Source of the DNA: Eubacteriales bacterium
Lineage (GTDB): Bacteria > Bacillota > Clostridia > Oscillospirales > CAG-272
Direction of reading: 5' to 3'
DNA length: 64,000 nucleotides
Assembly: GCA_045655185.1 (NCBI GenBank)
Contig: JAZOOS010000026.1
Coordinates: 9,505-73,504, forward strand
Under the pieces are notes generated by a model. The model searched no databases and had not been told where the DNA came from. It was given only the letters and a program-made list of their open reading frames with translations. Made by a program: the position numbers and the translations under genes. Positions 1 to 64,000 of the stretch are shown in pieces (position 1 is the stretch's first letter; each line of letters starts with the position of its first letter).

Positions 1-679
1 GCGCCGCGATCTCCTTGACCGAGCGAATGCCCGTGTAGGCGATAAAGAGCGAAACGAAGAGCCCGGCGCACCCGTCGATCGGGAAATCGGGGATAAAGAG
101 CGAAAGCAGCATCGAAAGGAAAACAACGGCGGTCGAGATACAGTCGGAAAGGCAATCAAGCGCCGTGGCCGAAAGCGCCGCCGACTTGATCTTTTTGCCG
201 ACGTGGCGGTTAAAGCCCGCCATTAAGAATTTTACGCCGATCGAAAGAAGCAGCAAGGCAAGCGTGATGTAGCCGAGCGGGCCGCGTTCAAGCGCCGTCG
301 CTTCACCCGCTATGACCTTCGCGAGCGAATCCTTGAAAAGCTGGAAGGCGACCACCAGGATCAAAGCCGAAACCAAAAGCCCCGTCAGATACTCCATACG
401 TCCGTGCCCGAAGGGATGCTCCTTATCCGGCTTCTTCGAGGAAAGCTTGAAGCCGAGCAGCGTGATCAGCGAGGAAGCCGCGTCCGAAAGGTTATTAAGT
501 CCGTCGGAAAGGATCGAGATCGCCCCGACCAACACGCCAAAGAGGATCTTGCACCCCGAAAGAAGCAGGTTCATCACGATCCCGAAAAGGCCGGCCAGCC
601 GCCCGTAGGCGCCCCGTACCGCTTCGCTTTCCACATGATCTGCGTCCTTGATGAAAAGGCGCGTGAAAAGGTCAAACAT
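1..679 (-). CDS. cation diffusion facilitator (CDF) family metal transporter, 3' end beyond window edge
   Basis: Not in the ORF track because it runs off the window. My minus-strand translation from the ATG (comp. 677-679) reads MFDLFTRLFIKDADHVESEAVRGAYGRLAGLFGIVMNLLL...SDGLNNLSDAASSLITLLGFKLSSKKPDKEHPFGHGRMEYL... The D-x-x-HPFGHGR-x-E loop and multi-TM layout are typical of FieF/CzcD-type CDF proteins. Plus-strand ORFs 312..608 and 404..715 are antisense shadows. Confidence 0.75.
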   Translation of the reverse strand, partial: MFDLFTRLFIKDADHVESEAVRGAYGRLAGLFGIVMNLLLSGCKILFGVLVGAISILSDGLNNLSDAASSLITLLGFKLSSKKPDKEHPFGHGRMEYLTGLLVSALILVVAFQLFKDSLAKVIAGEATALERGPLGYITLALLLLSIGVKFLMAGFNRHVGKKIKSAALSATALDCLSDCISTAVVFLSMLLSLFIPDFPIDGCAGLFVSLFIAYTGIRSVKEIAA

Positions 680-711
680 AAAAGGTCTCCTTGTAAAGTT
701 GTTTTTACGGA

Positions 712-2151
712 TTAAAGCTTGTCGTCCTCAAAATTGGGTTCTATATTGTAAAAATCAAGCAAGGGTAAGAGCAGAAGCGCGGCAAGCCCCGCCGTGAAGC
801 CGCCGTTATAAAGCACGAAGCCGCCGTGCATAGAGGCGGTAACGCAACAGATCGCAGCGCTTGCAAAGCCCGCGGCAATGCCCACCTTGGCACCGTATTT
901 TCCCGCAAAGGGGCAAAGCCCCGTGGCAAAGGCAAGCCCGCCGAGATACACCTGGCTGCCAAGCGTCCAAGGGATCGACCAACCGAGCAGTTCGCACACC
1001 CCAAAGCAAAGCGCAAACAAAAGCGCGTACCCCAGGGCGATCGGCCAAACCGTACGGATCTGCTGCCCGTCAGCCGAGAAGGTCAGCGCCGCGAAGATCA
1101 CCCCAAGGGTGGGGCCGGTAAAGCCCGCCGCCTTGGGCAGGGCGGGGATAAGGGTCGGCAAAAGGGTAACGAGATCAAAGAAGACAAGCAGGCAAAGTCC
1201 GTATACCGCAAGGTTGATAAGGCAGACGGGGAAGCCGAAGCGATCGACGAAATCGGTGCCGTAGCCGGTTGAACGAAGCAGGGCGCCGAAGCCCTCAAAG
1301 CTTTTGTTGTTCGCAAGGTATCCCCAAAGAAGCGTGATGAGAAAGAGCGCGGCAAGGAAGAGATTGCAAAAGAGGATATAGCGGTAAGGCAGCGCCTCGT
1401 AGGCGCCGTTTGGCGGGTTTTGCGCCAGGGGGGCGACAAGCCCCAAGCAACGGTAAAGAAGCGCGTAGCAAAAGACACCGAGCAGCCCGATCGCGAGCCC
1501 CGCCTTATAAAGGCTGTATCCGCGGTGCATCTTTGAGGTACCCGCAATCAGCGCGGGAACCGCAAAGCCGACCCCGATCCCGAAGAGGAGCGAGAGAATC
1601 ACACCCGAAGCCGAGAGCCCAACGCCACCCCCGTGGGTCGGCGGATAGCGGAAGAGGAAATCCCCGATAAAGGGGCTAAGGGCGGTGGAAAAGAGGGCGA
1701 TGGGAAGATGCTCGCCAAAAGAAACGCGGCGGCAAAGACAATAGACGAAGGCGCCCAAAAGGATCGGTAAGCACGAAAGCAGCGAAAGCCCGTAAAAGCC
1801 GTGGGCGATCACAAGGAAATAGGCGGCAAGCGTGGTGGCGTTTGCCCGCGTTTTGCTAAGAAGCATCAAAAGGTTGACCAAAAGCCCCAACAGCGCGGTG
1901 TTAAAGAAGGCGCTGCCAAGCCCCCCAAGACGGAAATAGTCGGTGATAAGCGGCGAGGGGGTGGTTTGCAGGGCAAGAAAATGGCTCCAAAATTCGGTCT
2001 CCCTCGTGATAAGCGCGCCAAAAAGGGCGCTGAGCAAGAGAAAAAGACTGACGAAGAGGGTGTAAAGACGGATATAACGGGAAGCCCCCTCGGTGTGATG
2101 CAGCGAGGCGCGGTACGCCGAAAGCCGTGTTTTTATGGTTCTTTTTGCCAT
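712..2151 (-). CDS. polytopic integral membrane protein (possibly DUF1576-type; unverified)
   Basis: ORF 712..2301 (-). I prefer the internal start MAKRTIKTRL (ATG comp. 2149-2151). About 12 hydrophobic segments and no recognisable soluble domain. Confidence 0.6.
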   Translation of the reverse strand: MAKRTIKTRLSAYRASLHHTEGASRYIRLYTLFVSLFLLLSALFGALITRETEFWSHFLALQTTPSPLITDYFRLGGLGSAFFNTALLGLLVNLLMLLSKTRANATTLAAYFLVIAHGFYGLSLLSCLPILLGAFVYCLCRRVSFGEHLPIALFSTALSPFIGDFLFRYPPTHGGGVGLSASGVILSLLFGIGVGFAVPALIAGTSKMHRGYSLYKAGLAIGLLGVFCYALLYRCLGLVAPLAQNPPNGAYEALPYRYILFCNLFLAALFLITLLWGYLANNKSFEGFGALLRSTGYGTDFVDRFGFPVCLINLAVYGLCLLVFFDLVTLLPTLIPALPKAAGFTGPTLGVIFAALTFSADGQQIRTVWPIALGYALLFALCFGVCELLGWSIPWTLGSQVYLGGLAFATGLCPFAGKYGAKVGIAAGFASAAICCVTASMHGGFVLYNGGFTAGLAALLLLPLLDFYNIEPNFEDDKL

Positions 2152-2334
2152 GCGGACATCCTTTGCTTGTAAAATAGGGCGCCCTTTTCGGTCTTTTTCG
2201 GCGCTCTCTACTACTATATCATTTTTTGAAGAAATAATCAAGAGTCTTTGAAGGAGAAGGAGACCTCCCTCCTTGTGCCAAGATACCGGCATCAAAAGCA
2301 TGCGTACGGATCGACAAAAAATCGGTGTCTCTTC

Positions 2335-2363
2335 TTGACAAGCGGCATATCAAGTGATATAAT
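2335..2363 (+). promoter_or_regulatory. sigma-A type promoter of the SCIFF operon
   Basis: TTGACA (2335-2340), 17-nt spacer, TATAAT (2358-2363), about 34 nt upstream of the scfA ATG. Confidence 0.6.
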
Positions 2364-2396
2364 AAAGAAAAATCAGCTATACGGAGGAATATCAGT

Positions 2397-2543
2397 ATGG
2401 AACATATTAAGACGATCCAGACCCGCGACCTTTGCAAGAGCGCGAAGAACGGTGGCTGCGGCGAATGTCAGACCTCTTGCCAATCCGCCTGCAAGACCAG
2501 CTGCGGCATTGCCAATCAGAACTGCGAAAACACCAATAAGTAA
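2397..2543 (+). CDS. scfA: SCIFF (six-cysteines-in-forty-five) ribosomal peptide precursor
   Basis: 48-aa ORF, below the ORF-track size cut-off: MEHIKTIQTRDLCKSAKNGGCGECQTSCQSACKTSCGIANQNCENTNK. It carries the hallmark GGCGECQTSCQSACKTSC core, has a GGAGG RBS at 2383-2387, and lies directly upstream of a radical SAM/SPASM maturase. Confidence 0.9.
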   Translation: MEHIKTIQTRDLCKSAKNGGCGECQTSCQSACKTSCGIANQNCENTNK

Positions 2544-2544
2544 G

Positions 2545-2576
2545 AAAAAACGCCGCCGACGGGCGGCGTTTTTCTT
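2545..2576 (+). terminator. intrinsic terminator/attenuator between scfA and scfB
   Basis: AAAAAA-CGCCGCC-GACG-GGCGGCG-TTTTT, immediately after the scfA stop codon. Confidence 0.7.
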
Positions 2577-2611
2577 CGTCTACACCCCACAAAGCGAAAA
2601 GAGAGAAAGCT

Positions 2612-3994
2612 ATGGTACACTGTTATAAGCAGGGCGGCTACAACATCGTCCTTGACACCTATTCGGGCGCCATCCACGTCGTGGATGCGGTCGCCTTCGA
2701 TATGATAAACGAATTTGAAAGCTGCGAGAAGGGGGCGCTGATCGCCTCGCTTCTTGAAAAATATAAGGATGATCCCACCGTTACCGAGGAAGAGCTTCTT
2801 TCTTGCTACGGCGAGATCCTTTCTTTGAAGGAAAGCAAAAAGCTTTTCGCCCCCGACACCTTCGAAAAGCGGGCGGGGGATTTGAAGGAAAAGACCGCGG
2901 GGGTCGTTAAGGCGCTTTGCCTGCACGTGGCGCATACCTGCAACCTTACCTGCGCTTATTGCTTCGCGGGGCAGGGAAAATATGCGGGAAAGAGCGCGGT
3001 GATGTCTTTTGAGACCGGTAAGCGCGCCCTTGATTTCCTGATCGAAAACTCGGGTACGCGCCATAACCTTGAAGTCGATTTCTTCGGCGGCGAGCCGCTT
3101 CTTAATTTCGACGTCGTCAAGCAGCTGGTGGCCTACGCCCGCTCGGTCGAAAAAAAGCATAATAAGAACTTCCGCTTCACCCTTACCACCAACGGGATGC
3201 TGATTGACGGGGACGTTATTGATTTTGCCAACAGGGAAATGAGCAACGTGGTTCTGAGCCTTGACGGGCGAAAAGCGGTGCATGACCGCTATCGCGTTGA
3301 CGCACACGGCCGTGGCAGCTACGATCGCATCGTCCCGCTTTTTCAGGAGATGGTTAAAGCGCGCGAGGGCAAAAACTACTATATGCGCGGCACCTTTACC
3401 CACGAGAACCCCGATTTTTTGGAAGATATCAAGGAAATGCTTTCGCTCGGCTTCCGCGAGATCAGTATGGAGCCTGTGGTCGCCGCCCCCACCGATCCCG
3501 CCGCCCTTAGCGAAGAGGATCTTGCGGTGGTAATGAAGCAGTACGAAGAGCTGGCCGAGCTGATGCTGCAAAAGAAGAAGGAGGGCGATCCCTTTACCTT
3601 CTATCATTATATGATCGATCTTACGGGCGGCCCCTGCATCTATAAGCGGATCTCGGGCTGCGGCTCGGGCACCGAATATATGGCGGTCACCCCCACCGGA
3701 GACCTTTACCCCTGCCACCAGTTCGTCGGCGACGAGAAATTCAAGCTCGGCAACGTCTGGGACGGGGTTGATAATTTCGATATACAAAACGAGTTTCGTG
3801 CCTGCAACGTCTACGCGCGCCCCGAGTGCGCCGATTGCTGGGCCAAGCTTTATTGCTCGGGCGGGTGCGCCGCCAACGCCTATCACGCCACGGGCAGCAT
3901 CCGCGGCATCTACGAAAGCGGCTGCCGCCTTTTCCGTAAGCGTATGGAATGCGCGATCTACCTTGAGATCGCCAAGCGGGAGCTTGGGTTATGA
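2612..3994 (+). CDS. scfB: SCIFF radical SAM (SPASM) thioether-forming maturase
   Basis: 460 aa. CNLTCAYC (CxxxCxxC) radical SAM motif. Cys-rich SPASM-type C-terminus (CGSGTEYMAVTPTGDLYPCHQF...CADCWAKLYCSGGCAANA). Adjacent to the SCIFF precursor. Confidence 0.9.
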   Translation: MVHCYKQGGYNIVLDTYSGAIHVVDAVAFDMINEFESCEKGALIASLLEKYKDDPTVTEEELLSCYGEILSLKESKKLFAPDTFEKRAGDLKEKTAGVVKALCLHVAHTCNLTCAYCFAGQGKYAGKSAVMSFETGKRALDFLIENSGTRHNLEVDFFGGEPLLNFDVVKQLVAYARSVEKKHNKNFRFTLTTNGMLIDGDVIDFANREMSNVVLSLDGRKAVHDRYRVDAHGRGSYDRIVPLFQEMVKAREGKNYYMRGTFTHENPDFLEDIKEMLSLGFREISMEPVVAAPTDPAALSEEDLAVVMKQYEELAELMLQKKKEGDPFTFYHYMIDLTGGPCIYKRISGCGSGTEYMAVTPTGDLYPCHQFVGDEKFKLGNVWDGVDNFDIQNEFRACNVYARPECADCWAKLYCSGGCAANAYHATGSIRGIYESGCRLFRKRMECAIYLEIAKRELGL

Positions 3995-5325
3995 AAAACG
4001 CCCCCATTTATTCCTTCGTCAAGCGCTACGCCCAAAGGGGCGCGGTGCGCGCGCATATGCCGGGGCATAAGGGAAAACGTTTTTTGGGGCCCGAGCCCTT
4101 GGATATCACCGAGATTGCGGGCGCCGATGCGCTCTATCACGCAAACGGCATCATTCTGCAAAGCGAAAAATACGCCTCGGTGCTGTTCGGCTCGCAAAAG
4201 ACGCTCTATTCGACCGAGGGCTCTTCTCACTGTATTCGCGCGATGCTCTATCTTGCCAAGCTCTACGCCGCGAGCACGGGAAAAGAGGGGCGTATCCTTT
4301 GCGCCCGCAACGCCCATAAGTCGCTTCTTTCGGCGGCGGCGCTTACCGATACCGAGCTTTCCTGGCTTTACGGCGAGGGGTCGCTTCTTTCCTATACGCC
4401 CGACTTTGCGGAGATAGAGGCGCGCTTGCAAAGCGAAAGACCCGTCGCCCTTTTCGTCACCTCGCCCGATTATCTTGGGAACACCCTTGATCTTTTTGCG
4501 CTCTCTTCTCTTTGTCACCGATACGGCGCCCTGCTTCTCGTTGACAACGCCCACGGGGCATATCTGCGCTTTCTTTCGCCCTCGCTTCATCCCTTGGATG
4601 CCTCGTGTGATCTTTGCTGCGATTCGGCGCATAAGACCCTGCCTGCCTTAACGGGGGCCGCGTATCTGCATATCGGGCAGAATGCCCCTCTCTTCCTTTC
4701 GCAGGCGGCCGAGGGGGCGATGGCGCTTTTCGCCTCGACCAGCCCCTCGTATCTGACGCTTTCTTCGCTGGATACGCTGAACGAGCTTCTCTTCCGCCGC
4801 TTCCCGCGCGCCTTGGAAAACTTTCTTCCCAAGGTAAAGGAGTTAAAGGAAAGCCTTACGGCAAACGGCTATCGCTTGGTGGGGGATGAGCCCTTGAAGC
4901 TGACGCTTGCCACGAAGTCCTATGGGTATTTGGGAGAAACGCTTGCGGCCCTTTTGGAGCGAAAAAGGATCTTTGTCGAGCATGCGGACGCCGATCACGT
5001 CGTCTTGATGCTTTCCCCGCTTTTCGGGGGGCGTGAGCTTGTGAAGATCGGGCGAGCGCTTCTGTCGATCCCGCACCTTTTGCCGATCGAGGCGCCGCCG
5101 CCCCCCGCCGTACGGGGGGAAGCCGTCCTTTCCCCAAGGGAAGCGCTTTTTCGCCCAACGGTCACCGCGCCGCTTGAATGGGCCAAGGGGAAGATCCTCG
5201 GCGGCTTGCCGACGGCTTGTCCGCCGGCGGTTCCGATCTTAATGCCGGGCGAAAAAATAACCGAAGAAGCCATCGAAGCCTTCCGCTATTACGGCTACCG
5301 TGAGGTAGCGGTTCTTTGCGAATAA
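3991..5325 (+). CDS. PLP-dependent enzyme, Orn/Lys/Arg decarboxylase major-domain family
   Basis: 444 aa. HMPGHKG near the N-terminus and DSAHKTLPALTGAAYLH (PLP-lysine context). The start overlaps the scfB stop (ATGA). Confidence 0.75.
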   Translation: MKNAPIYSFVKRYAQRGAVRAHMPGHKGKRFLGPEPLDITEIAGADALYHANGIILQSEKYASVLFGSQKTLYSTEGSSHCIRAMLYLAKLYAASTGKEGRILCARNAHKSLLSAAALTDTELSWLYGEGSLLSYTPDFAEIEARLQSERPVALFVTSPDYLGNTLDLFALSSLCHRYGALLLVDNAHGAYLRFLSPSLHPLDASCDLCCDSAHKTLPALTGAAYLHIGQNAPLFLSQAAEGAMALFASTSPSYLTLSSLDTLNELLFRRFPRALENFLPKVKELKESLTANGYRLVGDEPLKLTLATKSYGYLGETLAALLERKRIFVEHADADHVVLMLSPLFGGRELVKIGRALLSIPHLLPIEAPPPPAVRGEAVLSPREALFRPTVTAPLEWAKGKILGGLPTACPPAVPILMPGEKITEEAIEAFRYYGYREVAVLCE

Positions 5326-5340
5326 AAGTAAAAACAAATA

Positions 5341-5386
5341 AAAAGCCAAAGCACACCGAGTTTGTTCGGGCGCTTTGGCTTTTTTC
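5341..5386 (+). terminator. intrinsic terminator
   Basis: AAAAAGCCAAAGC...GCTTTGGCTTTTTT long hairpin followed by a T-run after the decarboxylase-family gene. Confidence 0.6.
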
Positions 5387-5416
5387 GTATGATTTTCGGC
5401 TTTTTGCTTACAATAG

Positions 5417-5612
5417 TAGGGGCGACCATCGGTCGTCCATTGCAAGCGACCATCGGTCGTCTGTTCTCATGCACGGCGATGCCGTGATGATATACACCTT
5501 CGGTGATGATATACAATGTCCTTTGGACGTTGATGATATACACCTTCGGTGATGATATACCAAGGCCAAGGCCTTGGATAAAACCTTTGGTTTTGGTCGT
5601 CCGTTGCAAAGG
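5417..5612. repeat. hairpin-plus-word ('comb') array, word ATGATATA, plus two GGCGACC-ATC-GGTCGTC hairpins
   Basis: Units: CACGGC-GA-GCCGTG+ATGATATA, CACC-TTCG-GGTG+ATGATATA, CAATGTCC-TT-GGACGTTG+ATGATATA, CACC-TTCG-GGTG+ATGATATA, CCAAGGCC-AA-GGCCTTGG+ATAAAA. These are preceded by TAGGGGCGACCATCGGTCGTCC and GCGACCATCGGTCGTC. Confidence 0.85.
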
Positions 5613-5613
5613 A

Positions 5614-6858
5614 TCACCGAATTTTCGGGGCGGCGATACGGCGCTTTCGGTATTCAAGCGGCGTTTCCCCCTTGCTTTTTTTGAAAAGCTTGGAAAAATA
5701 TTGCAGATCGGGGATCCCCACGGCTGCCGCGATCTCACCGACACGTTCGTCGGTCCCCGTAAGAAGCGAGGCCGCCAGCTCCATCTTCTTTTCGTTTACG
5801 TATTCGGTAAGGCATCTTCCCGTCTCCTTTTTGAAAAGATCGGAAAAATAGCTTGCGGAAAGCCCAAGGCGAGAAGCGATCGCCGAAAGCGAAAGCGCGG
5901 CGCATGGGTCGGCGTTGATATAGGCGATCGCCTTTTGCACGGGGGGCGAATAGGACTTCAAGGAATGCTTTTGCACCAAGCGGCAATAGGTATAGGCGAT
6001 CTCCCCCAAAAGGGCGGAAAGCTCTGCCGTTGAGGAAGCGCCCTCGATCTTTAAGGCGAAATGGCGGGAAACGCTGTCAAGATGGATGGGGTGGACCCCG
6101 CCCCCCTCGGCCGCCTTGCGCGAAAGCGTGTTAAAGATCACCCCGTAATTCTGCAGATTCCGAAGTGGACTTTCGCTTCTTTTTTCCACGACCCCCATCG
6201 AAGCGGCCGAAAGCCCCTGCAAAAGAGAAAGGCGATGCGCCTGCCCGTGAGAAATGATATCCATCATTTCGTTTTCGTAGGCGTAGCGCAGCTCCAGCTC
6301 CTTTTCCGCGGGCAGAGTCGCCCCCCTTCCCCCCGTGCGCCGTGAGAGCACCTTTTGCAGGTCGATCTCGTATTTTTCCTTTACGGTGTGGAAAACGTAG
6401 CCGTCCTTCCCCCATAAAAGATCACCGAAGCTTTCCAGTAGCACAAAAAGCGCGTGGTCGCTTCTCACGGGGGGAAGCCTTTCGTAATAGTCGCTTGCCG
6501 CCTTGGGGATCTCCTCGTTTTGAAAAAGCGAGTGAAGGCGTTCAAGAAAGGCCTCGCGCCCTACCCCCTCGCGCCGATACGGGCCGATAAAAAGAAAGCG
6601 TTCCCCCTCGTTCAGCAGGCGCAAAAAGCTGTAGCTGCACAAAAAACGGTCGGTAAACGTGTAGATCCCTACATCGGTCGCCGCCCTGCAATGTGGCAAA
6701 AGAACCGCCCGCCTTTCTTCCTTGACCCCGAGAATGTCGCGAAGCCCCCCGTCAAAGGGCTCGCCCTCTCCTTCTTCCTTTTCGGTGAAGAAGAAAAAAC
6801 GAAGCGAAAGCTTCCCCAGCGTGCGGCAAAGAAACGAAAGCTCCTTTTGGTAGTCCAT
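5614..6858 (-). CDS. AraC family transcriptional regulator
   Basis: 414 aa. C-terminal double HTH (LSLSAIASRLGLSASYFSDLFKKETGRCLTEYVNEKKMELAASLL...VGEIAAAVGIPDLQYFSKLFKKSKGETPLEYRK). Divergent from the sugar transporter/GH2 genes. Confidence 0.85.
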   Translation of the reverse strand: MDYQKELSFLCRTLGKLSLRFFFFTEKEEGEGEPFDGGLRDILGVKEERRAVLLPHCRAATDVGIYTFTDRFLCSYSFLRLLNEGERFLFIGPYRREGVGREAFLERLHSLFQNEEIPKAASDYYERLPPVRSDHALFVLLESFGDLLWGKDGYVFHTVKEKYEIDLQKVLSRRTGGRGATLPAEKELELRYAYENEMMDIISHGQAHRLSLLQGLSAASMGVVEKRSESPLRNLQNYGVIFNTLSRKAAEGGGVHPIHLDSVSRHFALKIEGASSTAELSALLGEIAYTYCRLVQKHSLKSYSPPVQKAIAYINADPCAALSLSAIASRLGLSASYFSDLFKKETGRCLTEYVNEKKMELAASLLTGTDERVGEIAAAVGIPDLQYFSKLFKKSKGETPLEYRKRRIAAPKIR

Positions 6859-7048
6859 TTCGCTCTCCTTGTTGTTTTTTCTATATTTATACCGAAAGTG
6901 TACCTCTTTTTTGTGAAAATTTCAACTATTTTTTTACAATAATATAAAAAATTTACAAATTACAGGAAAATGCTACAAACACCATTGGCTTCTCTTTTGT
7001 TATAATAAAGGGGCAGTACAATATAAATTAAGAAAGGAATCTTTCGAA

Positions 7049-8611
7049 ATGGAAAATCAAAAGGCAAAAAGACCCTTTGGTATGCGCGATAAGCTTGCGT
7101 ATGCCGCCGGTGACCTTGGCTGCAATATGAGCTTTGCACTGAAAAGCACCGTACAGACCTTCTGGCTGGTCTATATGATGCTGGAGACCGGGCTTCTTTC
7201 GGCCCTGCTTCTTGTTGTGCAGATCTGGGACGCGGTGAACGACCCGCTGATCGGCTCCCTGATCGACAACGACAGAAGATCGTACAAAAACGGCAAATTC
7301 AAGACCTATATCTTTATCGGGGCCTGCGGGCTTTTGGTGGGCGGCGCCGCCGTCTTTCTTCCCTTCCCGAACGCGCCCGTCGTTTTAAAGGCGATCCTCT
7401 TTATCGTCGGCTATATCGTGTGGGATGCCTTCTATACGATCGCGAACGTTCCCTATGGCTCGATGCTTTCGCTCGTTTCCGAAGATCCAGGCGAGCGTGC
7501 CCAGCTTTCGACCTGGCGCTCGATCGGCTCGATGGTCGGGAATATCCTTCCCAATGTCATTCTGCCGATGCTCATCTGGCGCAAGGTGACCTGGGAGGGG
7601 AACACGAACTTCCTCGATCAGATCGTTCTGCCCGAGGGGGTCGGCGCCGATCAGTTCTTGATCAACCCCGAGACCAAGCTCCCCTATGAGATGGGGCAAG
7701 AGGTTTTAAGCCCGCTTACGGGTAAGCCGCTGGAGGTCTTGCTTGGCGAGCGCGTGTTCTTCGCGGCGCTTATTATGGGCGTTATCGGCTTCCTTGCTTT
7801 CCTCTTTATGCTGAAAAACATCACGGTTCGCGTGGACGAAAACTCGGTCAAGACCCAAGAAAAGACCGAGAAGTTCAACGTTCTCTCGGCCTTCGGTAAG
7901 TTTATGAAGAACCGCCCTGCCGTCGGCGCGACGCTCGCCGCCATGGGTATGTTCCTCGGCATGAACGCGGCGACCACCGCCTCGACCATCATGTTCGCGA
8001 CCTACTTCAATATGGCCTCTCTTTCGGGTATCGTGCAGGTTGTCGGCTTCTTACCGATGTTCCTCTTTATGCCCTTTATCACCAAGATCGTTGAAAAGTA
8101 CGGCAAAAAGGAAGCCTCGGTCATCGGTACGCTGGTCTCGATCGGCGGCGGTGTCATTATGATGATCTTCCCGCTGATCAACAACACGATGATCGCGCTT
8201 GCCGTCTTTATCCTTGGTCTCGTTGCCTTCGGCATCGGCCTTGGCGTTTACACCTGTGTATCCTGGGCGATGATGGGTGACGCGATCGACTATAACGAAT
8301 GGAAATTCGGCTCGCGCGAGGAAGGCACGGTCTATTCGCTTCACTCCTTCTTCCGTAAGCTGGCGCAGGGCGTTGGCCCCTCGGCCGTCCTTCTCATTAT
8401 GGGCTGGCTCGGCTACGAAGCCAAATACGGCACCATCGGCCAAAGCATCACCACCGCGCACAACATGTGCTGGCTGGTTGCCGCCCTTTATCTCTTCAGC
8501 GCTGTGCTTCAGTTCATCGGTATTGCTGTGATCTATAACCTCGATAAGAAAACGCTTGGCGAAATGAACGCCGAGCTTGAGGCAAGAAAAACCGCCGCCA
8601 CCGAAGAATAA
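7049..8611 (+). CDS. glycoside-pentoside-hexuronide (GPH):cation symporter family MFS transporter
   Basis: 520 aa, 12-TM type. N-terminal KLAYAAGDLGCN and DAVNDPLIGSLID motifs typical of MelB/GPH transporters. Confidence 0.8.
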   Translation: MENQKAKRPFGMRDKLAYAAGDLGCNMSFALKSTVQTFWLVYMMLETGLLSALLLVVQIWDAVNDPLIGSLIDNDRRSYKNGKFKTYIFIGACGLLVGGAAVFLPFPNAPVVLKAILFIVGYIVWDAFYTIANVPYGSMLSLVSEDPGERAQLSTWRSIGSMVGNILPNVILPMLIWRKVTWEGNTNFLDQIVLPEGVGADQFLINPETKLPYEMGQEVLSPLTGKPLEVLLGERVFFAALIMGVIGFLAFLFMLKNITVRVDENSVKTQEKTEKFNVLSAFGKFMKNRPAVGATLAAMGMFLGMNAATTASTIMFATYFNMASLSGIVQVVGFLPMFLFMPFITKIVEKYGKKEASVIGTLVSIGGGVIMMIFPLINNTMIALAVFILGLVAFGIGLGVYTCVSWAMMGDAIDYNEWKFGSREEGTVYSLHSFFRKLAQGVGPSAVLLIMGWLGYEAKYGTIGQSITTAHNMCWLVAALYLFSAVLQFIGIAVIYNLDKKTLGEMNAELEARKTAATEE

Positions 8612-8679
8612 TTCACCGTAAGACGCCCGACCCCCGTCGGGCGCCTTTTGGAAAACCATACGACCTAAAGGAGAAAATT

Positions 8680-10944
8680 ATGAGAAATAAGCTTTCCTTA
8701 AACGAAGGCTGGATCTTTTCGAAGACCGCCCCCCAAGCGATCGGCGCGTCCTTTGAGGGCGAAGCCGTTAATCTGCCCCACAGCTGGAACGCCACCGACG
8801 GGCAGGACGGCGGAAACGACTATTTCCGCGGCACCTGCTATTATTGCCGCGAGCTTACCGAAACGCTTACCGGCAGCCGCCATTTTTTGGAGATCAACGG
8901 CGCCAACTCGTCGAGCGACGTCTACGTCGGAAATGAAAAGCTCTTCCACCATGACGGCGGATATTCGACCTACCGCGTCGATATCACCGAGGCCCTCAAA
9001 AAGAGCAATCTTATCACAATCGCCGTTGACAACGCCCCGAGCGACAGCGTCTATCCCCAGATGGCCGACTTCACCTTCTACGGTGGCCTTTACCGTAACG
9101 TCAACCTCATTTCGGTCGAGGAGGCGCACTTCGATCTCGAATATTACGGCGCGCCAGGCATCCAGGTTACCCCGATTGTTGAAGGCAACGTTGCAAAAGT
9201 GACAACGAAACTTTACACAACCAACGCGTCGGGTGCCACCTTCCGCTATACGGTCACCGATAAAGAGGGCGCGGTTATCGCAAGCCTTGAAAGCGAGAAG
9301 GACGAGGAAACCGTCCTTATCGAGAACCCCGCCCTCTGGCACGGAAGAAAGAACCCCTACCTCTATACCGTAAAGGCCGAGCTGATCGAGAACGGCGAGG
9401 TCGTAGATGAGGTTTCGGCGCGCTTTGGCTGCCGCAGCTTCTCGATTGATCCCGAGCGCGGGTTTATCTTAAACGGCGAAGAATATCCGCTTCGCGGCGT
9501 ATCCCGCCACCAGGACCGCCTTGGCATCGGTAACGCCCTGCTTCCCGAGCATCACCGCGAGGATATCGACCTGATCCTTGAGGTCGGCGCCACCACCATT
9601 CGCTTGGCGCACTACCAGCACGATCAGTATTTCTACGATCTTTGCGACGAAAAGGGGCTTGTGATCTGGGCCGAGATTCCCTATATTTCGAAGCACATGG
9701 CGAATGGGCGCGAGAACACCCGCACCCAGATGATCGAGCTGGTATGCCAGAACTACAACCACCCCTCGATCGTTGTTTGGGGTCTTTCGAACGAGATCAC
9801 CATGAACGGTGACCGCGATCCCGATCTCCTTGACAACCACCGCATGCTCAACGACCTCGTTCATTCGATGGATAAGACCCGTCTTACCACCGTGGCGGCG
9901 GTTTCGATGTGCCCGATGGATAGCCCCTATCTTGATATCCCCGACGTGGTTTCCTATAACCACTACTTCGGTTGGTACGGCGGCGATACCGATATGAACG
10001 GCCCCTGGTTCGATAAGTTCCACGCCATGCACCCGACCCTGCCGATCGGCGTCAGCGAATACGGCTGCGAGGCGCTTAACTGGCATACCTCGGATCCCCG
10101 CCAGGGCGACTACACCGAGGAATATCAGGCCTACTACCACGAGGAGCTGATCAAGCAGCTCTTTACCCGTAAGTATCTGTGGGCGACCCACGTATGGAAT
10201 ATGTTCGACTTCGGCGCCGACGCGCGCAGCGAGGGCGGCGAGAACGGGCAGAACCATAAGGGTCTTGTCACCTTTGACCGCGCGTACAAGAAGGACGCCT
10301 TCTACGCCTACAAGGCCTGGCTTTCCGACGAGCCCTTCGTGCATATCTGCGGAAAGCGCTACGAGGAAAGAGTAGAGGACGTCACGCGCGTGACCGTCTA
10401 TTCGAACCTTCCCGAGGTCGAGCTGTTTGCCAACGGTGTCTCGCTTGGTAAAAAGCAAAGCGCCGAGCATTTCTTCTACTTCGACGTGCCGAACGCGGGA
10501 GAGACCAAGCTTTTGGCCGTCGGGGGCGAATGCCGCGACGAAAGCAGACTGCAAAAGGTCGATGAGTTCCCCGAAAAGTACCGCCTCGTTGAAAAGAACG
10601 CGATCCTTAACTGGTTCGAGGTCGATATGCCAAAGGGGCGCCTCTCGCTCAACGATAAGATGGGTGAGGTGCTGGCGACCCTGCGCGGCAAGCTCCTCTT
10701 CCTCTCGCTTGCCAAAAAGATGATGGGCGGCAAGAAGAAGGGCGAAAAGAAGAAAAAGGGCGAGGGCCCCTCTGCGATGGGCTTTACCCTTTCCAAGGAT
10801 ATGATGCAGATGCTCAACGGCTTCACGGTTCTTCGCCTGCTCGGTATGATGGGAATGCTGAATATCAGCTTCACCAAGGAAGAGCTGTTGGCGATCAACA
10901 AGAAGCTTAATCGCATCAAGAAGAAAAAGAAAAAAGAAGCGTAA
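8680..10944 (+). CDS. glycoside hydrolase family 2 (beta-galactosidase/beta-glucuronidase-like) with Lys-rich C-terminal tail
   Basis: 754 aa. LNEGWIF...NLPHSWNA sugar-binding domain start, TIM barrel with WGLSNEI (acid/base Glu) and VSEYG (nucleophile Glu). The tail ends ...NRIKKKKKKEA. Confidence 0.85.
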   Translation: MRNKLSLNEGWIFSKTAPQAIGASFEGEAVNLPHSWNATDGQDGGNDYFRGTCYYCRELTETLTGSRHFLEINGANSSSDVYVGNEKLFHHDGGYSTYRVDITEALKKSNLITIAVDNAPSDSVYPQMADFTFYGGLYRNVNLISVEEAHFDLEYYGAPGIQVTPIVEGNVAKVTTKLYTTNASGATFRYTVTDKEGAVIASLESEKDEETVLIENPALWHGRKNPYLYTVKAELIENGEVVDEVSARFGCRSFSIDPERGFILNGEEYPLRGVSRHQDRLGIGNALLPEHHREDIDLILEVGATTIRLAHYQHDQYFYDLCDEKGLVIWAEIPYISKHMANGRENTRTQMIELVCQNYNHPSIVVWGLSNEITMNGDRDPDLLDNHRMLNDLVHSMDKTRLTTVAAVSMCPMDSPYLDIPDVVSYNHYFGWYGGDTDMNGPWFDKFHAMHPTLPIGVSEYGCEALNWHTSDPRQGDYTEEYQAYYHEELIKQLFTRKYLWATHVWNMFDFGADARSEGGENGQNHKGLVTFDRAYKKDAFYAYKAWLSDEPFVHICGKRYEERVEDVTRVTVYSNLPEVELFANGVSLGKKQSAEHFFYFDVPNAGETKLLAVGGECRDESRLQKVDEFPEKYRLVEKNAILNWFEVDMPKGRLSLNDKMGEVLATLRGKLLFLSLAKKMMGGKKKGEKKKKGEGPSAMGFTLSKDMMQMLNGFTVLRLLGMMGMLNISFTKEELLAINKKLNRIKKKKKKEA

Positions 10945-10964
10945 GCGTTTCGCTAAATCTCCAG

Positions 10965-10999
10965 AGGGGGCTTGCAAAATTCGGCAAGCTCCCTTTTTT
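10965..10999 (+). terminator. intrinsic terminator
   Basis: AGGGGGCTTGC-AAAATTCG-GCAAGCTCCCT followed by TTTTTT. Confidence 0.65.
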
Positions 11000-11161
11000 A
11001 AAAAGCGGTTGGTAAAACACGGTCGCTTCTGTTTTTGGATTTCCAAATAAACAAATCTATTTGGAAAAGCGAAACGTTTATTTGGAAAAAGTGTTGACTT
11101 ATTCAAAAGAGTATGGTACGATATTTGTATACTTGTGTTTTGAAAAGGGGTTACGGGAAAA

Positions 11162-12196
11162 GTGAAAGTTGTAAATCAAGAAAAGGTGAAGAATTATATC
11201 CTGCGTTTGATAAAAACAAAACGAAAGGATTATGTTAAGGCAACGATCGAAGCTTTTGCTATCAGCAAATCAAGTGTGTATAACTATGTGAAGCAAATGG
11301 AAGAGGACGGGCTGATTGAAAAAAAAGGGGGGGCGTACGTCCTTCAAACAAACGCTTATTACTATTCCTTCAAAAACAACGGAACAAATGGGGAGGATTA
11401 TATTTACAGCCAGTTTATATCGAAGCATATCGCGTTTAAGAAAAACGTGAATTCTATATGGAATTACGCATTTACAGAAATGATGAACAACGCAATTGAG
11501 CATTCGGGGGCAGAGAACATATTTGTCGCTGTTTATCAAAACTGCCTTGATACTCAAATTCTTATTAAGGATGACGGGATCGGTATTTTTAGAAAAATTC
11601 AAGCCTTCATGAAAGAAAGCAAAAACGAAACCGTTTCGCTTCGGGAATGCGTTTCGCTTTTGTTCGCGGGGAAATTTACAACCGCCAAGCAATACCATAC
11701 GGGCGAGGGGATTTTCTTCACGTCTCATATCATGGACGAATTTATTATTTATTCGGACGACAATTTTTTTACCAGAAACAATTTTTCGTCTGCTCAAATA
11801 GAGAACAGTGATCTGCATAGCCTTATGAAAATGGAACAGGGAACGGTTGTAAGTATGACCCTTGGCAACAACACAAAAAAAGCGTTATCCGAGGTGTTTA
11901 ATACCTTTGCACCGGTTGAAGAAGGTTTTATAAAAACCACGATCCCGGTAGCGCATATGTTTGCGGGCGGGAACCCCGTATCTCGCTCTGAAGCAAGGCG
12001 ATTGCTTGGATGCGTAGCGCTCTTTAACGATATTGTTCTGGATTTTTCCGGAGTAGAAGAAATAGGTCAAGGCTTCGCGCACGAGCTTTTTGTTCTCGGA
12101 AAGCAAAAGCATCCGCATATCAATTTAAAAACCGTCAACGCCTGCAAATCGGTTGAGGATATGATAAAGCGAGTTATTAAAACGGCGGCTCTCTAA
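11162..12196 (+). CDS. fused wHTH - GHKL (HATPase_c-like) - STAS-like (DUF4325-type) protein
   Basis: 344 aa, GTG start. N-terminal SKSSVYNYVKQMEEDGLIEKK (winged HTH). N-box EMMNNAIEHSG, G1 DDGIGIF, G2 HTGEGIFF. C-terminal VLDFSGVEEIGQGFAHELFV resembles STAS/DUF4325. The region looks AT-richer than its flanks. Confidence 0.6.
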   Translation: MKVVNQEKVKNYILRLIKTKRKDYVKATIEAFAISKSSVYNYVKQMEEDGLIEKKGGAYVLQTNAYYYSFKNNGTNGEDYIYSQFISKHIAFKKNVNSIWNYAFTEMMNNAIEHSGAENIFVAVYQNCLDTQILIKDDGIGIFRKIQAFMKESKNETVSLRECVSLLFAGKFTTAKQYHTGEGIFFTSHIMDEFIIYSDDNFFTRNNFSSAQIENSDLHSLMKMEQGTVVSMTLGNNTKKALSEVFNTFAPVEEGFIKTTIPVAHMFAGGNPVSRSEARRLLGCVALFNDIVLDFSGVEEIGQGFAHELFVLGKQKHPHINLKTVNACKSVEDMIKRVIKTAAL

Positions 12197-12248
12197 TGAA
12201 GGTATGGCTGTTTTCCTTCAGCATTTTTGCAAAAAAGGCGGCTTTCGA

Positions 12249-12277
12249 TTGACAAATGTGCACCGCCGTGCTATAAT
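12249..12277 (+). promoter_or_regulatory. sigma-A type promoter of asd
   Basis: TTGACA (12249-12254), 17 nt, TATAAT (12272-12277). Confidence 0.6.
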
Positions 12278-12319
12278 GCGATATTGATAATATTTTTTCT
12301 TTATAAAGGAGATTTTACG

Positions 12320-13399
12320 ATGAAATTGAAGGTTGGTATTGTTGGCGCCACCGGTATGGTCGGCCAACGCTTCGTCACCCTGCTTGCCGATCATCCCTAT
12401 TTTGAGATCTCGGCCCTTATCGCCAGCGAAAGAAGCGCGGGGCGTACCTACCGTGAGGCGGTCGGCGCGCGTTGGAAGCTTTCGCAGCCGATGCCCCGGG
12501 CGGTAGAGGATATGGTCGTTATCTCGTCTGAGGACACCAAGGCGATCGCCGATAGCTGCGATTTCGTTTTCTGCGCCGTTAACCTGCCGAAGAGCGAGGT
12601 CGTTCTCTTGGAAGAGCGTCTTGCCAAGGCCGAGCTGCCGGTTGTTTCCAATAACTCCGCCAACCGTTGGACGCCCGACGTCCCCATGATGATCCCCGAG
12701 ATCAACGATAGCCACCTTTCGGTCATCGAATATCAGAAGAAGCGCCTTGGCACCACCCGCGGCTTTATCGCGGTTAAGCCCAATTGCTCGATCCAGAGCT
12801 ACGTGCCGGCCCTTACGCCCCTTCTTGCCTATAAGCCCACCAAGATCGTCGCGACCACCTATCAGGCGATCAGCGGCGCCGGCAAGACCTTTAACGAATG
12901 GCCCGAAATGGTCGGCAACGTCATTCCCTACATCGGCGGCGAAGAGGAAAAGAGCGAGCAGGAGCCGCTTCGCATCTGGGGTAAGGTGGAAGGTGGCGTG
13001 ATCGTAAAAGCCGAGTCGCCCATCATCACCACCCAGTGCATCCGCGTCCCGGTTATCGACGGACATATGGCCGCCGTCTTCGTATCCTTTGAGAAGAAGC
13101 CCGAGAAGGAAGCCATTCTCGAAGCCTGGCGTAGCTTCAAGGGCAAGCCCCAGGAGCTTGGCCTTCCTTCTGCGCCCGAACAGTTCATCACCTATTTTGA
13201 AGAAGACAACCGCCCCCAGACCCTGCTTGACCGCGATCTTTACGGCGGCATGGGCGTTTCGGTCGGCCGTCTGCGTGAAGACCCCCTCTTCGATTATAAG
13301 TTCGTCGGCCTTTCGCACAACACGCTCCGCGGTGCCGCGGGCGGCGCGCTTCTTAACGCTGAATTGCTTTATCGCGAGGGATATATCACAAAAAAGTAA
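12320..13399 (+). CDS. asd: aspartate-semialdehyde dehydrogenase
   Basis: ORF 12227..13399. Real start at MKLKVGIVGATGMVGQRF (GGAG RBS at 12308-12311). Active-site Cys context KPNCSIQ, and C-terminal SHNTLRGAAGGALLNAEL. Confidence 0.9.
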   Translation: MKLKVGIVGATGMVGQRFVTLLADHPYFEISALIASERSAGRTYREAVGARWKLSQPMPRAVEDMVVISSEDTKAIADSCDFVFCAVNLPKSEVVLLEERLAKAELPVVSNNSANRWTPDVPMMIPEINDSHLSVIEYQKKRLGTTRGFIAVKPNCSIQSYVPALTPLLAYKPTKIVATTYQAISGAGKTFNEWPEMVGNVIPYIGGEEEKSEQEPLRIWGKVEGGVIVKAESPIITTQCIRVPVIDGHMAAVFVSFEKKPEKEAILEAWRSFKGKPQELGLPSAPEQFITYFEEDNRPQTLLDRDLYGGMGVSVGRLREDPLFDYKFVGLSHNTLRGAAGGALLNAELLYREGYITKK

Positions 13400-13423
13400 A
13401 CCTTTGTAAAGGAAACCTTACAA

Positions 13424-14191
13424 ATGGAAATTATTGATTTTCACATTCATCCCCCTATCGGGAAAGAGGCGAACATCTGCCATTACAGGGATACCGTTGA
13501 AAACAGCGAGGCGACGATCCTTTCGGATATGCAGCGGGCGGGGATCTCCCGCTTCTGCGGCTCGGTGATCCTGAAGGACAGCGGTCCCGTGTCTCTCCTT
13601 GAAAGAACCAACACCGAAACGCTTGCGCTTGCCGAGCGCTTCGGGGGCGCGTATATCCCCGGCGCGATGATCCATCCTGCCGCCGTTCGTGAATCCTGCG
13701 AGTGGCTGGAGAAGATGCATAAGGCGGGTTGCCGCCTCATTGGCGAGATCGTCCCCTATATCCACCGCTGGGAGGGGGGATACCGAAATCCCGCCCTTCG
13801 GGAGATCTTATCGCTGGCGGGCGAGCTTTCGATGGTCGTTTCCTACCACAGCACGGAAGACGTCGCGGGGGAAATGGCGATGGTAAGCGAGAACCCCGAC
13901 ACCACCTTCGTCGCGGCCCACCCCGGGGAAAAGACACGCTTTCTTGCGCACCTTGACTCGATGAAGCAATATAAGAACCTCTGTCTCGATCTTTCGGGCA
14001 CGGGCCTCTTCCGCTACGGCCTTCTTCGCGAGGGTGTCAAGACCCTTGGGGCCGAGCGCTTCCTCTTCGGTACCGATTACCCCATCTGCAACCCGATGGC
14101 CTACCGCGCCGCGGTGGAATACGAGCCGATCTCGGATGCTGAAAAGGAGCTCATCTTCTCGGGCAACGCCAAGCGCCTTTTAGGGCTGTAA
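13424..14191 (+). CDS. amidohydrolase-2 (PF04909-like) family metal-dependent hydrolase
   Basis: 255 aa. MEIIDFHIHP metal-binding start and ...FLFGTDYP near the C-terminus. Confidence 0.75.
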   Translation: MEIIDFHIHPPIGKEANICHYRDTVENSEATILSDMQRAGISRFCGSVILKDSGPVSLLERTNTETLALAERFGGAYIPGAMIHPAAVRESCEWLEKMHKAGCRLIGEIVPYIHRWEGGYRNPALREILSLAGELSMVVSYHSTEDVAGEMAMVSENPDTTFVAAHPGEKTRFLAHLDSMKQYKNLCLDLSGTGLFRYGLLREGVKTLGAERFLFGTDYPICNPMAYRAAVEYEPISDAEKELIFSGNAKRLLGL

Positions 14192-14253
14192 AAAAATAGA
14201 AAAAAAACCGCCAAGCGGTGCCTGCGATATAGCAGTATAAACCAACTAACAGG

Positions 14254-14291
14254 AAAAGGATAGAGAATTTTTACGTTCTCTATCCTTTTTT
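14254..14291 (+). terminator. intrinsic terminator
   Basis: AAAAGGATAGAGAA-TTTTTACG-TTCTCTATCC-TTTTTTT. Confidence 0.7.
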
Positions 14292-14302
14292 TGACAAGCA
14301 CT

Positions 14303-14512
14303 GCATTTGTGGACACAAATGCTATTTTTAGTTATGAGTTATGAGGCTCGCTTACGCTCACCGTTATGAGTTTGCTCCGCAACCGTTATGATACGATCGC
14401 CAGGTTGCTTCAAGCTGCACCGAAGGTGCATCATAACTTGCCGAAGGCAATCATAACTCTAAACTCGCCACAGGCGATCATAGTTGGCGTCCTGCTCTAC
14501 GGCAGGCGCGCC
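14303..14512. repeat. comb array, word GTTATGAG (left half) / ATCATAAC (right half)
   Basis: GCATTTGT-GGAC-ACAAATGC, then GTTATGAG x3 and GTTATGAT. Then GCACC-GAA-GGTGC+ATCATAAC, TGCC-GAA-GGCA+ATCATAAC, CGCC-ACA-GGCG+ATCATAGT, and a terminal GGCGTCCTGC...GCAGGCGCGCC hairpin. Confidence 0.85.
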
Positions 14513-14564
14513 AAAGGGTGCTTTTTCTTTTTGGCTTTTTAAGGGAAGGGGGTTTCGCCCCGCT

Positions 14565-15170
14565 TTATTCCGCGCGGCTTCGGGAATACACCGTCATACC
14601 GACGCCCACGTCGCGAACGAGAATATCCTTCGGCATTTTCAAGAATCTGGCGGTTACGAAGAAGTCGCCCGCCGCCCCCGACAGATTCATGATCTGTATG
14701 ATGTAAACCACCCAAAACCACGAAAGGGGAACCAGGAAATTCACAACGGCAAGCACCGCGCCCCAAAGAACGACGGGCGCCTGCGCAATAAAGATATACG
14801 CCCCTTTCCCGTAATAATCGTCGCTTCCCGCAAAGGCGTAAAGCCCCGTAAAGCCGTATTTCACCCGCTTGGTACCGCACAGCTTCATAGCGGCGCCGTG
14901 AATAAGCTCGTGCAGGATGATGTATAACACCGACAAAACGATCAGCGCGCCAAAGCGAAGCGCGTAATTCGAAAGCCCCTCTTCCATACTGAAGAGCGTG
15001 GATATCGGGACCGCAATATGCGCGGGAACGGCCAGAAGAACGCCCAAAAGAACGGCAAAAAGGTTAATTCCAACCTTTGCTTTTTTGTCTTTTTGCAGAT
15101 CGACTGAATAGATCTTTGTATACCCTTCGGGCAAGCTTTCGATCGCGCGCATCGTGTAAGCTCCTTTCAT
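14565..15170 (-). CDS. DUF3267-type putative zincin metallopeptidase (membrane)
   Basis: 201 aa, multiple TM segments, HELIHG (HExxH) motif in the expected position. Confidence 0.7.
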   Translation of the reverse strand: MKGAYTMRAIESLPEGYTKIYSVDLQKDKKAKVGINLFAVLLGVLLAVPAHIAVPISTLFSMEEGLSNYALRFGALIVLSVLYIILHELIHGAAMKLCGTKRVKYGFTGLYAFAGSDDYYGKGAYIFIAQAPVVLWGAVLAVVNFLVPLSWFWVVYIIQIMNLSGAAGDFFVTARFLKMPKDILVRDVGVGMTVYSRSRAE

Positions 15171-15194
15171 ATCGGTTAAGGATAGAAAACGTTT

Positions 15195-15722
15195 TTATTT
15201 TTCCTTGTATTCATGCGTATCGGCGGGATAAACCAGCTTGATGCTCTTGCGATTTTGCAAGTGAACGATATAAAATTTATCCCCCGATGAAGCGAGCTGA
15301 TAGGCCGTTTTCGTGGCCTCAAAGGGCTTAAAGCCGTGAAAAACGAAAAAATCGAATTGACCGCGGCGCTGGCCCCGCACCGTTTCGGTTTTGTAGGATA
15401 AGGGCATAAGCTTGATCTCAAATTCCCCCGCCGCAAATTTCTTTCTTCTCCAAAGGAGGAGAAAAGCCGCAAAAAGCGCGGCACAAGCGTGGAAGGCAAA
15501 AAAGGCGATCGACAAAGCCGAAAACAAAAAAACAAGGGATGGGGCCGTGAAAAGATTGGAAACGATAAATAGGCAGAGAAGCGCCCCCATAACGCTAAAC
15601 AGAATGGTGAAAAGGATGGAAAGCAAATGCGCGCGGATCTCTTCCCTGCTAAAGGCAAGAAGATCTTCCCTCACGGTTTTTCGCGTGATTGGGATCTTCG
15701 TTTTCTTTTCCATAAGGATCAC
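15195..15722 (-). CDS. hypothetical 2-TM membrane protein (paralog of 17301..17864)
   Basis: 175 aa: charged N-terminus, two TM helices, RRKK, then a soluble tail ending ...KLVYPADTHEYKEK. Same layout and C-terminal motif as the ORF on the other side of the tRNA operon. Confidence 0.6.
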   Translation of the reverse strand: MILMEKKTKIPITRKTVREDLLAFSREEIRAHLLSILFTILFSVMGALLCLFIVSNLFTAPSLVFLFSALSIAFFAFHACAALFAAFLLLWRRKKFAAGEFEIKLMPLSYKTETVRGQRRGQFDFFVFHGFKPFEATKTAYQLASSGDKFYIVHLQNRKSIKLVYPADTHEYKEK

Positions 15723-15860
15723 CGCCTTTCTGATTGCATTGTATCATATTTTCCGATATTTTTCAACACAAAAACTTCCTTTCGTTTGGGGTACACACCG
15801 CAATACCAAAAGGAAGGGTTGGATAAGATTTTGGGGATTATTTGTTATCAATGAACGCAT

Positions 15861-15974
15861 CCAAATCACGGCAAAGCCGTGGATATCATCAAGGCGAAGC
15901 CTTGTATATCATCAAGACGCGGGAGAATGCACGCCGGTGCGTGATGATATGCCAAGCCTGCGGTTTGGATAAAA
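15861..15974. repeat. comb array, word ATATCATC (left) / GATGATAT (right)
   Basis: CCAAATCACGGCAAAGCCGTG+GATATCATC, AAGGC-GA-GCCTT+GTATATCATC, ...GCAC-GCCG-GTGC+GTGATGATATG, CCAAGCC-TGC-GGTTTGG+ATAAAAAAA. Confidence 0.85.
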
Positions 15975-16007
15975 AAATAAAGCACCCGAAATGGGTGCTT
16001 TATTTTT
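15975..16007. terminator. bidirectional intrinsic terminator
   Basis: AAATAAAGCACCC-GAAA-TGGGTGCTTTATTTTT. Near-identical copy at 16587..16624. Confidence 0.65.
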
Positions 16008-16032
16008 AGAGGTGTGTTGACAGAAAAGATGC

Positions 16033-16329
16033 CTACTTTTTTATTTTTGCAACTATTCTTGCAACAATTGAAAGAACGATATAGATTGTACATACACCTA
16101 CAAAAACCCAACCGATCGGGTTATCTCCACGAGATTCGACAAGCATAACAACGCCAACGACAAGAAGAACAAACAAGCAAATGCCTATCAAAGAAAATAT
16201 AACCACCAAAATCTTTTCTGTACGCGGTGAAAGAGCTTTGTTGGGCATAAAAGCAACAGAGAAGGCAACAAAGCCTTCGGCAAATATATTAAAAACAACT
16301 TCGACCAAAAAATCCACAAGAAAATCCAT
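16033..16329 (-). CDS. hypothetical small membrane protein
   Basis: 98 aa, 3 hydrophobic segments, looks AT-rich, bracketed by two related comb arrays. Confidence 0.5.
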   Translation of the reverse strand: MDFLVDFLVEVVFNIFAEGFVAFSVAFMPNKALSPRTEKILVVIFSLIGICLFVLLVVGVVMLVESRGDNPIGWVFVGVCTIYIVLSIVARIVAKIKK

Positions 16330-16394
16330 TGTTCTACCGCCCTTCTCGGCTTAGTATAGCATAAAAGCGGTGGGGAGTCAATCCGTTTGCGTGT

Positions 16395-16586
16395 CCAAAT
16401 CACGGCAAAGCCGTGGATGGAATCCGCAGCTTGTCTGCGGTATGGAATCGGCCCGTAGGGCCGAATGGAATCAAGCCGACGGGAAATACAGCCTAAAGGC
16501 TGATGCCATGCACGGCTCGCGCCGTGGTTCCATGCAATTCGCTTTGCGAATTGATGCCATGCCAAGCCTCCTTTGTCGGCTTGGAT
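16395..16586. repeat. comb array, word ATGGAAT (left) / TTCCATG-GCCATG (right)
   Basis: CCAAATCACGGCAAAGCCGTG+GATGGAAT, CCGCAG-CTTGT-CTGCGG+TATGGAAT, CGGCCC-GTA-GGGCCG+AATGGAAT, ...CACGGC-TCGC-GCCGTG+GTTCCATG, CAATTCGC-TT-GCGAATTG+ATGCCATG, CCAAGCC...GGCTTGG+ATAAAAAAA. Confidence 0.85.
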
Positions 16587-16624
16587 AAAAAAACAAAGCA
16601 CCCGAAATGGGTGCTTTGTTTTTT
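16587..16624. terminator. bidirectional intrinsic terminator ending the tRNA operon
   Basis: AAAAAAACAAAGCACCC-GAAA-TGGGTGCTTTGTTTTTTT, abutting the 3' end of tRNA-Cys. Confidence 0.7.
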
Positions 16625-16698
16625 TGGAGGCGCCACCCAGAATCGAACTGGGGGTAGAGGTGTTGCAGACCTTTGCCTTACCGCTTGGCCATGGCGCC
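16625..16698 (-). tRNA. tRNA-Cys (GCA)
   Basis: Reverse complement GGCGCCATGGCCAAGCGGTAAGGCAAAGGTCTGCAACACCTCTACCCCCAGTTCGATTCTGGGTGGCGCCTCCA. Cloverleaf folds, anticodon loop CT-GCA-AC, U73 discriminator, encoded CCA. Confidence 0.9.
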
Positions 16699-16734
16699 GA
16701 GGTAAAAACGGACACAGGGTTTCCGTGTCCGTTC

Positions 16735-16810
16735 TGGAGCGGATTACGGGGCTCGAACCCGCCACCTCGACCTTGGCAAGGTCGCGCTCTACCAAATGAG
16801 CTAAATCCGC
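16735..16810 (-). tRNA. tRNA-Gly (GCC)
   Basis: Reverse complement GCGGATTTAGCTCATTTGGTAGAGCGCGACCTTGCCAAGGTCGAGGTGGCGGGTTCGAGCCCCGTAATCCGCTCCA. Anticodon loop TT-GCC-AA. Confidence 0.9.
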
Positions 16811-16831
16811 AAGTGGCAGCATAATGCTGCA

Positions 16832-16907
<76 letters not shown>

Positions 16908-16910
16908 AAA

Positions 16911-16987
16911 TGGCGACCCGGATGGGGCTCGAACCCACGACCTCTGCCGTGACAGGGCAGCGCTCTAACCAACTGAGCTACCAGGCC
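16911..16987 (-). tRNA. tRNA-Asp (GTC)
   Basis: Reverse complement GGCCTGGTAGCTCAGTTGGTTAGAGCGCTGCCCTGTCACGGCAGAGGTCGTGGGTTCGAGCCCCATCCGGGTCGCCA. Anticodon loop CT-GTC-AC. Confidence 0.9.
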
Positions 16988-17015
16988 GTTTCACCAATGG
17001 AGGGGACAAAAAGGT

Positions 17016-17092
17016 TGGTGGGAACAATAGGACTCGAACCTATGACCCCTTGCTTGTAAGGCAAATGCTCTAACCAACTGAGCTATGCTCCC
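17016..17092 (-). tRNA. tRNA-Val (TAC)
   Basis: Reverse complement GGGAGCATAGCTCAGTTGGTTAGAGCATTTGCCTTACAAGCAAGGGGTCATAGGTTCGAGTCCTATTGTTCCCACCA. Anticodon loop CT-TAC-AA. Confidence 0.9.
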
Positions 17093-17121
17093 ATCCCGAC
17101 CGCTTTTTCAACGGCTTTCTA

Positions 17122-17150
17122 ATTATAGCAAAAGACTTTTGGTTTGTCAA
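17122..17150 (-). promoter_or_regulatory. sigma-A type promoter of the tRNA operon
   Basis: The minus strand reads TTGACA (comp. 17145-17150), 17 nt, TATAAT (comp. 17122-17127), about 30 nt upstream of tRNA-Val. Confidence 0.65.
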
Positions 17151-17300
17151 GCCCTTTTTTTGCATTTTTTTATTTTTTTATTTTTTCCTTACGAGAAAAG
17201 GCTTTTTTGCGCTTTCTCTCCCTTTTTTTTCTTGACGGATATCCGCGTTTGTGCTACTATAGCGGTAAGAGTATTGCATTTTCCGAAAGGGGGTAGAGGG

Positions 17301-17864
17301 GTGCCGGCAAAAGAACGCCTTACGAAAAAAGAGATCGAGATCGATATCAAAAGAAACCTAAAGGCGCCAAAGGAGATGACCGAGGATACCTACAAAAAAT
17401 GGTCGGCCATCGGATATGCCTTGGCCATTCCGATCGTTGTCTTGTTCTTTGTGAATTATCGGATCGCCCTATGGGCGTTCTTCTCGCTTGCCGCGCTGGA
17501 AATCCTTTTGTTGGTCGCGCGTTTTTCAGGTAAACGCCGCCAAAGCCGCACGGCAACGATCGAGGATTACGAGATCACCGTTGCCCCCCTTTTGCACAGC
17601 AAGGCTGAGCGGTACGCGCAAAAAGAATGGTCGAGAAAGCGCCGTGTGACCCGCCGGATCGAAAACTATTTTTTGGCCTTTGAAGGTCGAGACCTTTATC
17701 AGATCCCGGAAGAGAATTACCGTTGGAGCCGTGAATACGTGCTTTCCGATTTCTTTATCTTTCAAAACGCGCATCGGGGCGATGCGTTTATCTTGGCGAT
17801 CCGAAAAGAAACCGGAGAGATCGCCGCGGTCTACCCCACCGCCTTTTTCGATTATAAGGAATGA
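17301..17864 (+). CDS. hypothetical 2-TM membrane protein (paralog of 15195..15722)
   Basis: ORF 17085..17864. Preferred GTG start at 17301, after AAAGGGGG and a TTGACG-17-TACTAT promoter (17232-17260). The C-terminus ...AAVYPTAFFDYKE matches its paralog. Confidence 0.55.
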   Translation: MPAKERLTKKEIEIDIKRNLKAPKEMTEDTYKKWSAIGYALAIPIVVLFFVNYRIALWAFFSLAALEILLLVARFSGKRRQSRTATIEDYEITVAPLLHSKAERYAQKEWSRKRRVTRRIENYFLAFEGRDLYQIPEENYRWSREYVLSDFFIFQNAHRGDAFILAIRKETGEIAAVYPTAFFDYKE

Positions 17865-17904
17865 ATTTCGGCGTATGCCGCAAAAAAACTCTTGAAAGGA
17901 GAAT

Positions 17905-18360
17905 ATGGATATGGCTTACGAGTATTCCTATGACAAAGAAGAGAAAAAATACGAGGCGCCAAAGCTGAAAACCAACCGCTCGATGTTGAAGCTGAATATC
18001 CTCGGTATTCTGACGCTTGGCCTTTACAGCATTTTCTTCTATATCCCCTTTTCCTTTGATTTGGATAAGGTGGCGCCGAAAAGAGACGGCACCAAAACCA
18101 TGAACTTCCTTTTTGCCTATTTCCTTTCGATTTTCACCTTTTCGCTCGTGATCGATATATGGCATTATCATATTGCCGAGCGGATAGAGGAGGCGTTGGG
18201 GGCGAGAGGGATCGACTATGAATTCGGTCCGTCCGATTTCTGGTGCTGGCTGATTTTGGGGAGCCTGATTCTGGTGGGGCCCTTCGTTTATACCTATAAG
18301 CTTTGCAAGGCGATGAACCTGCTGTGCGCGCATTATAACGAAAACCCGTCTCTTGGGTAA
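17905..18360 (+). CDS. DUF4234-like small membrane protein
   Basis: 151 aa. RSMLKLNILGILTLGLYSIFFY plus a second TM pair; resembles DUF4234 proteins (from memory). Confidence 0.5.
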   Translation: MDMAYEYSYDKEEKKYEAPKLKTNRSMLKLNILGILTLGLYSIFFYIPFSFDLDKVAPKRDGTKTMNFLFAYFLSIFTFSLVIDIWHYHIAERIEEALGARGIDYEFGPSDFWCWLILGSLILVGPFVYTYKLCKAMNLLCAHYNENPSLG

Positions 18361-18412
18361 ACAGCGCCGCAACGGGCGCAGAATTTCATTATATATAAAA
18401 AGGAGAAAAAGA

Positions 18413-19228
18413 ATGTATAAGATCGGACTGTCTACCTACGGGTTTGACCTGGATGAAGCGAATTTCCAAAAGCTTCGCGAAAGCGGGATCGCCGCGGTGG
18501 AGATCTCTAAAAAATACAACGAGTACGATGACGTTGATTACAAAGCGGTCGGGGCGCTTTCACGGCAATACGGCGTGGGGGTCTGGTCCTTTCACCTGCC
18601 CTTTTCGCTGCTGGACGATATTTCCGCCCCTGACAAAGAGATCTACCAAAAGACGATCACCCGCCATAAGGGGCTGATCGAGATCGGGTCGGAGCTTGGG
18701 GCGCAGCGCTTCGTTCTTCATCCGAGTGCCGAGCCCATTCGCCCCGAGGACCGCGAGGAAAAGATCAAGCTTTCGATGCAAGCCTTGGATATTCTGGCCG
18801 AGCATGCCCACCGAAACGGCGCGGTGATCGCGGTCGAGGATCTGCCCAGAACCTGCCTTGGCAACACCGCCGAGGAGATGCTTCGCCTTATCAGCGCCAA
18901 CGATAAGCTGCGCGTTTGCTTCGATACCAACCACCTTTTGCAGGGGTCGATCGCCGATTTTATGAAGAAGCTCGGCAACAAGATCACGACGCTTCATATC
19001 TCAGACTACGATTTTATCGACGAAAAGCACTGGCTCCCCGGGGAGGGGGGGATCGACTGGGTCGAGTTTTACCAAATGCTTCAGGCGATCGGGTATGACG
19101 GCGTCTTTATGTACGAGGTGGGCTTGCAATGCCCCAAAACGCTTTCTCGCCGCGACCTTTGCTTTGCCGATTACGTAGAGAACGCAAAGGCGCTGTTTGC
19201 GGGCGTCACCCCGCCGCGCATTGATTGA
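18413..19228 (+). CDS. sugar phosphate isomerase/epimerase (xylose isomerase-like TIM barrel) family protein
   Basis: ORF 18353..19228. Start MYKIGLSTYGF after AGGAGAAA. ...FHLPF..., RFVLHPS, IAVEDL, DTNH and the HISD...HWLPGEG pattern. Confidence 0.75.
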   Translation: MYKIGLSTYGFDLDEANFQKLRESGIAAVEISKKYNEYDDVDYKAVGALSRQYGVGVWSFHLPFSLLDDISAPDKEIYQKTITRHKGLIEIGSELGAQRFVLHPSAEPIRPEDREEKIKLSMQALDILAEHAHRNGAVIAVEDLPRTCLGNTAEEMLRLISANDKLRVCFDTNHLLQGSIADFMKKLGNKITTLHISDYDFIDEKHWLPGEGGIDWVEFYQMLQAIGYDGVFMYEVGLQCPKTLSRRDLCFADYVENAKALFAGVTPPRID

Positions 19229-19288
19229 AAAAGGCGGCAAATTTTCGGTAAAAAGCCGAAAAAAGTTGTTTTTTCTTCAAAAAACCCC

Positions 19289-19317
19289 TTGACGGGTGTC
19301 GAAATCCGTGTTATAAT
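19289..19317 (+). promoter_or_regulatory. sigma-A type promoter of the riboswitch-agcS transcript
   Basis: TTGACG (19289-19294), 17 nt, TATAAT (19312-19317). Confidence 0.65.
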
Positions 19318-19337
19318 GACGCATCAATTGAATAAAT

Positions 19338-19506
19338 CCGAATGAAGTGTGCAGGAAAGTGTGGCAACACAGCCGAAGGAGTAACGCTCTCAGGTGTCCG
19401 CAAGGATAGAGACTGTATGCTGACGGATCTTTGGAGACGCCCACGTACGTGGGGGCCGAAGGGGCAAGCGCTGTGGCGCCAATCTCTCAGGCAAAAGGAC
19501 AAAGAG
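19338..19506 (+). promoter_or_regulatory. tandem glycine riboswitch
   Basis: Aptamer 2: GGAGACGCCC...GGGGGCCGAAGGGGCAAGCG...CTCTCAGGCAAAAGGACAAAG. Aptamer 1 (more degenerate): GCAGGAAAGTG...CAGCCGAAGGAGTAACGCTCTCAGGTGTCCGCAAGGATAGAG. Located upstream of an alanine/glycine symporter, a classical context. Confidence 0.8.
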
Positions 19507-19560
19507 CGAACCTTTTCGCATTTTTTGTTTTTTACGGGGCGTTTCGTACGCCCCTTTTTT
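19505..19560 (+). terminator. two consecutive leader terminators (expression platform)
   Basis: GCGAA-CCTT-TTCGC+ATTTTTTGTTTTTT, then GGGGCG-TTTCGTA-CGCCCC+TTTTTT. Confidence 0.6.
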
Positions 19561-19592
19561 GTTGTTTATTTTATGTTTCTTTGGAGGAAATT

Positions 19593-21137
19593 ATGGAACA
19601 GTTTATCAATGGCGTCACAAACGTCAACAACGCCGTCAACGGCGCGGTATGGGGTCTTCCCGGCCTCATCCTTCTCATCGGTACCGGCATTTTGCTGACC
19701 GTGCTCACCAAGGTCTTTCAGGTGCGGCACGTCGGGCATTGGTGGAAGCAAACCATCGCCAGTGTCTTTAAAAAGGACAGCAAAAGCACCAAGCAGACCG
19801 ACAAAAAGAGCATCTCGCAATTCCAAGCGCTTTGCGCCGCCCTTGCCGCCACGGTCGGCACGGGAAATATCGCGGGCGTTGCCGCCGCGATCGTAACGGG
19901 TGGCCCCGGCGCGGTTTTCTGGATGTGGTTCGCCGCCTTCTTCGGAATGATGACCAACTTCTCGGAAAACCTGCTCGGCATCTACTACCGCCGCCGCAAC
20001 AAGGACGGCGAGTGGTCGGGTGGCCCGATGTATTATCTGTGCGACGGGCTTGGCAAGCGCTACGGCAAGAAGTGGCTTTCGCCGACCTCGAAGGTCTTGG
20101 CGGTCCTCTTCTCTTGCTTTGCCATCCTTGCTTCCTTCGGTATCGGAAACATGGCGCAGATCAATAAGATCGTTCTTAACATGGACGCCGCCTTCTTCCA
20201 GAACGCCAGCCTCGGCGTGATCCCCGGCACCGATATCAATATCATCCACCTGCTGCTTGGCATTTTCCTGCTTATCATCGGCGCCCTCATTATCATCGGC
20301 GGGTTGAAGCGTATTGCCCGCTTTGCCGAGATCGTTGTTCCGATCATGGCTATCGTTTACGTCCTCGGCTCGCTCATCATCGTTTGCATCAACATCAGCC
20401 AGGTTGGCCCGATGTTCGTTTCGATCTTCAAGTTTGCCTTTACGCCTGCCGCCTTCCTTGGCGGTGGGATCGGCGTTCTCATCAAAAAGACGATGACGCA
20501 GGGCTTCAAGCGCGGCGTTTTCTCGAACGAGGCGGGTCTTGGCTCTTCGGTCATGGTTCACTCTTCCTCGAACGTCAAAGAGCCGGTCAAGCAGGGTATG
20601 TGGGGCATCTTTGAGGTCTTCTTCGATACCATGATCGTTTGCACCATGACGGCGGTCGTCGTTCTTTCGACCGGCTATATCGATCTTGCCACCGGTACGC
20701 CCGTGGCGGGCATCAACGGCGATACGCTGGTTTCGACCGCGTTTGGTAAATACTTCGGCGCCCCCGGCACCTGGTTCGTGGCGATCGCGATGCTCTTCTT
20801 CGCCTTTACCACGGTTCTCGGCTGGTCGCAATACGGCTCGAAGGCGGTCGAATACCTCTTCGGCACGAAGGGCGTGAAGGTCTATCGCTTCATCTTTGTC
20901 GCGATGATCGTTTCGGGTGCTATTATGGAGGGTGGCCTTGCCTGGGATCTTTCGGATACCTTCAACGGGCTGATGATGATCCCGAACCTTATCGGTGTTC
21001 TGGCGCTCTTCCCCTTGGTCGTTAAGATCACGAAGAACTACGTCGACCGTAAGATCTTTAAAAAGGATATCGCCCCGCTTCTTTCCTACGACCCCGAAAT
21101 TCAGGCGGAGATGGAAAGAACGCTTGACGAGGAATAA
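19593..21137 (+). CDS. agcS: alanine/glycine:cation (sodium) symporter, AGCS family
   Basis: ORF 19431..21137. Start MEQFINGVTNVNNAVNGAVWG after GGAGGAAA. FQALCAALAATVGTGNIAGVAAAI and SNEAGLGS motifs. Confidence 0.85.
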   Translation: MEQFINGVTNVNNAVNGAVWGLPGLILLIGTGILLTVLTKVFQVRHVGHWWKQTIASVFKKDSKSTKQTDKKSISQFQALCAALAATVGTGNIAGVAAAIVTGGPGAVFWMWFAAFFGMMTNFSENLLGIYYRRRNKDGEWSGGPMYYLCDGLGKRYGKKWLSPTSKVLAVLFSCFAILASFGIGNMAQINKIVLNMDAAFFQNASLGVIPGTDINIIHLLLGIFLLIIGALIIIGGLKRIARFAEIVVPIMAIVYVLGSLIIVCINISQVGPMFVSIFKFAFTPAAFLGGGIGVLIKKTMTQGFKRGVFSNEAGLGSSVMVHSSSNVKEPVKQGMWGIFEVFFDTMIVCTMTAVVVLSTGYIDLATGTPVAGINGDTLVSTAFGKYFGAPGTWFVAIAMLFFAFTTVLGWSQYGSKAVEYLFGTKGVKVYRFIFVAMIVSGAIMEGGLAWDLSDTFNGLMMIPNLIGVLALFPLVVKITKNYVDRKIFKKDIAPLLSYDPEIQAEMERTLDEE

Positions 21138-21152
21138 ATCCAAAAGCAACGC

Positions 21153-21190
21153 AAAGGCACTTGTGGAATTTTTGCCGCAAGTGCCTTTTT
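21153..21190 (+). terminator. intrinsic terminator
   Basis: AAAGGCACTTGTGG-AATTTTT-GCCGCAAGTGCC-TTTTT. Confidence 0.7.
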
Positions 21191-21194
21191 GATA

Positions 21195-21400
21195 TACGGA
21201 CGGATCACCCCCGTGCAAGGGGAGGTGGCTTGCGAAGCAAGACGGAAGGGTTGCTAAAACAATCCCTCACCGCCTGCGGCGGAGCTCCCTTTACACAAGG
21301 GAGCCTTTCTTCCACCATGCCCGATCTTTTGCTATGGAAGGATAAAACCTTCGATTTTTGTAGAGTAGGGGCGGCCATTGGCCGTCCGCGCGAAACGAGC
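21195..21400. repeat. hairpin-rich repeat tract upstream of cassette 1
   Basis: GCTTGC-GAA-GCAAG, CCGCC-TGC-GGCGG, GCTCCCTT-TACAC-AAGGGAGC, CTTCCA...TGGAAG+GATAAAACC, TAGGGGCGGCCATTGGCCGTCC. Confidence 0.7.
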
Positions 21401-21456
21401 AAATCGCTATCCCCGTTTTCACCGAAATATGCGTTATAATAGGGGCGCAAACCGAA

Positions 21457-21485
21457 TTGACGGCGAGTGATTTTTGATGTATAAT
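21457..21485 (+). promoter_or_regulatory. promoter of toxin cassette 1
   Basis: TTGACG, 17 nt, TATAAT. The same element is present upstream of cassettes 2 and 3. Confidence 0.65.
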
Positions 21486-21498
21486 AAAGGAGAATACG

Positions 21499-22040
21499 AT
21501 GAGCTCTGTTACAGAAGCGAATCCTTACGTTTTGGGAAACAGCAAAACGTGGAAGAATTGGCAAGCCAACTATAAAGAGCCGAGAACCTGCCTGCCGTGC
21601 GAAGATAAGCATGGGAAGATCTATCCTTTTCTTCAAGTTTAAAAATCCCCGAGCATCTGTTTTGTCGATGCGAAATTGTTCCAATGCGAACAAAACAAGT
21701 GGGGACAGCCACCGATAAAGGCTTTGGCTGGGCCGATGCTTGGTTGATGTATCGGGGCAGGTTGCCGGATTGTTATATTACAAAGAGAGATGCGCTGAAA
21801 ATGGGATGGAAATCTAACAAACAAAACTTGGCAGATGTTTGTCCGGAAAAGCTAATAGGAAATGTACCATATCGTAACTACGAGGGAAAACTTCCTATTA
21901 AGGCTGATCGAAGCTGGTATGAGGCAGATTTTGATTATATTGGCAACGATAGAGGGGCAAACAGAATTTTATATTCGAACGATGGCTTAATCTTTGTCAG
22001 CTACGATCATGCAAAAACTTTTTATGAATTAGTGAAATAA
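21499..22040 (+). pseudogene. mini-MuF - barnase-like RNase toxin, frameshifted (cassette 1)
   Basis: MSSVTEANPYVLGNSKTWKNWQANYKEPRTCLPCEDKHGKIYPF then TAA at 21640-21642. Relative to copies 2 and 3, one C is missing in TATCC(C)TTTT at about 21626. The shifted frame continues ...SSSLKIPEHLFCRCEIVPMRTKQVGT... through the full barnase-like domain (track ORF 21684..22040). Confidence 0.8.
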
Positions 22041-22052
22041 AGAGGTGACATT

Positions 22053-22373
22053 GTGCTGAACACATATAAATACAAAGTCGATTTTTCGGGCGTGGAGGAT
22101 TATTGGGATATCCACGGCATACTTAAAGAAAGCTTGAATTTTCCCGATTATTACGGCGGTCATTTGGACGCGCTTTTTGATTGCCTTACCGATATGCTTG
22201 GCGCCATTTCGATAATTGAAATACACGGAATAGAAAAACTTGAAAAGTATGACGGGTATGACAAAAGGGTGATTGATGTTTTTCGTGACGCAAAGCATGT
22301 TTATGATGAATTTTCCGACCGCTTCTTCGTTACGATCGTTCATGAGGACGGCACGCGCGAAGAAATCGTATAG
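22053..22373 (+). CDS. barstar-like immunity protein (cassette 1)
   Basis: 106 aa, GTG start. ILKESLNFPDYYGGHLDALFDCLTDML matches the barstar [23 protein letters not shown] motif. Confidence 0.8.
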   Translation: MLNTYKYKVDFSGVEDYWDIHGILKESLNFPDYYGGHLDALFDCLTDMLGAISIIEIHGIEKLEKYDGYDKRVIDVFRDAKHVYDEFSDRFFVTIVHEDGTREEIV

Positions 22374-22397
22374 CGGAAAGGGATAGAAAAAACGAGG

Positions 22398-22428
22398 AAA
22401 AGAGCAGAACCGCGGTTCTGCTCTTTTT
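22398..22428. terminator. terminator palindrome family member (bidirectional, shared with XRE gene)
   Basis: AAAAGAGCAGAACC-GCGG-TTCTGCTCTTTTT. Confidence 0.75.
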
Positions 22429-22642
22429 ATTTATACCGTTGCTTCTCGTCGGTCTCGCCGAGAAGGTAGTCAACACTCGTACCGTAAAAGCGCGCAAGAC
22501 GAATGAGAATGGCGGTTGGAATATCATTTTCCCCGGTTTCGTATTTCGAATAGCCGGTTTGCGACATGCCCAGCATTTTCGCGATCTCGGTTTGATTCAT
22601 ATCAAGGTCCTCTCGCAGGTTCCGTATCCTTGGATATTTCAT
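22427..22642 (-). CDS. XRE family HTH transcriptional regulator
   Basis: 71 aa. IRNLREDLDMNQTEIAKMLGMSQTGYSKYETGENDIPTAILIRLARFYGTSVDYLLG. Confidence 0.85.
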   Translation of the reverse strand: MKYPRIRNLREDLDMNQTEIAKMLGMSQTGYSKYETGENDIPTAILIRLARFYGTSVDYLLGETDEKQRYK

Positions 22643-22682
22643 GCTTCACACTCCTGTAACAAGCTTATACTCATTATAGGAT

Positions 22683-22727
22683 AATCTGTTTCAGGCTATT
22701 GACTTTTAACCTTAAACAGGTTATAAT
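22683..22727 (+). promoter_or_regulatory. divergent promoter with two related operator-like sites
   Basis: TTGACT (22699-22704), 17 nt, TATAAT (22722-22727). AATCTGTTTCAGGCT (22683-22697) and AACCTTAAACAGGTT (22708-22722) are 25 bp apart; the second lies in the spacer. Confidence 0.55.
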
Positions 22728-22783
22728 TTTTCTTGAATATTTCTGCTTGCTTTCCTTCTTGCGGCTTTATGATGAGGTGAAAA

Positions 22784-23131
22784 ATGGTAGGCTTTATTGC
22801 TTTTCTTTTTTTGGTAATGGGCGGTGCTGTGCTGACGGTTCGATATATTGTTGCGAAAAAATTTGAGGAGATAGCCAAGCAAAAGGGCTACGGGAAAGAA
22901 GCTCACGCTTTTGCGATGTGCTTCTGGCTTGGCGTTTTTGGGGCTTTGTACGTTATTGCGTTACCCGATCGTATGTTTTTACCCGACGAGGCGAAGAAAA
23001 TACAGCAAAAAGCGGCTTCCCGTTCCAAAAAACCTCGGCGGCATCCGTGCCCTTGCTGCCGATTGCCGATCCGATACGGAGCAGAAGCATGCCCCTTTTG
23101 CCATCAGCTTATTGAGTGGCCCTCGGAATAA
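22784..23131 (+). CDS. small membrane protein with C-terminal zinc ribbon
   Basis: 115 aa, 2 TM, C-terminal CPCCRLPIRYGAEACPFCHQLIEWPSE. Paralog at 31412..31822. Confidence 0.6.
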   Translation: MVGFIAFLFLVMGGAVLTVRYIVAKKFEEIAKQKGYGKEAHAFAMCFWLGVFGALYVIALPDRMFLPDEAKKIQQKAASRSKKPRRHPCPCCRLPIRYGAEACPFCHQLIEWPSE

Positions 23132-23140
23132 AAGAAAAGG

Positions 23141-23170
23141 AAAAGAGCAGAACCGCGGTTCTGCTCTTTT
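23141..23170. terminator. terminator palindrome family member
   Basis: AAAAGAGCAGAACC-GCGG-TTCTGCTCTTTT. Confidence 0.7.
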
Positions 23171-23216
23171 CCTTTTGCATACAATAAAAAAAGGCAAAAA
23201 TTTTTTTGTAAACCCC

Positions 23217-23245
23217 TTGACAGTCACGTGACCGTGTGATATAAT
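23217..23245 (+). promoter_or_regulatory. promoter of the DUF1836-NfeD-flotillin operon with spacer palindrome
   Basis: TTGACA, 17 nt, TATAAT. The spacer begins with the perfect palindrome GTCACGTGAC. Confidence 0.6.
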
Positions 23246-23294
23246 CAAAGCACATAACGAAGAGATCAAAGAACGACGAAAAGGAGGAAGGGCG

Positions 23295-23852
23295 ATGAAG
23301 CTTGGGGCCTTACCGGGGACCACGATTGAAGTATCCCACCTTGAAAAAGACAGCGCGCGCCACGTATTCTCGCATATTTTTTCCGCCGGAGGGGTCGTGC
23401 TTTCGCAGCTTTCGCATATGACGGGGCTTGAACCGCATACGATCCAAAACTGGGTCAAGCGCGGCTTTCTTTCCCCACCGCAGCACCGCCAGTATACCGA
23501 ACGGCAGTTCGCGCGGGTGGTGATCATCAATCTCTTGCGGCAAAGCATGCAGATCGATAAGATCGTAGAGCTTTTGTCCTCGATCAACGGGAATCTTTCG
23601 GATGAGAGAGATGACCGTATTGATGACCCCACGCTTTACAATATGTTCGCTAATGTGCTTTGCGCCATCGGCGAGGGGTATCCGTCGCAAGAGGCGGTGA
23701 AGGCCGCCGCGCAAGGTGAGCTTGAAGGCTTTTCCGAACGCTACGCGGGGGATAAAAAACGGATCGAAAGGGTGCTTTCGGTTATGGTCTACGCGCATCT
23801 ATGCTCGGCCGCCAAGGCGCGGATCGATCACTTGCTTTGCACACTTGATTAA
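23295..23852 (+). CDS. DUF1836-like HTH protein
   Basis: 185 aa. LSQLSHMTGLEPHTIQNWVKRGFLSPPQHRQYTERQFARVVIINLLRQSMQIDKI resembles the DUF1836 signature (from memory). Confidence 0.55.
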   Translation: MKLGALPGTTIEVSHLEKDSARHVFSHIFSAGGVVLSQLSHMTGLEPHTIQNWVKRGFLSPPQHRQYTERQFARVVIINLLRQSMQIDKIVELLSSINGNLSDERDDRIDDPTLYNMFANVLCAIGEGYPSQEAVKAAAQGELEGFSERYAGDKKRIERVLSVMVYAHLCSAAKARIDHLLCTLD

Positions 23853-23866
23853 AGGAGGAGTTTGTT

Positions 23867-24484
23867 ATGTTAGGTCAATGGTTTGAGGCGCTCGGCCTTT
23901 TCGGGCAGATCTGCCTTTGCTTCGCCGTTCCTTCCTCGATCGTTTTACTCGTACAGATCGTGCTTTCGCTCCTTGGCCTTTCGGACGGCGGTATGGACCT
24001 TGCCGACGGGGCAGACGGGGAGCTACCCGATCTTCCCGACGATCTTGAGGATTTTTCGCCCGGCGACGTCGATCTTGGCGGCTTTCACATCCTTACGCTT
24101 CGTACGGTGATGGCCTTCTTCGTGTCCTTCGGCTGGATGGGCGTTTCGCTTGCGAATAACGCGCTTGCCCCGTGGGCGCAAATGCTGATCTCGATCGGCT
24201 TTGGGCTTGCTATGATGGCGCTGGTCGCCTTCTTGATGTGGGGGGTCTACCGCCTGCAAGCAGACGGCACCGCCCAAAACGTTAACGCCCTCGGCTCCTC
24301 GGGCACGGTGTATCTCACCGTCCCCGCCGAGCGGGTCGGCCACGGTAAGGTCAACGTGATGCTCCAAGGCGCGTACGTTGAGCGTGATGCCGTGACCGAT
24401 GAAAAGGCGCCCCTTTCCTACGGAACCGAGATCGTGGTCGTCGGTGTTTCGGGGGAAAACACCTTAGTCGTCGCCAAAAAATAA
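23867..24484 (+). CDS. NfeD-like membrane protein (flotillin partner)
   Basis: 205 aa, N-terminal TM helices, C-terminal OB-like GHGKVNVMLQGAYVERDAVTDEKAPLSYGTEIVVVGVSGENTLVV. Directly upstream of the flotillin gene. Confidence 0.7.
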   Translation: MLGQWFEALGLFGQICLCFAVPSSIVLLVQIVLSLLGLSDGGMDLADGADGELPDLPDDLEDFSPGDVDLGGFHILTLRTVMAFFVSFGWMGVSLANNALAPWAQMLISIGFGLAMMALVAFLMWGVYRLQADGTAQNVNALGSSGTVYLTVPAERVGHGKVNVMLQGAYVERDAVTDEKAPLSYGTEIVVVGVSGENTLVVAKK

Positions 24485-24519
24485 AAGATACAATTTTTAC
24501 AATATAAGGAGGAAAATTC

Positions 24520-25917
24520 ATGGGACCCATTTTAACCGCACTCATCGTCATCGTCGTTATCGCCTTGGCCATTCTTCTCTGGGCTTGCACGCGCTATCGC
24601 AAATGCCCCTCGGATAAGATCATGGTCATTTACGGTAAGGTCGGCAAAAACAAGGACGGCTCTGCCCGCAGTGCGACCTGTATGCACGGTGGCGCCCGCT
24701 TTATCGTACCCGTCATTCAATCGGTCGAATTCCTTGACCTGACCCCCATTTCGATCGGGGTCGACCTTCGCAACGCCCTTTCTCGCCAGAACATCCGTAT
24801 CGACGTTCCGTCGAGCTTCACCGTCGGTATCTCGACCGAGCCCGGCATCATGCAAAACGCCGCCGAGCGGCTTTTGGGGCTCCAGCTCTCCGAGATCCAG
24901 GATCTTGCCAAGGATATCATCTTCGGTCAGCTGCGTCTGGTTATCGCCACGATGGATATTGAAGAGATCAATACCGACCGCGATAAGTTCCTTGACGAGG
25001 TCAGCCGCAACGTAGAAACCGAGCTGAAAAAGATCGGGCTCCGTCTTATCAACGTAAACGTCACCGATATCTCGGATGAGTCGGGCTACATCACCGCTCT
25101 CGGTCGAGAGGCCGCCGCCAAGGCGATCAACGACGCGAAGAAGTCGGTTGCCGAAAAGAACCGCGACGGTGCGATCGGCGAAGCCAACGCCCAGAAGGAT
25201 GAGCGTATCAACGTTGCCCAAGCCAACTCGGTCGCCGTAAAGGGTGAAAACGATGCCAAGGGTGAGATCGCCCTGTCGAACGCCCAGTTGCGTGAAAAGG
25301 AGGCCGAGGCGCAAAGAATCGCCATCGCCGCCGAAAAGATCCAAGAGGCAAAGGCGTTAGAGGAAGCCTACGCCGCCGAAAAGGCCGCCGAAGAAGCCCG
25401 TAAGGCCAGAGAAAGAGCTTCGCTTGAAGCCGACGTTATCGTTAAGGCCGAGATCGAAAAGCGCCGCTTAGAGCTTGCCGCCGAGGCCGAGGCCGAGCAG
25501 ATCCGCCGCCGTGCCAAGGGTGAAGCCGACGCGATCTTCGCCAAGATGCAGGCCGAGGCAAACGGTATGAAGGAAATGCTGACCAAGCAGGCGGACGGCT
25601 TTGAAGAGCTGGTTCGCGCCGCGGGCGGCGGTGCCGACGAGGCGCTTCGCTTGATGATCGCCGATAAGCTCGAAGAGCTGATGAAGATCCAGGTAGAAGC
25701 GATCTCCAACATCAAGATCGACAAGGTCACCGTCTGGGATAACGGCGCGAATAGCGACGGCAAGACCGCGACCGCCGGATTTCTTTCGGGTATGATGAAG
25801 AGCGTGCCGCCGCTGGACGAGGTCTTCTCGATGGCGGGTATGTCGCTTCCCTCGATCCTCGGCTCCAAGAAGGAAGAGACCGCCGCGGTTGAGAAAAAAG
25901 ACGAAGCCGCCGAATAA
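24520..25917 (+). CDS. flotillin (SPFH/band-7) family protein
   Basis: 465 aa. N-terminal hairpin TM, an SPFH domain, then a long Ala/Glu-rich coiled coil (EAEAQRIAIAAEKIQEAKALEEAYAAEKAAEEARKARE...). Confidence 0.85.
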   Translation: MGPILTALIVIVVIALAILLWACTRYRKCPSDKIMVIYGKVGKNKDGSARSATCMHGGARFIVPVIQSVEFLDLTPISIGVDLRNALSRQNIRIDVPSSFTVGISTEPGIMQNAAERLLGLQLSEIQDLAKDIIFGQLRLVIATMDIEEINTDRDKFLDEVSRNVETELKKIGLRLINVNVTDISDESGYITALGREAAAKAINDAKKSVAEKNRDGAIGEANAQKDERINVAQANSVAVKGENDAKGEIALSNAQLREKEAEAQRIAIAAEKIQEAKALEEAYAAEKAAEEARKARERASLEADVIVKAEIEKRRLELAAEAEAEQIRRRAKGEADAIFAKMQAEANGMKEMLTKQADGFEELVRAAGGGADEALRLMIADKLEELMKIQVEAISNIKIDKVTVWDNGANSDGKTATAGFLSGMMKSVPPLDEVFSMAGMSLPSILGSKKEETAAVEKKDEAAE

Positions 25918-25957
25918 GCCGCCTTTCTTCAAAAAAGAAAAGAAAACTTTGCAAAAT

Positions 25958-25989
25958 AAAAGAGCAGAGCCGAGGCTCTGCTCTTTTTA
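25958..25989. terminator. terminator palindrome family member
   Basis: AAAAGAGCAGAGCC-GA-GGCTCTGCTCTTTTT. Confidence 0.7.
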
Positions 25990-26072
25990 CATCTACCCGC
26001 CGCCCGTTTGATGCAAGGCGATGCCGTGATGATATACCAAGGCAAGGCCTTGGATAAAAACCGTAGGTGTAG

Positions 26073-26294
26073 GGTTAGTGCAGAAAAAACGGCAAAGGCG
26101 TTTTTTCAATCGGTGTCGGCCAAAGCGCGAGCGGGCAGAGCCGAGCAGGCGCAGGCGATAGAACGCGACACACGACGCCGACAGGTTAGTGCAGAAAAAA
26201 CGGCAAAGGCGTTTTTTCAATCGGTGTCGGCCAAAGCGCGAGCGGGCAGAGCCGAGCAGGCGCAGGCGATAGAACGCGACACACGACGCCGACA
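26073..26294. repeat. perfect 111-bp tandem duplication
   Basis: GGTTAGTGCAGAAAAAACGGCAAAGGCGTTTTTTCAATCGGTGTCGGCC...GACGCCGACA occurs twice head-to-tail (26073-26183, 26184-26294), identical by eye. Confidence 0.9.
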
Positions 26295-26391
26295 GGTCGA
26301 GCATCGCTCGTCCGGTTTTTCCTCGTAGGCGCGTAGGGGCGACCATTGGTCGTCCGCTGAAATATGCGTTATAATAGGGGCGTAAACCGAT

Positions 26392-26420
26392 TTGACGGCG
26401 AGCGATTTTTGATGTATAAT
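26392..26420 (+). promoter_or_regulatory. promoter of toxin cassette 2
   Basis: TTGACG (26392-26397), 17 nt, TATAAT (26415-26420). Confidence 0.65.
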
Positions 26421-26433
26421 AAAGGAGAATACG

Positions 26434-26976
26434 ATGAGCTCTGTTACAGAAGCGAACCCTTACGTTTTGGGAAACAGCAAAACGTGGAAGAATTGGCAAG
26501 CAAAATATAAAGAGCCGAGAACCTGCCTGCCGTGCGAAGAAAAGCATGGGAAAATTTATCCCTTCACTTCAAGTTTTAAAATTCCCGAGCATTTGTTTTG
26601 CCGATGCGAAATTGTCCCGATGCGAACAAAGCAGGTGGGCACAGTAACCGACAAGGGCTTCGACGGCGCCGATGCTTGGTTGATGTATCGGGGTAGGTTG
26701 CCGGATTATTACGTTACGAAGGAAGAAGCAATGGCTTGTGGGTGGGATTACAGAAAGAAAAATCTTGCAGAAAAATGCCCCTGCAAAATGATAGGTGGAA
26801 ACATTTATCGGAATGATGACTTAAAACTTCCCACTTCTCCTGATAGGGAGTGGCGAGAAGCCGATTTCGATTTCGTATCTGGAAAAAGAAATCGAAAAAG
26901 AATTTTATATTCAAACGACGGGTTGATTTTTGTCAGCTATGATCACGCGCAAACCTTTTATGAACTAGTGAAATGA
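26434..26976 (+). CDS. mini-MuF - barnase-like RNase toxin (cassette 2)
   Basis: 180 aa. RTCLPCEEKHGKIYPF...IPEHLFCRCEIVP (MuF/SPP1 gp7 C-terminal core), then YVTKEEAMACGW...LKLP...WREADFDF...RKRILYSNDGLIFVSYDHAQTFYELVK (barnase-like, Glu/His pair present). Confidence 0.8.
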   Translation: MSSVTEANPYVLGNSKTWKNWQAKYKEPRTCLPCEEKHGKIYPFTSSFKIPEHLFCRCEIVPMRTKQVGTVTDKGFDGADAWLMYRGRLPDYYVTKEEAMACGWDYRKKNLAEKCPCKMIGGNIYRNDDLKLPTSPDREWREADFDFVSGKRNRKRILYSNDGLIFVSYDHAQTFYELVK

Positions 26977-26986
26977 GGTAAATCCA

Positions 26987-27313
26987 ATGCTTGAAACTTA
27001 CAGATACAGAGTTGATTTATCCAAAGCCAAAAACCATTGGGAGATACACGATATCTTGAAAGAAGCCTTGGATTTTCCCGATTATTACGCAGGACATCCG
27101 TATGCTCTGTGGGATTGCTTAACCGATATGCTGGGCGGGATCAATTACATAGAGATCTCGGGAATGGAAAACGTGAAAATGGTTTCCGCCGAAGATTATA
27201 AAGAGATTCTTTCCTTGCTAAAAGAAACCAAACATGCTTACGACGATAAATTTTCCGACCGCTTCTTCGTTACCATCGTTCACGAGGACGGCACGCGCGA
27301 AGAGATCCTGTGA
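26987..27313 (+). CDS. barstar-like immunity protein (cassette 2)
   Basis: 108 aa. ILKEALDFPDYYAGHPYALWDCLTDML; ends ...VHEDGTREEIL, like the other two copies. Confidence 0.8.
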   Translation: MLETYRYRVDLSKAKNHWEIHDILKEALDFPDYYAGHPYALWDCLTDMLGGINYIEISGMENVKMVSAEDYKEILSLLKETKHAYDDKFSDRFFVTIVHEDGTREEIL

Positions 27314-27338
27314 TAAAAAACGATCGCGCCAACAAAAC

Positions 27339-27373
27339 AAAAAAGAGCAGAACCGCGGTTCTGCTCTTTTTTT
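27339..27373. terminator. terminator palindrome family member
   Basis: AAAAAAGAGCAGAACC-GCGG-TTCTGCTCTTTTTTT. Confidence 0.7.
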
Positions 27374-27492
27374 GTGCCGCCGCTTCGGGAGAGCCCCTTT
27401 TTTATCGGTCGTTTTTCCTTGCGCGTATCTTGCAAAACGGCTCTTGGCGTGCTATACTGATACCGTAATTGTTTTTTTAAGGAGATGTTACT

Positions 27493-29187
27493 ATGAAACG
27501 CATTCTGCCCTTTTTGATCGTGTTGCTTGCCTTTGCTTGCGTTCTTTGCGCGTGTGATGACCCCGGTGACGGCGGCCCCGAGGCAGGCACCAAGCCGATG
27601 GGCAACAGCTGTACGCACAACTGGGAAATGTCGATGGATCCCCAAGAAGACAGCGAGGGCTCGATCAACTGTACCCTTTGCCACTATGGCGAAAGCTTCC
27701 CCGCGCTTTCCGATAGCCGCCTTACGGCAAGCGAGGATGGCGACGCAACGATTTACAGCTTCACGACCATGGACGGCTCTGTCGCTACCTACCGCTTTGA
27801 GCATTTTGTTTTCGAAGCGTGCGAGGGCGGGTATAACCTGATCGAATATCGCGGCAACAAGGCTGCCGTCGTGATCCCCTCGACCTACAACGGCCAGACG
27901 GTCGTTTCGGTCGGCCGTAACGATAGCTTCCCGATCTTTGATAGTGCTTCGATCACCTCGGTCACCTTCCCCGATTCGATCAGCGAGATCGAGGGCTATC
28001 TTTTCAGTACGAACTGCACGGCGCTGACGGGGCTGTATCTGCCCGCTACGGGGGATGATCTGACGATCAGAGGCCTCTTTATGGGGCAAAATATTCCGGT
28101 TAAGACGGTAACGGTTACCTCGGGCACGACGCTTGGCTTCTACTTCTTCGCCGAGTGTCAAAGCCTTGAAACCGTGTATCTTCCCTCGACCGTCCGCTCG
28201 ATCGGCTACGACGCCTTCGGCCAGTGCGATTCGCTTGACGTCGTCTATTTCGATTGCACGCTGGCCGAATACTGCGAGATCCTTTTCGACAACAATTGGT
28301 ATTCCGCCTCGCATCCGATGTATAACGCCGACACCTTTTACTTCAAGGATGAAAACGGCGAATACGTTACGGTCGGCGACGTTCTCGTGATTCCCGAGGG
28401 GGTCACGTCGATCAGCGCCAAGGCCTTTATGCATATGCCGATGCACACCCTCGTCCTGCCCGATTCGGTCACCGTGATCGGCGAAGAGGCCTTCCAGTAC
28501 TGCGAGAATCTTACGGCCGTGGTGCTGGGCACGGGTCTTCAATCGGTCGGCAAGAACGCGTTTTATCAGTCCTCCTCGCTTGAAACCGTGTATTATAAGG
28601 GCGATTACTCGGGCTGGCGTTACGTCCAAATCGATAACTCGGATAGCCCCAGCAACTATTACCTCCTCCACGCCGAAACCTATTACTACCAAGAAGAGGG
28701 CGACGTCTTTGATTACGCCAGGGGTGAGGTGCGCTGGCACTTTGACGAGAACGGCCTGCCCGTCCTCTGGAGCTTTGATCTGACCAACACGGTCGACGGC
28801 AAGACCTTCGTCCACGCCGGCACCGAGGTCGAGATCTCGGATGAATATTGGTACATGTTAGAGGCCGCCGAGGCGCAGGGCATGCTGGAATACGTCTTAG
28901 AGGGCGAGCAGCTCTTCTTCTATCAAAACAGCGAAACGAAAGAAGAGTTTGAAGAAAAGGTCCAAAACGCTATGAACGAGGATTACACCGCCCTTTCGAT
29001 CTCGTTTGCCGAGGGGCGCTTCACCGGTATCGACACCTACCCCGCCTCGTATATCGAGCTGGAGGGCGATAAGATCTACCGCGTTTCCAACGAAACCTTG
29101 GTCTTTACCATCGAAAACGGCAACCTCGTTTGGGATAATTCCAATGAGTATATTACCGTGATCACCACGCTTACCCTTTCGGAATAA
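27493..29187 (+). CDS. BspA-type leucine-rich repeat (LRR_5) lipoprotein
   Basis: 564 aa. Signal peptide plus lipobox (LLAFACVLCAC|DDP). Repeated ...IPSTV.SIG..AF..C.SL..V.. units (VYLPSTVRSIGYDAFGQCDSLDVVYF, LVLPDSVTVIGEEAFQYCENLTAVVLG). Confidence 0.75.
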   Translation: MKRILPFLIVLLAFACVLCACDDPGDGGPEAGTKPMGNSCTHNWEMSMDPQEDSEGSINCTLCHYGESFPALSDSRLTASEDGDATIYSFTTMDGSVATYRFEHFVFEACEGGYNLIEYRGNKAAVVIPSTYNGQTVVSVGRNDSFPIFDSASITSVTFPDSISEIEGYLFSTNCTALTGLYLPATGDDLTIRGLFMGQNIPVKTVTVTSGTTLGFYFFAECQSLETVYLPSTVRSIGYDAFGQCDSLDVVYFDCTLAEYCEILFDNNWYSASHPMYNADTFYFKDENGEYVTVGDVLVIPEGVTSISAKAFMHMPMHTLVLPDSVTVIGEEAFQYCENLTAVVLGTGLQSVGKNAFYQSSSLETVYYKGDYSGWRYVQIDNSDSPSNYYLLHAETYYYQEEGDVFDYARGEVRWHFDENGLPVLWSFDLTNTVDGKTFVHAGTEVEISDEYWYMLEAAEAQGMLEYVLEGEQLFFYQNSETKEEFEEKVQNAMNEDYTALSISFAEGRFTGIDTYPASYIELEGDKIYRVSNETLVFTIENGNLVWDNSNEYITVITTLTLSE

Positions 29188-29202
29188 AAAACGCCAATCG
29201 TA

Positions 29203-29235
29203 AAAAAGAGCAGAACCGAGGTTCTGCTCTTTTTA
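29203..29235. terminator. terminator palindrome family member
   Basis: AAAAAAGAGCAGAACC-GA-GGTTCTGCTCTTTTT. Confidence 0.7.
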
Positions 29236-29389
29236 CATCTATCCGCCGCGCGTTTTTTCTGCGGACGGCCGATGGCCGTTTCGTTGCGTTTTTCACCGTA
29301 GGGGCGAGCATCGCTCGTCCGCGCGAAACGGGCAAAGCGTTGTCCTCATTTGCGCCGAAATATGCGTTATAATAGGGGCGCAAGCCGAT

Positions 29390-29418
29390 TTGACGGCGAT
29401 CGATTTTTGATGTATAAT
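29390..29418 (+). promoter_or_regulatory. promoter of toxin cassette 3
   Basis: TTGACG (29390-29395), 17 nt, TATAAT (29413-29418). Confidence 0.65.
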
Positions 29419-29431
29419 AAAGGAGAATACG

Positions 29432-29974
29432 ATGAGCTCTGTTACAGAAGCGGATCCTTATGTTTTTGGAAACAGCAAAACGTGGAAGAATTGGCAAGCA
29501 AAATATAAAGAGCCGAGAACCTGCAAGCCGTGCGAGGATAAACATGGGAAGATCTATCCCTTTTCTTCAAGTTTAAAAATTCCCGAGCATTTGTTTTGCC
29601 GATGCGAAATTGTCCCGATGCGAACAAAGCAGGTGGGCACAGTAACCGACAAGGGCTTCGACGGCGCCGATGCTTGGTTGATGTATCGGGGCCGGTTGCC
29701 GGATTATTATGTTACGAAAGAAGAAGCGAAGGGGAAAGGGTTTCGCCGCAAAAAGCAAAACTTGGCAGATGTTCTTCCCGGTCAAATGATAGGGGGGGAT
29801 GAGTTTAGTAACGATCAAAGAAAATTGCCGGACGCACCAAACAGAAGATGGTACGAAGCCGATCTTGATTATACTTACGGAAAAAGAAATTTGAAAAGGA
29901 TTTTATATTCAAGTGACGGTTTGATTTTTGTAACGAAAGATCATTATCAAACATTTTACGAAGTAATAAAGTGA
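29432..29974 (+). CDS. mini-MuF - barnase-like RNase toxin (cassette 3)
   Basis: 180 aa. Closest of the three to Bacillus barnase: YVTKEEAKGKGF..KQNLADVLPGQMIGGDEFSNDQRKLPDAPNRRWYEADLDYTYGKRNLKRILYSSDGLIFVTKDHYQTFYEVIK. Confidence 0.85.
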   Translation: MSSVTEADPYVFGNSKTWKNWQAKYKEPRTCKPCEDKHGKIYPFSSSLKIPEHLFCRCEIVPMRTKQVGTVTDKGFDGADAWLMYRGRLPDYYVTKEEAKGKGFRRKKQNLADVLPGQMIGGDEFSNDQRKLPDAPNRRWYEADLDYTYGKRNLKRILYSSDGLIFVTKDHYQTFYEVIK

Positions 29975-29983
29975 GGGAAAGAG

Positions 29984-30301
29984 ATGGATAAATATGTTGT
30001 GGATTTTTCCGAAGTAACACATTACATCGAGATTCATGAAGCATTAAAGAAAGATTTGGATTTTCCCGATTATTACGGCGGGAACACCGATGCTTTATGG
30101 GATTGCTTGACCGATATGCTGGGCGATTCTTCGCATATTGAGCTTGTTGGCTTTGAAAAGGTAAAAGAACGCTATAAAAATGAATGGGAAGGCATCCTTC
30201 GAATTATGAAAAAAGCAAAGCATGCCTACGGCGGTAAATATGCAAACACATTTGTTGTCGTGTTAATACATGAGGACGGCACACGGGAAGAGATCCTATA
30301 A
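29984..30301 (+). CDS. barstar-like immunity protein (cassette 3)
   Basis: 105 aa. ALKKDLDFPDYYGGNTDALWDCLTDML. Confidence 0.85.
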   Translation: MDKYVVDFSEVTHYIEIHEALKKDLDFPDYYGGNTDALWDCLTDMLGDSSHIELVGFEKVKERYKNEWEGILRIMKKAKHAYGGKYANTFVVVLIHEDGTREEIL

Positions 30302-30326
30302 TAAAAATTAACCGTGCCAACAAAAT

Positions 30327-30357
30327 AAAAAGAGCAGAAATTTCTTCTGCTCTTTTT
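30327..30357. terminator. terminator palindrome family member (bidirectional)
   Basis: AAAAAGAGCAGAA-ATTTC-TTCTGCTCTTTTT. Confidence 0.7.
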
Positions 30358-30562
30358 ATTTTTCATCCGAAAGACCGATAAAATAATCGGCACTCACCTT
30401 GTAAAAATGACAAAGCTTTATTAGGTCATCAATTTTTAACTCGGCCCTTCCGTCCTCAATGTGACTGTATCCTTGTTGCGATTTGTTTATAACCGCGGCT
30501 ACCTCTCGTTGTGTTAGATCTCTGTCTTCCCGCAGGTTTCGCATCCTTGTTCTGTAATCCAT
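30356..30562 (-). CDS. XRE family HTH transcriptional regulator
   Basis: ORF 30356..30616. Preferred start MDYRTRMRNLREDRDLTQREVAAVINKSQQGYSHIEDGRAELKIDDLIKLCHFYKVSADYFIG. Confidence 0.8.
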   Translation of the reverse strand: MDYRTRMRNLREDRDLTQREVAAVINKSQQGYSHIEDGRAELKIDDLIKLCHFYKVSADYFIGLSDEK

Positions 30563-30609
30563 AAATGCCCCCCATTCCTTGCACCAGTAAAGATATAAAA
30601 AGTGTAGCA

Positions 30610-30655
30610 TACTCAAAAATTGAGTATTGACATTTACTCAAAGATTGAGTATAAT
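30610..30655 (+). promoter_or_regulatory. divergent promoter with two 17-bp palindromic operators
   Basis: TACTCAAAAATTGAGTA (30610-30626) and TACTCAAAGATTGAGTA (30635-30651), 25 bp apart. TTGACA (30627-30632), 17 nt, TATAAT (30650-30655). Confidence 0.65.
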
Positions 30656-30737
30656 GGGTTTGTTGCGGCAAACCATAGGCTTTATGCAAGGCTTCGCCGA
30701 TCAATACTTTATTATTTTGTGCATTTGGAGGAGAACG

Positions 30738-31391
30738 ATGAAAAAAGTTGTTTCAGCAATTCTGTTGGTGGCCATGCTGCTCTTGGCTGTCGGCTGCGAT
30801 GATCCCACCACCCCAAACTGTGAGCACGAATGGCAAAGCGCAACGTGCGAAAGCGCACAGTCTTGTTTGAAATGCTTTGAAACGAGAGGGGAGGCTTTGG
30901 GGCACACAACCGAAACGGGAAAGTGCTCTCGGTGCGGTTTAGTATTCAGCTCTTGGGAAATAAGTGAATACGTTGACGAATTTCAGCAACCAACGGGAGA
31001 AAAATTTGTAACGACGGATGCATATGGAACGTTTAGCAATAGTGCTACGACAAACTCGGAGTTATATGCGTGTGTACAGGTTACGACAGAAGATATAGCC
31101 ATTATGCTGTGGGAATACGGCAGCTATTTGGTGAAAGGTGTATATGACACAGACACTTATAGCATAACCGTATTGGATGAGAATGGAATTAAGCATTATT
31201 TTAATGGGGTCATGTATGAGGACGGAACCAGAATTTATATTTCGTCCGCACAGTACACAAAATTTCGTTCTTTATTGAAGAAACCACAAGAACTAAGTAT
31301 TTATTTAAAGTATTCCAAGTATACCACCTCAACCTATCTGTTTACGATTGAAACCGACGGCTTTTTCGATTTGTATTCAGAAATTCAATAA
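30738..31391 (+). CDS. hypothetical lipoprotein
   Basis: ORF 30627..31391. Start MKKVVSAILLVAMLLLAVGC|DDP (lipobox) after GGAGGAGAA. Cys/His-rich segment NCEHEWQSATCESAQSCLKCFE...GKCSRCG. Confidence 0.65.
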   Translation: MKKVVSAILLVAMLLLAVGCDDPTTPNCEHEWQSATCESAQSCLKCFETRGEALGHTTETGKCSRCGLVFSSWEISEYVDEFQQPTGEKFVTTDAYGTFSNSATTNSELYACVQVTTEDIAIMLWEYGSYLVKGVYDTDTYSITVLDENGIKHYFNGVMYEDGTRIYISSAQYTKFRSLLKKPQELSIYLKYSKYTTSTYLFTIETDGFFDLYSEIQ

Positions 31392-31411
31392 CGTTTAAAA
31401 GGAGACAAAAA

Positions 31412-31822
31412 ATGCACGACAAAAAACTTTTAGGCTCAACTTTGGTGCGCATAGCCCTTCTCTCAGCTGTTTTTGCTATCGTTTGCTTTTTTATGGGAAC
31501 GGGAGACTACGAAACCTATATAACCTACGGTGGCGATGCGTATACGGGGATGCAGAACGCATCGGCGCAAGCGGCCAATAACGTAAAAGCTTTGGCCGAA
31601 ATAGTTTCTATGGGCTTTGGCGCTCTTTTTCTGATCATCAGCAGTGTGCTTTTTGCGTTGGGGAAATATTACGGGGGCAAGGTTTTGGAAAAGAAAAAAA
31701 TACCCGAAGCTGAGCAAACCCCTGCCGTAAAGCAACATCAATGCCCTTGCTGCCGCGCGCTGATCCCATACGGAATAGAAGAGTGTCCCTCGTGTCATCA
31801 GCTTATTGAGTGGCCCTCGTGA
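31412..31822 (+). CDS. small membrane protein with C-terminal zinc ribbon (paralog of 22784..23131)
   Basis: 136 aa. C-terminal CPCCRALIPYGIEECPSCHQLIEWPS. The last 24 nt of coding sequence are identical to the paralog. Confidence 0.6.
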   Translation: MHDKKLLGSTLVRIALLSAVFAIVCFFMGTGDYETYITYGGDAYTGMQNASAQAANNVKALAEIVSMGFGALFLIISSVLFALGKYYGGKVLEKKKIPEAEQTPAVKQHQCPCCRALIPYGIEECPSCHQLIEWPS

Positions 31823-31834
31823 CAAAAGAAAACG

Positions 31835-31863
31835 AAAAGAGCAGAAATTTCTTCTGCTCTTTT
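31835..31863. terminator. terminator palindrome family member
   Basis: AAAAGAGCAGAA-ATTTC-TTCTGCTCTTTT. Confidence 0.7.
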
Positions 31864-31926
31864 CTTCTTGCTTTCTTCCCGCATTTGTGGTATAAAGAGA
31901 AAGGAATTTTTGAAAGGGGGGATCGT

Positions 31927-33285
31927 ATGAGCCGGGTCACCGATATGACGAGCGGGAATATAGCCGCGCGACTGTTAAGCTTTTCTTTTCCCCTGATCCT
32001 TTCGAATATCGGGCAGCAGCTCTATATGATCGCCGATGCTTCGATCGTAGGCTTGGGGCTGGGGGTACGGGCGCTTGCCGCCGTTGGCGCGACCGATTGG
32101 TGCTACTGGCTCTTTTTATGGACGGTCATCGGTACGACGGGGGCCTTCGCCACCTTTATCTCGCGCCATTTCGGGAATCACGATCTCGAGAAAATGAATC
32201 GCGCGATCGGTGCCTCGATCCGCCTTTGCGCCGTGATCGCCGCAATCGTTACCGCCGCGGGGCTTTTGTCGGCTTGGCCGCTGCTTCGCCTTCTTAACAC
32301 CCCCTCGGATATCATTGGGCAATCCGCCACCTATCTTCTTACGATGCTTGCGGGGCTGCCGATCGTTTTCGCTTATAATATGGCCGCCTCGATCCTACGC
32401 GCGCTGGGAGACGGGAAATCCCCGCTTTTTGCGATGCTGATCGCCGCCGTCCTTAACGTGGGGCTTGACCTTGTTTTCGTTTTAGTGCTCCCCTTCGGTG
32501 TGTTCGGCGCGGCGGCGGCCTCGCTGATCTCTCAGCTTTTTGCCTTCCTTTATTGCTTCTTGCGGATACGGAAAACCGAGGGGATCGACCTCTCGCGCGG
32601 GCGAGGGCGTCCGCTTCCCGGTATGCAAAAGGAGATGCTGGCGCTTGCCCTGCCGATCGCTTTGCAATATATCGTTTTGTCGCTTGGCGGGATCGTTCTT
32701 CAATCGACGGTTAACGTCCAAGGGAGTGTGTTCGTTGCGGGCTATACCGCCACCTCAAAGCTTTATGGGCTCTTGGAAGCGGTTTCGATCGCCCTCGGGA
32801 TGGCCTTTGCCACCTTTACGGCGCAAAATTACGGCGCGGGGAATTTCGGGCGGATCAAAAAAGGGATCTACGTCAGCAGCCTCTTGTGCCTGATCTTCGC
32901 GCTTCTTTTCGGCGCGCTCGTCCTTTTCCTTGGTGAAGGGATGCTTTCGCTCTTCCTTGACAAGGGGGACCCCGCCACCCCGCTTGCCCTGCCGATCGCG
33001 CTTCGCTTCTTGCGTATTCTCGGCGCGTTCCTCTTTGTTTTGTATTTGATCCATATCTTCCGCAACGTCTTGCAATCCATGGGCATCTCGCGCTGGTCGC
33101 TGCTTTCGGGCTTTTCGGAGTGCGCCGTGCGGATCCTGATGGCGAAGGTCTTTATCCTTCCTTTTTCGACCGACGCCCTCTTCTTTGCCGAGCCCGCCGC
33201 CTGGCTTGGCGCCCTGCTTACCGTCTGTATCCCCTATTTCTTCTATCAAGCAAAATGGGGGAAAGACAAAAGAACGGACGGATAG
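31927..33285 (+). CDS. MATE family efflux transporter
   Basis: ORF 31810..33285. Start MSRVTDMTSGNIAARLLSFSFPLILSNIGQQLYMIADASIVG. 12 TM segments. Confidence 0.8.
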   Translation: MSRVTDMTSGNIAARLLSFSFPLILSNIGQQLYMIADASIVGLGLGVRALAAVGATDWCYWLFLWTVIGTTGAFATFISRHFGNHDLEKMNRAIGASIRLCAVIAAIVTAAGLLSAWPLLRLLNTPSDIIGQSATYLLTMLAGLPIVFAYNMAASILRALGDGKSPLFAMLIAAVLNVGLDLVFVLVLPFGVFGAAAASLISQLFAFLYCFLRIRKTEGIDLSRGRGRPLPGMQKEMLALALPIALQYIVLSLGGIVLQSTVNVQGSVFVAGYTATSKLYGLLEAVSIALGMAFATFTAQNYGAGNFGRIKKGIYVSSLLCLIFALLFGALVLFLGEGMLSLFLDKGDPATPLALPIALRFLRILGAFLFVLYLIHIFRNVLQSMGISRWSLLSGFSECAVRILMAKVFILPFSTDALFFAEPAAWLGALLTVCIPYFFYQAKWGKDKRTDG

Positions 33286-33316
33286 TATCCTTCTGTATAA
33301 AACAAAAAGAGCAGAA

Positions 33317-33708
33317 TTAGCGTGTTATCCTTAACGGAGAACACGCAGCGATATAAATCTCTTTTGGGATTTGCGATATGTTTTGAACACCTCGCCGTAG
33401 GCGAGATATTCAAAACTCGATATTTGCTACGCAAACGATGTGCCCTGCGGGGCGTGAGGGGATTTATATCATATCGCACCGAGCATAGCACGGTATATCG
33501 CAACCGAGTGAAACGAGGTTATATCGCATTCGCACGGCGAATATATCGTCTAACGTAAAAAGAGATAACATTTCGGCTACAAACCGATCTGTTATCTCTT
33601 TCTGTCGTTATAAGGGTTTGGGCTTAGTCCAATTAGCGTTTGTCCAGACAAATGCGATGCTTGCACTTTTGTCAAAGTGTAAATTCTCCGCTAAGAACAT
33701 CACCCATT
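33317..33708. repeat. comb array (word GCGATAT / ATATCGC) plus extra hairpins, inserted in the loop of a terminator palindrome
   Basis: The left arm AAAAAGAGCAGAA (33304-33316) and right arm TTCTGCTCTTTT (33709-33722) are separated by about 390 nt. The insert begins TAGCGTGTTATCC...GGAGAACACGC and contains GCGATAT x3 followed by ATATCGCA x3. Confidence 0.8.
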
Positions 33709-33744
33709 TTCTGCTCTTTTTCTTATTTCTGTAAACAAAACTTT

Positions 33745-34794
33745 TTATTTAAAAAGCTCGGCAAGCGTATCGAGCTCCTGTTCCTCGAAGGAGCCGGGGG
33801 TGACCTTCGGGCGGGCGGTCTTGATCATCTCGCGGGCGATGGCTTCATCGATCGGGGCGGGGGTGGCGCCGAGGATGCGGTGGGCGTTGCCGCCGTAGAT
33901 CAGCTCCAGCGCTTCGGGGGGCGCGTCGATGCCACAATAGATCTTACCGACGTAATCGTTCTTCGCGTCAAGCCCCGTCTCGAAGAAGTTATGCATCATA
34001 TTGGGGCGGTGATGATAGGTCTTGCAGTTGTAGGTATCGGTTCCGAAGAGGAAGCGGTCGGCGTGCGAAAGGATGAAGGGGCGCCAGAAATCCAGCTCCT
34101 TGGTCATCGTCAGGATTTCCTGCGGCCCGGGGGTGACGTCAAGATAGGTGTTCTTGTAGGTGAAGAATTTTTCAGCACGCTCGCGGTGGTAGCTGAAAAA
34201 GCCCCAGTGCGCGATGATCAGCGTAAGATCTGGATGCTTGTCAAGGAGATGGAAGATCGAATTCTGTAAGTCGTCGAAGGTCGGCACGCTTTCGTCGCAG
34301 AACCACCCATGCTCTAAGGCGTATTTATCGATACGGGTAAGATCCCAGAATTCTTCGGGATCGCCGACGTGCATCACGATCGGGAAATTCGTTTCCTCAC
34401 AGTAGCTGTAAAGCGGGTCGAATACGGGATCGTCGATCTCTTTGCCGATCATGCGGTAGACCGAGGGCTTTCCCTCTAACATTTTCAGCCCGTCAAAGCC
34501 CGCCGCCCGATAAAGCTTGGCCTGGCGAACGAAATCGGCGGCCTGCTCTTCGTCCGAAAGCGTCTTATCATGCTCGGGGCCGGCGAGGGCGAAGGCGCGG
34601 GGGGCAAGCAGCTTCTTGTGCCCCAAGGCCTGCGCGTTTTGAATGGGGTCCATTGAAAGTCCGTGGGTCGGCAGGGAAAGCAGTGCAAGCTCCCGTACAT
34701 TGCATTCCTCGCACACCGCGTTAAGAATGCGTACCGATTCGTGAAGAGGGACCTCACAGGTAAAATGAAAATGGCTGTCAAAGACCGGTCTCAT
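33745..34794 (-). CDS. amidohydrolase-2 (PF04909-like) family protein
   Basis: ORF 33745..34881. Start MRPVFDSHFHFTCEV... Also HVGDPEEF and FLFGTDTY. Confidence 0.75.
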   Translation of the reverse strand: MRPVFDSHFHFTCEVPLHESVRILNAVCEECNVRELALLSLPTHGLSMDPIQNAQALGHKKLLAPRAFALAGPEHDKTLSDEEQAADFVRQAKLYRAAGFDGLKMLEGKPSVYRMIGKEIDDPVFDPLYSYCEETNFPIVMHVGDPEEFWDLTRIDKYALEHGWFCDESVPTFDDLQNSIFHLLDKHPDLTLIIAHWGFFSYHRERAEKFFTYKNTYLDVTPGPQEILTMTKELDFWRPFILSHADRFLFGTDTYNCKTYHHRPNMMHNFFETGLDAKNDYVGKIYCGIDAPPEALELIYGGNAHRILGATPAPIDEAIAREMIKTARPKVTPGSFEEQELDTLAELFK

Positions 34795-35015
34795 AGCGTT
34801 TCTCCTCGTTTCTTTTTCGGATACAGTATAGCATAAAGAAAGACGAAAAGGCAAGCACAAAAAGATTAAAAATAAGCACAATACTACGATTGTTGGGGAA
34901 AGGAAGGGGGAGATTCGCGCGGGCGCGCTAACTTTTTCTTGTATTTTTAAAAAGAATGTGCTATACTTTAAAAAATAATATAAAGAAAGATAAATCCCGA
35001 AAAGGGGGAATGGAT

Positions 35016-36374
35016 ATGAATATCGTTATTATCGGCGGGGGAACCGTCGGCTCGGCTGTTTGCACCCAGCTTTCCGAGGAGGGGCACAGCGTTACCCTCG
35101 TAGACAAGGACGCTTCGCTGCTTTCCGAGGTATCAAACGTTTGCGACGTATTCGGGGTCGCGGGGAACGGGGCCGACGTCTCGGTGCTTCGCCGCGCGGG
35201 GGCCGAGCGGGCGGATCTTCTTATCGCCATCACGGCAGAGGACGAGATCAACATTCTTTCCTGCATGGCGGCGCGTCGGCTCGGCGCGCACCATACCGTG
35301 GCGCGGGTACGGAATCCCGCTTACGGAGAGCTGGTTCAGATGATGCGCAAGGAAAGAAGCCTTTCCTTCACCATCAACCCCGAGTTGGCCGCGGCGCGCG
35401 AGATCTACCGCACGCTTCGCTTTCCCGCCGCCGCCAAGATCGATACCTTCTGCCGCGGCAGGGTCGAGGTAGCCGAATTTTCGCTTAGCGAGGAATGTCC
35501 GCTCGTCGGCAAATCGCTGTACGATCTGCGTAACGAAATGAACCTGCACTTCCTCGTCTGCGCCGTTATGCGCGACGGGGTTCCCTATATCCCCTCGGGT
35601 AATTTCATTTTGCGGGAGGGGGATCTTGTCAGCGTGACCGCCCCCGAAACCGAGATCGCCGCCTTTTTCCGCGCGATCGGCCTTTACAAGAACCCCGTGC
35701 GCCGCGTGCTGATCGCGGGGGGCGGGCGCGTTGCCTATTATCTGTGCGAGCTCTTGCAAAAGAGCAAGATCGACACCACGGTGATCGAAAAGGATAAAGA
35801 GCTCTGTCATCTTTTTGCCGAGCATTTTCCCGCCTGCACGGTGGTATGCGATAACTTCACCAAGCAAGAAACGCTTTTGGAAGAGGGCATTGAGTCGGCC
35901 GACGCCTTCCTCGCCCTTTCGGATATAGACGAGGAAAACGCCATCATTTCGCTTTACGCCAAGACCCGCGAGGTACCGAAGATCGTTACCCTGATCAGAA
36001 CGATTTCCTACATCGACTTCTTTAAGAGCGCGGGGCTGGAGGGCGTCATTTCCCCGAAGCTTTCGACGGCGGCGAGCCTTGTGCGCTACGTCCGCTCGAT
36101 CAACGGCGAGAGGGATTCGGAGATCGAATCGCTTTATAAGCTGTTTGACGGAAGCGTTGAGGTAACCGAATTCCTCGTGAAGGAGGAGATCGAGGACGTC
36201 ACGGGCGTGCCGTTGAAGGAGCTTCGCGCAAGAGAGGGCATTCTTATCGCTTGCATCATGCACGAAAACGACATCGTGATCCCCAAGGGCGATGACGTGA
36301 TCAGAAGCGGCGACACGGTGCTTGTCGTTTCGCTTGGCGGACAGCTGAAAAATATCGGAGATATCGTAAAATAA
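35016..36374 (+). CDS. trkA: Trk potassium uptake system NAD-binding subunit TrkA
   Basis: MNIVIIGGGTVGSAVC (Rossmann GxGxxG), a second RVLIAGGGRVAYYL repeat, and two RCK_C-like segments. Confidence 0.85.
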   Translation: MNIVIIGGGTVGSAVCTQLSEEGHSVTLVDKDASLLSEVSNVCDVFGVAGNGADVSVLRRAGAERADLLIAITAEDEINILSCMAARRLGAHHTVARVRNPAYGELVQMMRKERSLSFTINPELAAAREIYRTLRFPAAAKIDTFCRGRVEVAEFSLSEECPLVGKSLYDLRNEMNLHFLVCAVMRDGVPYIPSGNFILREGDLVSVTAPETEIAAFFRAIGLYKNPVRRVLIAGGGRVAYYLCELLQKSKIDTTVIEKDKELCHLFAEHFPACTVVCDNFTKQETLLEEGIESADAFLALSDIDEENAIISLYAKTREVPKIVTLIRTISYIDFFKSAGLEGVISPKLSTAASLVRYVRSINGERDSEIESLYKLFDGSVEVTEFLVKEEIEDVTGVPLKELRAREGILIACIMHENDIVIPKGDDVIRSGDTVLVVSLGGQLKNIGDIVK

Positions 36375-37819
36375 TGAATTACCGAATGCTTGGATACCTC
36401 TTGGGGCTTTTGCTTTTGCTGGAAGGGGCGCTGCTTTCGCTTCCCATGCTGGTATCGATCGTGTATCACGAATCCCCCTTGCCCTTCCTTTATACGATGG
36501 GGATCGTTCTTCTTGTCGGCGTCGCTCTTGTTTTGCAAAAGCCCAAGGATCACCGCATCTACGCCAAGGACGGGTTCGTTATGGTGGCGGGCGGCTGGAT
36601 CCTTTTGTCGCTTTTCGGGGCGCTTCCCTTCGTTCTCTCGGGGGCGATCCCCTCGTATGTTGACGCGCTTTTTGAAACCGTATCGGGCTTTACCACGACG
36701 GGCTCCTCAATCCTTACCGCGATCGAAGGGCTGCCGAAGGGGATCCTCTTCTGGCGCAGCTTTACGCACTGGGTCGGCGGCATGGGGGTCTTGGTGCTGG
36801 TGCTTGCCCTCTTCCCGAATGACAATCGCCGCTCTATGGTCCTTCTGCGCGCCGAGGTGCCGGGGCCGCAAAAGGGAAAGCTTGTTCCCAAGGCAAGACA
36901 GACTGCCTTGATCCTGTACGGCATCTACGTCGCCTTGACGGTTGTTGAGATGCTCGCCCTTCTTCTTTGCGGGATGCCCTTTTACGATGCGGCCGTCAAC
37001 GCGCTCGCAACGGCGGGTACGGGCGGCTTTTCGGTCTTGAACGCTTCGATCGGCGGCTACCAAAACCCCGCGGCCGAATGGGTGATCGCCACCTTTATGC
37101 TGTTTTTTGGCATCAATTTCAGCCTTTATTTCTTTATCCTTATCGGTCGCTTTCGCGATTTCTTCAAGAGCGAGGAGCTAAGGGTCTATCTTCTGCTCGT
37201 TTTCGGCGCGACGGTTCTTATCACCGTCAATACCCTTTCTCTTTCCGAAAGCTTTTCGGAATGTGTGCGCGCCGCCTTCTTCCAGGTGACGAGTATTTCC
37301 TCGACCACCGGCTTCGCCACGCTGGATTACGACGCGCTCTGGCCGGCGCTTTCCAAGGCGATCCTGGTCCTTTTGACCGTCGTCGGCGCGATGGCGGGCT
37401 CTACGTCGGGCGGTATGAAGATCTCGCGCGTGATCATTCTCTTTAAAAGCGCGATTCGTGAGATACGGCACGTGCTTCGCCCCCGCTCGGTCAATCTGAC
37501 GCGGCTGGACGGCGAGGTCTTGCGTGAAGAGACCGTGCGCGCCACGTCCGGTTATTTAACCGTTTACCTCTTGCTTCTCGTCTTCGGTACGGTCTTGCTT
37601 TCGCTTGACCCCTTCGGCAGCCTTGAAGTCAGCTTCACCGCCGCCCTTACCTCGCTCAGCAACGTGGGGCCGGGGCTTGGCGCCATCGGTCCTGCGGGGA
37701 ATTTTGCGGGCTTTTCGGTCTTATCCAAGCTTTTGCTCAGCTTTCTGATGCTGGTCGGGCGTCTTGAGATCTTCCCAATGCTGATCCTCTTTTCCCCCAC
37801 GACCTGGAAAAGACGCTAA
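36374..37819 (+). CDS. trkH: TrkH family potassium uptake membrane subunit
   Basis: 481 aa, polytopic. TTTGSS / TAGTGGF / SSTTGFA / NVGPGLG pore-loop-like repeats. Start overlaps the trkA stop. Confidence 0.85.
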   Translation: MNYRMLGYLLGLLLLLEGALLSLPMLVSIVYHESPLPFLYTMGIVLLVGVALVLQKPKDHRIYAKDGFVMVAGGWILLSLFGALPFVLSGAIPSYVDALFETVSGFTTTGSSILTAIEGLPKGILFWRSFTHWVGGMGVLVLVLALFPNDNRRSMVLLRAEVPGPQKGKLVPKARQTALILYGIYVALTVVEMLALLLCGMPFYDAAVNALATAGTGGFSVLNASIGGYQNPAAEWVIATFMLFFGINFSLYFFILIGRFRDFFKSEELRVYLLLVFGATVLITVNTLSLSESFSECVRAAFFQVTSISSTTGFATLDYDALWPALSKAILVLLTVVGAMAGSTSGGMKISRVIILFKSAIREIRHVLRPRSVNLTRLDGEVLREETVRATSGYLTVYLLLLVFGTVLLSLDPFGSLEVSFTAALTSLSNVGPGLGAIGPAGNFAGFSVLSKLLLSFLMLVGRLEIFPMLILFSPTTWKRR

Positions 37820-37865
37820 GATACCTTGCCCCGTGCAGCTATCCCCATAAAACCGAAATAAAGAA

Positions 37866-37900
37866 AGAGCCGCAGATTTTCTGCGGCTCTTTGCTTTTTT
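37866..37900 (+). terminator. intrinsic terminator
   Basis: AGAGCCGCAG-ATTTT-CTGCGGCTCT + TTGCTTTTTT. Confidence 0.7.
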
Positions 37901-37903
37901 GGT

Positions 37904-38434
37904 TTACAACGCTTCTTGTCCTATTAGATTTATAATTTTCTTTTTCTTCTTCTGTGCATAGTTGTAGGCAACGGCAGTTCCGCTTTTTGGCTGATAGTCT
38001 GTTAAATCACGCCTGCTGCTTTTTCTTTTTGGCGGAACATAATTTTCATCGAAGTACACAACGCAAAAATCCGATTTGTTTATCATTTCCCGATTGCGCT
38101 CTACGTAGGAAGCTTTGCCTGCGTTTTCCATATGTTCGGGGAAGTAAGTATCTTCATAATGTTTAAGTAAACTGACTTTATACCAATCGGGGATACGTTG
38201 AAACGCCGACCTTACGTAAATACGCTTTATGTGGGGATATTTTTCTTTCAGCTTTGTAACGGTTTTATGGCATAAGTCATCAAATTCGCTTCTGCTGCCG
38301 AAATAAAAAACGCTCACTGATTTTTCTGTTATCAAAAACTCGACCTCTCTTGTAAGCCTTGCAAGCAGCTTGGGCGTTTCATTTATCTTCCTGTGTCCAA
38401 AAAAGCAACAAGAATATCTTTTTCGTTCTTCCAT
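37904..38434 (-). CDS. SLOG superfamily protein, DUF1273/YpsA-like
   Basis: 176 aa. SCCFFGHRKI...VFYFGSRSEFDDLCHKTVTKLKEKYPHIKRIYV pattern of the DUF1273 family (from memory). The islet looks AT-rich. Confidence 0.6.
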   Translation of the reverse strand: MEERKRYSCCFFGHRKINETPKLLARLTREVEFLITEKSVSVFYFGSRSEFDDLCHKTVTKLKEKYPHIKRIYVRSAFQRIPDWYKVSLLKHYEDTYFPEHMENAGKASYVERNREMINKSDFCVVYFDENYVPPKRKSSRRDLTDYQPKSGTAVAYNYAQKKKKKIINLIGQEAL

Positions 38435-38540
38435 AGCATCACCGCAAAATATTATAGATATACAGTATATTCATTTGAAACATTATAACACATATTTTCG
38501 CTAAAATGAATACATAATATGTTTATTTTGGGGTGATTTT

Positions 38541-38741
38541 ATGGCTATTAAGAGTGTTTCGATACGGATTGAGGAAGAAATGTTAAATAAAATCGCTTAC
38601 GTTGCGGATTACGAGGGCAGAAGCGTGAACAGTCACGTTCTTGTTTTGATCCGGGAAAACATCAAAGCGTTTGAAGAAGCAAACGGGGCAATCGAAGGAA
38701 ACATAGATCCCGACGTGAATGTAAAACCTACTCGCAAGTAA
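38541..38741 (+). CDS. Arc/CopG-type ribbon-helix-helix protein
   Basis: 66 aa. SVSIRIEEEMLNKIAYVADYEGRSVNSHVLVLIRENIKAFEE (beta strand followed by two helices). Paralog at 50160..50351. Confidence 0.65.
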   Translation: MAIKSVSIRIEEEMLNKIAYVADYEGRSVNSHVLVLIRENIKAFEEANGAIEGNIDPDVNVKPTRK

Positions 38742-38776
38742 AAAAAGGTGTAGCCGCGAATGGCTACACCTTTTGT
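38742..38776. terminator. bidirectional intrinsic terminator
   Basis: AAAAAAGGTGTAGCC-GCGAA-TGGCTACACCTTTT. Confidence 0.65.
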
Positions 38777-38804
38777 GTTCTTTTTCAAATCATTGGTTGA
38801 GCGC

Positions 38805-39020
38805 TTATTTTTGTATGGCCGGATCGTCGCTGATCTCCAGAAGATAATCGACCGAAACCCCGTGAAAGGCCGAAAGCTTGATCAGAATATCAGTGGGAAT
38901 ATCCCGTTGCCCCAGCTCGTAATTGCTGTAAACCTGCTGCGAGCAATTGAGGGCGCGTGCTATGTCCTTTTGCGTCAGATCCTTGTCCTCGCGCAGATCC
39001 CGTATCCGTTTATAAACCAT
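38805..39020 (-). CDS. XRE family HTH transcriptional regulator
   Basis: 71 aa. IRDLREDKDLTQKDIARALNCSQQVYSNYELGQRDIPTDILIKLSAFHGVSVDYLLE. Confidence 0.85.
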   Translation of the reverse strand: MVYKRIRDLREDKDLTQKDIARALNCSQQVYSNYELGQRDIPTDILIKLSAFHGVSVDYLLEISDDPAIQK

Positions 39021-39058
39021 CGCGTCATCCCCCTTCTCGTTTTAAAAAATTATAACAA

Positions 39059-39103
39059 ACCGCAAAATGCAGTATTGACATTTACCGCAAATTGCAGTAG
39101 ACT
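39059..39103 (+). promoter_or_regulatory. divergent promoter with two operator-like repeats
   Basis: ACCGCAAAATGCAGTA (39059-39074) and ACCGCAAATTGCAGTA (39084-39099), 25 bp apart. TTGACA (39075-39080), 17 nt, TAGACT (39098-39103). Confidence 0.55.
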
Positions 39104-39139
39104 GTCGGTATATAATTTGTTTTTGGGAGAGGAAAACGA

Positions 39140-39418
39140 ATGGAAATTTATTTATGTGTAATTTTGTTTGACGGATTTGCGGTAGGAACTCTCCTTTGGG
39201 CTTTTATAAAAGCGGTGCTTGGGGATACGCGCTTGGCAAGGTTGCTTGCTTTGATAGGGGCGATTGGTGGGGGTTTTGCCTATTTTCGGTGGTGCATCGT
39301 GCTTCTTGTTTCCGAAGAAGTGAAAGAAATTTATTTTCGGCTCGTTTGCTTTGCCCCGGTTCTTTTTGTAATTGCGCTTTGTTTAACCGATCATCTGTTC
39401 AAAAAGGACGACGAATAG
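39140..39418 (+). CDS. hypothetical small membrane protein
   Basis: 92 aa, 3 TM segments, divergent from the XRE gene. Confidence 0.5.
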   Translation: MEIYLCVILFDGFAVGTLLWAFIKAVLGDTRLARLLALIGAIGGGFAYFRWCIVLLVSEEVKEIYFRLVCFAPVLFVIALCLTDHLFKKDDE

Positions 39419-39471
39419 CTCGAAAAAACTTTTTTCGAAGGCTTGTTTCGCGGTGGAAAAGCCGCAAAAAG

Positions 39472-39506
39472 AAAAGAGATGCGATTGCATCTCTTTTTCT
39501 TTTTTT
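39472..39506. terminator. bidirectional intrinsic terminator
   Basis: AAAAGAGATGC-GATT-GCATCTCTTTTT, flanked by A- and T-runs. Confidence 0.65.
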
Positions 39507-39509
39507 AAT

Positions 39510-40322
39510 TTACTTGTTTTGGATATGCACGTCGAGCTGGTGATAGGGGATCTTGACGCCCGCTTCGTCAAAGCGGCGCTTCACGGTTTCCAAAAGGTCG
39601 AAATGCACGGTCCAGTAGTCGGCGCTTTCCACGAAGACGCGCACCGTCAGCTTGATCGAATGTTCGCCAAGCTCGCCAAGGCGGACAAAGGGGGCGGGGT
39701 CCTTCAAGACGAGAGGGTGCTCTTGGCATACCGCCGAGGCGATCCCCTTCGCCTTTTCAAGATCGGTGTCGTAGGCGATCGAAAAGACGGCTTCCACACG
39801 GCGGGTCTTTTGCAAAGAATAATTTACGATAGTGCCCGAAGAAAGCGATCCGTTCGGGATATAGATGATCTTGTTGTCGGGCGTGCGCAGCTTGGTGTTG
39901 GTGATATGGATCTCTTCCACCGTACCCCCGAAGCCTTGCGCTTCGATATAATCGTCGATGCGGAAGGGGCGGGTAAGCAGAATAAGAACGCCGCCCGCAA
40001 GATTTGAAAGCGCGCCGTTTACGGCAAGGCCGAGCCCAACGCCCAGCGAAGCAATAAGGGCGGTAAGCCCACCCGTATCAATGCCGACGTAGCCGACGAG
40101 GCAAACGGCGACAACGATCTTCAACCCGATCCGTATGGTGTAGGATACCGTATGGCTGACGGTTTTGTCGGCGTGCTTCCTTTCGGCCGCCTTTTCGATC
40201 CGCCGTGCGAGGAAATTGATGAGCTTAAACGAGATGAAGAGAAGAATGAGCGCCACGAGAAGCTTGATTCCCGCGGTGGTTGCCCAGTTGATGACGGTGG
40301 TTAACAGAGCTTGCCAATCCAT
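39510..40322 (-). CDS. small-conductance mechanosensitive channel (MscS family)
   Basis: 270 aa. 3 TM segments, then ALSNLAGGVLILLTRPFRIDDYIE...GTVEEIHITNTKLRTPDNKIIYIPNG. Confidence 0.85.
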   Translation of the reverse strand: MDWQALLTTVINWATTAGIKLLVALILLFISFKLINFLARRIEKAAERKHADKTVSHTVSYTIRIGLKIVVAVCLVGYVGIDTGGLTALIASLGVGLGLAVNGALSNLAGGVLILLTRPFRIDDYIEAQGFGGTVEEIHITNTKLRTPDNKIIYIPNGSLSSGTIVNYSLQKTRRVEAVFSIAYDTDLEKAKGIASAVCQEHPLVLKDPAPFVRLGELGEHSIKLTVRVFVESADYWTVHFDLLETVKRRFDEAGVKIPYHQLDVHIQNK

Positions 40323-40368
40323 AGTTTTCTCCTTGCTTTTTTATTTGGAAAGCATCGCGCCACCCCTT

Positions 40369-42423
40369 TTACGGGGCTTTGTCGGTTGTCTTTTTGGCGG
40401 GGGCTTTTTGGGGCGCGGCCGTCTTTTTGGCGGTAGGCGCCGCGGTTTTGGGCGACGCTTTTTTCGCGGGCGACTTGGCCTTTGTCTTGGCAATCGCCAA
40501 AGAAGCCTCTGCCGAGGGGTTTTTCCCCCTTTGGGGGCGGGCGGCGCTTTCCTTTACGCCCCCTTTTCTCTTGGGGGCGGCCTTTTTGGTCTTTTCTTCC
40601 CCGAAGGATTCGCGGAAGGCGGTCTCAAACCCCTCTTCCATTTCCTCTATCGAAACGGGATTGGGAAGGGAGGGGCGCTTGCCTCTGCCCAGCTTCAGCT
40701 TTTGCTCAAAGCTCATGCGGATGCGGTACGCGAGCCATTCCTTTTCCATGCGAGAACGAAGCAGATCCGCCCAGAAATCGCCGCGCTTCATCGTCACCGA
40801 AAGATTATCGAGGATCCCATCGAGGATCCCTTGTCCCGGTTGCTCGGAAAGCACCATAAAGGGCTCTTTTTCGGCGTAATAAAGCTTGATGCGGCGGGCG
40901 CAGGGCAGCTCGGGAAAGATAAATTCCATTTTAAAGACGGGAAAGCCGTCGGTATCGTCGCAGAATTCCCCGCGCGCTCGCAAAAGGTAGCTTTCGCCCC
41001 GAACCGTCACCACGTTTTCGACAAAGTCCGAAAAGCCGATGCCGATGCGATAGCTTTCGTTCCCCTCTTTGATATAGGCGTAAAGCTTTTTGTCAAACAC
41101 GCCCATATGGATCGAGTGGATCCCTTGGTTTAAGCTGTTTTGCATCAGCATGACGAAAACCGGCAGAAGCCCGAAGTTGTTGGGGGCGGCGACGAAGGTG
41201 GTATTCGGCAGGGTGGAAAGGAGCTTGGGGAAGCCCCGCCCGTGCCATTCGTGGTGAGGGGCGTGATAGGGCTTGGTGAAGGTGCGGGTGGCAAAAAAGC
41301 TTTCCGCGACCCTTCTTAGGCGACGGTAGCCCCGCCGATCCTTTTTCAGCGACGGGGGGAAGGGGCGAGAGAAATACTCGCGAACGAGGGGAAGCAGATT
41401 TCCCTGCTGGTACAGCTCGCAGTTCCCGGCGTTGCAGCAAAGAACGATGCCGTTTTCGGGGCAGATCCAGATGTTTTGCCCCAGCATCCCGTTGCAAAGC
41501 AGGCTTTTGCCGTCCTCGGCCACCCAGATCTGATAGCCGTAGCTGTAAGGACCCAGCTTTTCGGGGGTCGCCTTATGCGGGCGGCACATCTCGTCGATCC
41601 ATTTTGCGGGGATCAGGCGGCGGCCCTTATACATTCCGCGCGAAAGGATCAATTCTCCAAGCTTGAGCATATCCCCGGGGGCAAGGTAAAGCCCCCAGCC
41701 ACCCTTGGTGATGCCGCGGGGGCATCTTTCCCAAACGATATCGTCGATCCCCAGGGGCTCAAAAAGGCGGGGGCGCAGATAATCGGGAAGCGATTGCTTC
41801 GTGATGCGTTCGATCACCGCCGAAAGCATATAGGAATTCATGCTGTTGTAGGCAAAGCCCGTGCCGGGGGTAAAGGTGGGGACCGCGTCGAAGAAGGAGC
41901 GGATCCAATCCTCGCTCGTGACCGAGCCTGTCTCGGCAAAAGGCACGCCGCTTGACATCGAGAGCAGGTGGCGAATCGTGATCAGCCGGCTTTTGCCGCC
42001 GTAAAGCGGAGAGAGCTTGTCGGGAAAGAGCGTATAAAGCGGGGTGTCAAGCGAAAGCTTCCCCTCGTCGAGCAAAAGCCCGACGGCAAGCCCCGTAACC
42101 GTTTTGCAGACCGAATGGGTCAGATGCCGTACGGAAAGATCGTATCCGGGGGCGGCTACCGCCAGAAAGGGCTTTCCCCATCGGCTGATCGAAAGCGTAT
42201 GAAGCGCAATGCCGCGGTCACTTTCCAAGGCCTCTAAAAAATCGCGCAAATACGAGGAAGAGAGCCCTATTTCCTCGGGGCGAACACGTACCGAGGGGGC
42301 CTCGGCTCGCTTAGCGATGCGCAGCTTTTGCGGTGTGTAGGGGATCTGCGTGCCATCGGTGCTTCCGCGCACGAAAACGCGGTACAGAAGCGAAAGCGCG
42401 CGCCGTTGTCTTCTCAGCTCCAT
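40369..42423 (-). CDS. serine hydrolase (beta-lactamase/transpeptidase-like fold) with Lys/Ala/Pro-rich tail
   Basis: 684 aa. SxxK motif THSVCKTVTG and FAYNSMNSY (YxN). The C-terminal ~80 aa is low complexity (KTKAKSPAKKASPKTAAPTAKKTAAPQKAPAKK). The true start may be internal. Confidence 0.7.
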   Translation of the reverse strand: MELRRQRRALSLLYRVFVRGSTDGTQIPYTPQKLRIAKRAEAPSVRVRPEEIGLSSSYLRDFLEALESDRGIALHTLSISRWGKPFLAVAAPGYDLSVRHLTHSVCKTVTGLAVGLLLDEGKLSLDTPLYTLFPDKLSPLYGGKSRLITIRHLLSMSSGVPFAETGSVTSEDWIRSFFDAVPTFTPGTGFAYNSMNSYMLSAVIERITKQSLPDYLRPRLFEPLGIDDIVWERCPRGITKGGWGLYLAPGDMLKLGELILSRGMYKGRRLIPAKWIDEMCRPHKATPEKLGPYSYGYQIWVAEDGKSLLCNGMLGQNIWICPENGIVLCCNAGNCELYQQGNLLPLVREYFSRPFPPSLKKDRRGYRRLRRVAESFFATRTFTKPYHAPHHEWHGRGFPKLLSTLPNTTFVAAPNNFGLLPVFVMLMQNSLNQGIHSIHMGVFDKKLYAYIKEGNESYRIGIGFSDFVENVVTVRGESYLLRARGEFCDDTDGFPVFKMEFIFPELPCARRIKLYYAEKEPFMVLSEQPGQGILDGILDNLSVTMKRGDFWADLLRSRMEKEWLAYRIRMSFEQKLKLGRGKRPSLPNPVSIEEMEEGFETAFRESFGEEKTKKAAPKRKGGVKESAARPQRGKNPSAEASLAIAKTKAKSPAKKASPKTAAPTAKKTAAPQKAPAKKTTDKAP

Positions 42424-42538
42424 TTTTTCCTCCTTCTCCTCTTTTATACAGAATTTCTCTTTACTATTATTGTATCACTGTTGTCCCGAAAAAACAAGCG
42501 ACCGAGGAAAAAATAAAAAAGCGACGGTAGTCGCTTTT

Positions 42539-43891
42539 TTATTTGATTCGCAATCCTTTCGGGTAGTGGTTTTTGGCGACCCCGTCGCTGACCTTCACCC
42601 CGCCCAGCGGCACGCCGCAGCAAAGAAGGGCGGCATACCCGCGGGCAAGCTCGGTCGGGACGGTTTCGCCACGCAGGTAAGCGGTCATCTCGGGGCTTTC
42701 CCACGAAAGATCCGACTTACGGTAAAAGCAAGAGCCGAGGGCGGAAAAGAGGTGGTGGTGCGGCAAAAAGACGCGCCCGCGCAGATTGCCGAGGCACACG
42801 CCGCTTCGTACCACGCCGCGCGGTGGCAGCGCGATCGCCGCGGGGGAAAGGATCTCTTCCCCGAGGGAGGCAAGCTCGCCCACCTTGTCGATCGGCAGCA
42901 TCTCGGAAAGCGCTTTTTGGATCTCGGCCTCGTCCTTCTTTGCGACGGCTCGGCGCGCGTCTTTATAGAGAAGACCGCCCACCCCACCCGCCGTGCGGCG
43001 AAAGAGGGCGATAAACTGCCCTTCGCCGGGGCTTTTGTGCGGATAAAAGCGGCGGCAGAGCGAAAGATCGACCTCGTCTGAAAGCGAAAGCCCGGGGGCG
43101 GTGACCGCCGAAACCGCCTCTTTTACGGGAATTAAAACAAAATCGGGGTGGGTCGCCAAAAACCACAGAACGTTCTCTTCGTTTTCTTCGGGCGCAAAGG
43201 TGCAGGTCGAATACAAAAGCTGCCCGCCCTCCGCTACGGTCTTTGCGGCGTAAGAAAGGATCATCCTCTGCCGTTCGGCGCAAAGGGTAACGTTCTCGGG
43301 GCTCCATTCGCTCTTTGCCTCGGGATATTTTCGGAACATGCCCTCGCCCGAGCAGGGGGCGTCTACCACCGTAAGATCGAAAAAGCGGTCGAAAAGCGAA
43401 GCAATCGCTTCGGGCCCCTCGTTCATCACCACCGTGTTGCAAAGCCCAAGCCGCTCAACGTTGCCGAGCAGGGTCAAGGCGCGTGAGCGTACGTATTCGT
43501 TGGAAACAAGCAGGCCGCCCGCGCCGATCTTTTCGGCCAGCTGCCCGCTTTTTCCGCCGGGGGAGGCGCAAAGATCAAGCGCGCGTATCCCTTCCTCTAC
43601 CGTCACCGCTTCGATCGCCGCCATGGCGGATGGGTCCTGCATATAATACATCCCCGCGTGGTGGTGCGGCAGATTTCCCGCCCTCGCCCCCTCGGGAATG
43701 AGGTAGCCCCCGTCGGCAAAGGGGAGCTTTTTTGGCGCAAAGGGGAGAAGCGAAAGCAGCCTATCGGGGGAGATCTTTTGTTGGTTCACCCGCAAGGCGT
43801 GGCGCGCGGGGGAATTCATCGTTTCGCAAAAATCGCTGTATTCTTCCCCTAAAATATCTTTCATTCGTAAAAGAAACTTTTCAATCATCAC
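42539..43891 (-). CDS. RsmB/RsmF (NOL1/NOP2/Sun) family rRNA m5C methyltransferase
   Basis: 450 aa. DLCASPGGKS, DAPCSGEGMFRK and LLYSTCTF motifs. Confidence 0.8.
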   Translation of the reverse strand: MMIEKFLLRMKDILGEEYSDFCETMNSPARHALRVNQQKISPDRLLSLLPFAPKKLPFADGGYLIPEGARAGNLPHHHAGMYYMQDPSAMAAIEAVTVEEGIRALDLCASPGGKSGQLAEKIGAGGLLVSNEYVRSRALTLLGNVERLGLCNTVVMNEGPEAIASLFDRFFDLTVVDAPCSGEGMFRKYPEAKSEWSPENVTLCAERQRMILSYAAKTVAEGGQLLYSTCTFAPEENEENVLWFLATHPDFVLIPVKEAVSAVTAPGLSLSDEVDLSLCRRFYPHKSPGEGQFIALFRRTAGGVGGLLYKDARRAVAKKDEAEIQKALSEMLPIDKVGELASLGEEILSPAAIALPPRGVVRSGVCLGNLRGRVFLPHHHLFSALGSCFYRKSDLSWESPEMTAYLRGETVPTELARGYAALLCCGVPLGGVKVSDGVAKNHYPKGLRIK

Positions 43892-44483
43892 GCTTCTCCT
43901 CTCGGATTGACGAAAGCGCCGCGCGGTATTCCTCCTCGCTGTAAACGAGGTTCAGGGCGCCAAGCAGGGCGTTCGGCGAAAGGTCGGGCGGCAGGGAAAG
44001 CGCACGGCAAAGTGCTTCGCGCAAAAGGGCGCTTCCCTCGCCCCCCAACAGCCCGTCGCCGTAAAGATCGGCCTTGGTAAGCGAAAGACCATTCCCCCTT
44101 TTTCCCTCGCCAAAGAACGGGCGAAGCAACGAAAGCAGGGTTTCGTTATCGGTGCCCTCGACCCCGAGGAGCCCGGCTTTTCCCGCCACTCTTTTGCGCT
44201 TTTCCTTCCCCGGTACCGCGGGGATATACAGATGAAACACCTTTTCCTTCGGCAAGCATTCGGATAGAAAGGATCGGATCTGGCGGCCGCCGCCGTCGCT
44301 GTCGGTCAGAACGATCACCCCGCCCCCCTCGGCGATCTTTCGCAAAAAAGCGATGCGATCCCCTCGGTTGAAAAGCGAAAAGCCGCCAAGCGGAATGACC
44401 TGCCCCGAAATAAGGCTGTCCAGCTTGACCTTGTCATATTTTCCCTCAACTAAGATCGGCAGGGAAACGGTTGGCTTTTCCAT
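43881..44483 (-). CDS. Toprim domain protein (RNase M5-like / DUF4093-type)
   Basis: ORF 43881..44513. Start MEKPTVSLPILVEGKYDKVKL... Also VIVLTDSDGGGRQIR (Toprim DxD). Confidence 0.65.
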   Translation of the reverse strand: MEKPTVSLPILVEGKYDKVKLDSLISGQVIPLGGFSLFNRGDRIAFLRKIAEGGGVIVLTDSDGGGRQIRSFLSECLPKEKVFHLYIPAVPGKEKRKRVAGKAGLLGVEGTDNETLLSLLRPFFGEGKRGNGLSLTKADLYGDGLLGGEGSALLREALCRALSLPPDLSPNALLGALNLVYSEEEYRAALSSIREEKRDD

Positions 44484-45166
44484 CAGGCTTTTCCTTTCTC
44501 CCCGCCTTGGCATAAGCCCGCTTCCTTAACGGGGCAGGTGTGACAGGCAGGATTTTTCGCGGTGCATACCTCCCGCCCGAAGAAGACCAGGCGGTGGCAA
44601 AAATCAGAAGAATTCATCCCCTCTAAAAGCGGCGTCAGGGTTCTTTCGGTCAAAAGCGGGTCGCGGCAGCCCTTCGGCGTAAAGCCGAGGCGCGACGAAA
44701 GGCGAATACAGTGCGTATCGGCAACGACGGCAGGGAGACCGAACAGATCCCCCCGTAAAAGATTGGCGATCTTACGTCCGACCCCCGGCAAAAGAAGCAG
44801 CTCGTCCATCTCTTGGGGAAGGATACCCCCAAAGCGCGTGCAAAGCATTTGGCAAGCGCCGATAAGATCCTTCGCCTTGGCGCGGTAAAGCCCGCATGAG
44901 CGGATATAGCCCTCGAGCTCTTCTTGCTCGGCCGATGCCATATCGGCGGCGGTGGGATAGCGCCGAAAAAGCGGCCCCGCCACGATATTCACGCGCGCGT
45001 CGGTGCATTGGGCGGAAAGCCGCCCCATCACCAAAAGGCGGTAGGGGTCGCCCTCGTACCGCAGCGCGCAGACCGCCTCGGGGTATAATTCTTCAAGAAG
45101 CGCAAACAGGCGCTTCATCTTCGCCTTTTTCTCGGGCGAAACTCTTTTTTTCTTGGCATTAGCCAT
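44483..45166 (-). CDS. nth: endonuclease III
   Basis: 227 aa. HhH-GPD (LLLLPGVGRKIANLL) and the C-terminal 4Fe-4S cluster loop CTAKNPACHTCPVKEAGLC. Confidence 0.85.
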   Translation of the reverse strand: MANAKKKRVSPEKKAKMKRLFALLEELYPEAVCALRYEGDPYRLLVMGRLSAQCTDARVNIVAGPLFRRYPTAADMASAEQEELEGYIRSCGLYRAKAKDLIGACQMLCTRFGGILPQEMDELLLLPGVGRKIANLLRGDLFGLPAVVADTHCIRLSSRLGFTPKGCRDPLLTERTLTPLLEGMNSSDFCHRLVFFGREVCTAKNPACHTCPVKEAGLCQGGEKGKA

Positions 45167-45776
45167 TTGTAACCTCGCATAAAAGCTTATCTAACAGGCG
45201 GGTGGGAAGCCCCACGACGTTATCGTACGCCCCCTCGATCGAAAGAACCAGTGCGCCGCCAAGGCCTTGGATGCCATAGGCGCCCGCTTTATCCATCGGC
45301 TCGCCGGTCTTTACGTACGCAAGCGCTTCTTCCCGACAAAAGGCGCGGAAGGTAACGGCGGTGGTATCGGTGGCGCTCAAAAGGCGGTCGCCGCAAAGCA
45401 CCGCGACCCCCGTGTGCACGAAATGCGTCTTGCCCGAAAGTGAAAGAAGCATCGCAAGCGCGTCTTCTTCATCCTTCGGCTTGCCAAGCGCCACCCCCAG
45501 AAGATCCACCACCGTATCGGCGGCGATCAAAACGCCGTTGGGGGGCAGAAGGGCGCGCCCCGCCTCGGCCTTTCTTCTTGCGATCGTAAGCGCCCCCTCA
45601 CAAGGGGGAACGGCGGCAGAAAGGCTTTCGTCAATATCGGTGGGGCACACCGAAAAGGATAGCCCCATTTCAAGGCACAGCTCGCGGCGGCGGGGCGAAG
45701 CCGAGGCCAAAAGGATCGGTCGCTCACCCGCCGAAAAGGCGTAGGGGGCACGGTCTTGCTCTTTTAAAAAGCTCAT
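45159..45776 (-). CDS. maf: Maf family nucleoside triphosphate pyrophosphatase
   Basis: 205 aa. ILLASASPRRRELCLEMGLSF...DIDE, ...DTVV..., and AGAYGIQG. Confidence 0.85.
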   Translation of the reverse strand: MSFLKEQDRAPYAFSAGERPILLASASPRRRELCLEMGLSFSVCPTDIDESLSAAVPPCEGALTIARRKAEAGRALLPPNGVLIAADTVVDLLGVALGKPKDEEDALAMLLSLSGKTHFVHTGVAVLCGDRLLSATDTTAVTFRAFCREEALAYVKTGEPMDKAGAYGIQGLGGALVLSIEGAYDNVVGLPTRLLDKLLCEVTNG

Positions 45777-45777
45777 C

Positions 45778-47793
45778 TTATTTTCCGATGCGGCGTACGG
45801 CGCCGGGAAGGGGTAAGCCCCGCTTGGCCGCCGTCAGAACCGCCTCGCACTCTCTTTCGTTTTCAATCGTAAATAAATAATGCTCGTATAGAATCCCCGC
45901 CGATAAAAGCGCCTCGGGCTTGTCGCCCATATAGGTGGGAACGCTGTTAAGGATATAGTTGCGGTGGGGATAGACCCGCATCATGGGAAAATCCACGCGG
46001 CGGCGGTCGGTAAGCGTTGCTTCGTTGCATGTTTGGCACCCGCCGTTTTCACGGATAAAGCAGCGCTCGGTCACCATTAAGGGGATGCGCCCGTAGGTCA
46101 GGACCCGCCCTGCGTTCATCGCGCCGATCGCGCCAAGCCCCATCTCGGGCGAGAGGATCGCATCCTGCGCCCCCGCCGCCCTCACCTCGGCAAGGCTTTC
46201 GCGGTTGGTGATATTCAGGCGAAAATCGCCGATCGGGATAAGCCCCGCCTCCTTGGCAAGGCTGATCGCCCCCATTTGCGGGCAAAGGGCGTATTTCACC
46301 CCTCTATTTTTCGCTTCTTGTAAAGCTTCCTTTACTAAGTCAAGCTCGCTCGGCATAAAGACGGGCGGCAGGGCGACCCCTTGCGGTGTGGGAAGGGCAT
46401 CAAATCCCTCGGTAAGAAGCGGGTAGAAGATCGCGTCAAAAAGCCCCGAGACCCTTATTGCCTTGATTTGCTGCGGGCGGTGGCAAAGCGCCGTTCGGCG
46501 GGGCAGCTCACCCTCTTTTACAAGAGGCGTTTTTTCATAAAGCGGCTCCTTTTGCGTCGGTCGTTTCGCGTCGCAAAAGGCCTCGACCGCGCGGCGGCGT
46601 AGGGCGTTCAGCGCCCCCATCGGCAGAAACAGCCCATCTTCAAGCGTGAGCGAAAGGTCGGCTTCGGCAAGAGAAAGGAAGCTTCCCCCCATTTTGCAAA
46701 GCTGCTTTTTAACCGTTTCCTCGGTCAGCGGCGCGCCGGTGGCCAAGAGCGGGGTATCCCCCGTAACGGTCACGCTTTTCCCGCCTTTGAGAAGCGTAAG
46801 CGTGGCGGGCTTGTCCTTTTGGATCACGGCTTTTCCCTCAACCGAAAGGCGGGCGGGAAGAAAGGGGGTCTCGTTTTCTGTCGCGCGGCTTCTTTCCTTA
46901 TCCGCCTCGCTGCGCGTACCGGTCATTCTTTGGCGAAGGTTGCCTGTATAATATCCGTCGGTAAACCCACCGCGGGAAAATAGGTCGGCAAGCCTCTTTT
47001 TTTCTTCCGCATTCGCCGCGCGCCCCTCGTCAAGAAGGCGGCGGTAGATCGAGGTCACGCCGTATACGTACGAGGGGGATTTCATCCGCCCCTCGATCTT
47101 TAAGGACGCAACCCCCGATGCGATCAGCGAGGGGATGTGGTCGGCAAGCGAAAGATCCTTAAGGCTTAAGGGATAGCCCCCGTTGTAGGGCAGGCGGCAG
47201 GGCTGGGCGCACTCACCGCGGTTGCCGCTTCGCCCGCCGACGAGCGAGGAAAAGAGGCACTCTCCCGAATGGCAAACGCACAAAGCGCCGTGCAAAAAGA
47301 CCTCGACCTCGCTTTTCGACGTATCGACGAGCGTACGGATATCGGAAAGCGACATTTCACGTGCCGCTACCACCCTTGTTGCCCCCCGCCCGAAATAAAA
47401 ATCGGCGGTTTCTTGGTTATGAACGAAGGACTGGGTCGATGCGTGGACAGGTAGATCGGGCAGATGCTTTTGAAGCAGCTTCATCACGCCAAGATCGGCT
47501 ACGATCACAGCGTCCGCCCCCGTGTCGCGTACGGTTTTGGCGTAGGCAAGAAGCTCGGGCAGCTCTTTATCGTAAACGAGGGTGTTAAGCGTGACGTATA
47601 CCTTTACGCCGAAAAGATGCGCGTAAGAAACCGCCGCGGCCAATTCTTCGTCGCCAAAATTCTTGGCGTACGCGCGGGCGTTAAAGCGACCGCCGAGATA
47701 GACGGCGTCTGCCCCGCCGGCAACCGCGGCGTATAAGGCCTCGACCCCGCCCGCGGGCGCCAAAAGCTCGGGCAGTGCGGTGCTTCTTTTCAT
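45778..47793 (-). CDS. peptidase U32 family protein
   Basis: ORF 45778..47952. Start MKRSTALPELLAPAGG after AGGAGGGG. U32 signature EVFLHGALCVCHSGEC. Confidence 0.8.
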   Translation of the reverse strand: MKRSTALPELLAPAGGVEALYAAVAGGADAVYLGGRFNARAYAKNFGDEELAAAVSYAHLFGVKVYVTLNTLVYDKELPELLAYAKTVRDTGADAVIVADLGVMKLLQKHLPDLPVHASTQSFVHNQETADFYFGRGATRVVAAREMSLSDIRTLVDTSKSEVEVFLHGALCVCHSGECLFSSLVGGRSGNRGECAQPCRLPYNGGYPLSLKDLSLADHIPSLIASGVASLKIEGRMKSPSYVYGVTSIYRRLLDEGRAANAEEKKRLADLFSRGGFTDGYYTGNLRQRMTGTRSEADKERSRATENETPFLPARLSVEGKAVIQKDKPATLTLLKGGKSVTVTGDTPLLATGAPLTEETVKKQLCKMGGSFLSLAEADLSLTLEDGLFLPMGALNALRRRAVEAFCDAKRPTQKEPLYEKTPLVKEGELPRRTALCHRPQQIKAIRVSGLFDAIFYPLLTEGFDALPTPQGVALPPVFMPSELDLVKEALQEAKNRGVKYALCPQMGAISLAKEAGLIPIGDFRLNITNRESLAEVRAAGAQDAILSPEMGLGAIGAMNAGRVLTYGRIPLMVTERCFIRENGGCQTCNEATLTDRRRVDFPMMRVYPHRNYILNSVPTYMGDKPEALLSAGILYEHYLFTIENERECEAVLTAAKRGLPLPGAVRRIGK

Positions 47794-47950
47794 AGACCCC
47801 TCCTTGACTTTCTTTTGCGCTTGACTTTTTCGCGCGTTTTTTGTACAATATTCTTGTCGCGCATGGGATTTTGCGCAACCCATCTTTATTATATTATAAA
47901 TCGAAGCAAAAGAAAAGAGAAAAGTGAAAACTTTTCGCAAGGAGAAGCGC

Positions 47951-48487
47951 ATGATGGAAGAAGAAAGCTTTAACGGCGCGCAGTACGGCGTTGAAAAGAA
48001 GGCAGAGGGGAAAAACCTCTTGCTTCGCCGCCTCGTGCTTTTCGGTATGCTTGCCTTTTCGGTCGGCTATATCCTTTTGTTTACCGTGGTGTTGGCGATG
48101 CCGATGGTTATTGCGATCCTACCGGTCGCTTGGCTGATCTTTTATCCCTTCTTTATGCGGTTTCTTACTTACGACTGCGAATACCGCTTAGAGCATGGCG
48201 AGCTGTTTTTTGAAAAGCTTTATAAAAACAAAAAGCGCAAAAGGCTCTTTTCGGTGATCATTAAGGAAACCGAGCGGATCGCGCCGCTTACAAGGAGCTT
48301 GTCCTTCGGTAACTACGATAAGGTTATCGATATGCGCGGCAGTGTGAAGAGCCCCGATTCGTATTTTCTTACCTACCGCAAGGACGGTAAGCGTATCGCC
48401 GTTTGCTTTGAGGCGACCGCGAAAATGGTACGCCTTATGTCGCATTATAACCCGAACACCGTCGTATCAAAGGAGTTGCGGTATTGA
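47951..48487 (+). CDS. hypothetical 2-TM membrane protein
   Basis: ORF 47924..48487. ATG at 47951 after AAGGAG. Start overlaps dus by ATGA-like coupling at the 3' end. Confidence 0.5.
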   Translation: MMEEESFNGAQYGVEKKAEGKNLLLRRLVLFGMLAFSVGYILLFTVVLAMPMVIAILPVAWLIFYPFFMRFLTYDCEYRLEHGELFFEKLYKNKKRKRLFSVIIKETERIAPLTRSLSFGNYDKVIDMRGSVKSPDSYFLTYRKDGKRIAVCFEATAKMVRLMSHYNPNTVVSKELRY

Positions 48488-49458
48488 ATAAGAAAAAAGA
48501 TTTTCCGCGCCTTTGGCTCTCACCGATGGCGGGATACAGCGATGCGGCGATGCGCCGTGTTTGCTTCTCCTTGGGGCTGGAAGGCGCCGTCAGCGAGATG
48601 ATCTCCGCCAAGGCGGTGGTCTACCGCGATAAGAAGACGGTGGCGCTCGGTCGCCTTTTTCCCGACGAGGGGCCGGTCTTTATCCAGCTTTTCGGCAGCG
48701 AGCCAAGCATTATGGCCGAGGCGGCTTCTATGATCGCCGAAGGCTATTGCGGCGATATTCTGCCCGCCGGCATTGATGTTAATATGGGCTGCCCCGTCCC
48801 GAAGATCACGGGGAACGGCGAGGGGAGCGCGCTGATGAAGAGCCCCGCGCTTTGCTACGGTATTATCCGCGAAATGCGGGCGGCTCTTCCCCCCGAGATG
48901 CCGCTTTCGTGCAAATTCCGCGTGGGCTGGGACGAGGGGCAAAAAAATGCCGTTGAGGTGGCCAAGGCCGCCGAAGAGGGGGGCGCCGACCTTCTCTTTA
49001 TGCACGGAAGGACCAAGGCCGCCATGTACGCAGGGGAAGCCGATTGGGAAAGCATCGGTAAGGTTGCCGAGGCGGTTTCGACCCCCTTGATCGGAAACGG
49101 GGATATCACAAGCGCCGAGATCGCCAAAAGCCGCATGGAAAGCTACGGCGTATACGGCGTAATGGTTGGGCGCGGCGCCATCGGGAATCCCTTTTTGTTC
49201 CGCGAGATCAAAGCCCTTTTAGAGGGGAAAAGCGCCCCGCTGCCAAGCATTGAGGAACGGGTAAAAACCGCCCTATGGCAGCTCTCTCTTTCGGTTGAGG
49301 AAAAGGGGGAAGCGGTCGCCGTGCGCGAATGCCGTAAGCAGATCGCCACCTACCTTGCGGGGCTCTCCCGCGTTGCCGCCGCCCGCGCCGCCATCAACGC
49401 ATCCTGCACCTATCTTGAGATCCAAGCGATCCTTGAGGGCTTTTTGCCAAGCAAATAA
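48484..49458 (+). CDS. tRNA-dihydrouridine synthase
   Basis: 324 aa. LSPMAGYSD, DVNMGCPVPKI (catalytic Cys) and MHGRT. Confidence 0.85.
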   Translation: MNKKKDFPRLWLSPMAGYSDAAMRRVCFSLGLEGAVSEMISAKAVVYRDKKTVALGRLFPDEGPVFIQLFGSEPSIMAEAASMIAEGYCGDILPAGIDVNMGCPVPKITGNGEGSALMKSPALCYGIIREMRAALPPEMPLSCKFRVGWDEGQKNAVEVAKAAEEGGADLLFMHGRTKAAMYAGEADWESIGKVAEAVSTPLIGNGDITSAEIAKSRMESYGVYGVMVGRGAIGNPFLFREIKALLEGKSAPLPSIEERVKTALWQLSLSVEEKGEAVAVRECRKQIATYLAGLSRVAAARAAINASCTYLEIQAILEGFLPSK

Positions 49459-49473
49459 AAAGAGCAGAACCGT

Positions 49474-49675
49474 AGCGTGATACTCCAAGCGGAGTATTCA
49501 CGCTACAACTATGATTGCCCTTACGGGCAAGTTATGAGTTATGAGATGCTTCGTATCGTTATGATTGGCTTCGCCAAGTTTTAGGTTACAAAGGCAATCA
49601 TATCATAACGCTTGCCGTGCAAGCTCATAACGGGGAGCGAAGCGAACCTCATAACTCTAAACTAAACGAACAGAA
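49474..49675. repeat. comb array (word GTTATGA / TCATAAC) flanked by a duplicated terminator left arm
   Basis: Begins GTAGCGTGATACTCC-AAGC-GGAGTATTCACGCTAC. Then TGCCC-TTAC-GGGCA+AGTTATGAGTTATGAG, TGGC-TTC-GCCA, GCTTGC-CGT-GCAAGC+TCATAAC, ...TCATAACTCTAAACT. Flanked by AAAAAGAGCAGAACCGT at 49457-49473 and within 49674-49691. Confidence 0.8.
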
Positions 49676-49709
49676 AAAAGAGCAGAACCGTGTGTTCTGC
49701 TCTTTTTTT
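49674..49709. terminator. terminator palindrome family member
   Basis: AAAAAAGAGCAGAAC-CGTGT-GTTCTGCTCTTTTTTT. Confidence 0.7.
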
Positions 49710-49726
49710 CGGCCGAGCGATCGCCC

Positions 49727-50056
49727 CTACGGGCAAAGAACCACCTCGCATGGCTTACCGATACGCTCAGCATAGCGTATGACCGAAAGCGTCCCTTTTG
49801 AACTGCCGTCCCAAAAAGCCACGATCTTATCGGCATAATCAACGATCTCATAATTTCGCTTAATCGGCGCTGCCCGACCGTATCTCTTGTATTCGGGCAA
49901 AAATACGGTAAGTGCTAACCCCTTTTCTTTCGCATACAAAGCGGCACAAGTATCTATCCCCGAAGCACCCCCTGAAACGATCTCATCTCCCGCCAAAACG
50001 CATGGCGACAAATCACGTATCTGCAAATTTCTTGACCCAATGATTGCTATTTTCAT
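49727..50056 (-). CDS. SLOG superfamily protein, DUF2493-like
   Basis: 109 aa. MKIAIIGSRN...IVSGGASGIDTCAALYAKEKG...KIVAFWDGSSKGT. Confidence 0.65.
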   Translation of the reverse strand: MKIAIIGSRNLQIRDLSPCVLAGDEIVSGGASGIDTCAALYAKEKGLALTVFLPEYKRYGRAAPIKRNYEIVDYADKIVAFWDGSSKGTLSVIRYAERIGKPCEVVLCP

Positions 50057-50159
50057 AATCTCCTCCCCAATTTCGTGTACTTAAATTAAGTATACTTACA
50101 ACATTATACCACAAAATAATCTTAAAATATACTTAAAATAAGTTTTTGTGGAGAATTTT

Positions 50160-50351
50160 ATGAGAGATAAAAGAAATAAGCATCTTGGTATTGAGATTGA
50201 TCCTGTTCTTCATTATAAGCTTCACTACATTTCGAAATATTACGGCCGTTCGGCCAACGGAGAGATCCTTTATTTAATACGTCAGGAGATACGCGCCTTT
50301 GAAAAGGCCGAAGGGGAGATCGCGGTGCCCGATATGGGAGAAGGCCAATAA
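50160..50351 (+). CDS. Arc/CopG-type ribbon-helix-helix protein
   Basis: ORF 50148..50351. ATG at 50160 after GGAG. HLGIEIDPVLHYKLHYISKYYGRSANGEILYLIRQEIRAFEK aligns with the RHH at 38541..38741. Confidence 0.65.
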   Translation: MRDKRNKHLGIEIDPVLHYKLHYISKYYGRSANGEILYLIRQEIRAFEKAEGEIAVPDMGEGQ

Positions 50352-50359
50352 GCAATAAG

Positions 50360-50392
50360 AAAAAAGAGCAGAAACTCGGTTCTGCTCTTTTT
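50360..50392. terminator. terminator palindrome family member
   Basis: AAAAAAGAGCAGAA-ACTCGG-TTCTGCTCTTTTT. Confidence 0.7.
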
Positions 50393-50396
50393 GTTT

Positions 50397-50780
50397 TTAT
50401 TTTTTTGTCAATTGCTTATAAAAAGCATACGCATTCAGCCCGCTTACGATGAGGCATACGCCGGTCAGACAAAGGCAGACGATGCTCTTTACGGGGACAT
50501 TGACCGTATAAAGCCCGAAGTTGCCGAGGATCTTATAAAGAAGGATCGGCAGATAAAGGGCCAAAAGGAGATATTCCCGCTTGTAGTAGGGAAAGGTCGT
50601 CGCCCCCGCTTTTTTAAACAGCTTTTTGCTGAGGATAAACAGCACAACGCCGCCGTGCATCAGAAGAAGCACGAGGAAGAAAAGCGGAAAGCTGACGAAC
50701 TGCAAAAGGCAGATGAAGCCGAAGGTGCAAAGAATGGCGAGAAGAAAGAGGATATACGCCCGCTTGTATTCTTTTTGCAT
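50397..50780 (-). CDS. hypothetical 4-TM membrane protein (last gene of the ABC operon)
   Basis: 127 aa, hydrophobic. Its start lies 4 nt after the upstream ATPase stop. Confidence 0.5.
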   Translation of the reverse strand: MQKEYKRAYILFLLAILCTFGFICLLQFVSFPLFFLVLLLMHGGVVLFILSKKLFKKAGATTFPYYKREYLLLALYLPILLYKILGNFGLYTVNVPVKSIVCLCLTGVCLIVSGLNAYAFYKQLTKK

Positions 50781-50783
50781 GGC

Positions 50784-51803
50784 TTACCCTTCCTTTTTCA
50801 CAAGGTGGCAGGCAACGTAATGCCCCTCTTCGACCTCAATCGTCTCAGGCTTTACCGTAAAGCACTTCTCGGTCGCCTTCGGGCAACGCTGGCAGAAGCG
50901 GCAGCCCTTCGGGGGATCGATGGGGCTTGGGATATCGCCTTCGAGATGGATGCGCTCGCGCTTGTTATCCACGTCCACGTCAAGCACCGCCGAAAGCAGG
51001 GCCTGTGTATAGGGATGAAGCGGGTTCTTGTAGATAAGCTCGGTCTTGCCGCTTTCCATCATCTTTCCAAGATACATAACCGTCATATGCGTGCAGACGG
51101 TTTTAACGACCGCTAAGTTATGCGAGATGAAAAGATAGGTCATCCCGATCTCCTTTTGCAGGCGCATCAGAAGATTAAGGATCTGCGCGTGAACCGAAAC
51201 GTCCAGCGCCGATACCGGCTCATCACATACCAAAAAGTCGGGGTTTAAGATGATCGCGCGGGCAATGCCGATACGCTGGCGCTGACCGCCCGAGAAATCC
51301 GAGGGGTGGCGGTGCAGGTCTCTTTCGGAAAGACCGACGAGCTTCAAAAGCTCAACAACGCGCGCTTCGACCTCTTCTTCGGTATAGCCGCCGCGAATAC
51401 GCATCGGCTCGCCAATGATTCTTGACACGTCCCAACGGGGATTGAGCGACGAATAGGGATCCTGAAAGACCATCTGCATCGAACGGCGAAGCTCGTTAAA
51501 CTCGCCCTTCTTTACGCCGAAAAGATCTTTTCCCTTGAAATAGACGGTACCGTTCGTCGGGGATACCATGCCGAGCATCGCGTTGGCAAGCGTCGATTTA
51601 CCGCATCCCGATTCACCGACAAGACCGTAGGTCTCGCCGGGGTAGATCGAAAGCGTCATATCCGAAACTGCTTTAACCGATTTCTTCTTGGCAAAGGGCA
51701 TGCCGCCGGTCACGGGGAAATGTACCGAAAGGTTCTTGACCTCAACGAGGGGCTTTTTCTCCTCGGCCACCCCGGCGGTCACGGTCTTTTCACTCTCGTT
51801 CAT
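50784..51803 (-). CDS. oligopeptide/dipeptide ABC transporter ATP-binding protein (OppF/DppF-like)
   Basis: 339 aa. Walker A GESGCGKS, signature FSGGQRQR, Walker B FLVCDEPVSALD, and the C-terminal oligopeptide-type extension (PPKGCRFCQRCP). Confidence 0.85.
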   Translation of the reverse strand: MNESEKTVTAGVAEEKKPLVEVKNLSVHFPVTGGMPFAKKKSVKAVSDMTLSIYPGETYGLVGESGCGKSTLANAMLGMVSPTNGTVYFKGKDLFGVKKGEFNELRRSMQMVFQDPYSSLNPRWDVSRIIGEPMRIRGGYTEEEVEARVVELLKLVGLSERDLHRHPSDFSGGQRQRIGIARAIILNPDFLVCDEPVSALDVSVHAQILNLLMRLQKEIGMTYLFISHNLAVVKTVCTHMTVMYLGKMMESGKTELIYKNPLHPYTQALLSAVLDVDVDNKRERIHLEGDIPSPIDPPKGCRFCQRCPKATEKCFTVKPETIEVEEGHYVACHLVKKEG

Positions 51804-52792
51804 GCTTCCTCCCCCTTTCTCAGCGGATGATGGCAGCGAACACGCCGCCCCGGCTCAATCTCACGAAGCGGGGGCATCTTTTCGCGGCATTCGTCGGTCG
51901 CGTACGGGCAGCGCGGGTGGAAATAGCAGCCCTTCGGCTTGAACATGGGGTGCGGAACCGAATCGGGGATCTGGATAAACTCGTGATGATCGTCCGAAAG
52001 CTTCGGAATGGCACCTAAAAGCCCCTCGGTATACGGGTGATAGGGCTTCTTAAAGAGGTCGTAGGCAGGCGAGGATTCAACGATCTTGCCCGCGTACATA
52101 ACGTAGATGCGATCGGCCATATTGGCAACGATGCTAAGGTCGTGCGTGATAAGCAGAAGCGAGGTGCCGTGCTTCTTCTGCATATCGGAAAGCACGTCAA
52201 GCACCTGCGCTTGAATGGTAACGTCAAGCGCCGTGGTCGGCTCGTCCGCGATGATTAAGTGCGGCTGGCAGGCAAAGGCCATGGCGATGAGAACGCGCTG
52301 GCGCATACCGCCCGAAAGCTGGTGCGGGAAATCCCGGTATCGCTGCTCGGGAGAGGGAACGCCAACCAGCGAAAGGGCCTTGATGGTATGCTCCTTCGCT
52401 TGCTTACGGGTCAGCTTCTGGTGGCGGATAAAGACCTCGTCGATCTGCTTACCGACCGTCATAACCGGATTTAAGGCGGTCATGGCGTCCTGGAAGATCA
52501 TCGACATACGGCTTCCGCGGATCGCTTGCATCTTCTTTTCGGGCAGATCCTTTAATTCCTCGCCCTCCAGCTTCAATTCGTCAACCGAGATAAGGGCCGG
52601 GGGGGAACTCAGCAGCTTCATGATCGACAAAGAGGTCATGCTCTTTCCGCAGCCCGATTCACCGACGAGCGCGACGCACTCGCCCTCGTTGATATCGAGG
52701 TCAACGCCCTCGACCGCGCGGATGATGCCCATCTCGTTGGGGAAGATGACCTTAAGATTGCGCAGCTTCAGTACATTCTTCGCGTTGTCCAT
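51800..52792 (-). CDS. oligopeptide/dipeptide ABC transporter ATP-binding protein (OppD/DppD-like)
   Basis: 330 aa. GESGCGKS, LSGGMRQR, LIIADEPTTALD, and ...KGCYFHPRCPYA. Confidence 0.85.
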   Translation of the reverse strand: MDNAKNVLKLRNLKVIFPNEMGIIRAVEGVDLDINEGECVALVGESGCGKSMTSLSIMKLLSSPPALISVDELKLEGEELKDLPEKKMQAIRGSRMSMIFQDAMTALNPVMTVGKQIDEVFIRHQKLTRKQAKEHTIKALSLVGVPSPEQRYRDFPHQLSGGMRQRVLIAMAFACQPHLIIADEPTTALDVTIQAQVLDVLSDMQKKHGTSLLLITHDLSIVANMADRIYVMYAGKIVESSPAYDLFKKPYHPYTEGLLGAIPKLSDDHHEFIQIPDSVPHPMFKPKGCYFHPRCPYATDECREKMPPLREIEPGRRVRCHHPLRKGEEA

Positions 52793-53960
52793 GGCACTCT
52801 TCCTCCCCTTCGCTGTTTTCGTCCATCGAATCGAATACCTCTTGGATATAGGTTCCGTTCAGATGCTTAAAGATCTTATAAACGCTGCTCGTTTGCTTCA
52901 TCTTCGGGTTAAAGACCTCTTCCATCGCCACGCCGATACGCATAAAGGCGAAGACCGCGAGGAAGATACCGATACCGGGGGCGATGATCCACCACCAGTG
53001 ACCGAAGAGCATGGCGCCGCCGCTTTGTACCTCGGCAAGCATTTTGCCCCAGCTGATCGCGGTGGGGTCACCAAGCCCTAAGAAGCTGAGCCCTGCCTCG
53101 GCAACCATGATGCCGGCGCTCGTAAGAGCGGTCGACATAATAAGCAGGTTGGAAACACCGGGCAGAATATGCTTCATCATAATATGCATACGGGAAGCCC
53201 CCGCAAGCTCGGCCGCCTTGACGTAGTTGCTGTTTTTGAGAACCAACGTCTGCGAGCGAATGACACGGGAAAGCCCCTGCCAGCCGAAAATGGTGAAGAT
53301 AAAGATGATCATGCCGTAGCTCTTACCGAAAAGGTTGGTAAGAACGATGGTAAGCGGCAGAGTCGGGATAACCAGCATAACGTCAACCACACGCATGATC
53401 GCGGTATCGACCCATCCGCCGACGTACCCCGAAAGGATCCCCATAAAGGCGCCGAGGAAGCAGGTAAGGATACCGGTCACCACGCCGATCGAAAGCGAAA
53501 CGCGCGAGCCGTAGACCAGCATACTGAAAATATCCTGCCCCGTCGAGATGGTGGTGCCGAGGGGATGCTCCCAGCTCGGGGAAAGGCCCTTTTCGCTGCG
53601 CTCTGTAACGTCATACGGGTCAAAGGGCGCGATAAGCGGCGCAAAGACCGCCATAATGACGAGCAGCGCAAGCAGGATCAGCCCCACGCGGCCCTTCGGG
53701 CGGCGCCAGAGCTTAACGATAAATTTCCCGGTCCCGATGCCGGCCGCCTTCAAGCGGTGCCAGAAGCCGATCCCAAAGGCTTTTAACGCCGAGGGGGTGG
53801 CCTTGACGATGCGAACCGCCGTCGGGGGGACCGCACGGAAGAAGCGAACGATTGCCGAGGGGGTCGCCTTGCAAACGGCAAGGAACCCATGGGCGAATTT
53901 CTTGCAGAAGCAAGAAGCTTTGCCGAAGAAGGACTTAAGTGCAGGTACGATCTTATTCAT
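52752..53960 (-). CDS. ABC transporter permease (OppC/DppC-like) with N-terminal extension
   Basis: 402 aa. A BPD_transp_1-type core preceded by about 100 aa containing the repeated ATPSA(I/L) motif. The 3' end overlaps the next gene by 41 nt. Confidence 0.75.
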   Translation of the reverse strand: MNKIVPALKSFFGKASCFCKKFAHGFLAVCKATPSAIVRFFRAVPPTAVRIVKATPSALKAFGIGFWHRLKAAGIGTGKFIVKLWRRPKGRVGLILLALLVIMAVFAPLIAPFDPYDVTERSEKGLSPSWEHPLGTTISTGQDIFSMLVYGSRVSLSIGVVTGILTCFLGAFMGILSGYVGGWVDTAIMRVVDVMLVIPTLPLTIVLTNLFGKSYGMIIFIFTIFGWQGLSRVIRSQTLVLKNSNYVKAAELAGASRMHIMMKHILPGVSNLLIMSTALTSAGIMVAEAGLSFLGLGDPTAISWGKMLAEVQSGGAMLFGHWWWIIAPGIGIFLAVFAFMRIGVAMEEVFNPKMKQTSSVYKIFKHLNGTYIQEVFDSMDENSEGEEECHGQREECTEAAQS

Positions 53961-54961
53961 TATCTGCGTCCTCCTTTCGCCGCGGCACGCGGGTCAATGA
54001 GACAGTAGCAAAGGTCGGTGATAAGGTTGGCGACCAGGGCAAAGGTCGAAAGGAAGAGCATAATACCCATCATCAGCGGGTAGTCGTTGCTGTTGTTCGC
54101 CTCAAGGAAAAGCGTGCCCATACCGTTCCAGTTAAAGATCTGCTCGATAACGACGGCGCCGCCAATCAGACCGCTGATGCTCATACCGAGGTTGGTAACG
54201 ATCGGCAGAATGGCGTTTCGGAGCGTGTGCTTATAAAGAACCGTGCTTGTAGAAAGACCCTTCGAGCGGGCGGTCAGGATAAAGTCCTCACCCGATACGG
54301 CGATCACGCTGTTACGGGTGGACTGGGCATAACCGACGATCGAGCCGATCGACATACTGAAGATCGGCAGGGCGGCGTTGTAGAACACCCGCTTGATCGC
54401 TTCCCACGACCAATCGAACCCGGCGACCATGTTGGGGTCGGTATAGGCGGGGAACCATTCCCATTCAAAGCCCATGTAGAGAATAAAGATCAGGGCGATG
54501 AAGAAGGCGGGAAGGGCGGTCGTAAAGGTCGAAGCGTTCATTAAGACGAGGTCGGGCCAGCGCCCCCTTCGCCAAGCGGCAAAGGCGCCGAAGAGCACGC
54601 CGAAGAGCACGCCGATCAGCATCGTGCTGACCGAAAGGACCAGCGTCCACGGAATGCGCTCAAAGATGAGGTCGATAACCTTCGGCGAGCCCGATTTGAA
54701 CGAGGTCCCGAGGTCACCGTGGAAAAGGTCGTTTACGTAGTTTAAGTACTGCTGTCCGGTCGAAACGTCAAAGCCGTACTGCTTGCGCGTTAAGGCCTTG
54801 ACCGCCTCGTAAGCGTCATCGTCCATGTTGCCCTGGGGCGGATAATAGCGCTCGGCCGGGTCGTCTACCCCGATACGGGGAATAAAGAAATTGAGGGTCA
54901 GAACGACAAAGAAAATGATGATCGTATAAAAAATACGACGAAAAACGTATCCTTTTGACAT
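53960..54961 (-). CDS. ABC transporter permease (OppB/DppB-like)
   Basis: 333 aa. MSKGYVFRRIFYTIIIFFVVLTLNFFIPR is a typical OppB start. Contains the EAA-like loop ARSKGLS. Confidence 0.85.
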   Translation of the reverse strand: MSKGYVFRRIFYTIIIFFVVLTLNFFIPRIGVDDPAERYYPPQGNMDDDAYEAVKALTRKQYGFDVSTGQQYLNYVNDLFHGDLGTSFKSGSPKVIDLIFERIPWTLVLSVSTMLIGVLFGVLFGAFAAWRRGRWPDLVLMNASTFTTALPAFFIALIFILYMGFEWEWFPAYTDPNMVAGFDWSWEAIKRVFYNAALPIFSMSIGSIVGYAQSTRNSVIAVSGEDFILTARSKGLSTSTVLYKHTLRNAILPIVTNLGMSISGLIGGAVVIEQIFNWNGMGTLFLEANNSNDYPLMMGIMLFLSTFALVANLITDLCYCLIDPRAAAKGGRR

Positions 54962-54970
54962 AATGCCCCC

Positions 54971-56830
54971 TTACTGAACTCTTTGAAGGTTCTGCAGCGA
55001 CTCGGTGCTGAAGCAGGTGCCGCCCGTCGGGGCGATCCAGCCCGTATAACGGTCACTGCGCGCGACCGATACGATCTGCGAGCAATAAAGCGGGATCTTA
55101 TAATACTGCTCGGCGATCTCTACCTGAAGCTCCTTCAAAAGCTCGTATTTCGTGTTGCGGTTGATGGTGGTTCTCATCTCGTCGATCTTTTCCTTCATTT
55201 CCGCATCCTGCAGGCGGCCGTAGTTCGAGGATTTTCCGAGGTTGACGAAGTGCGAATTCATCATGATATCGGCCGTCGAGGCGGTAAAGGATACGCCCTG
55301 CAGCGTCATATCGAATTTACCCGAATAGAGGTAGGTGTTCTCGGGCGTGCTTCCTTTCGGGGCGTATTTGACCTCCACCCCGATCTTTTGCAGCTGAACC
55401 TGCAAGAAGCTGATCAGATCCTGCTCACCGGGCGAGCCAAGGATCTCGTAGCAAACGCGCTCCCCCTCGTAAAGGCGGTAGCCGTCCTTGTCCTTCTCGG
55501 GGCAGATCTCGTCAAGCAGGCGGTTGGCTTCGGCGACCCTGGCGGCATAATCGTTTCCGAGGATATTGTGCGCCAAGGGATTGTAGATTTCGGTTTGGGA
55601 CGAAGAAACCAGACCCATGCTAAAGGTCGTGGCGGCGCCCCCCTGTACGCTTTCTATCAGGTTTTCCTGGTTGATGGCAAGGGCGATCGCCTTTCGGAAA
55701 TTCGGATTCTTAAAAAGGGCGCGAAGCGGGGTGGTTTGCTCGGTCGTCGGGTTGAGGTTGAGGACCAGCGTTTCGGCGTAGGTGCCGCCCGAGCGCAGGG
55801 TCACAATATCCTCTTCCTTTTCGAAGAGAGGGCTGTAGTTTGGGTTGACCGAGGAATCCAAAACGTCGATATAGCCGTTTAAGATCGAGAAGATCGCCAC
55901 GTTCTGCTCTTGATACAGAATGAATTTCAGCTTGTCTACCTTGTAAAGATAGTCGTCGCCGTCTTTAAGGTGGTAGTCCTCGCGGCGGTCAAGCACGATG
56001 ACCTGCGCGTTCGAGTGCGCGGTATCTAAGGTAAAGGGGCCGCAGCCGACGGGATTCATATAAAGGCTTTTCAGCTCGGGGCTCGGGTCGGTGCTGTTGA
56101 CCGGCATATCGGGGCCGATGACCGGGGCGTACAGATGCTCGGGCAGGATCAGAACCGTGGTAAAGAGCGAGGTAATGGCACCGAGTACCTTTTTGGTATG
56201 TAAGTAAATGACCGTATCCTCTTCGCCCTCGGCAAACGTATACTTGTTGCCGGGGTTATGGGCGGCGGTATACAGACCGTTTTTCGTACGTGTGCCCGCC
56301 GTATACTCGTGGTTGAGGTCGGCGACCCACGCCAAAGCGCCCGCGTGGTTCGAGCGCGAGTTATCGGCGCACAGGTCGAAGGAGAAGTAAACGTCCTCTA
56401 CCGTTACGGGCGTGCCGTCACTCCAGGTCGCGTTATCGTAGAGGGTGACCTTCACGGGGATATAAGCGCCTTTGCTGCCGTAATGGTATTCAAGCGCGTC
56501 ATAGTCGACCTTTCCGTCTTCGGTCACAAGAGGCGTGCCGTCGGGCGCGATGTAGCACCATTCCTTGGCAAGGTTCGGCAAAAACTCACCCGTCGTATCG
56601 TCCTGCTGGAAAAGCGTGCTGTAAATCATGCTGGAAATGGTGGGGGCAATACCGTCACGCGATTGCCAGGGCATGTAGGACGAGGGGAAAGAGGTCCCCA
56701 CGTGCCCGATATACAGCGTGTCGCTCGTATCGTTCATTCTTTCCTTGCTTGCGCCGCCGCAGCTGCAAAAAAGCGGAACCAGCATCGTAAGCAAGCACAG
56801 GAACGCGAGAATTCTTTTAAAGCTTCGCAT
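54971..56830 (-). CDS. ABC transporter substrate-binding lipoprotein (family 5, peptide/nickel type)
   Basis: 619 aa. Lipobox LFCSC|GG. Size and position are typical of OppA/DppA-like SBPs. Confidence 0.75.
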   Translation of the reverse strand: MRSFKRILAFLCLLTMLVPLFCSCGGASKERMNDTSDTLYIGHVGTSFPSSYMPWQSRDGIAPTISSMIYSTLFQQDDTTGEFLPNLAKEWCYIAPDGTPLVTEDGKVDYDALEYHYGSKGAYIPVKVTLYDNATWSDGTPVTVEDVYFSFDLCADNSRSNHAGALAWVADLNHEYTAGTRTKNGLYTAAHNPGNKYTFAEGEEDTVIYLHTKKVLGAITSLFTTVLILPEHLYAPVIGPDMPVNSTDPSPELKSLYMNPVGCGPFTLDTAHSNAQVIVLDRREDYHLKDGDDYLYKVDKLKFILYQEQNVAIFSILNGYIDVLDSSVNPNYSPLFEKEEDIVTLRSGGTYAETLVLNLNPTTEQTTPLRALFKNPNFRKAIALAINQENLIESVQGGAATTFSMGLVSSSQTEIYNPLAHNILGNDYAARVAEANRLLDEICPEKDKDGYRLYEGERVCYEILGSPGEQDLISFLQVQLQKIGVEVKYAPKGSTPENTYLYSGKFDMTLQGVSFTASTADIMMNSHFVNLGKSSNYGRLQDAEMKEKIDEMRTTINRNTKYELLKELQVEIAEQYYKIPLYCSQIVSVARSDRYTGWIAPTGGTCFSTESLQNLQRVQ

Positions 56831-56909
56831 AATAACTCCGTTTTTTGAAAATTCGGTAAGAACGCAAAAAGACCGTAGAATAGACCACGGTCAGTTTGCG
56901 TTTATACAA

Positions 56910-57569
56910 TTAACCGATGGGGGGGAACTGCATCTTGGCGCCGAAGCCTTCCTTCGTCGCGCTGTTGTCGTACACCTCTTCGATGCGGAAAACGTAAGCG
57001 GGATAGCTGAGCCAACGGTTCATATCCGGGCTGTGGTATACGTCGTGCTGCGCGTTGATGAACTGCTGATAGATCTCACGCTTGCCGGTATCGTTCTCAT
57101 CGTGGATCTCCATCTGGCCGCGAAGCTCGTAGGAGATCATCGGGGGCTGATAGAAGAGGATGGTAGCCTGGGGGTTAGCCTTGTAGTTGATGTAGCTGTG
57201 ATCCTTCGCCATTTCCAGCGAGCCGATGCAGCTAAAGTCTACGCGGTGCTGCGCCTCGGGACCGTACATGTACTTGACAAGCAGGCCAAGACCGCGCTTG
57301 GAGTACTCTTTATCCTCGGGATCGTAGGTCTTGATATGCTCAATGTAGGCTTCCAGCGTTTCTTCCAAATATTCGGGCTTGGGCATAAAGCCGATGCCCT
57401 TGATGCTGGCGTTAAGACCGGCAGGGCCGTAGGAAACGAGGGCCGGGTCGTGCGAGCAGAAGCTTAAAAAGACCTTCTCCTTGCTCATTTCCACGCCGTT
57501 ATAGATGTTCATAACGGTTTGGGCGCGGGTGCGGAATGCCCAGTTAAAAAAGATTTCTGCAGATTTCAT
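56910..57569 (-). CDS. hypothetical protein
   Basis: 219 aa, soluble, no motif I recognise. Has its own terminator (GACCGT...ACGGTC+TTTTT on the minus strand at about 56860-56890). Confidence 0.5.
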   Translation of the reverse strand: MKSAEIFFNWAFRTRAQTVMNIYNGVEMSKEKVFLSFCSHDPALVSYGPAGLNASIKGIGFMPKPEYLEETLEAYIEHIKTYDPEDKEYSKRGLGLLVKYMYGPEAQHRVDFSCIGSLEMAKDHSYINYKANPQATILFYQPPMISYELRGQMEIHDENDTGKREIYQQFINAQHDVYHSPDMNRWLSYPAYVFRIEEVYDNSATKEGFGAKMQFPPIG

Positions 57570-57725
57570 AATATGTCTCCTTTACTTACACGGTTCTGGC
57601 CGTATTTTTTCCTATTATATCATACGAAAGGCCCCCATGTCAACCGAAAAATCGATATTTCTTTTCTTTCCAACCGCTTTACCCCACAAAAGCGAAAAAA
57701 CTTTTGTTTAATAAAGCAAATCCCC

Positions 57726-57754
57726 TTGACAAGCGCAAAGGTTATCTGTATAAT
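57726..57754 (+). promoter_or_regulatory. sigma-A type promoter
   Basis: TTGACA (57726-57731), 17 nt, TATAAT (57749-57754). Confidence 0.6.
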
Positions 57755-57802
57755 AAGGATTAAGCACAAGCTTTTTAAAAAACTATACTTTTGGAGGTAA
57801 TT

Positions 57803-59266
57803 ATGAAAAGAATTGCTGCACTTCTTTTGACTGTTCTGATGTGCTTGTCCTGCATGCTCGTCAGCTGCGGTCCCACCGATCCCACCGATACCACAACCGA
57901 GGATCCCGTAACCACCACCGCGACGCCTGCCAATCCCGCGATCGCGGCGATCGCCGGCGACTACCTGCTTGACGCCAAGCCCTTTGGCATGGCCATGTCT
58001 TGGTACGTTTGTATCGGCGCTGACGAGACCTTTAAGATCTCGACCAAGCGCGATTTCTCGGTGGATAAGGGCCACGGCGTTGTAACCGAAAGCAACGGCA
58101 CCTTCGTTTTCGTTTATTCCCACGGCACGACGACTGAGCCGATCACCGCCACCTTCACGGTAGCAGACGGTAACCTCGTCTTCTCGACCGCCGTTCCCGT
58201 CGGCGCCGCCACCGTCTCTTCCAGCGAGGCGGAGAATCCCGTGACCGCTTACACCCTTGCGAACGAAGAGGTCCTCGGCGAGTACGTCGGCACCTATGAA
58301 AAGCAAAGCATGATGGGTACGACCCTTTACGAGTACTCCATCGTTCTTGCGGCGGGCAGAAAGTACACCTTCACCAGCTCCTTCACGATGGGTGGTACCA
58401 CCTACACGCTGGTCGAGACCGGTTCCTTCGCGATCGACGGCACCACCTTCACCATCACCCCCAAGACTATGGATAAGGGCATGGGTGCGGGCGTTGAGGC
58501 TGTCACGGTCGATCCCGTCGCCGGTACGCTTGAAAACGGCGTGATCACCGCTGCCTTCCAGCACTCCGCCATGGCCTCCTCGCGTGTAGAATGCACCGCC
58601 CAGAAGACCACCACCGCTGAGGTTGCGGGTATTTATCAAGCGCAGAAGACCGTAATGGCCGGCCCGATGGGTGCTATGAACACGATGGTTGGCTTGAAGC
58701 TTGACAAGTTCGGCGGATATCAATACGTGTGCATGAGCTCCGGCGCTATGGGCAACGGCGCTTACGGCGAACAGGGCACCTTTACCTTCACCGCTACCGA
58801 GATCGTTCTCACCAAGACCCATGACCTCAATCCTGAAAACGGCGAAGTAACGCCCGTTACCGGCGAAGTAACGCCCATCACCATCACCCGCGGCGCTCTT
58901 TCGGTCAGCGGCTCCTTCCCCACCGCAGGCGCTGCAACCTCGGCTACGCTGTATCATGAATCGATCATGGGTCCCTTCGCGGCTTCGCTTACGGCTGAAG
59001 AGGCTACCGACGGCGTTGCCAGAACCGCTCAGCTCGTTCTGGATGCTGACGGAACCTTCGAGATCCTGATCAAGGTCGATGACGAAGTCGTTCACACCGT
59101 AGAAGGCAGCTTCACGGTTACCAAGGGCATGGGCGTTCAGCTCAACCTCACCCTTGCCGATGAAAGCGCCACGCTCGTCGGTATGGTTGCCGACGGCATG
59201 ATCAACGTCACCGGCGTTCCGGTAGACGGAAACGGCACCGAGATCAGCTTCGGCTTTGCCAGATAA
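57803..59266 (+). CDS. hypothetical Thr/Gly-rich lipoprotein
   Basis: ORF 57791..59266. Start MKRIAALLLTVLMCLSCMLVSC|GPTDP (lipobox) after GGAGG. Confidence 0.65.
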   Translation: MKRIAALLLTVLMCLSCMLVSCGPTDPTDTTTEDPVTTTATPANPAIAAIAGDYLLDAKPFGMAMSWYVCIGADETFKISTKRDFSVDKGHGVVTESNGTFVFVYSHGTTTEPITATFTVADGNLVFSTAVPVGAATVSSSEAENPVTAYTLANEEVLGEYVGTYEKQSMMGTTLYEYSIVLAAGRKYTFTSSFTMGGTTYTLVETGSFAIDGTTFTITPKTMDKGMGAGVEAVTVDPVAGTLENGVITAAFQHSAMASSRVECTAQKTTTAEVAGIYQAQKTVMAGPMGAMNTMVGLKLDKFGGYQYVCMSSGAMGNGAYGEQGTFTFTATEIVLTKTHDLNPENGEVTPVTGEVTPITITRGALSVSGSFPTAGAATSATLYHESIMGPFAASLTAEEATDGVARTAQLVLDADGTFEILIKVDDEVVHTVEGSFTVTKGMGVQLNLTLADESATLVGMVADGMINVTGVPVDGNGTEISFGFAR

Positions 59267-59284
59267 TCCATAAACGGTATAAGG

Positions 59285-59313
59285 AAAAAAGGCGAGAAAA
59301 TCTCGCCTTTTTT
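59285..59313 (+). terminator. intrinsic terminator
   Basis: AAAAAAGGCGAGA-AAA-TCTCGCC-TTTTTT. Confidence 0.7.
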
Positions 59314-59339
59314 CCTATAAGCCTTATAAAATCAAATAT

Positions 59340-59627
59340 ACGGCAGGGGGCATAAGATATACTTGCTGTGCAAGCATGATAGAATATCCGTTCCTTATAT
59401 GCCCGCGATATCATAGCGAAGCTATATACCCGTTCCGCTCGGAGCATTGGATATCATCCGTCCGAAAGCGAGATGTACTCGTTTTCGGGCGAGTATCTCA
59501 TCAAGCCGCAGGGAAAATACACGCGGAAGCGTGATGATATGCCCCGCACTTCGCGCGGTGATGTAAGGAGCGGAGCGACGGAATAGCGAGCCTGCGAGCG
59601 TCTATACCAAGCCTGCGGCTTGGATAA
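59340..59627. repeat. comb array, word ATATCATC-like (left) / GATGATAT (right)
   Basis: CTTGC-TGT-GCAAG, ...GGATATCATCC, ACTCG-TTTTCGGG-CGAGT+ATCTCATC, CACGC-GGAA-GCGTG+ATGATATG, ...CCAAGCC-TGC-GGCTTGG+ATAAAAAAA. Confidence 0.75.
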
Positions 59628-59670
59628 AAAAATTCGACAAGACGACGCTCGTCGTTCGGAAGGACAGTTT

Positions 59671-59720
59671 TGCAAGAATACGGTATATTTCGCAAGAGAT
59701 ATGCCGTATTCTTGCTTTTT
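59671..59720. terminator. long hairpin terminator at the element edge
   Basis: GCAAGAATACGGTATAT-TTCGCAAGAG-ATATGCCGTATTCTTGC + TTTTTT, abutting the recombinase stop. Confidence 0.6.
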
Positions 59721-59726
59721 TAGTTT

Positions 59727-61436
<1,710 letters not shown>

Positions 61437-61472
61437 TTATTATACAATGCCCGGCGTATCCTTGCAATTCTG

Positions 61473-61769
61473 TCATAGTAAGTCGTCGGTCAGCTTTTGG
61501 GATAGTATCAGATCCCGAAACTGCGAAAGCAGAGTGCTTTTGCCTTCTTCGGCAAAATGGGTATTGACAACATAATCCACCGTGCCGATGCGCTTGGTGA
61601 AATTGAGTGCCGTAGGATAAGCAACAACGCGCAAATCACGATTGCCATTCGTATAAGGTCTTGAATGCGGAATGTGGTCATCTAAAATGATAGGCTCATC
61701 AATATTGATGGGTTCACGGATGATAACACCGCGAACGTCGGGCATTTCTATTTTCTTTATCATAGGCAC
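61473..61769 (-). CDS. hypothetical protein with TnpW-like C-terminus
   Basis: 98 aa. FTKRIGTVDYVVNTHFAEEGKSTLLSQFRDLIL resembles transposon-encoded TnpW proteins of clostridial conjugative transposons (from memory). Confidence 0.45.
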   Translation of the reverse strand: MPMIKKIEMPDVRGVIIREPINIDEPIILDDHIPHSRPYTNGNRDLRVVAYPTALNFTKRIGTVDYVVNTHFAEEGKSTLLSQFRDLILSQKLTDDLL

Positions 61770-61776
61770 TCTCCTT

Positions 61777-62664
61777 TCATCTGCTCTCGCGTTCGCTGCG
61801 CTTCTTTATCTGTCGGATACGTTCTTGCTCCAACAAGCGCAGTATGGTGGCTTCTATCTGCGATACGGGAACACCGCGCCCGAAATATTTATCGAGCTTT
61901 TCTCTCTGTATCTTGACCGTTTCCTTTTGGTTCGGCTTTTCCTCGGTCATAATATCAAAGATGGTGTCCATATCGAGTTTCCCGTCTTGGCTGAGCCGCT
62001 TCATACGAATAGCTTGGCTGAGGGATGGTGTAGCATCCTCGCTTTCAATCGTAGTCAGCAAATCGTATTGCTCTTGCTCCCGTAAATGCGAAAGCTCCAC
62101 GGCAGGACGGAAGGCAATGCGCCCTTCATCCACCATATCAAGCAATTCGGGAATAAGGAGATTAAGACGGATATAACGGAACACTTGGTCACGGCTCTCT
62201 CCCGCCGCACTTCCGATCTCTGCCGCACTATCGATTGCCGACTTTGTTGCCATTGGCGACAAAGTAAGGTCAGTGCGCTCTCCTTGTCTTTTCATCGCGT
62301 CCATCTTCATCTTGTAAGCCTTGGCTTTCTCGCTCGGAAGAATATGCTCACGGTGAAGGTTGGAGTCCACCATTTCAAGAATGGCATCCTCGCGGCTAAG
62401 CTCCTTGACGATGGTGGGGATTGCTTTGATGCCGAGCTTCTGACACGCAAACAAGCGGCGGTGTCCCGATACGATCTCATACTCGCCGTTAGTTAACGGT
62501 CGTACTGTGATGGGCGTGAGTATGCCTTGGTTATAGATGCTATCCACAAGGCTTGCCATTTCCTCGTTGTCAACCACTTTGTAGGGATGCTCCTCAAAGG
62601 AACGGAGCACGGTAACGGGCAAATCAATTACTGTAATTTTCTCTCTGCTCTTGGTTTCTGTCAT
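61777..62664 (-). CDS. ParB/Srx N-terminal domain protein
   Basis: 295 aa. GILTPITVRPLTNGEYEIVSGHRRLFACQKLG (ParB box II-like). Confidence 0.75.
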   Translation of the reverse strand: MTETKSREKITVIDLPVTVLRSFEEHPYKVVDNEEMASLVDSIYNQGILTPITVRPLTNGEYEIVSGHRRLFACQKLGIKAIPTIVKELSREDAILEMVDSNLHREHILPSEKAKAYKMKMDAMKRQGERTDLTLSPMATKSAIDSAAEIGSAAGESRDQVFRYIRLNLLIPELLDMVDEGRIAFRPAVELSHLREQEQYDLLTTIESEDATPSLSQAIRMKRLSQDGKLDMDTIFDIMTEEKPNQKETVKIQREKLDKYFGRGVPVSQIEATILRLLEQERIRQIKKRSERESR

Positions 62665-62954
62665 TCAATATCCTCCTTGTTGTTAATCTCGTTCATCTTG
62701 GCTCTTGCCATTGCCTTACGTTCCTCGGTGTAGGGATCGGTGATGCGGCAAGCGAACCTTTTCTTGTCAATCTCAAACGAAAGGTATCCAAGCTCGTCAT
62801 CGTCGGTCAGCCTGCAAAGTGTCGGGAACTTCTCGGCAAAGGCAAGCAACCGTTTCTTTAGTGCGGTGTTGTGTGTCCGTATTACTACGGGCGCGGGTGT
62901 TTCATCAAAATAGATTTCGGTTGTTTTTTCATTCTTTTTCTTATTTGTTATCAT
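62661..62954 (-). CDS. hypothetical protein
   Basis: 97 aa. Overlaps the ParB-like gene start by 4 nt (operonic). Confidence 0.5.
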   Translation of the reverse strand: MITNKKKNEKTTEIYFDETPAPVVIRTHNTALKKRLLAFAEKFPTLCRLTDDDELGYLSFEIDKKRFACRITDPYTEERKAMARAKMNEINNKEDIE

Positions 62955-63176
62955 AAAGTCCTCCTAATTTGGGTTGTTTTTTGAAGCAAGGTGTTTTTCA
63001 GTCAAAAAAGCTCGGTCAAAAGCGTGGAAAAATGCGGATTTTTCAATAGAAAACGCCTTTATGGTGTGGGATACGTTTTGCGGTGCTAAAAACGGGAAAA
63101 TGCCGTTTTTCTTCGGTCAAGACCGTAAAACTGCTTTCGCGGGCGGTAGCAAATTTGTACGGTCAAGACCGTGCTT

Positions 63177-64000
63177 TTATCTGTCCTTGCGTCCGTCTTT
63201 TTTTGGGGCGGATTTCTGTTTTTCTTGCTCCAATAGCTGCGGGAACTCGATCAGCATTACGGTTCGCTCAACCGATGCGCTGCGGTCATACACGTCCTTG
63301 CACATCGCAAACTCCTTGCGGAGCGTTTTTATCTTTTCGGTCAGCGCAAAGATCTCATCGCGTATCGGTTGCACCTGCTCGGGATCCTTCATCCAACGAA
63401 TCTTATTCCAAAGTGTTCGCCGTTCCTTGCAGAGCGCTTTGATTTGCGGATCGACCTTCAGAGCGTGCTGAATGAGATCATCCTTCGTTTCAAGTCCGTA
63501 CTTGCCGAGAAACTTGGCTTGCTCCGAGTACATACGGGCGCGGCGAATATCATCCTTGATGACGGCATAAGCTTCGGGATTTTTGGGGATAACCTTCGGT
63601 ATCGCACCGAGCAGGTAGAGGTAGTGCAGATAGAGCGCGCGAAGTCCTTTCGGCTTCTCCTGCAAGGTAGGCTTGTAATACTCAATCTTTTTCCATTCCA
63701 TCGTCTGTGCATTACGCCTTACCCTCGCTTCTATATCAGCCTCGGTATATCCCGCGCCGAGCTTGTCCAAGCGAAAGAATTTGTTAGAGCCATACGGTTT
63801 GATGCGGAGATATTGACCTCGACGTTCAAAGGTGTATCCGAGGGTGCGCATACGATTGTAAAAGTATTTGATGATATACTCGTAGTTGGCTACTGCATCA
63901 ATGTCCGCGCGAATCTGATCGCGTATGGTTGGAATACCTTTTTTCTCGGCGTGAACCTCTGCTATATGCTTAGCTCCTTGGTGCTTCGGTTTCTCGATGA
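63177..64000 (-). CDS. relaxase/mobilisation protein, C-terminal part (5' end beyond window)
   Basis: The frame is open to the window edge (...IEKPKHQGAKHIAEVHAEKKGIPTIRDQIRADIDAVANYEYIIKYFYNRMRTLGYTFERRGQYLRIKPYGSNKFFRLDKLGAGYTEADIEARV...). This resembles the post-catalytic region of clostridial ICE relaxases (from memory). Confidence 0.6.
   Translation of the reverse strand, partial: IEKPKHQGAKHIAEVHAEKKGIPTIRDQIRADIDAVANYEYIIKYFYNRMRTLGYTFERRGQYLRIKPYGSNKFFRLDKLGAGYTEADIEARVRRNAQTMEWKKIEYYKPTLQEKPKGLRALYLHYLYLLGAIPKVIPKNPEAYAVIKDDIRRARMYSEQAKFLGKYGLETKDDLIQHALKVDPQIKALCKERRTLWNKIRWMKDPEQVQPIRDEIFALTEKIKTLRKEFAMCKDVYDRSASVERTVMLIEFPQLLEQEKQKSAPKKDGRKDR

Follow-up and report, generated by a model that had tools for sequence, protein, structure and literature searches.

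A 388-nt non-coding insert (E33) splits the palindrome between a MATE efflux gene and a convergent amidohydrolase gene, and is very probably one copy of a modular, non-coding mobile element, abundant in gut Clostridia, that inserted at the central TT of the palindrome and would be mobilised in trans. The family is MITE-like with features of its own; judged from bit scores, the left half of its comb-like core is, in some members, the Rfam Gut-1 motif, which is hereby reinterpreted.

A terminator palindrome is split between two convergent genes

In the window (the whole stretch of 64,000 nucleotides that was analysed), the MATE and Amidohydro_2 genes converge on the split palindrome (Table 1); no record matched the MATE protein exactly. 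The target, a 28-nt palindrome (13-nt arm, TT, 13-nt arm) with arms complementary at 13/13 positions, fits an intrinsic bidirectional terminator in its GC-rich stem, its upstream A-tract and downstream T-tract and its location immediately past convergent gene ends, and by these features is the putative bidirectional terminator common to the two genes; scanning the region for promoter and terminator consensus sequences was uninformative. Allowing one mismatch, the 11-mer AAAGAGCAGAA matched 26 times on the two window strands taken together (1.5 expected; maximum 5 in 100 shuffles), and the majority of these matches are the paired arms of nine intact palindromes with loops of 5-7 nt, which represent fewer than nine independent copies because three pairs lie in paralogous duplicated cassettes. 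These identical resident palindromes appear to serve in recombination as well: a fucosidase gene and a gene for an AraC-type regulator were probably lost through them in the window/L001 lineage.

The sequence-only reading had regarded the two half-palindromes, about 390 nt apart, as the arms of one interrupted hairpin, and this is borne out with one correction, namely that the right arm ends at 33721 and not at 33722. The arm-to-arm gap is 392 nt, i.e. the 388-nt element plus two copies of TT, and upon removal of 33319-33708 (390 nt) the window becomes the reverse complement of L221:4790-4845, with 100% identity over the palindrome and flank (~50 nt), an exact empty site. An uninterrupted orthologous palindrome, which the same reading had named as its test, was thus found in L221, and it is present in L001 (MATE 94% identical) and, with compensatory stem changes, in L220 as well. 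The nearest metagenome contigs share only ~90% identity with the window locus, and they end where the element lies.

At a second locus, L200, contigs of metagenomes X37 and X40 join position 1816 to 2172 and skip 355 nt (empty allele), and the filled allele was found in metagenomes X28 and X32; the junction overlap is three letters that fit both sides, as compared with two letters in the window. The L200 target, AAAAAGCAGAGGCGCTT-TAAT-AAGCACCTCTGCTTTTT, is again a hairpin tip, with a stem unlike that of the window. The site of the element at 49473 is empty in relatives L222 and L223 and filled in L224, L225 and L226. Copies are polymorphic for presence and absence within species. Empty alleles were also sought for L197, whose flanks were absent from the metagenome runs tried, and for L208, a locus present in one run only, from which none was obtained.

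Table 1. Features of the interrupted locus, of E33 and of related window sequences
Feature	Position	Strand	Basis
MATE efflux gene, terminator interrupted	31927-33285	+	PF01554, E = 3.5e-42
Palindrome left arm AAAAAGAGCAGAA, A-tract and stem	33304-33316	+	identical to left arm of the 9 intact window copies and L221
Left TT, copy of putatively duplicated central target dinucleotide	33317-33318	+	L221 empty site is arm-TT-arm (13+2+13)
E33, inserted non-coding element, 388 nt, AGCGTG...CACCCA	33319-33706	+	exact indel versus L221; same start and end in other copies
5′ terminal inverted repeat AGCGTGTTATCCTTAACGGAGAA, overlaps 5′ hairpin	33319-33341	+	17/23 versus reverse complement of 33684-33706
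5′ hairpin GCGTGTTATCC-TTAAC-GGAGAACACGC, conserved internal A.G mismatch, family signature	33320-33346	+	exact-pattern scan
Comb, Gut-1-like	33348-33549	+	words, each followed by a small hairpin
Comb left words GCGATAT/TCGATAT (/CGATGT)	33348, 33373, 33417 (33436)	+	each followed by a small hairpin
Comb right words ATATCGC/ATATCGT	33471, 33495, 33521, 33543	+	each followed by a small hairpin
Hairpin X, internal, terminator-like: AAAAAGAG-ATAACATTTCGG-loop-CCGATCTGTTAT-CTCTTTCTG	33557-33604	+	alignment A1
3′ module, three hairpins	33605-33683	+	alignment A1, 9 full-length copies
3′ module hairpin TGGGCTTAGTCCA	33619-33631	+	alignment A1
3′ module hairpin GCGTTTGTC-CA-GACAAATGC, conserved in family	33636-33655	+	alignment A1; counterpart of GCATTTGT-GGAC-ACAAATGC at 14303-14322
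3′ module hairpin TTGCACTTT-TGTC-AAAGTGTAA	33661-33682	+	alignment A1
3′ terminal inverted repeat TTCTCCGCTAAGAACATCACCCA	33684-33706	+	pairs with 33319-33341
Right TT, copy of putatively duplicated dinucleotide	33707-33708	+	L221 comparison; junction repeat in other copies
Palindrome right arm TTCTGCTCTTTTT and T-tract	33709-33721	+	pairs with left arm; matches L221 empty site
Amidohydro_2 gene, convergent, same putative bidirectional terminator as MATE	33745-34794	-	PF04909; orthologues P0001, P0002
Intact palindromes, each directly past a gene end	22399, 23142, 25959, 27342, 29205, 30329, 31836, 49677, 50363		AAAGAGCAGAA scan
E49, short-form member: 5′ hairpin and GTTATGA/TCATAAC comb, without 3′ module	49473-49676	+	window comparison
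Third member: different 5′ hairpin (14488-14514), GTTATGA/TCATAAC comb, GCATTTGT hairpin (14303-14322)	14296-14515	-	window comparison

Architecture and folding of E33

The extreme ends of E33 are imperfect 23-nt terminal inverted repeats (17/23 matches, binomial P = 1.2e-6). Within them the anatomy agrees with what had been read from the letters: the insert opens with a hairpin of the same type as that of the second insert at 49473, GCGATAT words are followed by reverse-complement words, and of the closing hairpins the one with CAGA is the counterpart of the hairpin at 14303. Hairpin X, whose arms can also be given as AAAAAGAGATAACA...TGTTATCTCTTT, has a conserved base (AAAGAG/CTCTTT) and an apical stem that varies among copies with compensatory changes in seven predicted pairs. 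Only two mechanical ORFs, of 78 aa and 85 aa, overlap the element, and no conserved protein is encoded by the comb because word and tooth number vary between copies; the earlier claim of a non-autonomous element without transposase likewise agrees with a non-coding, multi-copy insert that was negative in a Pfam scan.

E33 folds with z about -11 on both strands, and its minimum-energy fold is closed by the 13-bp palindrome arms; the concern that each arm might belong to some other hairpin is thus answered, as the arms pair together and close the whole fold. Asymmetry between sense and antisense, used as a test for sense-strand RNA selection, was seen neither in energy nor in G.U content among 13 copies, which fits a DNA-level palindromic design.

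A high-copy family that includes the Gut-1 motif

An exact-pattern scan yielded 24 metagenome loci with the 5′ hairpin followed by a comb, and hairpin X and the 3′ module can be aligned across nine full-length copies, which terminate in CACCCA(TT) (alignment A1). The family order is 5′ hairpin, comb, internal terminator-like hairpin and conserved 3′ module, with 23-nt imperfect terminal inverted repeats. The comb comprises 3-4 word-plus-hairpin units and then 3-5 units with the reverse-complement word; at least 7 word classes occur, the word being uniform within a copy and changing in concert in both halves. Mapping of ends across copies, proposed earlier as a check, placed the ends of other copies at the insert ends here. 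The flanking dinucleotide is the same on both sides in 8/9 full-length copies (TT in seven, TA in L201), L207 being the one that differs; more broadly, the left-flank dinucleotide is TT in ~16/22 copies, with GT, AA, CT and GA seen too, and the right end is mostly ...ATT.

Members without the full length show irregular flanks. E49 has a duplicated left arm (49457-49472) on one side and an intact palindrome (49675-49707) on the other, and together with the short forms L210 and L218 and the fragment L219 it belongs to the copies flanked by a duplicated or an orphan arm. L219, a partial copy from viral contigs obtained by a 3′-end pattern scan, consists of the element 3′ end only, with the right arm duplicated. 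The third window member is followed by its own terminator at 14243-14287. The 5′ hairpin was absent from the viral contigs scanned, in which word-pattern scans gave chance matches only, without blastn similarity to any element, and the plasmid and phage collections contained nothing similar to the element.

Hundreds of contig pieces of the family occur per cattle-gut metagenome, with a summed contig depth of 300-4000 over the element versus 4-18 for flanking genes, and up to 5800 for another word class. Copies are carried by many unrelated gene ends, mostly between convergent genes, so their orientation is uninformative; a rule of co-orientation with the upstream gene was rejected on account of two copies that are antisense in tandem contexts. 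The family is very abundant in metagenomes from cattle and other guts and breaks assemblies at gene ends; its recognition should benefit the assembly and annotation of MAGs.

Gut-1 (RF01706) was proposed by Weinberg et al. 2010, on the basis of covariation, to be a candidate non-coding RNA, known from the human gut only and without function, context or mobility (PMC2864571); in the literature searched, it is named in that original description only. Its consensus of three small hairpins separated by GUGAAAU words is the same as the comb of the element, with the difference that here it makes up one arm of a two-fold symmetric core in a larger mobile element. E33 itself has at least three small hairpins split by a repeated 7-nt word, and because this word is GCGATAT in place of GUGAAAU it scores low, with 15.3 bits on the plus strand (33346-33446) and 16.9 bits on the minus strand (33461-33551), below the gathering score of 50. 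Sister copies with the 5′ hairpin, internal hairpin and 3′ module of E33 pass that score (L208, 53.4 bits; L207, 53.1 bits; L201, 50.8 bits), and the common 5′ hairpin and alignment A1 show E33 as a whole to be homologous to such Gut-1-bearing copies. Gut-1 seed sequences in turn have a 5′ hairpin ahead of the comb. At gathering score, Rfam detected only tRNAs and a glycine riboswitch in the window, and a permissive regional scan gave weak matches only. An orphan motif since 2010, Gut-1 thereby gains a genomic identity as one half of the symmetric centre of a mobile element, so that its purpose becomes a testable question about transposition.

Insertion at hairpin tips

The proposed preference of insertion for hairpin loops extends beyond this locus, as supported by the filled and empty alleles of L200 and by the complementary flanks of L197 and L204, but about half of the evaluable copies lack convincing arms. 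Pairing between the two flanks is stronger in the window, L197 and L200 copies than in any of 72 mismatched flank pairs, the flanks of L204 match at 11/14 positions, and a human-gut Gut-1 seed sequence is also surrounded by a split hairpin. As the flanks show no significant pairing in 6/9 full-length copies, hairpin targeting is a preference or has eroded with age. Several copies sit, by comparison of their flanking sequences, at the tips of hairpins with unrelated stems. Such precise filled and empty alleles provide a clean natural system for structure-directed target choice, and equally for studying how terminators tolerate loop expansion.

Mobilisation and alternative explanations

The element would be moved in trans by an enzyme encoded elsewhere, for which a dimeric double-stranded DNA transposase of the DDE kind is the leading, if still tentative, candidate. 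On the model of MITEs such as Correia, the dimer would hold the two inverted-repeat ends and attack the strands of a palindrome with GC-rich stem and AT core at its dyad centre, with a stagger of 2 nt. As judged from folding, the element ends would pair together and the interior would form a closed branched rod, so that the terminator arms should still meet in the transcript and insertion at a hairpin tip would be nearly neutral, which would explain the build-up of copies at such tips. No transposase was found by Pfam among the ~45 window ORFs scanned or in the insert, and no autonomous partner with the same ends in the window, the 24 metagenome loci or the viral, plasmid and phage collections. 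Against the DDE reading, the duplicated or orphan arms of E49, L210, L218 and L219 are not predicted by simple cut-and-paste, the 2-nt repeat is nearly always TT and could instead reflect, in HUH style, a motif conserved in the target next to a right end that resembles it, and the comb has no explained role in a DDE mechanism.

That the half-palindromes are unrelated, or each part of another complete hairpin, is practically negligible: nothing was found in favour, neither arm has another pairing partner, and the coincidence is refuted by the 13/13 complementarity, the nine intact palindromes in the window and the intact site in L221 and L001. It is also very unlikely that E33 is an immobile structured RNA gene or 3′-UTR domain (Gut-1 RNA) with its own terminator and with the arms as part of the RNA, as might be argued from the covariation-based proposal of Gut-1 (PMC2864571), from compensatory changes in the small hairpins and hairpin X, from the strong terminator that ends the short forms and from metatranscriptome contigs with family pieces and zero depth for the flanking genes. 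Those contigs are without strand information and may include DNA, folding and G.U pairs lack strand asymmetry, Gut-1 matches both strands of one element, and precise presence and absence at two loci with hundreds of copies at many unrelated gene ends speak for mobility, which an RNA function could accompany but not replace at this locus. Spread without an enzyme, through template switching or gene conversion between terminator hairpins, aided by fork stalling and by the AAAAAGAG...CTCTTT base common to hairpin X and the resident palindromes, would account for irregular members: E49, with its left arm and part of the loop duplicated, is the expected product of two template switches (left arm plus CCG(T), then 5′ hairpin and comb, then restart at AAAAAGAG of a complete resident palindrome), and L219 is its mirror image. 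Modules also form mosaics, the same hairpin X occurring with different word classes, and the two-gene deletion in the window/L001 lineage appears to have been mediated by identical palindromes. As an account of the family it is nonetheless improbable, because the full-length copies share sharp ends within hairpins dissimilar to each other and to the element, the copy number is very high, and a 2-nt junction repeat is too little for homology-driven copying.

Among enzymes, the serious competitor to the DDE kind, although itself rather unlikely, is the class named in the sequence-only reading, an HUH/Y1 transposase (an IS200/IS605-type TnpA or a RAYT) that would read folded 5′ and 3′ hairpins on one strand, with excision as single-stranded DNA and insertion, without true duplication, 3′ of TT in the loop of a hairpin that is extruded or lies on the lagging strand. 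The target would then be the only single-stranded part of hairpins whose stems differ, and the mostly TT left flank and ...ATT right end would represent a motif for cleavage at either site. Folding is very good on both strands; the 5′ hairpin is REP-like with a (G/T)TAG tag (GTAG-CGTG...CACG-CTAC in E49, TTAG in E33), a mid-stem mismatch or bulge recurs in 3/4 hairpin types, and the 3′ module hairpin CTTAGCGG...CCGCTAAG stands 13 nt from the end in many copies. GTAG-tagged REPs are usually associated with RAYT, and the GTAG-tagged REP-like repeats GTAGGGGCGACC..GGTCGTCC (family D13) in the window would, by that association, suggest that the genome encodes one. The superfamily of such REPs is described in PMC3733652. 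Yet the ~45 window ORFs scanned included no Y1 or RAYT gene, IS200/IS605 elements do not feature a terminal inverted repeat such as the 23-nt one here (P about 1e-6), and the left-flank dinucleotide is not strict. IS608 has a known guide and cleavage-site geometry that needs room beside the terminal hairpin, and here only 1 nt separates the 5′ hairpin from the end, which leaves no such space. For the TA on both sides in L201 a duplication is the simpler account, and an enzyme needing just single-stranded TT would not alone explain placement at hairpin tips. The inverted repeat and the 2-nt flanking repeat, as sequence features, would mildly argue against HUH/RAYT, and a two-fold-symmetric double-stranded DNA transposase is weakly preferred. 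More speculative still, and improbable on present evidence, is a new structure-guided class in which extruded terminator hairpins would be recognised by their shape and not by their sequence, with integration at the tip, and in which the comb, neither a passenger nor a conventional RNA gene, would pair with itself as a required part of the transposition intermediate; if true, such an element would colonise the one intergenic structure whose function its own folding can restore.

Relation to known elements

E33 shares several attributes with MITEs, namely a small size (388 nt) without coding capacity, terminal inverted repeats, many copies and presence/absence polymorphism. Bacterial MITEs and modular small repeats include Correia/CREE (Neisseria), BOX and RUP (Streptococcus pneumoniae) and ERIC. 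Like E33, these are small, non-coding, high-copy, intergenic and co-transcribed, with terminal inverted repeats of ~25 nt, a 2-nt flanking repeat (TA in Correia), long stem-loop folds and presumed mobilisation in trans, and BOX also has a variable number of internal units. They differ in that no sequence similarity exists, that our element targets terminator hairpin tips and not simple TA, and that its comb words are uniform per copy, subfamily-specific and reverse-complemented in the second half. In REPIN/RAYT and IS200/IS605-derived PATE systems, too, non-coding repeats rich in hairpins are mobilised in trans; the REP-like 5′ hairpin with its GTAG/TTAG tag and, possibly, the lack of a true duplication are further points in common. 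E33 has hairpins at or near both ends, but its extreme ends are inverted repeats, its size and modular comb differ, no Y1 gene is associated in the window, and its target is a hairpin tip and not a fixed tetranucleotide.

Certain insertion sequences likewise enter repeated palindromes or stem-loops outside genes, at gene ends: IS1397 and ISKpn1 (IS3 family) target extragenic palindromes, IS1397 entering the loop. Members of the IS110 family such as ISPpu9 and ISPpu10 insert in REP sequences (PMC12288879, PMC1525189, bioRxiv 10.64898/2026.03.19.712850). Those are autonomous, carry a transposase and each read a particular REP (in the IS110 family with a guide RNA), whereas the element here is non-autonomous and its target stems are unrelated. 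TIGR arrays or a carried IS110 bridge or seek RNA were rejected, since no stretch inside the element matches its flanks and its targets vary too much. Class C bacterial group II introns, which insert just past terminator stem-loops, are much larger ribozymes with or without reverse transcriptase; they too are selfish elements with intrinsic terminators as safe landing sites, and nothing similar to group II intron domains was detected in Rfam searches of the window and region.

A large serine recombinase encoded at 59727-61421 was rejected as the mobiliser, because the target arms differ completely between copies and one copy has TA and not TT, although a 2-nt crossover and dyad-symmetric sites would fit such an enzyme.

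An empty orthologous site identifies a 388-nt insertion within a terminator palindrome

The spacer between the convergent MATE efflux and Amidohydro_2 genes (33286–33744), in the window from an uncultured gut Eubacteriales genome, carries two perfectly complementary arms, AAAAAGAGCAGAA (33304–33316) and TTCTGCTCTTTTT (33709–33721). The sequence-only reading had interpreted them as one terminator palindrome with a ~390-nt comb element, i.e. an array of 7-nt words and small hairpins, inserted in its loop, and all sequence details it listed at 33304–33722 were found present on re-inspection. Allowing at most one mismatch, the 11-nt core of the palindrome matched 26 times over both strands of the window versus 1.5 expected by chance. 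Nine intact palindromes with 5–7-nt loops, all directly 3′ of gene ends, contribute the majority of these matches through their paired arms; as three pairs of the palindromes lie within paralogous cassettes of a local triplication, the number of independent palindromes is below nine. The small gene cassette is triplicated at 21400–30350 (repeat families D1–D4 and D9, 70–94% identity), each cassette being closed by the same terminator palindrome; this region also holds a ribonuclease-domain gene (26434–26976), and a perfect tandem duplication of 111 nt occupies 26073–26294.

The MATE proteins of the nearest public MAGs are 94% and 90% identical to that of the window, and at the orthologous place in three related genomes (L001, L220 and L221) the hairpin is uninterrupted. 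In L001 the site is AAAAAAGAGCAGGAATTTCTGCTCTTTTT and continues into the flank found in the window, the L220 hairpin shows compensatory stem changes, and the L221 site, in window orientation, is AAAAAGAGCAGAATTTTCTGCTCTTTTTCTTATTTCTGTAAACAAAACTTT, exactly the sequence obtained by removing 33319–33708 (390 nt) from the window. Thus, the target was arm(13)-TT-arm(13), and the insert is a 388-nt element (33319–33706, AGCGTG...CACCCA) now flanked by TT on both sides, which bears out the proposed insertion. In L220 (5050–7384) and L221 (4793–7156), the amidohydrolase and MATE genes are separated by genes for an alpha-L-fucosidase and an AraC-type regulator, and in L221 an identical 28-nt palindrome occupies both convergent junctions; the fucosidase and regulator genes are absent from the window (33286–33744) and L001. 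Read most economically, these sequences suggest that the two identical palindromes recombined, with loss of the two genes, and that the insertion came later, in the window lineage.

The element belongs to an abundant modular family

Over this region, metagenome contigs covered the flanking genes at a depth of 4–18, and 33271–33758 at a summed depth of 300–4000 in hundreds of contig pieces. The two ends are the best-conserved parts of the element, and in window coordinates the other copies run from 33316/17 to 33705–08, exactly the insert ends. Scanning metagenome contigs for the 5′ hairpin yielded 24 loci, all with the comb next to it, and nine independent full-length copies could be aligned across the last ~160 nt.

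Layout of the element family and positions of features in the window
Feature	Position	Strand	Composition or remark
MATE efflux gene	31927–33285	+	
Amidohydro_2 gene	33745–34794	−	
5′ hairpin			First part of family layout: (TT)A-GCGTGTTATCC-TTAAC-GGAGAACACGC
Comb			Second part: 3–4 units [7-nt word + small GC hairpin], centre, 3–5 units [reverse-complement word + hairpin]
Internal terminator-like hairpin			Third part: ACAGAAAAAGAG-stem-loop-stem-CTCTTTCTG
3′ module			Last part: hairpins TGGGCTTAGCCCA and GCATTTGAC..GTCAAATGC, terminus ...TTCTCCGCTAAGAACATCACCCA
E49	49473–49676	+	Short form, 3′ module absent
E14	14296–14515	−	Short form, 3′ module absent; 5′ hairpin of different type
Large serine recombinase (Resolvase/Recombinase/Zn_ribbon_recom/DUF4368)	59727–61421	−	
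ParB-N protein	61777–62664	−	

The terminal 23 nt at either end form inverted repeats (17/23, P = 1.2e-6). Word classes comprise GTGAAGT, TGAATTG, TCGATAT, GCGATAT, TGAAATC, GTGATAT and GTTATGA; the word is constant inside any one copy and varies among subfamilies, and left words invariably precede right words. In minimum-energy folds, left and right words are predicted to pair as a nested ladder, and the whole insert to fold with z ~ −11 on either strand, closed by the 13-bp terminator arms. The internal hairpin has a conserved base and an apical stem that varies among copies, with compensatory changes. In two metagenome loci (L202:5551–5577 and L213:2611–2637) the 5′ hairpin is inverted relative to the comb, loop and asymmetric mismatch included: the strand of the element shows GCGTGTTCTCC..GGATAACACGC, which gives the appearance of a flipped hairpin segment. 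An extra 39-nt module, AACCTGCTACGCAGAACCTTGTTATTCGCTCTGCTCATA, lies inside the 3′ module of some copies (L206:6200–6250, L211:1780–1819 and one contig in run X13) at about window position 33610, a further layer of family modularity.

Deducible insertion points lie near dyad centres

A second filled/empty pair was found within one species at the metagenome locus L200: X37 and X40 contigs join L200:1816 to 2172, skipping 355 nt (three letters are ambiguous, fitting both sides), and X28 and X32 carry the filled allele. The empty site is a hairpin, AAAAAGCAGAGGCGCTT-TAAT-AAGCACCTCTGCTTTTT, whose stem is unrelated to that of the window. For the copies in the window, L197 and L200, the two flanks pair with each other at −17 to −24 kcal/mol; none of the 72 mismatched flank combinations does as well (mean −8.3, sd 3.1 kcal/mol). 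The L204 flanks match at 11/14. The claimed preference for a hairpin loop thus held at these four sites, and flank pairing was not significant for the remaining full-length copies. Nearly all copies have an A-tract and a GC-rich segment at left and a T-tract at right, and most are housed in convergent-gene spacers. Wherever its position can be deduced, insertion took place no more than 1.5 nt from the dyad centre, and the dinucleotides before and after the element are the same in 8/9 copies (TT in seven, TA in one).

At E49 (49457–49707), the left arm plus half of the loop is directly repeated (AAAAAGAGCAGAACCG), and after the element the sequence picks up again in a complete resident palindrome, at AAAAAGAG. 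This site is empty, with an intact palindrome, in L222 (2470–2510) and L223 (2185–2215), and filled in the same arrangement in L224, L225 and L226 (990–1260); the L226 element differs from E49 by ~1 nt, while the Dus proteins are merely 85% identical. The mirror image occurs in L219:7560–7720 (minus strand; IMG/VR contig 3300029305_005036), where a complete hairpin, AACCCCGACAGA-TTTTGAA-TCTGTCGGGGTT, precedes ~60 nt that terminate in the family 3′ end ...CACCCATT, beyond which the right arm is duplicated (TCTGTCGGGG plus T-tract). Partial elements seem to be accompanied by a duplicated arm. L222 (GCA_052840725) carries another structured insertion of ~375 nt directly after the Dus terminator (2506–2880), missing from the window and L226, with an internal inverted repeat, GGAGGCTCCCTTGTGCAAAGGGAGC ... 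CTCCCTTTACACAAGGGAGGCT, that has a 23–24-nt match at window 21283–21307.

The comb resembles a doubled Gut-1 motif

At the gathering score, Rfam gave no match in the insert region of the window, and called the left comb half of three metagenome copies (L208, L207 and L201) as Gut-1 (RF01706), at 50.8–53.4 bits versus a gathering score of 50. The Gut-1 consensus, GUGAAAU words between three hairpins, corresponds to the TGAAAT word class. The window element scored only 15–17 bits, with one match per strand and one per comb half, which shows the comb to be a Gut-1-like array duplicated in inverted orientation. In the Gut-1 seed BAAZ01000095, GGGGCUGCCGGAGAGGC precedes the element and GCCUCUCC-UGAC-GGCAGCCCC follows it; this human-gut copy has a different 5′ hairpin and the same split-hairpin arrangement as the window element. 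By Rfam score the window element is formally outside Gut-1, but it is homologous to elements with Gut-1 combs. Gut-1 was listed as a likely non-coding RNA known from human-gut sequences only, with nothing further said (Weinberg et al. 2010, PMC2864571), and the literature searched contained no other mention of it. The main value of this family lies in the reinterpretation of Gut-1 and in a clear-cut example of targeting to hairpin tips.

Folding energy and G.U content showed no strand asymmetry across 13 copies, which argues against a structure selected solely in sense RNA. Family pieces occur in metatranscriptome contigs, which carry no strand information and may include DNA carry-over. Because the element ends and interior are predicted to self-pair, the interrupted arms could still close; tip insertions would keep termination largely intact and may for this reason persist.

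Possible routes of mobilisation

The family integrates precisely at hairpin tips, has terminal inverted repeats and a 2-nt repeat at its junctions, and occurs in many copies that are polymorphic for presence/absence; by analogy it appears to work like a MITE. Correia and BOX elements are nearest in layout, and its target resembles that of insertion sequences entering REP loops (IS1397; IS110-family, e.g. ISPpu9); three features set it apart, namely non-autonomy, targets with unrelated stems and a concerted two-fold comb. That no transposase is encoded within the element was confirmed, as the insert has no coding capacity, and a Pfam scan of ~45 window ORFs brought up neither a transposase nor an HUH enzyme or IS110-type protein. 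The sole recombinase/ParB-type finds among these ORFs, a large serine recombinase and a ParB-like gene, lie at the window end in a low-GC island (44–48%; 59727–64000), which probably marks the border of an integrated mobile element.

The element would be moved in trans. For a DDE-type dsDNA transposase acting as a dimer the odds come close to even; the inverted repeats, a target centred on a dyad and the 2-nt repeat, with the TA/TA copy among its instances, all agree with such an enzyme. A Y1/HUH enzyme is an unlikely mover: a single-stranded loop would suit it as target, and it is compatible with a 5′ hairpin that is REP-like, mismatched and tagged with (G/T)TAG, with a 3′ hairpin lying 13 nt from the element end and with the mostly invariant TT, but the terminal inverted repeats do not fit and the left flank is not strict. 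Spread by enzyme-free template switching, which would account for the partial forms (duplication of the right arm at L219, and of the left arm plus some of the loop at E49), looks quite improbable and leaves the sharp full-length ends within unrelated hairpins unexplained.

A second repeat family in the window consists of GTAG-tagged REP-like palindromes, GTAGGGGCGACC-ATCG-GTCGTCC (5416–5445, 21365–21394, 26333–26362 and 29298–29327). Such repeats commonly go with RAYT transposases, and by this analogy hint that the genome encodes a Y1 enzyme outside the window. The window also holds a five-tRNA cluster on the minus strand (16628–17092) and a glycine riboswitch (19421–19512) upstream of a sodium:alanine symporter gene (19431–21137).
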